A stretch of DNA of 63,431 bases, filler included, from Sphaeroforma arctica JP610 (lineage: Eukaryota): the NCBI RefSeq assembly GCF_001186125.1. It is 8 parts of 3 records of this genome, joined end to end, with 100 filler letters (N's around TTAATTAATTAA, not from the genome) between each part and the next. Parts side by side here need not be neighbours in the genome. Positions count along the whole stretch, not along the records: positions 9,870 to 30,758 come from NW_014040545.1; 7 more parts are not named here. One strand, 5' to 3'. The position numbers were made by a program, and so were the translations under genes. Below the pieces are notes generated by a model. The model saw only the letters and a list, made by a program, of their open reading frames with translations. It did not search any database and had not been told where the DNA came from. Below, piece after piece: positions 1 to 63,431 of this stretch (its first letter is position 1; every line of letters begins with the position of its first letter).

Positions 1-510
1 GAGAGACTGCTGTTGTGCCATCAGCTCCGTGAGTTTCTGAGCTGACGATTGTTCCCGTGCCGTTTCCTTGTTGTTGGTACGGCGCCGGTGACGCCTCCGC
101 TTGTTAGGTGGGAGGCGTGGTTGGTCATTACTGGGGGATAAGGCCCCTGGAGTACCCGAAGACGAGCGAGAGGACAGACCTTTACTGGCTACCTGTTCAC
201 CAATAAAAGTCTGACTTCTGTCCGCACGCAGGTCGGGCACTTCCTTGGTCTCATCCTCGATTATGACATCCTCGTCAGACTTTGCAGGTCCATCTTTGTT
301 TGCTGTTGGTGGCTGCTTGTCGTCCGCGGGAACAGGGTGTGGAGCCCCAAGATGTGTCTGTTGTTGCCCCTCCAGAGCCTGACCTGAGTGCGGAGCGGAG
401 CGTTCCGTATGGGACTGACGACGTTTAGTTCCACGTCGGTCGATATCATCTTCCTTGCGGCGCTCAGGATTCAAGAGTTGCTGTCTACGACTTTGGCGGG
501 GGTAGGACAT
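1..510 (-). pseudogene. gag: gag N-terminus of Gypsy family A
   Basis: Manual translation from 510 matches the gag start at 9654; it lies downstream of the family A 5' LTR and leader. Confidence 0.7.
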
Positions 511-582
511 GGTTGGTGAGTTGTTTGTCAATGGAGTACTAGAAATGTGTGCGAATGAACTGATAGAGTACTGAATATAAAT

Positions 583-1053
583 ATCCATTTTCTACTAAAT
601 TTCATCCTTCAAACACATAACGTCTCGACATCGATCTCCGAGGAGCTCGTGGTTCCCTCGTGACTGTTTCATTTCCTTCACTAACACCAGTAGTGTGGAT
701 AGTCTATCTACTTTAACACTACCTGCTGTCCTACTCTCCATCCCACAATAACGTGTGGTTGAGTGCCTCATTAGTCGGAGCAACTTCTTGGTCTACTCCT
801 CGCCTGCTCCTGTATCCATTTTCTACTAAATTTCATCCTTCAAACACATAACGTCTCGACATCGATCTCCGAGGAGCTCGTAGGTTCCCTCAGGTTCCCT
901 CATGACTGTTTCATTTACTTCACAAACACCAGTAGTGTGGATAGTCTATATACTCTAACACTACCTGCTGTCTTACTCTCCATCCCACAATAACGTGTGG
1001 TTGAGTGCCTCATGAGTCGGAGCAACTTCTTGGTCTACTCCTCGCCTGCTCCT
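583..1053. repeat. Tandem duplication (~230-240 bp x2) in the family A leader
   Basis: TATCCATTTTCTACTAAATTTCATCC...CTCGCCTGCTCCTG occurs at ~583 and again at ~813. Confidence 0.9.
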
Positions 1054-2356
1054 GCTCCGACCTAATGACGGACTATTCGCAGGACCCTGTTGGGAACTTC
1101 CCCTATCGCTCCTATTTACTCTTCTTACCCGTGATGTCCTTGTCATGTGCTGTAGCGGTTGTTGGAATATGCTTCTCGATCTAAGAACGATTGCTCGTTA
1201 TTGCACTCCTAAACTAAGCTGCCGTCAACCACACCTTCTGTGCATACTATTGAGCCTCTCCGTTGACCTGATTTATCTGGAAATTCTAGTGATTTGAGTG
1301 TGTTCGCATATCTTTTTCACAATTTACCCATGTATTTACTTACATCGTTCGTGTTATGTACGCCCCCACCCTTATATGCTCCTAATGACTCACAGATGCT
1401 TACTTATGTCTCTGTATGCTTCCTTATATCCTCATTCGTCGATCTATTTTATCTAATTCACCATATGTGGAATTCTGGTCGTAGTTGGCTTCACCTGGAT
1501 AGTTATCTCTTCTTTACTTCGTCGGTACTTATCGTAGCCAAATCTTAAGTAAACTATTCTAAATAAGCACTCCGGTCTATTCGTTTATAAGTCATAATCC
1601 CAATAAATAGCCCTTTTAGAATCCCAACTCCTACTTAGTTGCGTATGGATGCCATTAGATGCACATGTATTGCCATTCCATTTCCTATTACTTAAATCAT
1701 CGGTCTGCTCACGTCCTCAGGGCACGTTATGCAGTCTTTTGACGTGTTGCCTAATATATATTCATCGTTGTGTCTTTTACCTTTCCCATTCTTAAAACTT
1801 TGTAAAATAATATAGTATGCCGCTGATTCTTTGCGTCATAGTATTAACCGAGTCGGCACTAACCATGTACATCTCCCATCTCTACTACTGTAGATCCTAA
1901 AGAACTTCCTTCTTTTCTTCTAACAACTTCTTAAATATAGTTTAAGCTCATTAACTTGCAATTCGATTTGTACTTGTCTCACACTGAAAACAACCTCCCT
2001 ACCTGTACTCACACATGACTACTTATCTGGGGATTCTAGCTGATTCTCTGATTTCGTCATTTGATCGTCTTGAGACCTTCCTTGTTGACCCTGGCTAATG
2101 TTGAACTTGATTGTGATGTTCGCTCATCGGTTTCACCCGTATTAGTAGATTCTTTCTTCATACTCGTTGTCCAAACGTCATTAGTACAACGACCGGATAA
2201 TCTAAATCGTTCATTTTGATGCGACATTCTTTGTTCGTATTGTCTTTCAATTGTTATACTTATAACAAAAATATGTGCCAGCTACTGACTAGTTCTTATT
2301 CTGTAGCTTTCCCTGTAATTACTAATAAACTAACAACTTCTATGGTAAGTTAAAAA

Positions 2357-2605
2357 TGTAGTAAGTATACGCTAGATAATTGTATCTCAACGTTCTCCTT
2401 CCTCAGGGAGGGGGACATTGTTCATTTATTAATAATTATAAACAGTAATCCTAAGATGAATGACTCTTAAAATGAGTCATTAGTCATGTGCTGTGAAACC
2501 AGCAAAACCATAAAACCCAGTTTATCAGATTATTCTGATAAACTGTAAAACTTGTAATAAACCTAAAATAATCAAATAAATCTAAGTACTTGTATTCTGA
2601 CCACA
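2357..2605 (-). repeat. 5' LTR, Gypsy family A
   Basis: Minus strand reads TGTGGTCAG...TACTACA; highly similar to 15300-15551; preceded by CGAA on the minus strand. Confidence 0.92.
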
Positions 2606-3579
2606 TTCGTCTACTAGGAAGTGGTGAAATCCACCTGTGAGATCGAGCTTTGAAAAAAAACTGCGCCCCTTGTAGGTTGGGTAACACTTCCTTTATTTTT
2701 GGTAACACAAACTTGTCTTGTTCATATTGGTACTTGATCTCACGTAAGTCTAGACCTGTCCTGACGTTTTTGAGTAGACCTGTTTGGTCATGTTCACCTG
2801 TTGATAACAAAGGTAGGTTCACCGTTGTTGGCTTGTCGCGTTTGTATATGTGGCCATCGTGAAGCTATCGTTACACATTCTCATCCGTTTGTGGAATATA
2901 TTTGTGCGGAACAAAGTTGACTTTAGCGTGCCTCATTTGTCTGACGTCGATTTCATTTGCAGGTACTGTGACTGTAGAGCCTGGTAGGTTGCAGTGAACG
3001 TCAGGAGGTATAATCGCGTTGGTGTCCAGGAGGTCTGTCAGTGACTCTCTGAAACCTTCTCGTTCATGCTCTGGGTCCTCTTCATGTGGTGTGAAGACCG
3101 ATTCCCATTTTGGATCTGTTGGTATAAGTGGATTGATTAAACCCGTTATATATATACATATGTATGGTAGAATGTCCATACCTGGAAGTATTGGTGTTTT
3201 CTTTTCTGGCAAGTCCAGTACCTCAAAACACTCTGCCTCCATAGTTAATGTCACAAACTTCTGTTGGTCCAGTGCGTTGTATTCGTGCATCTGTTTGTGC
3301 TAGTTGTATGTAACCCGGTTGCGCTCTAACAGAAAGATATAGTTCTGATACTACACTTTTGTCCATGCATGAGCGTTGTGCGCCCGAGTCTACTAGTGCA
3401 TTGTATGTATTGTCATTAATTTGTATGTCAATGTTTAAACGTTGGTCTCGTGGTGCGGGAAGTAAAGATAAAGGTTGATAGTTTATATCATTTGCATTTA
3501 TTAGCAACGTTTCTTCATCTGTGAATACATTGAGTCTGTCAGCCAGGTCAATCATGTTTGCTTCCGCCCACCAGTGTTT
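2606..3579 (-). pseudogene. pol: pol N-terminal part (aspartic protease + RT start), family B, frameshifted
   Basis: DSG protease motif; RT N-terminal motifs homologous to those in the 11461-13161 ORF (VNLPLL, VRVCLDMR, IPKV). Confidence 0.85.
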
Positions 3580-4991
3580 TCAGTGCTCATCACCTTCAGT
3601 GATGTCTTCCACCTTGCCAGATGTGATGGAGGATCTTGCTATCTGCACATCTTTCTTGGCTTGTTGCAAAGCCTTCTTAGCTTGATTTGCTTTCTTCTCG
3701 GGACTTTCGCTGTACCGATGCACGCTCTTCACGTGCTCCTTTCTTTTCTGAGTCTGCCCCCCGTGTTTGTGCTGGTTGTGCGTACCATTGCCTGTCTTGT
3801 GACGTTTGTTGGCGTTCATAGAGTTATCCTCTACCTGCGTGTTCGCCTGTGTATTGTTGATTTGATTTGCATTATTTGCAGCTCGCGCCTGATCCCTCAA
3901 CATTCGCTCAGCTTTTGTTACTGACGCTATTCGTATGTGTGTCTCAGTCATAGTAGGAAACTTGGCATGTTCGATGTCAGACAAGTGTCCTTGACTTCCA
4001 TCAGGTTGCTTGTCTCCTTTGATTAGGATGTCCACTACTGATTGTAGTCCATCGTATTCCAGTGCTAGGTACCTTTGTACTTTGAGGTTTTGGAAGTGTA
4101 TGGGTTCCTTGTCTGAATTGCGATAACGCTCCTCTAACATTGCCATTGTCTTGTGCACACGCTCGGTGCGCACTTCAACATTCATATTCTTATTCTGCAT
4201 GCCATTGATAAACTTCTCCAATAGATAGTCTACTGGGTGCGATCTGAGTCGATCAATAATGGTTATATTGAACTGCTCAGGATCAGTGAAGTGCCTGGTT
4301 GTTTGTGTCTTAGAGTCTCTTATGTTATTGAGAACTGCTTTGGTTTCTCCGTTGCATCAGTGGAATCTAATAGCCTTCTCACTAGTGCTGGATACTGACA
4401 CAATGGCATTGACGTAGCTAAGAATAGATCACTACATTGTGTAATGAACTCTATGATATCCTCACAATTTTCCAATTTAAAGAAACTATCCATTGGCATT
4501 TTGGGAAACTCTGAAGTTTTGAGTATTTTCTTAAGAGGTGGTTCATTTATCTGGTCGCCTAATCGAGAACGCATGAGCTCTAGCTCACTAATGTACAGAC
4601 TGATTTGAATAAGTTTGTCTTCCTTATCATCACCGCAATCGTTGATCGCTTGATCATATCGTCGTCTGAGCTCCGCATCCACTAGTGGCATACGACGCTC
4701 TGGCTGTTGGTCATGTATGCCTACCCTCATCTTATGTAGAGCCGGTATGGGCACCTGTGCAGTTTGTTCCAATTTGGATACAAGCCGACTCACCAAGACA
4801 TGATTGCCTTGACAGATACTCTTGTCTATTTCTAGACGCATTGCTGAGGCTGCGATGGGTACCCCTACCGGTGTGGGTTGACCCGAGCTACTGCCTGGGC
4901 TTGCCTCCCCCCTTGGGCTGGCTCCCACGTCACCCGCGCTTTCACTACCCTCCCCTCCATCGTATACGCTTGTGCTGGTTGCCGTTGGCAT
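3580..4991 (-). pseudogene. gag: gag-like ORF of family B, split by a frameshift near 4320
   Basis: Two long ORFs lie between the LTR/leader and the protease. Assigned by position; no diagnostic motif recognised. Confidence 0.6.
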
Positions 4992-5285
4992 TTTTAGAAG
5001 TCTATGCGGATGTGTGGGTGGTAGTGGATTATTAGTGAAGACTAAGGATATCTTGCCTTCCCTAGATTTTGCTTTAAGTTTTTTGTATACTTGATCAGGA
5101 TCTAATTTGCCTTAGCGTGTGTTCGTGTAATATTCGAGTCTTGTCTTTTAGAATAGCGTAGCACTAGTGGTGTCTATTTTTGAATGTTGCCCTGTGTTTG
5201 CACTTTGATGGTAGACTTGTTGTAATTACCCTAAAGGTCTCGTGCTACGTGCTCTATTGAATTCACTTTGTGTACATCTGATTCT

Positions 5286-5782
5286 GATGTGTGTATTTGA
5301 TCGCGTCTGTCTTTCTTAAACTTAGCACGTTATGTACTATAGCTTGTACGTTGTAGACTGTAGCTTGCATTGTTCTGTGCATGTACGCTGCTAGCTGATT
5401 TGTGACTTGCAATGTGCTGGTGTGATTGTGTTGTTATGTGCATGCAATGATTTCACGGTGCCACGTGCATAAAGTTACTGTTGGTTGAATACGAGAACAG
5501 AGTGATGCGGTAGTGTCCTTTTTGTGATTGTGATTGATGTGTGTATGTGATCGCGTCTGTCTTTCTTAAACTTAGCACGTTATGTACTATAGCTTGTACG
5601 TTGTAGACTGTAGCTTGTATTGTTCTGTGCATGTACGCTGCTAGCTGATTTGTGACTTGCAATGTGCTGGTGTGATTGTGTTGTTATGTGCATGCAATGA
5701 TTTCACGGTGCCACGTGCATAAAGTTACTGTTGGTTGAATACGAGAACAGAGTGATGCGGTAGTGTCCTTTTTGTGATTGTG
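5286..5782. repeat. Tandem duplication (250 bp x2) in the family B leader
   Basis: GATCGCGTCTGTCTTTCTTAAACTTAGCACG...GTAGTGTCCTTTTTGTGATTGTGA is repeated with a 250-bp period. Confidence 0.92.
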
Positions 5783-6330
5783 ACATCCGGATGTTTTCTT
5801 GTTCGAAAATCTAGGAAAAATCCCAACCTTGATGAACTAATCACCGTGACAGCTTTCTCCTTTTTTCACTGTTTTAGCCTCCTTACATATCACTTCGTCA
5901 CTGAGACACGTTACTTATTCTTGCATAACTTTCACAACCCTCACTTGGACACTGCCTTTTTGTGCACACAATACTTTCGCTGGTGTAACGTGGTACTCAC
6001 TTTGGCATACGTTACCCTTGCAAACTCAATATGGTTACCTGGTTGTTTCTTCTTCTTTGCTTATAGAACAATGGAAGTAACTTCTTTCTGAATCTGCTCG
6101 TGCCCACGCTGCTGCTAGCCTCTGGTTGTTGAGAGTCCTCTATCCTCTTTCTTTTGCGGTTCATGTTCTTTGAAGCCTCTCTGCTGGGTCTTTCTTCGTC
6201 GTTATCGGTATCCCCTGTGTGATATTTTTTAATAAAGTTGAAGCCTCGTAGTATGCTGCTTCACTCTGCTTCCTTCTTGGTTGTAGAGTGTAAATTGTTA
6301 GATTTATCTAAGTGAGGATATTGTAAAAAA

Positions 6331-6670
6331 TGTAGAGTATAGAGAGTAGCTGAAAGATACGAGACATTGGAATACAATAGACCTCTTCTTAAGTACGGAT
6401 ATCTCAGCTAGGAAAAGTCTCCAGTCTGATAGAACCGAAATGAGTCTTTATTTGTGTTTTCACTAGACTCAGGGTTTACTCGAGTGTTTCTCTCACACGC
6501 GGGAGTCCCGGTATATCTTTCCGGTTATAGCGCTAATATTTCTGATGACTCTAATACCAGAAATATTCCAATACTAATTCCAAAACCCAGTATTTGATTA
6601 ATCTGGGTTATGGGGTTTGTATTGGCTTTTTGATAATCTCTTTTTGATAATCTGGTTTCTAGATGCTACA
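6331..6670 (-). repeat. 5' LTR, Gypsy family B
   Basis: Minus strand reads TGTAGCATC...ACTCTACA; clearly homologous to, but diverged from, 17932-18252 (shared AGTCATCAGAAATATTAGCG, CTGAGTCTAGTGAA, GACTTTTCCTAGCTGAGATA, AGAAGAGGTCTATTGTAT). Confidence 0.85.
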
Positions 6671-6829
6671 TGTGATGGAGTATCGAGGATATTTAAGTCT
6701 CCTCGGTTGGTTGTACTTGGTCATTGGAAGTAAGTTCTTACGGATTATTGGCTTTTTTTACGAGTCCAATTAGCTCTTTACTGGCCGAGTTAAGAATTCC
6801 GGGGCTTTAGTCCCACCAAGGTTACAGAC

Positions 6830-8640
6830 AAAATACTCTTTGCCCTCACTGCATACTACTTTGTATGATCCGCCATATGGTGCTGTTAATTTATTCATTT
6901 CATCTTGATAATGGACCATGACAATGTTTCCTTCCTGGGAGTGTGCATACTTCTTTTATTATTTTCGGCCGTATGCTGCGCGCATCATCTCTTGATATTG
7001 CGCAGCATTAGTGTCTAGTCGTGTCCCGATTGCATCTTCTGGATTCTGCAGTGATACTGTCGTACTGGGTGCGTTCACTGATATGTTGTGGTATATGGGT
7101 TGGTTCTGTCTGCGACCAAAGTACACATGAAATCTCGGGGATTTATGTCGTCTTGAATGCGCGAAGCTTGTGACCCATAACATTTGTACAAAAGGAAGTC
7201 GCGAACACCAATCTGGGGTTTGTTTAACGGATTTTCGTAACAATAGCATGATGTCTCTATGTGATCGATCGTTTGCTCATAAGACTTTAGGTTGGTACGG
7301 GCGAGAGACGAGGTGTTGTGTCGGCGCTTGTTCAATGACTTTTGAGAGTATATCTGTTAGAGTGCTATGTGGGAGACTAAAAATAAAGTGCAAGTGTAAC
7401 TAAAGAGTTGTGGTGCGTTCGAATGAATTTATTGGTAATCCCACTCTCAGTTGTTGTTAGCGTGGGATGTGGGGGACTGATAGTAAAGTGCTAGTGTATC
7501 TAAAGTATGGTGCATTCGAATGAGTTTATTTATGATCTCACCCTCAGTTATATACTGATGATGTTTGTACTAGTGTCCAACCACTTGGGTTGGCCATGGT
7601 AAAAACTCGTATGATCAGTATGAGAAACCTTATGCAGAACACTTGAGCACTCGGATATATTTTCTAGAAATAAATACATCATATTCTCTGTTACTACACT
7701 CAGTCTCGGACCTCGGCTCTCGGCTAGCCGGTGGCCCGTATCCTATAAATAGAATAATCCGAGAAGAAATCTCAAATTACTCTTACGTTCTCTCGGGCTC
7801 ACCCACCTATACTTATATTAATTTGAGAACAAGTCCCAAATAACTCTCGGGCTGACGACGCAAAACGTTATTAACGTGTATAGGAATACGTCTACTACTG
7901 TAGTCACTCAGTAGTATACTGATGGCGTTTGTACTAGTGTTCAACCACTTGGGTTGGCCAGGGTAAAAATTCATGTGATCAGTATGAGAACCCTTATGCA
8001 TAACACTTTAATACTCTGATATATTTCTAGAAACATATATATCGCATTCGCTGCTACTTCTCAGTCTCGGGCCTCGGCTCTCGGCTAGCCAGTGGCCCGT
8101 GTCCTATAAATAGAATACTCTGAGAACAAGTCACAAATCACTCTTACGTCCACTCGAGAACAAGTCTTAAATTACTTTCGGGCTGACGGTGTAGAACGGT
8201 ATTAACGTATTTAGAAATACGACTACTCCTGTAGTCTCTCAATATCATTGACATATTTCATTTATGGGATTCATGGGAACATTATTGGTACTAGCGTTCT
8301 TGCTACAGTGGCTGCTGATTTGTCCATATTAGTCTGAGTATGACAAATGATGAGTGCATATCTAGCCAAACCAACAAGTATGTATGGCCTCTTTTTGAGT
8401 CCAATAGTGGGCCGACAGTGTCCACTTGAAATTCGTCAACTGGAAATGCGGCTGTGATTGAGTGTTTGGGAAAAATCCCTTTTTGGGAATTTCGCTTTGA
8501 GACACGGTACACATCCTTCAATGTATCTGTGTACATGTTGCTAAATTTGTGGCCGATCGTGTCTATCTGCTTGCAATTCATTTACCGGTTCCTCACGTAT
8601 GTAATGTCTCAAGTTGTGGTGTTGCTCGATGATGTTGAAG
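6830..8640 (-). pseudogene. Degenerate Gypsy integrase (family B-like), interrupted by a solo LTR
   Basis: FPVDEFQVDTVGPLLDSKRGHTYLLVWLD (8303-8581) and WCSRLPFVQML...SRRHKSPRFHVYFGRR (6959-7249) match the integrases at ~17230-17340 and ~14360-14460. Confidence 0.8.
7355..8241 (-). mobile_element. Solo LTR of Copia-type family with 5-bp TSD and internal tandem duplication
   Basis: TG...CA ends (TGTTAGAG / GTCTCTCA); ATATC direct repeat at 7350-7354 and 8242-8246; ~360-bp internal duplication (~7552-7910 vs ~7916-8241). Confidence 0.88.
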
Positions 8641-9320
8641 TGTTAGAGTGCAATGTGGTAGACTTTAAATTAAAGTGCATGTGTATGTATTTATTTATGA
8701 CCTCACCTTTGGGTTTATAATCAAGGTGTTTGTGCTAGTGTTCAGCCGCTTGGACTGGCCAGGGTGAAAACTCATATGGTCAGTATGAGAAACCTTATGC
8801 AGGAAACTATGACACTTTGAAGCTGTTCTATTTCGACTTCTCTGCAATTTAATTTCACGCTGATCACACGACATCTTTCCGCATAGGTTGTGACTCGCAT
8901 AGAACAGCAGCTATTTTTAGAGTGTTCCGGTTGGCAGACTTCGTCCACTCTCGGGAGCTTGTTGAGAAACCTAATCTGCTCTCGGAAGTCAGTTAAGTAT
9001 TAACTCAACTCTCAGGAGTAATTTAAGCAACTTGATTAGCTCTGAGGGTTTCCTGCTGTAAAATCTGGCCTGAGACCTGTAGTCTCTCACTCCGCCTCAA
9101 TTTCACAGTCAAGGGCTGAAGTCTGAAGGCTGAAAAGTGAAGACTGAAAACTGATGAAGGCTGAAGGCTGAAGACTGAAGATCTGGATTGTGAAATTGTT
9201 GACTCTGTAGATGGATCGGACGAAAAGTGTTGAACCGATCAATTCCTGTCAAAAAAAAGTTGACGTATTGGATTTGTTGAGGATTGACTCATCGAGTAAC
9301 GAACACAGGGATGACTTAAT
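8641..9320 (-). mobile_element. Copia-type 3' LTR (8641-9089) plus PPT and 3' internal remnant
   Basis: Minus strand reads TTGAGGCGGAG|TGAGAGACTACA...CTCTAACA; similar to 23584-24500 and 26413-26905. Confidence 0.8.
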
Positions 9321-9653
9321 ATCGGAGTAGAAGTAGTTCACACCGAATTCACGATATGATCCGACAAGTAGGGCATACTTCCGCACGAGCTTCGACGGAA
9401 GAGGAAGCACGACAAGATATTGTCGAGGTGATGTGTTCACGCCGAGACTCATCCGTCACTCGGAGTGTGAGCTGAAGTGGTTGGGAATGGGTAAGCCCGA
9501 TTTGCAAGGACAATCGTCAAGGCCCGGTTTATTCGTTGATCGAGCTCTAGGTTTGAAAAGGGTGTGTATGTGGTGGGGCGATATATTTTAAATCCGCCTA
9601 TAGTTCGATCTCACACATTTCTAAGACTCCAATTGAAATCAACTTTCTGCATC

Positions 9654-11319
9654 ATGTCCGACTCCCGACAAAGTCGTCGACAGCAGCACGTTAACCCTGA
9701 GCGCCGCAAGGAAGACGACATCGACGGACGCGGCACTAAGCGTCGCCAGCCCAATCCGGACCACATCAANNNNNNNNNNNNNNNNNNNNNNNNNNNNNNN
9801 NNNNNNNNNNNNNTTAATTAATTAANNNNNNNNNNNNNNNNNNNNNNNNNNNNNNNNNNNNNNNNNNNNGCACAAGAACAAGTATTAGCCAGACAGAACC
9901 CTCATGATAAGGAGGCGGTGAAGAATAGACAGGATCGATTAAGTACGAACCTGCGCCAACAACAGCAACGCCAGTGGGGCGAAAAAGAAGCGTCCAGTGA
10001 ATATGTACAGACACCTAAACGGCAAGAGAAGGAGACACCAGTGCCTCCGCCTACACCGGCTAGTATCGAGAAAAGCCGACAGGCGCTACACGCACGGATA
10101 CTACAATTAAGTGACGAGCTATGCCAAACAATCAAGGAGAATAACACGGCTCGAACTGAAGCTCTTCGGGGCGTGATTGAGACACTTCGAGCTACATTAG
10201 AGTCCCGACCAGTAGAGAAGCGTCTCGTACCTTCACCACGTACGTGACCTGATTGGCCGTCGAACAGATACTACCTACATGATATTATAGAACGGGACAC
10301 AAGAGGGGCTCTCCTCGAGGCGTTCAAGAACGCGCAAATCGCAGGGTTGGACGAGAGTTGGAACCTTACATAGTTTCATAAGGTACTATCTTACTTCAAG
10401 GCGGAGAAGTCAACACTGGACTACATCCGCGACAATTCTGAACGGTTGAAGACATGGACACCTCAGCTACAGATCGAACAGATCTGTTCGCACGAAACAC
10501 AAGCCACTGTCGATCCCGCGTTTCGCAAGTTAGCCAAGGGCCAAAGTCGGAACATGCACACTCCTCTTATGGAACAAATGTCACAGCTCATGGAGAACCA
10601 CAGGAGGGCACGTGAACGGTGCCAGACAGATGCCGACTTCCAACAGAATTTATTGAACCACTGCATTGTGCAACTGTTAGAAGAAGCTCTCAACGACCGT
10701 ACGTATGAACGTACAACTGATGGAGACACACGAGCTTATACAGCTGTTGAGCCTTGACATTCAGGATGCACAGCAACGTACGACAGCACGTCTCCAGAGT
10801 CGCAACAACCGCGAGGGCCCGACGACCAATGGAAGTCGCGACTACACCAATAGTCGCCCCAACCTACAGACGAGTAGACGACAAATGCAGAATTGGACTC
10901 AACGGTCCCAACCTACGGTACCAACGGCTTGTGTGGGGTGCCAGGCACAAGCGCCACCAGGTGGTAGGCACATCCCACGGTGTCATCATTTCAGGGCGTC
11001 GCAAGCGGTGAGCGCGGAGGGTCGGGCAAGGCTATACGACAACAACCGTCATTTGAGAGACGTACAATCGGTACACAGACCGTCCACAACATCAACCGCA
11101 GGACAGGGGCAGAATACATCCCAGACTAGAGACGTAGTCACAATACGTCCGACGCCTCAAGTACAGGTGAATGCGATTACACAGGACGGAGTCTTGGCTC
11201 TACCATCGGAAGCTACGGAGATCCATATCAACACGATTCTTCACGAAGACTTCGAGCACATGACGTCAACACCAAACCACGCCTATGAGACGTGGGAGTC
11301 GGTAGCCGATCACGCATGA
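9654..11319 (+). pseudogene. gag: gag of family A (spans an N gap; several stops and frameshifts)
   Basis: ORF fragments 9654-9769, 9918-10247, 10446-10757 and 10705-11319 lie upstream of the protease; C-x2-C...H...C cluster near 10930-10985. Confidence 0.65.
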
Positions 11320-14300
11320 GAGGTGAGGGTGTCTGAGTCGGATAGGAGCTTCATATTTGTTACCACGATTGGAGCAGTGATGGCAATACAAGACCCATTG
11401 CTGACGTCAGATAACTGAGTCTATATTCAAGTACAAATCAACAGACGTACGTTCAAATCCTTGATAGACACGGGAGCAAATAGAAGTTGTATCTCACAGA
11501 CATCCGCAGACCTCCTTGGCCGACCAATAACTCCGGCACCACCTGGGTCATTTATATATTTAGCTGACAAGGCGGTTCGAACTCCTCGACTGGGGACGAC
11601 GGAAGTGGTACCTATAAGGTACGGCACCAGAATTATCGACGGTTCATTGGAATTGATGAACTTGCCGGCTGGTATAGATGTCATAGTGGGGCAAGATATG
11701 TTGAAAGGCTTGGGCCTATACATAGGCGGTATCCGATCGCCACTTGCACCAATAGACCCCATACCACGCCGACAAGCACCTAACACGCCGGAACCCGTCG
11801 ATGTACGCCAACGGTTGGCACAAGATTTGGAAGCCAATGCGAAGATTGCCGACAACGCACGCTGTCGTCTGGAAGGGAGTGAGGTAACCATCCCAGTAAC
11901 CCATGAACAAGCGATGCAGATGCGTAAATCGACGCGTAACTTCGTATCCGATCGATGGCTCCCCTATGTGGATGAACAAGTGAAGAATTGGTTGACGGAT
12001 TTGGTGATTACGAAACGAACGACACCAACGACTGTTAATCTTCCTCTCCTTGCGGTACCGACATTCGATGCGGAAGGCAACGTCAAGAAGGTACGCGTGT
12101 GTTTAGATATGCGTGCCGTTAACGCGCTTATTCCTGGTATCCAGTTCTTGATCCCCAAGGTCAACGAACTCATATCTCGCCTCAAGAGTAAGAAGTACTA
12201 CACGACGCTGGACATATCGGCTGCATACCACAGGCTGCCCATCCATCCAGACTCACAATACTTATTTAGTTTTACACACGAACGTTATCAGTACTCGTTC
12301 ACATCAGCACCGTTCGGTCTTCGTGTACTCACGCAGCAGTTCCAACGTACCTTGAGTACGATACTTGATGGCTTACCGGTTCACCACTATATCGATGACA
12401 TAGTTATCGCTAGTGACGATTATGACGAACACGTTAGGACGGTGCAGAAGGTGATACAACGCTTAACATACCACAGTTTTAAGCTTAACCCTGCCAAGTG
12501 CCACTTCGCTATTTCCGAAGTCATGATCCTAGGGAAGAAAGTATCGGCACAAGGCATTGACATTGACCATGAAAAGCAGGCCAAGCTGATCGACTGGCCC
12601 ACACCACTACGGTGCAAAGATATAGCCTCGGCGTTGGGTTTAGCAAATTACCTCCACGAACATCTGCCTAATTTCGCGAACACGGTCGCACCCTTGCACG
12701 AATTTTGCAAACTCAAACCAAAGGAGTTGATAGGTGATCGTTGGGAGGAGAGACATGCACAGGCGTGGCAGGCAATGAAAGACGCAGTGGTGAATGCTGT
12801 GGCGCTACACTTTCCGGTCGACGGCATTCCTTTGAACTTGGAAACCGACGCTAGCGATTACGGTTTGGGGGGAGCGCTATTCCAATGGGTCGACGGTAAG
12901 AAACATTACTTAATGTTCTTTAGTAGGACTCTGAACCATGCGCAACAGAACTACGCCACACCTATGAAGGAGTTACTGGCATTGGTATATGTACTGACAC
13001 ATTTCAGGGAATACTTGGATGGGCAACGGTTTGCGGTCTTCACGGACCACAAGGCCCTTGTGTATATGAACATACAGCTCAAGCTCATCATATCATTGCG
13101 CCATTCAACTTCACCATATCGCATATACCAGGAGAGACAAATGTGCTCCCGGACATGTTAAGTAGAGTACACGAGGGGACAGCGGAGCAGGACGAACTCG
13201 AAATAACGTACACAGACTGCTGGTAGTTATTCCCTAGTTACTTTGAACAAGCGCAACAACACTTCGGACCGAATGACATGGATGTATTTGCGGACCCAAC
13301 CAACGCTCAGCTTCCTCGGTTCTGGACGAAGGATGATGGGGGAGGAGCGTTTGCCCACGACTGGTCGATAGTCGATGGATGGATGGACCCGCCATGGAAA
13401 CAGATACACAGGATGTTACGCAAGATACGAGCCGACGGCGCACGGGCCACAGTATGTCTACCATGGGTACCAAGAGCACCATGGTTTGACCTGTTCAAGC
13501 AGTTATTGCAGACAGAACCGGTGCTGGTACCACGGACACCACACACGTTCCTCAAGTACGCTAAGTACGCATGTGGGAAGACACCATGGGGTCATACGGT
13601 AGTAGCACGGGTGGGTCCTCCCAATGGGTTCAAACTGGACCCGCTGTTTTCACAGCGACTTGGTTATGCAGAACCAAAGCATACAAAATATGTCATGTGC
13701 TTAGATACAGCGCGAGAAATCTCAGTGGCAATGGCAGATGCAGAGGGTCAACCGGCGTTTGAACAAGCGAGTCCGGAGGAGAAACAGCGCCGTACGCAAC
13801 TCACGCAAGCGCAACACGAACAAGGACATCATGGGGCGGCGGACACAGTCCAACAACTTCGTCAGAGCGGTCATGTTTGGCCAGGGGCACTTGAGTTAGC
13901 CACAGAGGTTAAGCGGCAATGTGGCACATGTTTGGGACAGGACACACTTAGTAAAGTTTCCACCCGATGATTAGCATCGATGTACGCTACGCGTGGGACC
14001 ATATTCAAGTGGACTACATCCCTATGCCACTGGAGTCCAGACGCAAGAACAATTATATTCTTCACGTCTTGGACATCGCCACAGGCTATTCTATCCTTCG
14101 AGCCACACCGGACAAGACAAAGGAAACCACGACACAGACACTCATAGAGATTTTTGGCTAACATGGCTTCCCTCGTAAAATCCAAACAGACATGGGGAAT
14201 GAGTTCACTAACAAGATAGTGGAGCTACTGGTGCAAGAAGTGGGGATGCTACATAAGGTGTCTCCACCATATCGACCCCAAGTGCTGGGCGCGGCGGAAC

Positions 14301-15066
14301 GACGTCATAAGGAGATTACACGTTCTATTCGACAATGCTGTGAGGCAGTTCCCCTTCGATGGGACGAACGCCTTCCGTTTACGATGCTATACCAGAACCT
14401 TCGGATATCCCGCCGCCATAAAAGTGCACCGTTTAGCGTGTACTTTGGCCGCCGCCATGTTCCGTTCGCCGATTTCACGGACGAGTTACCGGATTCTCAG
14501 CCGATGACGAATGACACCTGGGCACAACGATTAGACCAGTTACAGGACACTATATTGCCGACCCTCCACCACATTACCAAGAAGTATACAGGCAAGGTTA
14601 CGACGACATTTGACCGCCTGCATGCTCACGATTGGTACATTTCGTCGAAGGAGATGTGGTCATGGTATGATCAGAAGGCCGAACAACTAAGGCTATGCGG
14701 CCATTGTTTGGACCATATGTAGTCAAAGCTAGACACGGTCAACGCTATGAGTTAGCGAACAAAGATGGTTCCGCCCCACCAGAATTCAAGGACAAACCGG
14801 TACGGGTGGAACTCCTCCGTTTAGTGCATAGACACACAGACCCACCAATCAACGAAGACTTATGGACCGAAGGAGGGGTTGAGTTTTGCCATATTATCAC
14901 ACACCGTACGAATGGTGAGACGGGGAAATTAAAATACCTGGTGAGATGGCGAGAAGGCAAACCAACGTGGGAAACAGCAGAAGCTTTTGATGATGCCAAC
15001 GATATCGCGGCCTACCACAAACCTTCGCAGACACGGACACGTAAACGCCAACGCGCACAAATCTAA
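11320..15066 (+). pseudogene. pol: pol polyprotein of family A (protease, RT, RNase H, Dam-like methyltransferase, integrase, chromodomain), disrupted
   Basis: ORF pieces 11461-13161, 13278-13970, 13967-14161, 14192-14722 and 14695-15066 carry the motifs in order; stops/frameshifts at ~11416, ~13085, 13224, ~13945, 14159 and ~14630. Confidence 0.93.
13215..13620 (+). other. Dam-like amino-methyltransferase domain inside family A pol
   Basis: DCW*LFPSYFEQAQQHFGPNDMDVFADPTNAQLPRFW...AFAHDW...WMDPPWKQIHRMLRKI...ATVCLPWVPRAPWF; DPPW at 13386-13397; same frame as the RNase H end and the integrase HHCC. Confidence 0.88.
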
Positions 15067-15126
15067 TGATAACTCTTTGTCGACCATTCGGTCGAACGGT
15101 ACGCTCGAACCGTGATCTTCGAGCCC

Positions 15127-15222
15127 TCTAGCTCTCAGAGGTTAAATGCCAGCACACTGCTCTAGCTCTCGGAGGATAACTGCCAGCACACTGCTCTAGC
15201 TCTCAGAGGATAAATGCCAGTA
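15127..15222 (+). repeat. ~32-bp tandem repeat x3 in the family A 3' UTR
   Basis: CTCTAGCTCTCRGAGGWTAAMTGCCAGCACACTG units. Confidence 0.85.
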
Positions 15223-15299
15223 CATAAGGTACTATGTTATTCTTATCATCTCTGAAACTGGCACACTGCTTTGTTGAGTGCTTCAGTTGGGGGGGGAGT

Positions 15300-15551
15300 T
15301 GTGGTCAGAATACAAGTACTTAGATTTTTTTTTGATTATTTTAGGTTTATTACAAGTTTTTACAGCTTATCAGAATAATCTGATAAACTGGGTTTTATGA
15401 TTTTGCTGATTTTACAGCACATGACTAAAGACTCATTTTAAGAGACATTCATCTTAGGATTACTGTTTATAATTATTAATAAATGAACAACGTCCCCCTC
15501 CCTGAGGAGGGAGAACGTTGAGATACAGTTATCTAGCGTATACTTACTACA
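15300..15551 (+). repeat. 3' LTR, Gypsy family A
   Basis: Follows the PPT; TGTGGT...ACTACA; contains AATAAA; followed by CGAA. Confidence 0.93.
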
Positions 15552-16555
15552 CGAAGCAAGCCAACAATTCTTCACATTCTCGTGGAGAGGAGCGCAATAC
15601 TCATTCAAGTCTGCGCCGTTTGGACTACACTCACTCACAGCACATTTCCAGAGAGTCATGGCAAATCTGCTCATAGATATCAAAGGAGTGTAAGTGTATG
15701 TATATGACATAGTCATTGCGAGTCTTACAGAAGAAGAACACCACAAGACAGTTCGTGAAGTAATCAAACGACTAAACAGCGCGAACTTCCGACTCAATCA
15801 CAACAAGTGTGCCTTCGCGGTCAAAGTGGTCAACATTCTTGGGGTGAAAGTCATCACACAGGGCCTCTAAGCAGACCCCGAGAAACAGAAAAGAATGATG
15901 GACTGGCCACTACCCAGGACAAAAAGAAATCTGCACAAAGCAGTGGGACTAGCAAATTACATGCGAGACCATGTCCCCAACTTTGCCCATACAACGAAAC
16001 ACTTTCGGAACCTAATGAAAGGAAAAATGAACCAGAACATATCCATGTTATGGACACTGGAACTAATCAAGAAGTGGGAAGAACTCAAAGAAGGCATCGC
16101 CTGTTCATCGACGCTAGCATACCCTGTTGATGGGGTACCGTTTCAAATTATCAATGATGCTAGTGACTATGGCATAGGAGGGTGTTTATTTCAAGTCATT
16201 GATGGAGTCAGAAGAGACATTTTCTACTTCTCAAAAGGCTTGAATCCAGCACAACAACGCTATGGCACAAATACCAAAGAGCTACTAGCACTGGTATATA
16301 GCCTGGAACATTTCTCCGAATACATCAAAGGGGGGGGGACATAACACTGTGGACAGATCACAAAGTGCTCACGCAAATGAACAGTCAACAGACGTTACAC
16401 CCAATGCTAGCCAAGTGGATAGCAAAAACGTTCCACCACCACTTCTCCATCATACATGTCCCAGAAAAGTATTACAGCAGGCGAATGAGGCAACACATAA
16501 TAGCCAAGAGCACACCACCTTGGAAACGAACATGCCCATAACCATCTCGGCTATA

Positions 16556-16935
16556 GACTGGATGTTACATCCCAGATTCTACCAAGAAACGGAACGAAGA
16601 TTTGGGAAGTTCACAGTATATCTGTTTGCATCGGCACACAATGCGCACACAAATAAATACTACACCAAAGAACAGAATGCGCTAAAACAAAAATGGGCGC
16701 AAGAAGTTAATGCACGGGTGAATCCACCATGGGAACTCATACCTGATATCCTTGACAAAGTCATTGAAGAGGCAACCAGCATCACGATATGTGTACCATA
16801 CTACCCCAAAGTTCTTGTCCTTACTAGAAGAAGACCCGATACTAGTGGAAAACACTAACAACACGTTCCTCAAAGAGGGCAAGAAGGCTTGCGGCAAGAC
16901 CCCATGGGGTGTCACATTAGTCGCAAAGATAGGAG
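16556..16935 (+). other. Dam-like amino-methyltransferase domain inside family B pol
   Basis: DWMLHPRFYQETERRFGKFTVYLFASAHNAHTNKYYTKEQNALKQKW...VNPPWELIPDILDKV...ITICVPYYPK, then after a frameshift at ~16810 LLEEDPILV...ACGKTPWGVTLVAKIG; NPPW at 16721-16732. Confidence 0.88.
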
Positions 16936-17931
16936 CTAAGTCTCCATACTTCGACTCAACGCGAGAACAACTTGCTATACACGTTGCAGTGTCGGAACCA
17001 GTTCACTCTGGAGATGCACCACAGGCAACAGAATATGAGACACGTGTCAGCTTCAATGAGCAATACCACAACTTGGGACATTACACTTCTGAGGAAACAA
17101 TACACAAGTTACAAACAGATGGACATGATTGGGCTGATATACAACAACATGTACACAAGTTCATTGACGGATGTATACCATGTCTCAAAAATAAAATACA
17201 CAAGAAGGGATTTCACCCCTTACAATCAATTACAGCCGCGTATCCAAGCGACAGAGTCCAAGTGGATACCATAGGGTTACTTTTGGATTCCAATAGAGGA
17301 CACACATACGTGTTAGTATACCTTGACGTATACTCATCATAACTCCATACTCTACACACAGGCCTCCATTCAAGGTGATAATCCCAGGAGTTTCTACTGC
17401 AATGGACAGATGGGAAGCGTACATGGAAGCATGAATCAGAAATCGGATATGCTGATGTTCTAACACTATACAGTCAACGCACTTGACCCAAACGAAGGCA
17501 ATCAAGGCCGACGAAATCAACAGCAACGAGCACTGATGTAAGATTAGCGAGCAACAGAAGGTGCACAAGGCGGACGTAGCCAAGTTTCACTGATACCAAG
17601 GTCACTCCCACTTTTCTCATCTGGAAGCATGCTCCGCCCGAAAGCCAGAGGGATAAGGACAAAGACTGAGTTTTAGAGCCACCGTTTTCTAAATCAAGTT
17701 GAGATCAACCGAGAGCACAGGTCAAGACTAACTACGTGGGTAAGAACTCCCGTCATAGTACAATTAATGAATAATGTATGTAAGCATAAATAATGGAGAC
17801 AAGTTTTCATCTTTACCCCCTTAAGGACAAGTCATTTTTCCCTGTACAAAAAACACCAAGCACTAGGTAATTTAGTACTATAAGATGCCACTTTCTACTT
17901 CTACGAGGCTAGAAGCACAAATTTGGGGGGC

Positions 17932-18252
17932 TGTAACATCTAAGGACCATATTATCGTCGATTTTAAACGCAAAACCACAGAATCATCAAATACTGTTGA
18001 GTTTTAAAATTAGAATTCAAATATTCCTGATAATAGTCATCAGAAATATTAGCGGTAGAACCGATAAGCTGTACCGGGACTCCGCGTGGGAGAGAAACGC
18101 TCAAGTAGAAACCTGAGTCTAGTGAATCAGAAGATATAAATAAAGGCTCAGTTCGGTTCTCTCAGACTTTGGACTTTTCCTAGCTGAGATAACTGTACTT
18201 GAGAAGAGGTCTATTGTATCCTTTGAGTCTCAGCTAATCTCTGCACTCTACA
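17932..18252 (+). repeat. 3' LTR, Gypsy family B
   Basis: TGTAACA...CTCTACA after a G-rich PPT; homologous to the reverse complement of 6331-6670. Confidence 0.85.
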
Positions 18253-18866
18253 ACCACCCAACCCAGTGAGGATCAAAACCTTGCCCACACTGCAGCGTGT
18301 ACCCTTCACCATATGCGTTCAGCAAGTGCCATAAGAAGGGAGAAAGCAACCTCCAGAAAGCAGCAGCTCGTACAGCGCAGCAATCTGAACCCGTACGTCA
18401 TGTAGACCAGCTATGCCATTACTATGCCACAACGCAGAAGGGAGCTGTCCCCCAGCATCCACGCCACAGTCGACACTCGACACTCGACACCGCTTCTGAA
18501 AGCATTTTTTTCAGTAAATTTACCTGCGACATTGTGATGCCTGTCCCCGTACAAAAGATTATCCACGCCCTGTCGTGAAGCCTGCCACTATACATGAGAT
18601 CGTCTACTCTTCAGGAAGTCAACGTTTTCGGCAATTTCATCCAGTCAACAGTCCCAACGAGTCAACGTTTTCATCAATTTTCATCGAGTCTATCCTCAAC
18701 AGCTCCAATTCGTCAACGTTTTCGACAAATATTCATCTGTTTGTTCAACGTTTTCGCCCAACCCATCTACAGAAGTGTCAGAGTCAAAAATTTCACGATC
18801 TAGGTCTTCAGCCTTCAGCCTTTAGCCTTCAGCCCTTGATTGTAAAATTGAGGGGGAGTGAGAAAC

Positions 18867-21379
18867 TACATAATTTTTTTTTAATACTTAGAAAATGTTG
18901 CACTTTTGCATTTTTACACACACGTTTATTACATCGATCTTTATTGTTGTTGTTCATGTTGTAGCACTTTTGTCAATTGCTTGTCCTTTCTGATCTCACG
19001 TATTAGGCCCGCAATGCTTAGAGTTTCACCAAATGCATGATAGAGCTTCTCAATCGACAAATCTATCGAATTACCGCGGGCGTTGAGCCTCTCCATTGCC
19101 CTCCAGAAAGTTAGTCGAAAGCTATAAACTCCCTTTACACTACCTCTCTCTGCACGCGTAAAAAGACTCGCCGGTTTGTTTCCATTTATACCTCTCTCGT
19201 ACTCGTCCCAGAGTATTCTGAGCGATTTCGGACCGTCTATCAACTCTGCGGGACGATTATCGCTGTTGTTACTGTTGCTGCTTTCACCATTGTTGTGTGT
19301 GCTCTCACTATTTGCATTATCGTTGTTGTTTGGCTGGTTTCCGCTAGTAGCAATTTGTCTTGCACGGAAATTCATGGTGTTGAACTGGCTCATCAGCACA
19401 CGCCGTGTGCGCTTGAGCTCCGCCCTCAGCTGCTGAATTCGTGCGCAACCTTTTGCTTCGGAAGTCTGTAACATTTGTTTTAAATTTATAACTTCTGCCA
19501 TCAAGGATATAATTTGATTTTGTAATTCTGTAACATTGGTAGCATTAGGATTAGCATTGGAACTGATGCCTTCTACCTCCTGAGCACAGAAATCGTCAGC
19601 ACCTGCAGTGATGGTGACAACTGGCACACGTAAAACAACCTTCCGTATTTCGTCATCTGATATATTTGGACTGATATTCTTGATCAGGGTGATACAATGT
19701 TCATGAAAAGTATCATGGACGAGAATACTTCTATCAAGACCCAGCTACAACGCTACTGTAGCTATTATTCTTTTGTGGTGCGCGTGCAAAAAAGGAAGAT
19801 CGTATAGACCTTCAACAACTGTACTCAAAACTTCAGTGGTAACAATAGCACTAAAATCATTGCTAACACGATACTTACAGGCCCCACGCGGTCCACAAAG
19901 AATTTCAGACACTCTCGCATCAGGGAACGGCATAAGATCACTTGAATAGGTATCCACTTGTCTAGTCCCTCGTATTTGACTTCCGCCCATCTTACTCTTT
20001 GCCCATCTACCTCGAGCCTCCGCATGATCTTTTGTGAGTCCTCGTCGCTGTATATATGTTGCACTACATTTACGCATACTATGCGTACCAAGTTCATTTA
20101 TCTCTCCTTTGGCCTTAAACTCGGGTAAAGAGATAATCTTTTTGATTCTACTGCGTGACACATCGGTTCTTAATTTCTCGTCTCGACCAGTCGATCCATT
20201 GGATGTGAACATATAGCCGAGATCTAAGTTGCTAAATGTTGAACGACCACGAAGTCGATCAATGATATGTGCTGTGAGTGCTGATAGTGCACAAATATAT
20301 GGGTCTAGAGATCCAAGAACAACTTGTCTACTCACTTGCGATTTCTTAGCAATGTTTTTGCTCCTAGCTATCTCAAGAAAAACCTCATCAGGATGGTCTT
20401 CGTTGTATTTTAGATTACTGTATGTGATATTCGTCGCATCATCTACACGACATATCAACTGGAAAGTCCATGTCCATAAACCATGTAGCCCGCTATCCTG
20501 GAAAGCAGTATTTTCGATGTTGATCGTTAGAATAGACATAATCTCATCGAACTTTAGGGGTCGTTTGGATAAGTCCGCATTTCTTTCACCTCTTGTCTCA
20601 AAACGTTCGATCGCTTTGAGCAAGTCATTTACCTGTCCAGAACGAGTTGGATTCCCTTTCATTTCCACTGGATCCCACTCCAAGCGTTTACGTGGCATAA
20701 ATTTAGATATCGATTTTTTTTATGAACTCTAAGCCAGCTTTCCTACGTTGTGAAGGGTAGTCTTCTGGTCCTGCATCTTCCGTCCCATAGGCCAACTTAT
20801 TGAAGTAGTCACAAATATCTGATGGCAAGATGTCTATTAACTCAGAATATAGTATCATTTGCGTGTCAGGATACTCTTCGTCCCAGTTTTTTTTTCTGGC
20901 CTCCAATACTCCAAAAACCGTCTCATGTTCTTGACATATTCTACCATAACCTTAGCCTGCACCATCTTTATGTGAACTAGTATGCTATACTTATGAACAA
21001 TACATGCACTTAGTGTGATTTTTGTTTAATTTTTAATTTTTACTATCTTGCAGCTTCACACGGTGTTAAATGTGTATACGACCTTTGCGAAAATGTTGTT
21101 TTTTTCACGCGGGATTTACGCCAAAGGAATTTCAGGGATTTCAAAAGGTCAAACAGGGTTGTACAAAACGCTACATTTGTACTACCTACTGTATGACTTA
21201 TGAATTGATGAAAGCTGAAAAATATATTCTTGGAGTAAAAAACACCTTTGCAATTTGAGTCAATTTGTTAAAGTAGTTGCAAAGTTATGTAATGAAAAGT
21301 AGTACAGCCTATCGGATCCAACGAATCGTCATTATACCATCGCGGAGTATGACCATGGTCGTACAACCGATATAATACA
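18867..21379 (-). mobile_element. Crypton-type tyrosine-recombinase DNA transposon (~2.5 kb) with TACA direct repeats
   Basis: TACA at 18867-18870 and 21376-21379; removing the insert restores the Copia LTR; contains a YR ORF, with no RT and no TIRs. Confidence 0.85.
18941..20965 (-). pseudogene. Tyrosine recombinase + C-terminal GCR1_C-like domain (Crypton protein)
   Basis: GNPTRS..VN, ICRVDD (R), SKNI (K), LGTHSMRK (HxxR), RGRW, VDTY (Y); C-terminal LWDEYERGINGNKPA..F...ERG...YSFR..FW. One in-frame TAG (19745-19747) and two homopolymer frameshifts (~20715, ~20890). Confidence 0.85.
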
Positions 21380-21839
21380 GTAGTAGACGTATTTCTATTT
21401 ACGTTAATAACGTTTCACGTCGTCAGCCCGAGAGTAATTTGGGACTTGTTCTCAAATTAATATAAGTAAAGGTGGGTCAGCCCGAGAGAACGTAAGAGTA
21501 ATTTGAGACTTCTTCTCAGATCATTCTAATTATAGAATACGGGCCACCGGCTAGCCGAGAGCCGAGGTCCGAGACTGAGTGTAATAACAGAGAATATGAT
21601 ATATTTATTTCTGGAAAATATATCCGAGTGCTAAAGTGTTCTGAATAAGGTTTCTCATATCGATCATGTGAGTTTTTACCCTGACCAACCCAAGTGGTTG
21701 AACACTAGTACAAACACCATCCTGATATAACTGAGGGTGATATCATAAAAAAATTCATTCGAATGCACCATACTTTACATACACTAGCACTTTATTATTA
21801 GTCCCCACACTGCACTCTAACACCATAGGCAACAAGATA

Positions 21840-22660
21840 CAGGAGATGGATGAAGAAATGTGACATGCTTGGTGGACGGAAGCTAATATGGTAAATATGG
21901 TATACATTGTGAATGCACACACTGATGGAGAAACGTTGTTAATAAACGTAAATGATATTCTTACGCACCTTATTTTGTTCTTTATCTCCTAGCCTATTCC
22001 ACGGCACTACACGGTGCAGACCCGATCCGTACCACAGAGATGGGTACGCTACTTCTTAGTAGGTCAGCAAGCGAATACATGGCAAACTCGATGGTGTCAG
22101 TGTTGTGTGAGCACCGGCCTAAATTAACCCAGCGCATATCTTTCATCGTCGACTCACTTGGCCCAAGCTTCAAACGGGAATTTACTGACCACTTCTTTCC
22201 ATCGATCTTTCCCGAACCACTACAACGGCTATGAGAGCCTTACCATACACACATCGTAACTTATCGCGTCTAAATTTTTTTATTTTATCCCTAACCTATG
22301 AGACCAAAGCAATGCACTGGAAGATTCAGGAGCATAATGTCCATGCATGGATCACAGCGTAGTGAATGAAATTTACTCGTCAGTAAAGGCACAACCCGGC
22401 TATATTCAACTAGCACAATCTGATGTAAGAGTTTAGCGTACAGACTCGACAGAAATATGCGAAATAAACTGTGGCGGAGAAAACCGTCAAACTCTCGACC
22501 TCCCCAACAAGAAGTCACCCATACTTTTAGGTATGGATATTATACCATACTGACATATATTTAGCAGGGATAATTAACCCACTTATACCAACGGATACAA
22601 ATTGGAATCACTTCTTACACCCCATTAATTAGACCTCGAACATGTACAAGAAGATTTTGT
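21840..22660 (+). pseudogene. Gypsy family B gag-end/protease relic
   Basis: EEM*HAWWTEANM...TLLINVNDI and NALEDSGA...QPGYIQLAQSD...PILLGMDIIPY match 3090-3590 (minus). Confidence 0.75.
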
Positions 22661-23583
22661 AATAGCCGTGCCTCCACGTTAGAATCTTGTTTATAAACTT
22701 ACTCTTAAAAGTACGTAAACTTAGTTTTCTTTAATGACTTTTTAACAGTTTTATCAATTAAATACCTTTTTCATTTTACATATCAGATATATGGACACGG
22801 CCATTTGAAAAAGGCCTGACTAAAATGCCAAAGATATGGGTTGAAACATAATTGTATACAACAGAGGACGGAGACTCTGTTGATATTGATATGCATAGCC
22901 ATCTGAAAATTTGTTTTATTTTCAGAAGGCTATGTGATATGATGGTATTATTATTTTCCATAACGATATATTTTCCACCAGAATATTGGGATGTAATACT
23001 TTAGGTGTCTCATGTAAAATTGGCACTTGATGACTCATGTTACATTTTCTAATACTCTCAGCGCGAGACAACCCACTGATAAATGGGATATGAAAATGAT
23101 TCCCCCTAGCCAGCCAACTAGAGGTACCCGTCTAAGTCTTCAATGAGATGGAGAGCTCTTTATTGTATTATACTATCAATAATGTGATACAAGTAACAAG
23201 TAACAATAACAAGTAAGTAGCGCGCATCATGTATTGACAGCGTACTTATTTAGCTAGTTGAATGTTTGTACCAGTATATGGGTCCTCGCCATAGCTGTCT
23301 TCGAGAGTAAGAGATAATGCTAGTGCAGGGGTCATCGGTGCAGTCATAGTCATATTGTAAGAGTGTGCTACACATATTGTGTGCGTTTATTTGTTGTGGT
23401 CGTACTATGTATGTATTATTCTGTTTTATTCACAAGTATGAGACTATGAGTCATGCCAACATGTCGCTTGACAACGGTTTTAAAATTAGTAGAATTGCCC
23501 ATTAAGACCCGGTTATTATAGCGCGATGGTCCTACCGTAGTGCACTATATCTAAGGAATTGTTATAAGTTGTTAAAGATAAAT

Positions 23584-24810
23584 TGTTAGAGTGCAATGTA
23601 GAGACTTAATAAAGTGCAAATGTATATATTTATTTCTGACTTCACCTTTGGTTTTATACCTAAGGTGTTTGTGCTAGTGTTCAGCAGCTTGGGCTGGCCA
23701 GGGTAAAAACTCATATGGTCAGTATGAGATGTAGTAAAAGTCCCCTTAAACCACTATCAGTGTGGAGTTAGAATTAGTTTACAATTAATTCACACGAGGT
23801 GAATTATTTGTAGACCAAGTAGACAATCAAATATAAGAATAAATACACCGCACTGAGCCTCAGGAGGACTCAGTAGGTTTTAGTATCGTATTTTGATGTG
23901 TTTACTACAGAGAAACAATATGCAGAACACTTTAACACTTCGATGCTTTTCTATTTCAACTTCTCTGCAGCTAAATATCACGCTGATCACATGATGCCTT
24001 TCCGCATAGGTTGTGACTCACATAGAACCGCAGCTACTATTAGAATGTTGCGGTTGACAGGCTTAATCCACTCTCGGGAATCGGTTGAGAAACCTAATCT
24101 GCTCTCGGAAGTCGGTTTAAGTAATAACTCAAACTCTTGAGACAAATTTAAGCAATTTGATTAGCTTTCGGGAGTGAGCTTACTCTGATGACTTAGCTCT
24201 TGGGAGTGAGCTAACTCTAATGACTTCCATAAATCAAAGATGGTTTCTTGCTGTAAAATCGGACCTGACCTGTAGTCTCTCACTCCCCCTCAATTTTACA
24301 ATCAACAAAGGCTGAAGTTTGAAGGCTGAAAATTGGAAAATGAAGACTAATAAAGGCTGAAGACTTAAGACCTGGATTGTAAATTGTTGACTCTGTAGAT
24401 GGATTGGGCGATAAGCGTTGAACCAATGTATATTTGTCGAAGACGTTAACGAATTGGTGCTGTTGAGTATTGTCTCGATGCAAATTGTTGATAATGATGA
24501 CTTTTCTGAAGAGTAGACGATCTCCTGTACGGGCTTCACGACTGGCGTGGATAATCTTCTATTCGGGGACAGACATCACAGGTAAAAATACTCGAGATTT
24601 TCTTGGAAAATACATTTTGCTTACTGGATCGGTGTGGACTGTGGCGTGGATGCTGGGGGACAGCTCCCTTCTGTGTTGTGGCATATTGGGTTGACTTTGA
24701 GATGTGGCCTGAGAGGCTGAGACTTGGAGACTGGGAGGCTAAGATTTCCTCTTGGGTCTTGGAATGTGCGGCTCTTATGCTGCGGTCTGGCTGCTATCCT
24801 TAGTATGGTT
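23584..24810 (-). mobile_element. Copia-type 3' LTR (23584-24282) with PPT and 3' internal remnant
   Basis: Minus strand reads TTGAGGGGGAG|TGAGAGACTACA...CTCTAACA; near-identical to 26413-26905 apart from the 180-bp insert. Confidence 0.85.
23730..23909. mobile_element. 180-bp solo LTR-like insertion with 4-bp TSD
   Basis: TGTAGTAAA...TTTACTACA 9-bp terminal inverted repeat; GAGA at 23726-23729 and 23910-23913; empty site ATGAGAAACAAT at ~26531. Confidence 0.9.
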
Positions 24811-24865
24811 GCTTTTTAAAAAAAAGTTGGATTTTTGATCGAATTGACCAACGAAATTCGTGTAG

Positions 24866-25409
24866 TGATAAATTCTACCCATCGAGGACAAAAATTCAGG
24901 CTCCAGTGGTAAAAAAAAACTATTGTTTTGTTTTTGTTTTTGTGTTAGTACTCACAATACATAGAGGGGGCGCTGATGGGAGGTGGAGACAATGTGAGGT
25001 TGTGGTCCCTGTAGGGCCTGTGGACTGCGAAATTCACAATTTTTTTTGTATCCTGCGAGTGAATTTCAATACAGATTGTCACAGGTATGCAACTTTTACG
25101 ATATCACGCATAAAAGTTAAGAAGAACCAGTAAGTTATGATAAATTCTACCCATCGAGGACAAAAATTCAGGCTCCAGTGGTAAAAAAAAACTATTGTTT
25201 TGTTTTTGTTTTTGTGTTAGTACTCACAATACATAGAGGGGGCGCTGATGGGAGGTGGAGACAATGTGAGGTTGTGGTCCCTGTAGGGCCTGTGGACTGC
25301 GAAATTCACAATTTTGTTTGTATCCTGCGAGTGAATTTCAATACAGATTGTCACAGGTATGCAACTTTTACGATATCACGCATAAAAGTTAAGAAGAACC
25401 AGTAAGTTA
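24866..25409. repeat. Near-perfect 272-bp tandem duplication
   Basis: 24866-25137 vs 25138-25409; the duplicated ORFs at 24906 and 25178 differ by one residue. Confidence 0.95.
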
Positions 25410-25495
25410 CTAACATTATGTGTATCGATGAATACAAATTGTCTGCGGGATTCAACTTTAACTTCAGAGTATTTTATGTCAAAACACAGTCGCAC

Positions 25496-25556
25496 AAGTA
25501 AATAGTTGGGTGTCTAAGTAAATAGTTGGGTGTCTAAGTAAATAGTTGGGTGTCTA
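25496..25556. repeat. 20-bp tandem repeat x3
   Basis: AAGTAAATAGTTGGGTGTCT units. Confidence 0.9.
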
Positions 25557-25762
25557 TCGATAGGAACAATTATATGAACAAATATATAGTTATATATTGC
25601 GTGTACATTACTTATAATTTCATTTTTACATATAATACAAACAGTTTGTACACACTCCTTTTATAAGGTACGATACATCTGTATATTTTGCAGTCAGAGA
25701 TGGAAGCACAAAGCATTTGACACCTGCTTACCTTAAAATACTTACCTTTATTATAAATTGAA

Positions 25763-26412
25763 CTATGTTGATACTGGCATCCGAGTCATTAGTCTGTCGC
25801 GTATGTCGGTAAACTTCTCTCGGCTGAATGGCTTCGTGAAGAAATCACTGAGTAGTTGTTCTGATGGTATGTATTTTAGCTTGATGGTGTTGTTCGATGT
25901 GAGTTCCCTGATGTGTTGATATCGTAGATCGACATGTTTTGTACGGCGGGATTTTGTGATACCATTTCCCATCAGTATTGCTGACTTGTTGTCCTGTTCT
26001 ATGGTGGTGGGTTCTACGAGCGGAATGGCGAATTCTGTGAAGAGATTCCTAGCACACACTGCGTCTTTGGCTGTATCAGATTGTGCTACTTATTCTGCCT
26101 CTGCTGTAGACGTTGTTACTAGTCGTTACAAGTTTGTGCCCCACATGAATGGTGCACCTGCTATAATGCCCACTCGCCCGGTGGTGGATCGTCTTGTTGT
26201 GTCATCGCTAGCAAAGCTACTGTCTGCACTCAGATAGGGAATACATGGTTCATTGTTCGAGTATTCAAGTTCGAAGTCTTGAGTACCAGCGAGATACTTC
26301 AAACAGCGCTTGGCACCTCTGAAGTGGTGGTACTGAGGTGCTATCAGATAGCGACTTTGGATTGAAACTGCAAAGCATATATCCACTCGTGTTTGATCTA
26401 CAAGGTATCGTA
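25763..26412 (-). pseudogene. pol: Ty1/Copia RT C-terminus and RNase H relic
   Basis: TRVDICFAVS..SRY...AKRCLKYLAGT; ADSSFA..RRSTTG; STAEAE; QDNKSAI; RTKHVDLRY; SDFFTKP. Confidence 0.92.
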
Positions 26413-26905
26413 GCAATAAAGTGCAAATGTATGTATTTATTTCTGACTTCACCTTTGGTTTTATACCCAAGGTGTTTGTGCTGGTGTTCAGCCGCTTGGG
26501 CTGCCCAGGGTAAAAACTCATCTGGTCAGTATGAGAAACAATATGCAGAACACTTTAACACTTCGATGCTTTTCTATTTCAACTTCTCTGCAACTAAATC
26601 TCACGCTGATCACATGATGCCTTTCCGCATAGATTGTGACTCACATAGAACCGCAGCTACTATTAGAATGTTGCGGTTGACAGGCCTAATCCACTCTCGG
26701 GAATCGGTTGAGAAACCTTATTTGCTCTCGGAAGTCGGTTAAGTAATAGCTTAACTCTTGAGAGTAATTTGAACAACTTGATTCGCTCTCGGGAGTGAGC
26801 TTACTCTGATGATTTAGCTCTCGGGAGTGAGCTAACTCTGATGACTTCCATAAATCAAAGATGGTTTCTTGCTGTAAAATCTAGCCTAAGACCTGTAGTC
26901 TCTCA
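26413..26905 (-). repeat. Copia-type LTR copy, truncated at one end
   Basis: Near-identical to 23606-24282 without the 180-bp insert; ends GTCTCTCA at 26905. Confidence 0.85.
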
Positions 26906-27990
26906 GGAATATACCAGATTTCATTGATTAATCAAAATATAATTTAAAATTTCATGAATAGCAGACTACTGTTTTTCGGAGTCAGACCCTTTATAACCAA
27001 TACCTCATCGTTCTCTTTTGGAGTCACACCCTATTACCACCAATAGACATTAAGACTGATGTACAGTACACGGCAATAATGGCATTTAAGTAGGATATCC
27101 TTTTATTTATGACTAGAGAGACTTTTAGAGAATCGAGAGTCCATATTTAATTTTTACCGGGCTCAACGCCTCAACTGAGATTCTGATACACCTGACTCTG
27201 GGTGCCTAAAGTCATAATCTTATTCTATATGCATTTGTTTTTATTTAAAAAAAAAATACAAAATACAAAATACAAAAGTGCTTTTTTAGAAGGGTGGCCT
27301 TTATAATTTACAAGCGTGACAGACGGACAGGACAGTGGAAGTAAAGGCCGGAGCTCGGAGGGCGGAGAGTGGAGAGTAAATATACTTCCCCGAAAACGGA
27401 AAAAATGCACTCTGAAGTGTCTGAACTCTGAAGTCTCAACTCCTAGTCTGAAAGGACCAGTGTCTTCGGAGGAGCCTGGGACTCGTAGAGGACTAGAAAT
27501 TCTACTGCTGGTATCAAAAGTTGTAGGTAAAAATATGAGTTATGTACAGAGTCAATAAATACTCTAGTCTTTGTGTACACTGTACACTGTCCACCTAAAG
27601 GCAAAACAGTAGTGAGAAAACCTCCTGCTGTGCGCCTCTCTAGAGTTGTGGAGAGTAGAGTCTGGGACTGTACTGCTCAATTCACAATTGTATTTACATA
27701 TAGGTAAAAGTTGTATTCCCCAGGGCCCAGGCCCAGGGCCCAGGGCCAGAGATGTCTTTTATAAAAATAGATATAGAATATTCTTGTTTCTGTACTTTGT
27801 GTAATTATGTGGTTGTAAATCTTGTTGACTTATTACTCTATTACTCCAATCCTGTCTAAACCCAGGTTTCTATCATAAATACTCTAACTGATGATTTAGA
27901 GCGCCACTTTCGTGTCGACCAACGGGAAGACAGTTCATCACAGCCTAGAGCATATATACTGCCCAAGTGCCTATGTTGTTCACTCTTGTC

Positions 27991-28331
27991 CTAAGCTCAA
28001 TAAGTTATAGGGGTACGGAATATAAGTTCCAACTTTAATGTTAACTTTTTGATTTTTAAAAGTTATAACTTTTATTTAGGACAAATCAACTACAAAGTTA
28101 TTTTGGAAACTGCACTCAATAAGCTGTCCGATTGTTGAAAATTTTGGGCCACGAAAATGATAATAGGCAATCAAAAGAGATTGAGCGTTTCAATTGTGAC
28201 GACTGTCACCTGAGTGACCTGAAAAGTGCACCTATCCTATATGGAAGTGTACTATCGAGATATAAAAGTTACAATTTTAATGTTTATTCGAGGCATAACT
28301 AAAGATACAACTTTTAACGCATTGAGCTTAG
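27991..28331. mobile_element. Non-autonomous DNA transposon (MITE) candidate
   Basis: 11-bp TIR CTAAGCTCAAT/ATTGAGCTTAG; flanks CTCTTGTC and CGCTTGTC (8-bp TSD with one mismatch). Confidence 0.55.
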
Positions 28332-29661
28332 CGCTTGTCACTTGTGTTTACTTTCGCACAGTGAACCAAAGTGACCGAACTTAGAACAATAAACTTAAAC
28401 TGCTCAGAAGTCAGAACTACTTGTTTTTATATATACAAATGTTTACTTGTGACTTTGACTATATTTATATCGAATCTCAAAGTTGTTGACAATGATCACT
28501 GACGTTTGACAATGGTCAGGCTGCTGCCTGCTGCCAGTGCCAGGTCGCTGGATAACCTGGATTCATACAACATTATTTAAAAGCCCGCACGGTGAACAAC
28601 CGACCTGGCAAATGTCCCGGCAAAATCGGAGATTAGCTAAACTACTGAACGTATTGAAAATCTGAGACCACGAGCGTGTTCAGCGTGGCCAAATTAGCAA
28701 CGGACAATACTTCAATTACATTATATTATAAGGATAGCATGTTCTTTTTTATATCGGGATAGCCACTGTAACACGATATAACACGATTTTCTAACTTGTA
28801 TTAGTGTAATGCTGTCGGTCCTTATCTTTTGATCATAGGTGATTATTTAAAAAAATAATGAGCTGGGTTTTTTTTGGAGTAATATTTGAAATTATTTTGA
28901 AAATTAGCCAATTATAATCGTATATATATATATAGAAAGAGGCTATTTTTTTTTTTAAATGTTGAGAAACTTTAGAATTTGACACCTCTCGAGGCTCACC
29001 TCCTCGTCTTTTGATTATTTTCTCATCACCTTCTTGTAGGGAATGTAGGCGGTTGTGATATTCACCTCCTCGCCCGTGGCAGCAAATTAAACCCTAAATC
29101 CCCGTGGCAGCACATCCTTTTTAATTTTTTGGAGAAGTTCCAAAATTAAATTTGTCGCAACATCTTCTTCTTCTCCTCCTGAGTATATAAGTTTTGGCAT
29201 TTGTTGAGGAATTGTACAATATCTACGTATATATTTATAGTTTTAGATTAATTTGCTACTTTCTCATCCTCTTCTCGTCCTCGGAATAGCATATACTTTG
29301 GCTTTGGTTTTTAGAAATTGTATTGTTCTCCTCAGGCCAAAATTTGTATAAACAATTATAGAAAAAATGAACAGGGAGAACAGATGGACAAAAAAAATTA
29401 GAAAATGTAGCAGAAGAACAGGTAACCGTAGGTTCAATAGAATTACTACTATAAAGTATGTGAACATGTATAACACACCGTTTGTTGGATGAGATGAACG
29501 TGCAACGATGGGGACAACATGCTGCGTTACAAAATGTAAAAAGAGGAGAGGTACAAAGTATAACCACTGCACAAATAGCGAAAATCGAGAAGTGCAGCTT
29601 TACTCGATGCGGCCGGAATGGCGATCTGTTTTAAAAGATCGCGTAAAAGTGGATACCAAAA

Positions 29662-29696
29662 TGAGAGACTACAGGTCTCAGGTCAGATTTTACAGC
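29662..29696 (+). repeat. Short 5' fragment of the Copia-type LTR
   Basis: TGAGAGACTACAGGTCTCAGGTCAGATTTTACAGC matches the reverse complement of 9055-9089. Confidence 0.7.
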
Positions 29697-29925
29697 AACG
29701 GCTGTGCTGGTATATTTTTACCCCCCAAAAAGCTAGGGTATCCGCTTGTATGTTTTCACCCCCCCCCCATAAGCTAGGATATCCGCTGGAGTTATACTCG
29801 CTTATAAACTCGAGTTGTGGAATCGTCGTTCGCCTCTACACCGTGGTGAAATCTCACGAGGAGAGACAAACTCCGATCCGGAAGTAGATGGTAGACATCT
29901 AGTATTCATCAACGTAACGTTGGAA

Positions 29926-30758
29926 TTATTGGCGTTGTGCCGCTTTCTTCTTCTGGCGAGTTTGCTCGGCTTTTTGGTATGCAGCGATATCATTCGGATC
30001 GTCAAAAGCTTCGGCTGACTCCCAAGTTGGATCACCTTCCCGCCAGCGTACCAAGTATTCTGTATTTCCTGTGGAATCATTCTGTCTATGTCGAATGATG
30101 TAACGGAAAGAGGAACTATCCTGCCACATATGATCTTCTAAAGGGTTTTAGGTGGCACTATGGACTAATCGCAAAAGTTCCACTCTAACTGGTTTATATT
30201 TGAAAGTATCTGGAAGTGAACCATCCTTGTGTGTCAGTTCATATCCTTGTCCCTGTCTGGCTTTGACAACGTATGGTCCAAACATTGGTCGCATTGCTTT
30301 GGTTGTGCGACCTTCGGACAGCACCATTACCACATCCCATGGTTGAAAGGCGATAAAATCGTAAGCATGGAGGCGATCAAACTGCCTGGATAGTGTATCT
30401 GCGTATTTCTGCGTGACCTTGTAAAGCGTCGGCAAGATAGTGTCGTACAAACGATCCAGCCGGTGTGCCCAAGCCTCATTGGTGACCGGCTGATTCCCCG
30501 GAAAGTCATCCGTGAAATCAGCAAACGGAACATGACGGCGACCGAAGTCAGCACTGAATGGTGCTGTCTTGTGTCGCCAAGATATTCGGAGGTTCTGGCA
30601 CAGCATAATAAGTGGTAGTCGGACATCCCATGCAGTAGGTAAAGGTTCACATAGCTTGCGAACTCCTTCGTGTATGTCTCTGTGTCTTCTCTCCGCTGCT
30701 CCCAGAACCTGAGGACAATTTGGTGGCGACTTCGCATGCACCACTCCAACTTCTTGAG
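29926..30758 (-). pseudogene. pol: Gypsy family A-like integrase C-terminus + chromodomain, cut by an N gap
   Basis: GAAERRHRDI...WDVRLP...FGRRHVPFADF...MFGPYVVKAR; YLVRWREGDPTWESAEAFDDPNDIAAY; homologous to 14250-15066. Confidence 0.92.
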
Positions 30759-32389
30759 NNNNNNNNNNNNNNNNNNNNNNNNNNNNNNNNNNNNNNNNNN
30801 NNTTAATTAATTAANNNNNNNNNNNNNNNNNNNNNNNNNNNNNNNNNNNNNNNNNNNNAAGCCACGGTCATGTCTAATGGTCCTTGATGTAGATATAGTC
30901 ACGATTTGTATAGATAGAATTGATCTTTCAAATAGCACATGATTACTTTACGCACATAATTCTTAAGCAAGATCTTTCACATTTAAGTCCAATCCAATTG
31001 AAAGCTTGGACTGTAGCGGTTCAGGCTAATAATCGAGAAATACAAACTTACACTGTTCTTTGACTTGAGCCGGTCGATGGTCTATTGGGCGATGTAAGAC
31101 ATTTTCTTCGAACCCTTTCTACCGTGAGTATGGTGACAATGCTATTTTGGACTAATTGAGTGTAAGTCAGGCGAAATTCGCGACTCCTTCGAACAACAAT
31201 TTGCACAACACCCACGACCTCCGCAGTTACATGAGATCGATACACTGGAATGAGATGGACACGTTGGCTAAAACCCTAAAACCCCAAGGCACACAGAGCA
31301 GCAAGCAATGGGTGAGAAACCTTAGTATACGCAAACTGCCCTGTCTGTGCTGTCAAAGGAATCATAATATACGTACAAAGTCTTATCTATGATGAGTGAA
31401 GAATCATATTATACGAACAAAGCCTTGTCTGTGAAGTTTAAGGAACAATACTATACACACAAAGCCTGAATTACACCGCCAGAGCGTTGCTGGCGCACCT
31501 TACTTGAGTGTCCTGACGAAACCCTTGTTGGCGCGATCTTGATGGGGTTGGAATTCGGCATGGAGGAACTGCCATATCAGATCCGCCCGGTATCGGATGG
31601 GCCCACAGGAGACTGTCTTATCCCTGCTGTGCCTGCAGTAGTGCAGTAACTCGCCCATCCGCACCTTTACATCTTTTTCGGGGAAGCCCTTGGACAGCCA
31701 ATTGAACTTTAAAACGTATACCCCGACTTCGTCAGAGTATTGAGGGGGAGGGGAGGAGATCATAGAAAACCTTTGAAACATTAATCTTTTAACCGTGCTG
31801 TGAGGTACAAACCAGTAACTTGACAAAATTATTGACTTTCTGGCAATAATAAAGACGACAATAGACTCTCACCTTTCCAAGCCATTGATGGTGGTAATGA
31901 TACCTAAGTCCAACAAAGTACTGGCCGGAATTTTCAAACATTCGTAAGGATGCTTCGCCTCTCTAACACAGATGACCTGCGAGATTTTTTATATATAGTC
32001 TGTCATGCAATAAGTGGGCGACAATAATTAAGTGTACGAAAAACAAAACACTTGCGCATGGTTACAGACAAGACAAACATTCTCTTTTTCTCCTGAACAG
32101 CACACTGTGCCGATGATGAATGTGTTTTGCTTATTATAAATTGACACCGGTGCATACCTTTTAACCTTCACTTCGCTTCAAGACAACTGATCGTCTTCGA
32201 TCCCCTCTAGCTGTAGGGCAACGCAGCAATCGTGCAAAGCTCTGGGTCTCAAGATCTAACAAGGACAGAAGAAAAACATGCTCAGTTGAGCAATGAATGG
32301 TTTATGAACTGGAATGGCGCGTGCCATACGATCATACAGCCGAATGAGACAACGTCCAAGACGTCAACGAATGCTCTAGATAATGTATG

Positions 32390-34610
32390 CACATAAACAG
32401 TACACACCACACCACAGGACATAGACCCCTTAAGGACACCCAGCACTTCCGTTAGCACTTCTTGTATAACAATCCCAACAGTACACACCACACCACAGGC
32501 CATACCAGACCTCATCAAACAGGTCCCTTAAGCACACCCAGCACTTTCATTAGCACTTCTTATATAATAAATCCAAAGGTACACACCACACCACAGGCCA
32601 TACCATACATTATCAAACAGGTCCCAAAAAAGGCATACCCAGCACTTCTAATAGCACTTCTTATATAATAAACCCAACAGTGCACACCACACCACAGGCC
32701 ATATCATACATCATCAAACAGGTCCCTTAAGCACACCCAGCACTTCCAATAGCAATTCTTATAGAATAAATCCAACGGTACACGCTACCCACAGAACATA
32801 TCATACCTCATCAAACAGGTCCCTTAAGGACACCCATATGTTCCACAGAATCTTGTTTACCACTTCGTCCGAAGTGTTATTGTCTGGGAAAACACAATCC
32901 ACTTCCGCTGCCATCTCCAGAAGCTTGGTGACCATCTCTGCAGAGCAGTTGAAACAGTACAAGAATGTTGGACATCAAATGACAAATGTCAAGCCCACGG
33001 GTTTCACGGCTATTAATTGAGCGCGGTTATATAGCTTCATTATGTTGCAGGTGACAGAGAATAAAAGTCGATTTATAACAATTTTTGCACATGAAAAGAA
33101 TAGAAAATTAGTTTCTCCACTTCAACTTTATTCAGTTGTTGACACATAAAGCGACACCATAGTTCCATTGTGTTGCAGCTGACAAAGAAAATAACAGAAG
33201 CATACCCAGCACTTCCATTAACACTTCGTATATAACAAATCCAACGGTGCAAACCACCCACGGTGTACCATATCATACCTCATCAAACAGGTCCCTTAAG
33301 GACACCCATGTGTTCCACAGAATCTTGTTTACCACTTCGTCCGAAGTGTTATTGTCTGGGCAACACAATCCCCTTCCGCTGCCATCTCCAGAAGTTTAGT
33401 GACCATCTCTGTAGAGCAGTTGAAACAGTACAAGAATGTTAGACATCAAATGACAAATGTCAAGCCCACGTGTTTCACGACTATTAATTGAGCGCAGTTA
33501 TATAGCTTCATTAGGGATGAGAATAAAAAGTTGATTTATAACTATTTATGCACGTATCGTCGAAAAGAATAGAAAATTAGTTTCTCCACTTTAACTTTAT
33601 TCAGCTGTTGACACATAAAAACGACAGTATTAAGCTATTAATTGAGCGCAGTGACAAAGGAAATAAAAGTTGTGCTATCTCTTTTTGCACGAAATATGTA
33701 AAATAAGAGAAAATGTTTTCTGACACATAAAGACGACACACAGGTTTTGTTTCATATTTGCTCGTACCTGTAGAAGAATTCAGGCGAATCACACTTTTTG
33801 TCCCCGTTTTATCTATCGAACCAAACCAGAAGGAATATACCCACAAATTAGCTGATCTTTGTGTAAAATTGTTACTATATCTCATTATTCAATCTTCTAT
33901 GCTTGCATTGAATGCAGATGTAAATGACAGTTGGAATAAGCTGAATGCTGCCAATGAAACAAACCCAAGTAAGAATTGATTTCAATCGTCATGTTTTGAT
34001 AACAGAAAATATGTGTCAACCAGAATGCTATGTGTATAGATCTATTATTCTATGATTTTGGCCATACACTCGGAAACTGAGATTATCGAACATCGAATAA
34101 AATATAGCAAGGACGTTGGACGTCAAATGATAAATGTCAAGCCCACGTGTTTCATGACTATTAATTGAGCGCAGTTATATAGCTTCATTATGTTGCAGGT
34201 GACAGAGAATAAAAGTTGATTTATAACTATTTATGCACGTATTGTCGGAAATAATAGAAATTTAGTTTCTCCACTTCAACTTCATTCAGTTGTTGACACA
34301 TAAAACGACACTAAATAATAATTGAGCGCAGTTATATAGTTTCATTGTGCTGCAGTCGGCAAAAGAATTAAAATTTGTGCTTTCTCCTTTTTGCACGAAA
34401 TATGTAAAATGAGAGAAAATATTATTCTGACACATAAAACGACACAGATTGTGTTCCATATTTGCTCGTACTTGTAGAAGGATTCAGGCGGATCACACTT
34501 TCCCTCCCGTTTTAATCTATCGAACCAACCCACAAGGAATACACCCACAAGCTATCTGATCTTTGTGTATGATTTTTACTATATCTCATCATTCAATCTT
34601 CTCTACTCGA
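32390..34610. repeat. Compound repeat block: ~100-bp tandem units (32390-32835) plus larger local duplications
   Basis: Repeated CACACCACACCACAGG...CATCAAACAGGTCCCTTAAG...CCCAGCACTTC; 32800-33150 recurs at 33270-33620 and partly at 34110-34310; 33640-33900 recurs at 34360-34600. Confidence 0.85.
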
Positions 34611-36145
34611 ATATCCATACATAGGTCTTCATATTGACTTTTTTTGAGATACATTTGTGTTTATCCTGTAACGTCATATTAAATAAGATCATGTTTTTTT
34701 CACTAGACCAAGGAATTTATCTGCGTGTTGACACGTATCTAAACATCTTGATACGTTTAGCTTGTCATGAACATAAACGCAGCGACTACAAAGAGTTGAA
34801 CTTCTTTTTCAACACCAAATTGCAATGGTGGGAGTGATAAGGTCGTTTAAGGCATCGCCTATACTCTTAAAAGTATATTATTCAGGATTCCATTAACAGA
34901 CATGTTATACGTTGTTTACTGTCGAAGCGAATGGTAATGATTCGTAAGTTTTTTTGAAGTATTTGTTTGTAGGTGTTAGATTGAACTCTAGTAGTGTGTT
35001 CGTGTACACAGATATTCAGGCGCCATAAAATAAGGAAAACCTTGGTTATCCTTACAGAGTGCTTAAATATCGCTGTTATTGATATTTCCCCTAGAATTAT
35101 CATGTGGGCGTGAACACGATGTCCAGTAGAAAATATGTAGCGAACAGATGTTAGAATGATACCGCTGATTTTTGTTTCGTGGTAAATTTTCGAGTAGTTC
35201 CTTCTATATTACTTGTTTTTATTTCGATAAAAACCAGTAAAACATCAAATCGGGAGTCTAATCAACGTACTTTGATAGTGACCTGTTCCATCTTAATCCT
35301 GATCGTGTCCGTGATGGTGCCTGGCGATCCTCGGATTGATTATCATCGGCATTATTTAAAAGTTCATTAGGCGGCTTAGAATGTTCTTTCTTAAGATTGT
35401 CATCGCTATTGAATCCGAACAGGAGAGACATACGTCATTCAAAACTTACTTTGATGGAGTTTGCACTTTGCTTAGTCGCCATGATTCCAAGAAAATACAC
35501 TTGCTACTCGACGAAGTATCATTGCCGCAACGAGGCGGTCTAAACTCCACTGGAGTGACCTATGCTTATTTCTGAGTCAGAGTCAGAGTGCTACATGCGT
35601 GATAATAGTCACTACTGAGCGGAATATGTTGATTGTAACGCAAGATATTCCACTACCTGATAAAAGTCATTTCACTAGCTGATAAAACCATTCCACCGAG
35701 TATATTTAGATGAATTTATCAATTGGTTGTAATTATTTATCGACATTTCGATGGTTTTTGTTTTACAGTTCTAATTTATGTGGTTGTCATCTTCAGGGTG
35801 ATATGGTTTACTACGATGGTGGAGGCGGTTGCTGATACAATCGTGATCGTGTGCTATCTCCTTCCAGATTAGTTGCTTGTGCTTTCTATTGTAGGGTTCC
35901 AATAAAGAGGTTTCCGACTACTATTAGGAGCCAAGTTAGTTCTGGTTTGAACAAACTTGTATTACATTATATACTTTCTGTTTACGACAGATGTGACTGG
36001 TTGCAATAGCAGCGCAATCAAGCGAGTGACTCTTCGAGTCAATCTCGTGGGTCATTACGTTTACAGTATCTTTTAAAAGAATAGCTGCATATGATTATTG
36101 AAATTAAGAATTCTTTGTGTCGGCAGTTATTATCTTACTTGCACA

Positions 36146-36407
36146 GTTTACCATAACTTTTGGTTACTTCTGTTGCGAATCAGTTGTCAATGATCACATC
36201 GGTGTTGATAATACATTTTGTCACGGTGGTACTTTTAGTAAGGCAGGTCCACCATATGTTTTTGGCGATGCTTTTAGTTGCTCCTTGACTGGCGGCGGCA
36301 ATATTTTGGACCATGGACGCTATAAAACACACTGTCCGAGGGCTGTGTATTGTTTTCCATTTGATGGTAAAACCTATTTTTTGCGCACTGGTATGTGTAT
36401 AAGATGA
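36146..36407 (+). CDS. Probable terminal exon of a small Cys-rich protein of unknown function
   Basis: TTGCACAG acceptor followed by a protein-like Cys/Gly-rich frame ending MCIR*. Confidence 0.3.
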
Positions 36408-36779
36408 GCACTGTAGTATCAAATAAGTACTCTGGCGCATGTTGTTTAATGTATCAAATACAACACTCAAACAAAACACAATCTTTGATTCTGAACAACT
36501 TTAAAATGGAGAGAGTATTCTGAACATTACAAGCCTACAAAACATCACAGGCAATAAAGATGAGACTACCATATTTTACTTATCTGAAGCTATTCCCAGA
36601 CCAACAGATTATAGTACTTGATAATGATACTTTTAGTACCCACAGCAATGTTGTAAATCGCGCTCATTGACGACGGTGATATAAATATATATATATATAA
36701 ATCTTCTTTGCGTGTGACTTTACTACTCTGCGCGTATCAACCATCTGTTTGCTTATAAGTCGGCTCATACGAAATCCCC

Positions 36780-37893
36780 GCTTCACTTTCTCCGCGAGTA
36801 AGAAAAAATGCTATAAGTCATTCTGAAAATAGTTTTCGAGTCTTTGTCCACCACTTTTTGCGAGCGAATACCCTTCCTGGATACTCCCATGTGGTCCATC
36901 AAACGCAGGCAGTACTTCACATTGCGTAGCTGAACAATCACCCCAAAACAGAATACAGTAAAGAAAGATATCAGTTGCAATATACATTCATGTTGTGATC
37001 TAGTTTCAACCGTCCAATAAGGTATCAAAGTGTGTATAAGACATACAACATCAGATCGACTCTATCTAAACTCAAAAATGAAATAATCTGTGCACACTGC
37101 AATATTACCATGGAGCTTCGAGTTAGTATTTAATTGCAGTTGCATGGTGTAGATACATGCCGCAAACACAGCGAACCAGCAATATAATATTGAATATTCG
37201 ATCAAAGGATTTAATAGTGTATGTACATCCTTTTGTTAATCTAATCCTATCGAGCGCATAGTGCGTTGTAAACAATTTCAGCACAATAAGAGCAAATTGC
37301 GATACCAAACTTATAAAAACAATGTATGTAGGCCTTAGTGTGACTCTGCGCTTGCAGAGTTTACCAAAATTCTATAAATCCCTACTGAAAGCCTACTTAC
37401 ATATATTCACTCTCACACTAGTAAATACAAACTACTTTACGCCAGATTTGTCGCAATCATACACGTCTTTGAAATTTGTTCAATACAGATGTTCGAGATT
37501 AAATTGATGGGATGAACGAAGGTGGTTCATATACACACATACTACACATCCAGCTATAAACACACGCGAGACTAAGATCTATAGGATTACAAGTTTTGTC
37601 ACGAATACTTTGAAATTGCATGCTCTATAGCCACAGATACTCACCTTTTCCTCGGCTGTGTCGGGTTTCAAAACGTACTCCGTCAGTGGTACGAAGAATT
37701 GACCCAAACTACCCAACAGCCATAGAAAGCGTACACCATCATGCATTCCCTCTGTCAGATCTTCCACCGGCCCAGTTGTCAGGACACCCACGTGAGTATC
37801 CACAAACTGTAGCATAAGCATGCACACCTTGTCGACCTTTTCTATTTCAGCACTGAAGAGAGAGTCAAAGGCGTCCTGTGTCTCATCTAACAT
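36780..37893 (-). CDS. Probable multi-exon gene of unknown function
   Basis: MLDETQDAFDSLFSAEIEK followed by short GT-AG-bounded segments (KVDK|gtgtgc, AEEK|gtgagt). Confidence 0.3.
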
Positions 37894-38144
37894 CGTAGTG
37901 TGTGATTGATTGGGAGACTTAGCCTTTCATTTGATTTGAGATACCGAAGATTCTTAAATTGTGGTTTACTTTTCTCAATTTAGCAAACCAAACCTCAAGC
38001 AAAATAAATAATAACCAAAGCCATACAAGCCACTATAAAACGTCGCAAAAAAACAGAACATACTCACAGCTTATTTATTCCAGATTTCTAAAGATTGTAT
38101 GCTGAGTGATCTTAGTTTGTGATCCGCAGTAACTCGTGTGATAA

Positions 38145-38547
38145 GGGCCCGTATAAACGAAAAATAGTGTTTTACAAACTAGATGATATAAAATAGGGCA
38201 ACGGCCCCAATATTAAGTGTCTGATGCCCTACATACGGACCCATAACATATTTTTGGGATACTTGACCCAAAACAGTAAAGGTACTTTTCAGTTTTGAAC
38301 CGCAACCGCAAATATCACAAAAATGGTACGTATTTAAGTGAAGTTCGCTAGTTTATGTACTTTTTTGGACTAAAACATATAACTATTTTGCAAGTTGAAG
38401 GCTTTCGAGGGTCTGGGACCCTCGGAAAGTAGACCTCGAAATAGTAAATTATCATTTTTGTGAAAAATTGTTTCTGTACATTCTTTGGTCCACAACTATT
38501 TTGAGGCAACTATTTCGGTGAACTATTTTTCGTTTATATACGGGCCT
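38145..38547. mobile_element. PIF/Harbinger-like MITE (~400 bp)
   Basis: TIRs GGGCCCGTATAAACGAAAAATAGT / ACTATTTTTCGTTTATATACGGGCCT; TAA at 38142-38144 and 38548-38550. Confidence 0.8.
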
Positions 38548-41500
38548 TAAGTCTTCTCAGCACACTGGATCAAAAGATAGCACTTTCCGATCGTACGGGT
38601 TGCTATTGCAGTTGCTATTTGTGTATCAGTGACACAAAACCGCAAACACTTCTGTTAATGCATCATCGTGTATACTCTGTGACACAGATACCCAGAAATA
38701 CACACCTGTATCCGAAAGCAGCTGATCCAGATCATCCTCCTCAGTCTGCCGGATCATGTGTGCGGGAATGTTATTGGCAGTACGCCTCTCAATATTAAGT
38801 TTGTGCGTTTCTGACTCGTCGCCTGTAATAACATGTGACTCCGTCTTCTGTATCACATTCCCGCCTCTGATCATCTTGAGTAGTCGTATGTGAGGATGTG
38901 AGGTTGCAGGGGTTAATGTCTGTCTGACTAGATGTAGAAGCGTGTGTGTACTGCGTTTTCCATCGAATTGGATACGGAGCAGTCTGGAATATCAACGAGG
39001 CATCTGTGTGATGAGTATGAAGTAAAGTCACGTTGGTATAAAAAATATGGTATATAGCCTATGTTTGCTCAGTGAGAGAGTAGCTACAATGGTCACTGCA
39101 AATCCAGGAGAGAAGAAATGGGGAGAGTTCACTGAGAATTGCATAATGGTAAGTAGAAAGACAAATGCAAGGCTAGAATATAGCTGTGTGTCGAAATTTT
39201 CTGGCTGACAAGTACAAACTGACACGAACACAGTTGTGATTGTATCCAACGGTTGAAAATTTTATCGTCTAGATTATGCGCAGTATAAGTAGTGTACGGA
39301 AGCCACCACGCAAATTGGCAACGATATATAGGAAAGTGGGAATAATACAACGCATACACGAGCAACAGACCACTAGGACAAACCCTCAGTACCATAACGA
39401 TAACACGGAATTCAACTACGACAGAGCTTTGTAGTCAAAAACAAAATATACATTCTGAAAATAGTGTCAACATACAATGTGTTGCCTCTTATTCATGCTG
39501 GCCTCGGATATGTACAGGCAATTGCTTTGCGTTGTACACACAAACTTTACATGTCAAATTACATAACCAGACACAACTTTCTCCATATCAAAAGGAGCAT
39601 ACTATTTACTACGCCACGATTCGTCAAACAATTTTATCCCATACCTCTCGACGAATCATTCGCACAGTGAAATCCGACGGCAAATCATAAGGACATTCTA
39701 AGTGGTGAGCTATATCGTACATCAGAGAATATATTGCCGCGTGATTCATGCTGTTGATACCTACGAACGAGAGGTTATAGCGTTAAGCAACACACGTTTG
39801 TCTATAATTTGAAGCCATATTTGTGAGTAAAACCAAAGTGTAAGTGGCTATACAAGGGTATAAGGGGCCCCTGTTGCTATAGATCGAAGCCACCAGGTTT
39901 AGCCAAAAGATGTATCTGCTTCACGAAGCAATGTAGGCAATCGTTGTTCGCAGGTTGAAAGTTGTTGAAAAGCGTAGCAAATGCTTTCAATATATTTACA
40001 ATTTTACAATCTTGACCTGGTGAAGTATAGGGCACAAATATATGGCTACATGGATCTCAAGGCATAAGGCATGCACATATCATTAGGTTCCCGTTGCGAA
40101 GCGATATTTGTTAGCGTAGATTCTATGATTGCTTGATTAGAAGTTCGAAAGCAACATGTGATACATTCAATACCAAGTTGTGTCATTTGGGGTGATGTTA
40201 TCGATCTGATCAGTCAAGCAAGTCATTTATGTGTATAGTATACGCCCGTACTGATGTCTTCATTTTAATCATATCATTAAAAGCGATAAGAGTTTACTGA
40301 ATTGCGCAGGTCAATTTCGAATGTGTTCCTGTTGTGAAAGCTTTCGGTCAAACAAGATGGGAATATGTCTAAAGTATCAGGTTGTACCGTAAGCACACAG
40401 TGCACTAAATGTCTACGGATTAAGAACACTTGACAGAAGCTACCGAAGGAACATTTGAAAAATGACACAATATTCGCTGACCACAGTAGCTACCAGATGC
40501 GAGAACAGCATAATAGTAAAGGAAAAATCAGACTGCATGAGTGTTTCGCATAGACATCAAGTAAAATCAGGCAAGTCATACTCACAGGCAAACAAGACTG
40601 GTTCATGTACTCACGAGAGATACGCTGCTACAGAGGAGCACCCAGCAAAAAATTGGGTGTATATTCACCGCCAAACGTTTTCGTCTACGCACACAACATG
40701 GAATTTTTGGTCAATGCGTAACATGCAACCTACTTTTAGGATTATACACATCATGCCGAACCGGAAAGTAGTCCTCAAGGAATCTGATAATGCTTCCCAG
40801 GTTTTCCTGACGAGTCACCGCACTCCTCGCGAGCTCTTTGTATTCGATCGCTTTCCCCGTCAATGCACCTACAAATAACGACCGAGATAAAAATCGCTAA
40901 ATGCATACTGGGGTGATGGCAATCATCCATGCTACGACTACATTCGAGCGCAAAGCCGGTAGACGCTGAAAATTTACCCGAGCACTTACTTAAAAGGAAT
41001 ATGATTATTTCGCCTGTCGCTAAATCAGCCATAAAGTCACGGACAACCAGGTGCTCGGATGCCGTGTGCTCGTTCACCCATCTCGATATTGCCTGGTATG
41101 AGAAGCAACAATGTAACGTTCAAGTTCAAACAGGTCAGTGTCAGCTACGAGTCTTTAGCCCAATGTGATATATGGACATATGTCATGGAGCTCAAACGTA
41201 GTATGTGAGATTCGCGCGATGGGTAGTGTGTTCTACGGTACTGGATACGGTCATAAGTATGGTTTCATAGACAAACATACAAATAATGTATATGGTATGT
41301 AGACAAAATAGAGATACCTGTACTTAATCATGATAGAATATACTAGCAGAGAACATGATTATACTGATAGGAATAAAACGAAGAAAGAGTAACACATACG
41401 AGTGAATGTTTCTAGATGTGTTCTCAATCATTATATTTCAACAAACATACACCGAACCTATGCCAATCGTGCACTTTATAGAAAAACAATCTTCTAAACA

Positions 41501-41944
41501 CTCAATCCAAGCCTGTATAGAGATAGCTATACTTCGAATGATAGTTGAACCTGAAAGAAGTCGCATCTTCATGTCCACATAATTGAATACATATGCGTAC
41601 GCATTCACACTATGAAGAATTCTCACACGTGGATCTCATGAAGGCCTAATTTATCACCCACGCATGTGCGAGAAATCGTTGAAATACTGACAAATGCCCA
41701 AACTATGTATATATGTCCACACTCTTACGCTTCAAAGTATGCCTGATTTTATGGATATTGAAAAATATTGCAAATACTTGTTTTAGAAAAAAAGAAAAGA
41801 AAGTTATATGAAAATAAAAAGCAATTCACAGGTAAACATGTATCACTCAATCGAATATATAACAAATTAAATAACGCATGTATATACTGGTTTCCACAAC
41901 CACAGATAAACCTAATATATATACAAACAATACATATTTACACT

Positions 41945-41993
<49 letters not shown>

Positions 41994-42147
41994 ACACACA
42001 CACACACACACACACACACACANNNNNNNNNNNNNNNNNNNNNNNNNNNNNNNNNNNNNNNNNNNNTTAATTAATTAANNNNNNNNNNNNNNNNNNNNNN
42101 NNNNNNNNNNNNNNNNNNNNNNGATTATAAGTTTATATGATCTCCGC

Positions 42148-42179
<32 letters not shown>

Positions 42180-43992
42180 GGAGCACATATATCAAACTGC
42201 ACATCACGCCCTTGGGATACAAACCATTTGGGTTGTATTTTATCAATAGTTGAGACACTGTCGCGCCCGCACAATATGCATCATGTGATACCATTTTTTT
42301 TTGAAGTAGAGATCAAAACACGGGTGGATTTTTTTAGCAGCCAGCTTCAAGGCTGATATTTGTTTGTTTGTTTTGTTTGTGATTTCATTTTGGACAGCCT
42401 TATATAGTGTGGTTGCTATATCAGCTTCCTGCTTTTTATATTTTATTTTATAGGACTATTCAGAGTTGGTCTAAGTTCAGAGCTGATGAGAGAGTAGGAG
42501 CTTATTTTCTGTCAAGTAGTAGTGAATACACTGATACAGATTTATAAATACGATATAGTAATAGAGTATGTAGATTGTAGAGGTACATGTATACTACACT
42601 ATATATTAGAAATTCTCTCAGGCTCTGGCAGACTCTACTACATAGTTGCTACTTGCTACATACTATAATTAAAAACATACATACTTGAGCAGGAGCTTTC
42701 AACTCTCAACTCTGATGAACTCTTAATGAGTCTCAACTCAATAATGCCCGTGAGCCTTTCTATAAATAGAAAATCGGTGGTTTTATTCGAACCCGATGTA
42801 TATTTTATTTTATTTTAAATAATCGTCTTATTGACTACTGACTCCACACACGCGTCAGACGTCAGAGTTAGACGTTGGTGCGACACAGACTCACCGAGTC
42901 ACCGGTCACACACAGTAGAGTGTAGACGGTAGACGGAATATTATAGAAAAAAACTCAAAAAGAAACACTTGATGTAGCTTGTACAGAGTACAGTATTATG
43001 TATGATGGTATTTATGTACATACAGTATGTACATATGAGTAATATTTTATATATAAAAACCACACCCACTCTTTCAGACTCTCTTTCTATGTATGTAATA
43101 ATTAATATGTATGTACATATGTATGACATATGTAGAGAGAAACTCTCTCAGTCTCTCTATTAGTAGAGCACAGAGCCTTATGTAGACTGTAGAGTCATAA
43201 ACTGGTAATAATTATATCACTAATATTTGGTGTTGCTTCTTCGTCCATCGAATCATTCGACCTGCATCCTCATTCCACTCGGTGCCCGGCGCTGGGTTGG
43301 CATTTGGTGAACGACGCCGTCATTTGGACAAACTATTTAAAATAAATAAAATATACATGATTGTCTCGATGTTATTTATATATTTTTTAGGACATGTCGA
43401 ACGCGACATGGTGTCGTCGGGTCCGATGACATGTTGTCGTCGGGTCCGATTGGGACACTCGGTGTACATCAAACTGTTTTTGTCTAAAAAAATCCATGAA
43501 CTATAAACAGTCATATTTTACACGTTGTACGACTTTTTTTATGGGTGTACGACTGTACATCGTTGTCGTATACCAACCGAGCGCATCCTGACACCCGGCT
43601 TGTTCATGTAGTAAAGAAAAGTATATTTTGTCAAAGATAGGTGATAACGTCTGTATCTCCGTACTCCGAGTAACTCTGATATTTCCTATATAAAAAAACC
43701 CCTAAACCCTAAATATTTATGCCTGGGGAGTGGGGCTGGTGCCTGGTGGAGTGGTGGTAGATTTTAGATTTGGTTTTGTATGTCCGGAATTGCCAATTTA
43801 CTGTGGAAGTCCGGAATTGCCGTAGCTCCCTAGTAGCTAGTCCCTACGTATGTAGCAATATTCTCTGAACTTAGAACTATTTAAAAAAAGACGAAAAAAG
43901 AGAGTTACTTCCATTACAGTTTACACACAACCATAATTCCAGTTCCAGACTCAATTATTGCTCAACTAACAACTTTTCAACCAATATCCGTT

Positions 43993-46900
43993 ATGTATGT
44001 ACAGGGTATATCAGCATATCTCATCTTGACACTAGTGTGGGGATCAATCGTTTCTGCGGATGCAGATTTCCCAATAGCTACTTTTACCGGAAATGTCAAT
44101 CCTTGGCAGGATACGGATGCCCCACAATGTGATTCGGGCTCACCAGATGGAAATTTCGTATTTCGTATTCGAGGAAAGGCCAGTACAAGGCACCCAGGTG
44201 AGGTCTTGTACGTCTTACGAAGAAATTCTATACGTGCTGGTATAAGAATGGTTTTCAGGTGACGGCCTTTTGATCGCGCCGGCGTTTCTGTGTATTGTGT
44301 TAGAAAAGTATCCAGCAGTTTGCCCTGCCGAAGTCGAATAGCCGCATCTGCAAAACGTGCGATATAGCGTGTGGCACATGTTTATTGGTTGGACTGGCTC
44401 AAAGTTTTAACCATGTCTAATATTGATTTCCACTTGCATACTGTGCTTTAACTTGTAGACCACAGAGAAGAGCTGGATTCAGAAGTGCGATGATGGATCG
44501 AAGTCTATGCGATTCCTCATTATAGACAAGAGCGATCCTGCGAGCCCCCTATATAGTGCGAATGAATATTTTGCCAAGCCAGATCCCACTTCGGACTCCA
44601 CGTGCGAAGCCCACGGTGGGATAACAGATAGGTGGGTATTTGTATGTCAATGACAATTTTATATTTGCCAGTCACGTTACTTCCACAAGTGAACTACGGC
44701 CGAGTGAATGTTTCGCGTATCAAGTATTAACAGTACATTTGGGATACTTCATTTTCAGTACAAAAGACGATGGCAAATCTACGCTAGAGACGGATGCACA
44801 AACTGGTGCAGTAATCTCTCAGCAGGTAATTACGTCTACTTGTGACACTGGCGACACTTCCGAAATACGCAAAAAAAAAACATTGACAAGTGTCTCCGGA
44901 TTGGAATTCACATATATTTATGCCGGTTATCACCATGAGGTATGCGTTGTTCAACAAATTCGACAATTCGTGCCGATGCCGTTGGTTCGGTTAGTACACC
45001 TCAGGATCATGCTAGCTGTTTTGTTCGTCCATCTATCAGAAATCTGGGAGAGTTCTAATGTTGTTGCCCTATTTTATCACGAGTCAGATCGATCACGTTG
45101 ACCATATCAAGAACAGTGGTAACAACGGTCAGAGAGGTACTACAACTACAGATAGTAATACCACATTTGAATGGACGACGACCCCGCACTATTTTCCCGA
45201 CCACACACGTCTTGACACGAAGTATACTTGTAAACTGCCGGACACAACCGTGGTTACAAGTTTTCAAGGACGTGCTCCTCCAAACTCAACGGTGCCCACT
45301 AGCTCGTTGCCGAATAACATCAAACCACATTCTCTAACGGCAGTACCGAAACAATAACAAAAAGAAGGATGACGCTTGTTACACATTTGCCAGCCGGTAA
45401 CTCCGGATCATGTCCGACGAGTGGTTCGACATCTAGAGATATGCGAGATAAGTGTTGTCGTCGCACTGTTACAGTTACTTACAGATCTTCTAATTTTTTT
45501 AATGGCAACCCAACAACCAGCGAAACTACCAAGACAATATATCGATGTAAGTGCGGAGGGTATGTTCTGGAAACAAGTGGATCGCGGGTGACAGAGGACA
45601 CTGAAACTGCTTGTAGTGAAGAAACGCCTGATGGGTGCAAGTCTAAGACCGAATCCAGTCACACTACTGAAAGGCGACAGAAAGTGGATACTACGACGAC
45701 GACAGTCACATGTTCGGGCGCTTGTACTACAACAACTGTTAACTCCCAATGCCACAACGCAAATGGTATAGATAACGACAAGAGTAACGAGGAACGTACG
45801 CGCGTATGTCCTATTACGTACGAAAACAAACCTGCTACGCAAACTGAAGTGGGTACAACTTATAATAATGGTAGTAGAGAATTAACCATGACCATCGAAG
45901 GTACAGATAACGGTTTCAGATTTGGCTATACACAAGTGCATGTGGCGAACCCGGGGAGTGAATTTACAATCATAAGTACTACTTAATTGAACGAAATTAG
46001 CGGCGGTGGACGTGGAAATATTGTGGAACTACCACCCCCTGTGCTTTGTGAGTACAACCCGTGGAGTGACTGGACTGATTGCGCTGTCGCGGAAGGCTGT
46101 TTGATCACACGAACTCGAGGGGGTAAGGTAACAAACCCGTTCACCTGCACGCCATCGACAGACTTGGCGCATGAGAAGGCTTGTACAAAGCCTGGTTGTG
46201 GTGGTGTGCCGAAAGACTGCTCCGCTGCCCTTTTGGCTGACGCTGATCTTTGCTCAGATTCGAATCAAACGGTAAAAATCAGCGCTTTGGATACTGTCTG
46301 TGATTGTGCTGATTGGTAAGTTATTGCGATATGAAATTTGACATTTTGCGCTCCACTTTCACCAACCTTGGGTGTACACGAAAATTTATTCTCGCTGTTA
46401 TTGTTGCACAATATTTGGGATGAACTTGATGATTTGTTTTTGTGAAAATCAAGGATTGTGTCTTTGTCTACAACTATTGTCAAATGTCAACTTTAAAAAG
46501 TGAATATACAGTATGATGACGATCATGAAACCTGAATTTTGAATAAACAGTTTGACGACATGCTGCGCGAAATCAGTTGTGCCTGTCACAGGCGAAGAGG
46601 TGAAGACTTGTGCGATGTTGCTCGCTGACGATCCTGAACTGTGCTCGTCGAATGGAGAAGTAGATACTGACGACCTGGACATCGATTGTGATAAAAACTG
46701 TGATATTAACTGCTGCAAGCACACGGAAACGCCGGTGACTGGGGAGAGTGTGGATACCTGTTTCATGCTGCTGGTGAAGGACCATGATCTGTGTCAAGGT
46801 TACATTGTGGACACTGACTCGCTTGACAACACGTGTGAGACGAATTGCGATAAAAACTGTTGCAAGGAAGAAACTCTACCAGCCACAGATTCGGAGACCA

Positions 46901-48086
46901 AGCGTACCTGCGCCATGTGGTTAGCTGACAATTCCGGGTTGTGCACGGATCAAGGGAACATCGTGGACAAGGATTCATTAAGCAAATGTCTGTGAGAATG
47001 ACTGCAACGATGCCCGAAGCTCGGACCACCTGTGCAGCTGTGCATCTGAATGGGGCGCTAGACTGCGGCGAAGAACTGTTTGATGAGGCGAGTGCTTACA
47101 CTTACTGTGAGGGCGATGAGGATTGTACTGCAGCGTGCTGTATTGCTAAGATTGAGGTTCCTTCACTTACCTACACCCATCGGGAGACTGTTTCTACGCA
47201 TACTGCAACCATCGCAAGTGAAGACCACACCCATGTGGTGACCAGCTCGGCGATAGTGAATCCTGCCACCGAGACAACGCACGGGCACACGACCACATAC
47301 TTGATTCCGGAGCCCCATCCCACCGAAATCGCTTCGTTAGGCACAACTGTGACTATTGAATATACACACACGCCGGTGGTTACAGAGACTGTGGCTACCG
47401 TGAGTACAACTGAGTACTATTCGCACGTTGAAACCGGTCACATCCCGCATCCTGACGGTAACATCGTACTGCACACCACCAGAACTGAGAGCAGTCACCC
47501 TACTCAATCAGAGACCGATGAACCTACAACCACCACGCGTGCCAGTGAACGTACGACTGAACGTACCACCGAATCGACCACTGAGCGTACTACCACTACT
47601 CGCGAACCCGAGCCAACGACTGAACGTACTACCACTCGGGCACCCGAGCCAACCACCGAGACCATTCAGAAACCCGAGCCCACTCCGGAGGAGAAGTACT
47701 ACTGTGGTGATATCAGCTACTACAAATGCTCAACATACAGAACGAGCTTGAAGTGCTGCAAGAACTCGGACAAATGTACCGGTTGGGGCAACTGCAAATG
47801 CACCTCAACCACCTGCTGCGACAAGACGGTCTCAGGCGCTAAGGACCCCGATCGCGAGATCACCGATGGCAGTGACGAGAACAACGCTTACTGTGGGAGT
47901 GTCAGCAACAACAAGTGCGAAGGCTACAAGACCAGTCGGAAGTGCTGTAAGAGTGGCACGGGAAAGTGTGGCGGTTGGGCTGTGGAGAAGTGCTCATCTA
48001 GTTACTGCTGTGACGGGACGGTGAAAGCCACCAACAGCAACTGCAGACGGGGCAGCCGTCGGCGTGAGTGCAACGGCAGGCGTTAA
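43993..48086 (+). pseudogene. Large secreted Cys-rich protein gene (signal peptide, TSP1-like motif, Cys repeats, Thr/Glu mucin-like stalk, duplicated C-terminal Cys domain) with disruptions
   Basis: Signal peptide MYVQGISAYLILTLVWGSIVSA; GT-AG introns near 44198-44458, 44631-44758 and 46316-46550; CEYNPWSDWTDC; C[AF]MLL..D..LC repeats; TTERTT/PEPT repeats; in-frame stops/frameshifts at ~45355, 45984 and ~46990. Confidence 0.7.
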
Positions 48087-48200
48087 TTGCACATGAACCT
48101 CTCTCTGTGATGGGATCAACTACGAATATGGCGTATGAGGCGTTAATTGCACATGAACCTCTGTCTGTGATGAGATCAACTACGAATATGGTGTATAAGG
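48081..48200. repeat. 60-bp tandem duplication overlapping the stop codon
   Basis: CGTTAATTGCACATGAACCTCT...CAACTACGAATATGG occurs twice. Confidence 0.9.
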
Positions 48201-48613
48201 CGACTTCAAGGTAGCTCGGCATGCTTTGGAAAGTGTATTGTGCATGCGGATCATGTAACACGATGATGTATGGCCTTACTGATAAACTTGAGTCGATGTA
48301 TTCAGACATGCCTGCACAAACGAATAAATTAAAAGTATATATATTTTTCGCTACATGACCGATTTTGTCTATTTCCACAGAGTTCGTCAGGGGATTCAAA
48401 CAATCTGCCTGTGCTTTGTTTTGCATTGTAGCATGAATGTCATTTGCCAAAAATTCGAAATACCGTTGACCATTTTATGTATCTCGTTCGGATTGTTCCA
48501 AATCTCATATTGTAAACGAGCAAATTTACTGCTGACGCGACAAGCTATAAAGCAGCAAAGAAACGCGGGATATTTCCGATACATACAAAGAATCCTAATT
48601 TTATTGGTTCGGT

Positions 48614-63431: not shown

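What the first reader, a model, noticed from the sequence alone, without database searches (positions are those of the whole stretch)
13091..15066. Ty3/Gypsy chromovirus-like retrotransposon carrying a Dam-like DNA methyltransferase between RNase H and integrase
Seen: reading from ~13092 gives HIPGETNVLPDMLSR (RNase H end), a short linker, then DCW*LFPSYF...FGPNDMDVFADPTNAQLPRF...AFAHDW...DPPW...ATVCLPW..RAPWF. The same frame runs into the integrase HHCC (H-x3-H...CGTC), followed by the DDE core, GPY and a chromodomain. Established: W-x-L...F...FGP..D-x-F-A...N...[DN]PP[WY] is the phage-type Dam (PF05869-like) amino-methyltransferase pattern. It is known directly after RNase H in DIRS1-type tyrosine-recombinase retroelements and is not part of the canonical Gypsy PR-RT-RH-IN pol. 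Inference: this is a DDE-integrase LTR element (TG..CA LTRs, TSD) that encodes its own DNA-methylation writer next to a chromatin reader. It may methylate its cDNA (6mA or 4mC) within the particle or intasome, to evade silencing or mimic the 6mA of active genes known in some unicellular eukaryotes. Whether this is undescribed needs a literature and database check.
Basis: partly seen in the sequence, partly recalled or inferred. Interest (0 to 1): 0.92.

Follow-up and report, generated by a model that had tools for sequence, protein, structure and literature searches.

The report
Methylase-carrying Gypsy retrotransposon, hidden chromodomain
This is a broken copy of a Gypsy-type jumping gene from a single-celled relative of animals that carries a methylating-enzyme module, likely used to mark its own new copies; a 2026 preprint already reported such elements, but this one also has a chromatin-reader-like module that the preprint says its lineage lacks.

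Summary
A Dam-like N6-adenine methyltransferase domain (Pfam PF05869 above cut-off; model pLDDT 96) lies between RNase H and a DDE integrase in a Ty3/Gypsy LTR element of Sphaeroforma arctica or a near relative. The element has TG..CA LTRs and a 4-bp target duplication, and is nested in the RT of a second DAM-bearing family. This copy is dead (2 stops, 3 frameshifts), but other copies lack these lesions and an intact relative has the whole order in one ORF. bioRxiv 10.64898/2026.05.21.726589 already describes DAM-LTRs, including an ichthyosporean lineage in this species; this scan also noted two related elements in other genomes. Additions here: (1) the element and several lineage relatives, including an Abeoforma protein, end in a divergent chromodomain lacking two cage aromatics, which the preprint says the lineage lacks; (2) the closest solved fold is the RNA methylase PCIF1, not Dam; (3) in passing, two Dam-bearing Ty1/Copia proteins. 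Likely mechanism (inferred): adenine methylation of reverse-transcription intermediates, seeding host-maintained 6mA. Activity has never been shown.

The parts
2357..2605 (-). 5' LTR (249 nt, TG..CA) of the element, on the scaffold piece that lies in the opposite orientation
   Evidence: 10 mismatches in 249 aligned bases to 15300-15551; flanked by CGAA
510..2356 (-). Long 5' leader (1.85 kb) with a 242-nt tandem duplication; no primer-binding site recognised
   Evidence: One contig of run X2 runs from PPT-like sequence through LTR and leader into the gag start (record 18 and loose end at 2605); no match of 7 nt or more for self-priming on the LTR
1..509 (-). Start of the gag-like ORF, running off the window start
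   Evidence: Open frame from ATG; 79% alike to a second gag start at 9598-9760. The name gag is by position; no Pfam scan was run on it
9870..11418 (+). Rest of the gag-like region, with stops
   Evidence: Three-frame translation; assignment by position
11425..11706 (+). Aspartic protease (DTG)
   Evidence: PF13975 E 8.8e-8
12085..12534 (+). Reverse transcriptase (YIDD)
   Evidence: PF00078 E 6.7e-21; best PDB hits 4OL8 and Ty3 Gag-Pol 7Q5B, E about 5e-48
12742..13166 (+). RNase H, with a copy-specific 22-nt deletion at 13085
   Evidence: PF17919/PF17917; table 4
13215..13640 (+). Dam-like (PF05869 / PCIF1-clade) N6-adenine methyltransferase domain; DxFA and (N/D)PPW motifs; stop at 13224 in this copy
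13782..13931 (+). Integrase HHCC zinc finger, same frame as the methyltransferase
   Evidence: PF17921 E 3.8e-4, below cut-off; motif read
13991..14400 (+). Integrase catalytic core D(14012)-D(14189)-35-E(14297), stop at 14159 in this copy
   Evidence: rve hits; 84-85% identical to the open P0152, rve E 9.7e-12; residues counted
14671..14859 (+). GPY module / SH3-like integrase tail
   Evidence: GPY invariant in 19 of 19 aligned rows
14881..15021 (+). Divergent chromodomain, central Trp kept, first and third cage aromatics missing
   Evidence: Pfam Chromo E 4.3e-5; PDB sequence hits are chromodomain proteins by their names; Foldseek rows all chromodomain entries; profile test
15126..15227 (+). 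Three 34-nt tandem repeats in the 3' untranslated region
   Evidence: family D5
15289..15298 (+). Polypurine tract, 1 nt before the 3' LTR
15300..15551 (+). 3' LTR (252 nt, TG..CA)
15552..15555 (+). Target-site duplication CGAA (partner at 2606-2609 on the - strand)
   Evidence: uninterrupted target seen as a loose end at 2606 in 4 contigs of run X1
15552..17483 (+). 3' part of the interrupted second DAM-LTR family (RT end, RH, Dam, IN start, chromodomain-like remnant at 17388-17480)
   Evidence: Dam E 5.1e-13; 87% identical in RH to the intact P0004; tail 15.9 bits with the lineage profile
2606..5111 (-). 5' part of the interrupted second family (gag-like, PR, RT start)
   Evidence: tblastn; RT reads ...HFLVDE | ASQQFF... 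across the insertion
29944..30756 (-). Sister copy: integrase core end, GPY, chromodomain
   Evidence: 61-80% amino-acid identity by part, pN 0.13-0.28 against pS 0.75-0.84; Chromo 27.5 bits, above cut-off

Best explanation
This is a decayed copy of an ichthyosporean DAM-LTR, a Ty3/Gypsy retrotransposon whose Pol has the order protease, RT, RNase H, Dam-like methyltransferase, integrase, GPY, chromodomain; in intact copies the methyltransferase likely puts N6-methyl groups on adenines of the RNA:DNA hybrid or nascent cDNA inside the particle, the host enzyme AMT1 would then keep the mark at ApT after integration and so favour transcription, and the chromodomain likely helps steer integration into repeat-rich chromatin. 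Shown here: identity, domain order, LTRs, TSD, family-wide presence, both folds (as predicted models), and the nested insertion. Shown by the preprint: more 6mA and more expression on DAM-LTR copies than on other LTRs in S. arctica and A. whisleri. Inferred: enzyme activity, substrate, timing, hand-over to AMT1 and the chromodomain's role. The domain is only about 140 residues with no separate target-recognition domain, so it probably gets its substrate from sitting next to RT-RH or IN rather than from a sequence motif.
For: Identity: (window RT in a 12-row clade with Abeoforma P0005/P0008, SH-aLRT 97, inside a 17-row clade of 15 integrase-bearing and 2 truncated proteins, 99, apart from 39 integrase-less DIRS-like rows; quick tree, 58 rows). 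Family feature: P0004 is one 1288-aa ORF PR-RT-RH-Dam-IN; Dam is as conserved between the two families (42%) as PR-RT-RH (41%) and the integrase core (41-47%). Catalytic motif: NPP[W/F] in 97 of 148 homologous domains, DxFA in 139 of 148; family copies read NPPW. Fold: pLDDT 95.9; best match PCIF1/CAPAM by Foldseek (E 4e-5) and VIA-align (Z 10.3, 127 of 138 aligned, rmsd 2.9; E. coli Dam Z 8.1, T4 Dam 7.7). [quoted passage not shown] Chromodomain; purifying selection pN 0.28 vs pS 0.84. Insertion into another retrotransposon.
Against: No retroelement Dam-like domain has shown activity: the preprint's E. coli expression gave no 6mA rise. Iyer et al. judged DIRS1 MTase domains likely inactive (PMC4738411), and 18 of 148 homologues have FPPF, 11 no PP-aromatic motif. 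The 6mA excess could come from AMT1 marking transcribed LTR promoters. ApT is not enriched in the LTRs, leader or pol (obs/exp 0.85-1.06). The PCIF1 lead over other MTases is modest (Z 10.3 vs 8.9; 14% identity) and a shared fold shows no substrate. The chromodomain lacks two cage aromatics, so methyl-lysine reading is doubtful; one nested insertion in a repeat-rich window is weak evidence of targeting.
Confidence: 0.45

Rival explanations
1. The domain is catalytically silent or nearly so and serves as a nucleic-acid or protein binding module of Pol; 6mA on these elements is laid by host AMT1 because they are transcribed.
For: Negative E. coli assay; Iyer et al.'s reading of DIRS1 domains as inactive; motif loss in part of the homologues; no ApT excess.
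Against: NPPW and DxFA are kept in the LTR-clade rows of alignment A2 and across two families only 41% alike; the preprint says the 6mA excess holds after allowing for length and age.
Confidence: 0.25
2. The domain is an RNA methyltransferase like PCIF1: it marks the element's own genomic RNA (cap-adjacent or internal adenosine) to aid packaging, stability or translation.
For: Closest solved fold is PCIF1 by two methods; Iyer et al. place DIRS1 MTases in the PCIF1 clade; one homologue has a faint PCIF1_WW Pfam hit (P0048, E 0.011); PCIF1 prefers RNA.
Against: Sequence profile is Dam PF05869 with a weak phage methyltransferase hit (E 4e-4); the preprint's tree nests the clade among prokaryotic DAMs and links DAM-LTRs to AMT1-bearing hosts (9 of 13); PCIF1's other domains are absent.
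Confidence: 0.2
3. The domain methylates duplex cDNA at a fixed motif (6mA or 4mC), as bacterial Dam does, to shield it from host nucleases or editing before integration.
For: Dam Pfam hit and NPPW motif, which amino-methyltransferases of both kinds share (own knowledge).
Against: No target-recognition domain in the 138-residue model; no 6mA rise on E. coli DNA; 4mC enzymes rank far down the fold list (8S9O, E 0.059).
Confidence: 0.09
4. The arrangement is a chance nest or mis-assembly of a DIRS fragment inside a Gypsy element.
For: The window is fragmented, repeat-rich, and one piece is inverted.
Against: Same order in a second family in the window and in intact single ORFs (P0004, P0007, P0008, P0013 and others); 9870-30758 has no gap; contigs bridge RH-Dam and Dam-IN (X5 records 24 and 26).
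Confidence: 0.01

Closest known systems
Ichthyosporean DAM-LTR lineage (Fernandez-Moreno et al., bioRxiv 10.64898/2026.05.21.726589; Pirum, Abeoforma, Sphaeroforma arctica)
   Same: Host lineage (P0001 from S. arctica is 88% identical); Ty3/Gypsy RT; Dam domain in one clade with Abeoforma P0005/P0008/P0009, Pirum P0010 and S. arctica P0017/P0059 (28 rows, support 99, FastTree; names).
   Different: The preprint says this lineage lacks chromodomains. This element, its sister copy, the second family and Abeoforma P0008 have a divergent chromodomain-like tail that mostly falls below Pfam's cut-off.
Chlorophyta DAM-chromovirus-like clade and EpiLTRs (same preprint)
   Same: Dam-like domain plus C-terminal chromodomain in a Gypsy Pol.
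   Different: Different host group; no C5-methyltransferase here; canonical-chromodomain DAM-LTRs among my hits (P0015, P0030, P0061) lie outside the 12-row RT clade.
DIRS1-type tyrosine-recombinase retrotransposons with an MT domain
   Same: Same domain directly after RNase H; most Dam hits with an RT are of this RT-RH-MT-end type.
   Different: DDE integrase, direct TG..CA LTRs, 4-bp TSD, protease, Gypsy RT; no tyrosine recombinase between the LTRs.
PCIF1/CAPAM cap-specific adenosine N6-methyltransferase
   Same: Closest solved fold (Z 10.3, 127 residues); NPP-aromatic motif.
   Different: 14% identity; only the MTase core; sits in a retrotransposon polyprotein; substrate unknown.
Group II chromodomains of plant chromoviruses (PMC3350952)
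   Same: Lacks the first and third cage aromatics, keeps the Trp and the TWE motif.
   Different: That paper reports group II only from plant Gypsy elements; likeness here may be convergent and was not tested by a tree.

Membership tests
Ty3/Gypsy LTR retrotransposon | Pol order PR-RT-RH-IN | tested here: met
   Pfam on the window pieces and on intact P0004
Ty3/Gypsy LTR retrotransposon | RT of Ty3/Gypsy type | tested here: met
   Best PDB hits 4OL8 and Ty3 Gag-Pol, E about 5e-48, ahead of foamy virus and gammaretrovirus RTs; groups with integrase-bearing elements. No named reference Gypsy or DIRS RTs were in the tree
Ty3/Gypsy LTR retrotransposon | Direct TG..CA LTRs, PPT and target-site duplication | tested here: met
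   the two LTRs lie in opposite orientation in the scaffold, which I read as an inverted first piece
Ty3/Gypsy LTR retrotransposon | Primer-binding site after the 5' LTR | tested here: inconclusive
   No self-priming match to the LTR; host tRNAs not available, no genome held
DAM-LTR (bioRxiv 10.64898/2026.05.21.726589) | Dam-like domain with NPP-aromatic motif in the Pol of a non-DIRS LTR element | tested here: met
   this copy alone reads DPPW
DAM-LTR (bioRxiv 10.64898/2026.05.21.726589) | Raised 6mA on insertions | not testable with these tools
   Needs modified-base reads; reported for S. arctica DAM-LTRs as a group in the preprint
Ichthyosporean DAM-LTR lineage | Dam and RT group with Pirum, Abeoforma and Sphaeroforma elements | tested here: met
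   (quick and FastTree methods, 179 and 145 columns)
Ichthyosporean DAM-LTR lineage | No chromodomain, as the preprint describes the lineage | tested here: not met
   Chromodomain found. So I file it under DAM-LTR and as a variant of, or correction to, the described lineage
Chromovirus | Chromodomain at the integrase C-terminus after GPY | tested here: met
   P0152 holds rve and Chromo in one ORF and is 76-85% identical to the window pieces
Chromovirus | RT inside the named chromovirus clade | not tested
   No named chromovirus RTs were available for the tree
Chromovirus, group I chromodomain | Full aromatic cage (Y24, W45, Y48 of HP1) | tested here: not met
   Alignment shows V, W and no third aromatic in the window copy; definition from PMC3350952
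DIRS1-type retrotransposon | Tyrosine recombinase instead of DDE integrase; no protease | tested here: not met
   rve, HHCC and protease present between the LTRs
EpiLTR | C5 DNA methyltransferase in addition to Dam and chromodomain | tested here: not met
   Pol ends 15 codons after the chromodomain; no such Pfam hit in the window pieces, P0004 or P0152

The most novel reading that the evidence does not exclude
The retroelement 'Dam' is a PCIF1-type enzyme that marks the RNA:DNA intermediate (or the RNA) rather than duplex DNA, which explains the failed E. coli assay; in ichthyosporeans it travels with a cage-less chromodomain overlooked so far, so writer plus reader is the rule in this lineage; and the capture extends to Ty1/Copia elements, a superfamily not mentioned in the preprint's main text.
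Probability: 0.3. Interest if true: 0.65.

Novelty: new variant of a known kind. Interest (0 to 1): 0.33.

Why it matters
DAM-LTRs are a fresh, unsolved case of transposons that may write a host 'active' DNA mark on themselves. The class is already reported, so this copy is not a discovery in itself. It does sharpen the open question in two ways: the PCIF1-like fold names the substrates to test (hybrid, ssDNA, RNA) after duplex DNA failed, and the overlooked chromodomain means the animal-related lineage with the best 6mA data has both a writer and a reader-like module. Dam-bearing Copia proteins, if confirmed, would add another independent capture.

Tried and rejected
Word-index search for long relatives of the Dam-ZF piece found 0 of 1223 candidates; the HMMER search then found them. 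Sequence search of the Dam domain against PDB gave 1 chance hit. No RNA holder was listed among 24 runs; runs guessed to be RNA were laid but are contigs and say nothing on expression. The careful RT tree did not finish; the quick tree is reported, with 11 cluster duplicates named for removal (58 of 68 RT rows kept). The Dam tree is FastTree on 145 columns with many open forks. dS is saturated or near it in all six window comparisons, so only pN and pS are quoted. ApT enrichment and self-priming tests were blank. A metagenome scan for the Copia-Dam protein P0062 found 70 pattern matches and 0 relatives, so its LTRs and host are unseen. The VIA-align search of the chromodomain model and an atlas search of the Abeoforma tail did not complete, so those two checks are missing. 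Rejected: DIRS identity; copy-specific insertion; DPPW as the family motif; the tyrosine-recombinase-like ORF at 19745-20719 as part of the element (outside the 3' LTR, opposite strand). Paper searches for a Copia-Dam report (2 unrelated listings) and for ichthyosporean chromodomain retrotransposons (3 listings, one the preprint; the other two not read) found nothing further.
Full report
Observation. The RNase H end, the Dam-like block and the integrase HHCC share the frame of 13092; the DDE core and the GPY-chromodomain tail are each in another frame, and protease-RT-RNase H is an open frame from 11419. Pfam gives PF05869 Dam at E 9.2e-8, above its cut-off, and the expected Gypsy domains on both sides. 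The ESM atlas's first hit (0.95) is a cluster in which 14% of members carry Dam.

The copy is dead, the family is not chimeric. Contigs of 4 public runs laid on 12900-15320 read other letters at both stops and carry 22, 1 and 1 extra bases at the three frame breaks; these sizes put all pieces in one frame. The D of DPPW is private too; the family reads NPPW. No single contig spans the whole stretch, but the window itself has no gap from 9870 to 30758. A HMMER search of 1.84 billion representatives gave 1450 hits at E 0.001 or better, of which the best 150 were returned. I scanned 24 chosen long or close proteins with Pfam: P0004 is one 1288-aa ORF PR-RT-RH-Dam-IN, and P0007, P0008, P0013, P0014, P0015, P0018, P0021, P0030, P0034, P0061 and P0115 show RT-RH-Dam followed by an integrase domain. 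Dam is as conserved between the window copy and P0004 (42%) as PR-RT-RH (41%).

Host and anatomy. The nearest named proteins are from Sphaeroforma arctica JP610 (88%, 65% and 50% identity); further named hits are from Abeoforma whisleri and Pirum gemmata. The host is thus S. arctica or a near relative. A polypurine tract precedes a 252-nt TG..CA LTR at 15300-15551; its partner, 10 mismatches in 249 bases, is at 2357-2605 on the minus strand. Both are flanked by CGAA, and the flanks join to a continuous RT frame (HFLVDE | ASQQFF) of a second DAM-LTR family; uninterrupted copies of that site exist (loose end at 2606). So the element is nested in another DAM-LTR, and the piece 1-9769 is inverted, by assembly or by a real inversion (inferred; not separable here). 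One contig links PPT, LTR, the 1.85-kb leader and the gag start.

Gypsy, not DIRS. The best solved RTs are 4OL8 and Ty3 Gag-Pol. In a quick tree of 58 RT rows the window RT lies in a 12-row clade with P0004 and Abeoforma proteins (SH-aLRT 97), inside a 17-row clade (99) holding 15 integrase-bearing and 2 truncated proteins, apart from 39 integrase-less rows. No named reference elements were in this tree. The Dam tree puts both window families with Abeoforma, Pirum and S. arctica proteins in a 28-row clade (99).

The methyltransferase. AlphaFold2 with 64 rows gives pLDDT 95.9. Foldseek's only hits under E 0.001 (4) are PCIF1/CAPAM; VIA-align also ranks it first (Z 10.3, 127 of 138 residues, rmsd 2.9), ahead of rRNA methylases (8.9), M.TaqI (8.4), E. 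coli Dam (8.1) and T4 Dam (7.7). This agrees with Iyer et al., who place DIRS1 MTases in the PCIF1 clade and thought them inactive (PMC4738411, passages). NPP[W/F] is kept in 97 of 148 homologous domains, FPPF in 18. PCIF1 prefers ssRNA, then RNA/DNA hybrid, ssDNA and dsDNA (PMC9178792, abstract only).

The chromodomain. This copy scores 23.8 bits (cut-off 25.1), the sister copy 27.5. All 37 PDB sequence hits at E up to 1 and all 40 at E up to 0.05 for the two-copy profile are chromodomain proteins by their names, each weak alone. The model (pLDDT over 90 in this part) returns only chromodomain entries in the listed Foldseek rows, none under E 0.001. A profile from the tails of 10 relatives without a Pfam cut-off hit finds the canonical chromodomains of 3 of 3 test proteins (10.0, 24.3, 26.9 bits; shuffled maximum 0.3 of 120), and the window's three tails (31.4, 25.0, 15.9 bits). 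The reverse profile, from only 3 canonical domains, passes the shuffled maximum (4.2 of 400) in 5 of 10 relatives, among them Abeoforma P0008 (16.9); P0012 and P0011 score 3.9 and 2.7 at the right place, and P0004, P0009 and P0018 fail. The tails were cut from an alignment that held the canonical ones, a mild circularity. The domain keeps the central Trp and TWE but lacks the first and third cage aromatics, like plant group II chromodomains (PMC3350952, passages). pN 0.28 against pS 0.84 between two window copies points to purifying selection.

What is known. bioRxiv 10.64898/2026.05.21.726589 (whole main text read; supplements not seen) claims the first DAM domains in non-DIRS LTR elements, defines five lineages, includes S. 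arctica, finds more 6mA and expression on DAM-LTR copies, gets no activity in E. coli, and proposes methylation of RNA-DNA intermediates with AMT1 maintenance. It says the ichthyosporean lineage lacks chromodomains, and its main text has no 'copia', 'Ty1' or 'PCIF1'. Its domain screen used E 1e-5, which most tails here would miss. De Mendoza et al. 2018 (PMC5890265, passages) covers cytosine methyltransferases in Gypsy. The scan's own notes hold two related elements from other genomes and no sequence look-alike.

Mechanism. Most likely (0.45): Pol is packaged and cut; the small, target-domain-less enzyme next to RT-RH and IN methylates adenines on the hybrid or nascent cDNA; AMT1 keeps the mark at ApT after integration; the chromodomain biases integration to repeat-rich chromatin. 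Identity and architecture are shown (about 0.97); every catalytic and targeting step is inferred. Rivals: silent binding module (0.25), RNA methylase (0.2), Dam-like duplex protection (0.09), chimera (0.01).

Verdict. Real, and of a kind described in 2026 in the same species. What is added is the overlooked cage-less chromodomain, the PCIF1 pointer to substrates, and a side lead on Copia. Novelty: new variant of a known kind; interest 0.33.

Noticed in passing
P0062 (1248 aa, ENA) and P0043 (522 aa, JGI/IMG); P0048 (179 aa): Ty1/Copia-order proteins with a Dam domain just before RVT_2: P0062 reads Pol_BBD, gag_pre-integrase, rve, SH3, Dam (E 1.4e-12), RVT_2; P0043 reads Dam, RVT_2. Their Dam domains group with P0048 (support 92). 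'Copia' is absent from the preprint's main text. No DNA recovered.
   Followed up: partly
P0023 (2382 aa) and P0031 (2144 aa; 4 more cluster members): Polyproteins with the order (protease) - Exo_endo_phos nuclease - Dam - RT - RH - integrase and a very long RT branch: Dam before RT, plus an AP-endonuclease-like domain in an LTR-type Pol.
   Followed up: no
window 1-9769: This piece appears inverted relative to 9870-30758: LTR pair, TSD and the interrupted RT only fit that way; both its ends are gag starts of the same family pointing outward.
   Followed up: partly
window 18944-20719 (-): Two adjacent ORFs (324 and 267 aa) that look like a Crypton-type tyrosine recombinase plus GCR1_C domain; the recombinase motif is recalled, Pfam gave only a faint GCR1_C hit (E 0.085).
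   Followed up: no
window 6331-7351 (-) and 8333-8638 (-): Further fragments of the second family's integrase and 3' end, interrupted by other repeats.
   Followed up: no
window 7452-7902, 21376-21825, 8638-9043, 23581-24282, 26415-26905: A set of 370-450-nt repeats (78-93% alike), possibly LTRs of other families; 26126-26554 (-) resembles a Copia RNase H remnant (motif recalled, not scanned).
   Followed up: no
P0015, P0030, P0061: DAM-LTR polyproteins with canonical chromodomains (Pfam 46-49 bits) whose Dam domains fall in three different parts of the Dam tree, in line with repeated captures.
   Followed up: partly
window 43885-48086 (+) and 53311-54474 (+): Host-like ORFs: a Cys/Thr-rich, probably multi-exon protein and a 387-aa ORF with a hydrophobic start.
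   Followed up: no

Follow-up and report, generated by a model that had tools for sequence, protein, structure and literature searches.

Ichthyosporean LTR retroelements bearing a Dam-like methyltransferase (MTase), the DAM-LTR lineage, were described by Fernandez-Moreno et al. in May 2026 (bioRxiv 10.64898/2026.05.21.726589). In that preprint, the lineage is reported as being without chromodomains, following a screen at E 1e-5. DAM-LTRs were found there to exceed other LTR elements in 6mA and in transcription in Sphaeroforma arctica and Abeoforma whisleri, host AMT1 and 6mA-enriched copies were reported in S. arctica, and representative TE DAMs gave no rise of 6mA in dam-deficient E. coli. 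Other accounts, in their accessible parts, assigned Dam to DIRS elements, the methyltransferases of Gypsy being of the cytosine type (PMC5890265, PMC6338049), and the available sections of Iyer et al. assign the DIRS1-type MTase to the PCIF1 clade and judge its copies to be likely inactive (PMC4738411).

Here, we analysed a stretch of 63,431 nucleotides from S. arctica JP610 (the window), in which N runs surrounding the linker TTAATTAATTAA connect the contigs at seven gaps. It holds copies of two element families, A and B, whose identity as DAM-LTRs we regard as close to certain. Their features are as follows.

2357..2605, minus strand: family A 5' LTR, TG...CA, with CGAA before it
2607..5111, minus strand: family B gag, protease and N-terminal half of the reverse transcriptase (RT), stopping at the likely family A insertion
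6331..6670, minus strand: family B-type LTR, 340 bp, upstream of B gag
11404..15063, plus strand: family A pol, in the order protease, RT, RNase H, MTase, integrase, chromodomain, with stops and frameshifts
13218..13625, plus strand: family A Dam-like domain, with DVFA, DPPW (13386-13397) and the ACGKTPWG tail
14884..15030, plus strand: family A divergent chromodomain
15300..15551, plus strand: family A 3' LTR, with a G-run polypurine tract before it and CGAA after it
15553..16469, plus strand: family B C-terminal half of RT, tether and RNase H, with stops
16556..16934, plus strand: family B putative Dam-like (PF05869) N6-adenine methyltransferase domain, from Pfam and motifs
17052..17339, plus strand: H2C2 zinc finger and first part of the core of the family B integrase
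17382..17483, plus strand: remainder of the family B chromodomain (C-terminal portion alone), matching the P0004 tail at 52%
17932..18252, plus strand: family B 3' LTR, TG...CA, 321 bp, with a G-run polypurine tract just before it
29929..30756, minus strand: fragment of an A-related integrase and chromodomain, located where a contig ends, with no linked MTase seen

A sequence-only reading of this locus had proposed that B, a second and divergent Gypsy family, carries the same MTase as A between RNase H and the HHCC finger. This proved correct, and every motif that it quoted is present: DWMLHPRFY at 16556, FGKFTVYLFASAHNA, KYYTKEQNALKQKW, NPPW at 16721-16732 and TICVPYY, then, in a different frame, TFLK...ACGKTPWGVTLVAKIG (16863-16934) and YHNLGH...CIPC. 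In both B (E 2.7e-12) and A (E 2.5e-7), Pfam Dam passed the curated cut-off, and its match lies between those of RT_RNaseH and Integrase_H2C2. The families also differ in LTRs and gag, as had been stated: the LTRs are unrelated (local score 18) and the gag regions fail to align (best E 0.56). The identity of A to B amounted to 56/113 in the C-terminal half of RT, 28/80 in the tether, 36/64 in RNase H, 47/124 in the MTase, 11/45 in H2C2 and 13/31 at the start of the integrase core. The two MTases are homologous, with four-fold sites close to saturation (9/26; NG86 was saturated).

Both elements have the Ty3/Gypsy pol order of protease, RT, RNase H and integrase. Element A shows direct TG...CA LTRs, a polypurine tract and the CGAA duplication, which lies on the outer side of each LTR, and its LTRs are 94.8% identical to each other; in B, LTRs and a polypurine tract only were recognized. 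The two B-type LTRs align with 264 matches, 46 mismatches and 41 gap columns, and no matching target duplication was found in their flanks; this absence and an identity of about 85% outside gaps would fit a greater age of B. Neither 5' LTR has a tRNA-type TGG primer site after it; each is followed by a T run (2356-2340 and 6330-6310, both minus strand), and a search for a self-priming match gave nothing longer than 6-7 bases. Because the mapping of P0004, a B-family protein, splits across the borders of the A LTRs (residues to about 325 at 3558-2606 on the minus strand, residues from 321 on at 15541 onward on the plus strand), A is likely inserted within the RT of B, with the contig at 1-9769 inverted in the window relative to the next one (gap at 9770).

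Several other pieces were noted in the window. A decayed B-like integrase (H2C2, core and C-terminus; 8639-6794, minus strand), interrupted by a repeat, lies directly upstream of the B-type LTR, and the two are possibly tandem elements sharing one LTR. A further A-like 5' region with a gag start occupies 9000-9769 (plus strand; 79% to 566-404). At 22311-22658 (plus strand) lies part of a B-like protease (56% to P0004). Open frames of 220-390 codons at 18941-20719 (minus strand), 45318-48086 and 53311-54474 (both plus strand) had no Pfam match above cut-off.

The window copies of A and B are both dead, and the motifs survive at the family level. In B, a frameshift lies in a G run near 16332 within the piece with RT, tether and RNase H, the MTase is split between frames at about 16810-16812, the remainder of the integrase core is absent, and motif I (region at 16619) reads YLFA, its D being present in 132 of 152 related domains; extra stops and frameshifts occur elsewhere in pol of both copies. 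The MTase defects of B are private to the window copy, because other copies differ at 16619 (57134/58120 of depth, or 98%, in run X1, and likewise in X12 and X15) and have extra letters at the MTase frameshift. Among the 40 of 166 differences that were listed, 19 fell inside the B MTase, 10 synonymous and 9 nonsynonymous, a share from which little can be drawn. The 1259 contigs matching in X1 point to B being a many-copy family. P0004 itself is a natural uninterrupted protein of 1288 aa, matching the B pieces of the window at 62-86%, with the order protease-RT-RNase H-Dam-H2C2-rve, DLFA and NPPW. The proposal that catalytic and SAM-binding motifs are kept stands for the families and their intact relatives, not for the two decayed window copies. 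The catalytic NPP motif of DAM-LTRs is NPPW in B and its family, whereas DPPW in motif IV is unique to A among 152 domains (NPPW in 61, NPPF in 40). DxFA, which we infer to be the SAM-binding motif, is kept together with NPPW in P0004 and Abeoforma P0008, and CNPPW is present in P0005 and P0009.

Conservation of the MTase was compared with that of its neighbours, as the earlier reading had suggested. Over nine long clade proteins (eight near-complete pols and the N-terminally short P0178; 36 pairs), mean pairwise identity was 0.43 for the MTase, 0.44 for RT, 0.40 for RNase H, 0.37 for rve and 0.25 for the chromodomain. Identity of the MTase equal to that of RT indicates that, as far as alignments can tell, it is under protein-level constraint like the core enzymes, and neutral evolution does not describe it. 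The most conserved columns of the clade MTase are D19, F21, P55 and P56, each kept in at least 90% of 56 rows. Such conservation reflects selection on the protein; it is not a proof of catalysis.

Homologues within Gypsy pol were sought elsewhere, and many uninterrupted pols with the order RNase H-MTase-integrase were found. An index-free protein search with the MTase of A gave 1455 matches at E<=1e-3, and a word-indexed search with it among longer proteins yielded none of 66 candidates. Uninterrupted pols with Dam in an integrase-encoding LTR element include P0177, in the same order as P0004, and P0178. The nearest named proteins are all from S. arctica: SARC_09702 (88%) and SARC_07150 (65%) for A, and SARC_09892 for B. 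In an RT-RNase H search, Dam was present in 3 of 39 matches, which were the three closest (63-100%), the other 36 having 30-36% identity. Scans of metagenomes for DNA of intact copies found none in 132 stretches, and one of 32 gave a weak 34-residue match (L001); in the ESM Atlas, Dam at 14% of one cluster is a lead only.

In the RT-RNase H tree (a quick tree, from which 13 near-duplicate proteins had been removed), the A and B families are sisters (97) within a clade of 15 rows (96 SH-aLRT) that includes Abeoforma P0005 and P0009. Dam is carried by 14 of these rows, the fifteenth being a short fragment; P0172, labelled as lacking Dam, is a 227-aa fragment identical to P0040. A second tree of 30 chosen rows gave 96/100 for A with the B family and 95.3/97 for the clade with P0018. 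An MTase-bearing Gypsy clade, as had been postulated, is thus recovered. In the MTase tree (FastTree, 148 columns, 152 domains), A, B and proteins of Sphaeroforma, Abeoforma and Pirum form a 25-row clade with local support of 94; its members include P0017 and P0002 of S. arctica, P0005, P0008 and P0009 of A. whisleri and P0011 of P. gemmata. The grouping of Pirum with A and B comes from this tree only, which has few columns; A and B were not resolved as sisters in it. A TPW/HPW tail pattern occurs in 18 of the 152 domains, 14 of them in the A/B clade.

The same tree separates all 21 sampled integrase-linked Dam domains, together with P0069, P0023 and P0031, from nearly all DIRS-like ones (support 94). 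In a query-biased sample with an arbitrary root, this split hints that transfers from DIRS to LTR elements may have been fewer than published (at least four). P0069, a single record, is a 1248-aa uninterrupted Ty1/Copia-type pol with gag_pre-integrase, rve, SH3, Dam (E 1.4e-12) and RVT_2, and it keeps DxFA and NPPF. The main text of the preprint does not use "copia", and one of its clades has DAM between integrase and RT (bioRxiv 10.64898/2026.05.21.726589); that clade may be of the P0069 type. P0023 and P0031 (the latter with five cluster members) are long polyproteins with protease, Exo_endo_phos, Dam, RT, RNase H, H2C2 and a weak rve, that is, integrase-bearing elements in which RT is preceded by Dam and a domain of the AP-endonuclease type. 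In P0064, RNase H-Dam is followed by a weak Tudor-like match, a possible reader domain next to a retroelement Dam.

The ichthyosporean DAM-LTR lineage very probably has a degenerate C-terminal chromodomain in which part of the aromatic cage is missing. The tail of A matched Pfam Chromo at E 4.8e-5 and 23.6 bits (cut-off 25.1), the A-related fragment at 29929..30756 reached 27.2 bits, above the cut-off, and E values of 0.004, 0.015 and 0.001 were obtained for P0178, P0177 and P0155; the B remnant (17382..17483) by itself had no Pfam match. All 38 PDB sequence matches of the A tail were chromodomain proteins. When 13 clade proteins were scanned with a profile made from 10 outside chromodomains, the best match fell in the C-terminal segment in 12, at 0.3-26.7 bits; 11 of these had at least 5 bits, Abeoforma P0009 had 20.0, and reversed controls gave no more than 0.4 bits. 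The profile missed P0018, and P0008 is truncated. Among 29 proteins without a Pfam chromodomain call, three scored at least 10 bits, at C-terminal chromo-like segments. The A tail was modelled as three strands and a helix (pLDDT 78), a fold not fully independent, since the model alignment took in outside chromodomains; its structure matches, among those listed, were only chromodomains, none at E<=0.001.

In alignment A3, the cage residue W45 is kept in 24 of 24 rows, and the GY loop, which bears Y48, is 3-4 residues shorter in all clade rows. The first cage aromatic, at the Y24 position, is absent in A, B and P0004 and aromatic in several other clade members. The clade chromodomains fall outside group I, defined by the cage aromatics Y24, W45 and Y48. 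The published absence of a chromodomain looks like an effect of the detection threshold, as clade proteins score mostly below the Pfam cut-off. Given the chromodomains of A, of the B family and of P0009, "lacks a chromodomain" does not describe these elements, though they belong to the clade by descent. Our literature searches listed no other paper on ichthyosporean chromodomain elements.

The MTase core was modelled over 134 residues with pLDDT 95, and all fold matches listed were SAM-dependent methyltransferases or chains of complexes holding one; at the sequence level, its profile matched nothing in the PDB under E 1. Foldseek put PCIF1/CAPAM of human or zebrafish at ranks 1-6, with TMq 0.64-0.68; E. 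coli Dam had 0.38. In VIA, ranks 1-7 were RNA adenine methyltransferases, with Z 10.4, rmsd 3.1 and 128 aligned residues for PCIF1/CAPAM, and Z 8.2, rmsd 2.8 and 105 for E. coli Dam. The match covers the core only, the WW and helical domains of PCIF1 being absent from the retroelement MTase. This result agrees with the placing of the DIRS domain in the PCIF1 clade in the available text of Iyer et al. (PMC4738411). That PCIF1 fits the model better than E. coli Dam makes an RNA or hybrid substrate conceivable and would be a reason to try both; it is not evidence of function.

Starting from the domain order, the homology of A and B, the RT-equal conservation, the clade membership and the predicted folds, we infer the following course. 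In intact copies, the Dam-family MTase-fold domain would use SAM and put N6-methyladenine on the newly made DNA of the element. As a piece of Pol, it would enter the particle together with RT and integrase and there encounter the RNA:DNA hybrid and nascent cDNA; the modelled core has no separate target-recognition domain, and specificity could come from tethering in the particle. Once marks had entered the genome, host AMT1 would maintain them, and they would keep new insertions transcribed, as in the model of the preprint. The cage-deficient chromodomain may help integrase to engage chromatin, without HP1-style reading of methyl-lysine. We give this mechanism as a whole, a Pol-borne MTase marking the element's own new DNA, an even chance. 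In its favour is the excess of 6mA and transcription on DAM-LTRs given in the preprint. Against it speak the negative E. coli assay, the judgement of Iyer et al. on DIRS1 copies, PCIF1 as the best fold match, the broken copies and the atypical motif IV of A; moreover, the 6mA enrichment is correlative, and transcription with host AMT1 alone could cause it.

A PCIF1-type RNA adenine MTase might instead mark the transcript of the element, at an internal A or one next to the cap, and thereby affect how stable the transcript is or how it is translated or packaged, with DNA 6mA being secondary to transcription. The structural rankings, the PCIF1-clade placement in the accessible text of PMC4738411 and the failure of the DNA assay in E. 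coli favour this view, and neither PCIF1, CAPAM nor m6A is mentioned in the main text of the preprint. We nevertheless find it unlikely, as identity to PCIF1 is 12-15%, PCIF1 is ahead of the next rows by a Z of just about 1, the model spans about a fifth of PCIF1 (TMt 0.20-0.22) with its cap-binding parts absent, a shared fold shows no function, and sequence profiles call the domain Dam. In addition, Pol is made after, and at a lower level than, the RNA that would have to be marked. It is also rather unlikely that the domain is kept without catalysis, to bind SAM or nucleic acid or as a spacer between RNase H and integrase; the same heterologous assay and the view of DIRS copies as inactive, given in available parts of PMC4738411, would fit such a role, yet conservation in the clade peaks at the columns of putative SAM binding and catalysis, needless for a mere spacer.

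That the MTase is a chance or neutral passenger, or was captured separately by A and B, might be thought from its N-terminal part, where just 23/81 residues are identical, and from the MTase tree, in which A and B do not pair. This we consider extremely improbable: the domain has the same position in all clade members and an identity equal to that of RT with synonymous sites saturated, and clade membership is congruent between the RT-RNase H and MTase trees. Neutral passage thus appears largely refuted on these comparisons, and nearly excluded. Other identities were also rejected: DIRS, since H2C2 and rve follow the MTase and no tyrosine recombinase replaces the DDE integrase; an independent MTase gene nested in pol, and an MTase-pol chimera made by the assembly, both from the Pfam order in A, B and uninterrupted relatives; and EpiLTR, with its additional C5 cytosine methyltransferase, as P0004, P0177, P0178 and the scanned ORFs of the window had no DNMT Pfam match.

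The core finding is already contained in the May 2026 preprint, by which the sequence-only reading, though right, was anticipated; our analysis is an independent confirmation with domain-level numbers on conservation. Beyond the main text of the preprint, it adds the correction on chromodomains, the PCIF1-like fold and the likely nesting of A in the RT of B. A chromodomain in this lineage would make the writer-plus-reader architecture more general among DAM-LTRs than reported. P0004 and P0177 are natural uninterrupted B-family proteins usable as reagents, and, with the assay on duplex DNA being negative, the structural hint favours trying RNA and hybrid substrates. An enzyme acting on the intermediate of its own element, if that is the case here, would illustrate a way for a transposon to label itself in advance as active chromatin. 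A bolder proposal, which we think improbable, is that ichthyosporean DAM-LTRs are cryptic chromodomain elements whose PCIF1-type MTase acts on their own RNA or RNA:DNA intermediate, not on duplex DNA; if true, these close animal relatives would harbour a retrotransposon-borne m6A writer joined to a chromatin reader that has no cage.

Among known systems, A and B resemble most the published ichthyosporean DAM-LTR lineage, sharing a Ty3/Gypsy pol with DAM and an MTase clade with proteins of all three named species, and differ from its description by the divergent chromodomain in A, the B family and A. whisleri P0009. With the DAM-chromovirus-like clade of Chlorophyta (bioRxiv 10.64898/2026.05.21.726589), they share DAM and a C-terminal chromodomain in a Gypsy pol; in contrast, Dam pols with canonical chromodomains (P0015, P0030, P0070), which may not be that Chlorophyta clade, fall outside the A/B clade on the RT-RNase H tree and keep the GY loop. 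Like the group II chromodomains of plant chromoviruses, in the accessible part of PMC3350952 reported from plants only, those of the A/B clade have lost Y24 and/or Y48 and kept W45, whereas the loop shortened by 3-4 residues and the aromatic Y24 position in several members are their own. To the DIRS1-type MTase of the PCIF1 clade (PMC4738411, available sections), they are alike in domain family, in the place just after RNase H and in the predicted fold, but a DDE integrase comes next in A and B, which have direct TG...CA LTRs and, in A, a 4-bp target duplication.
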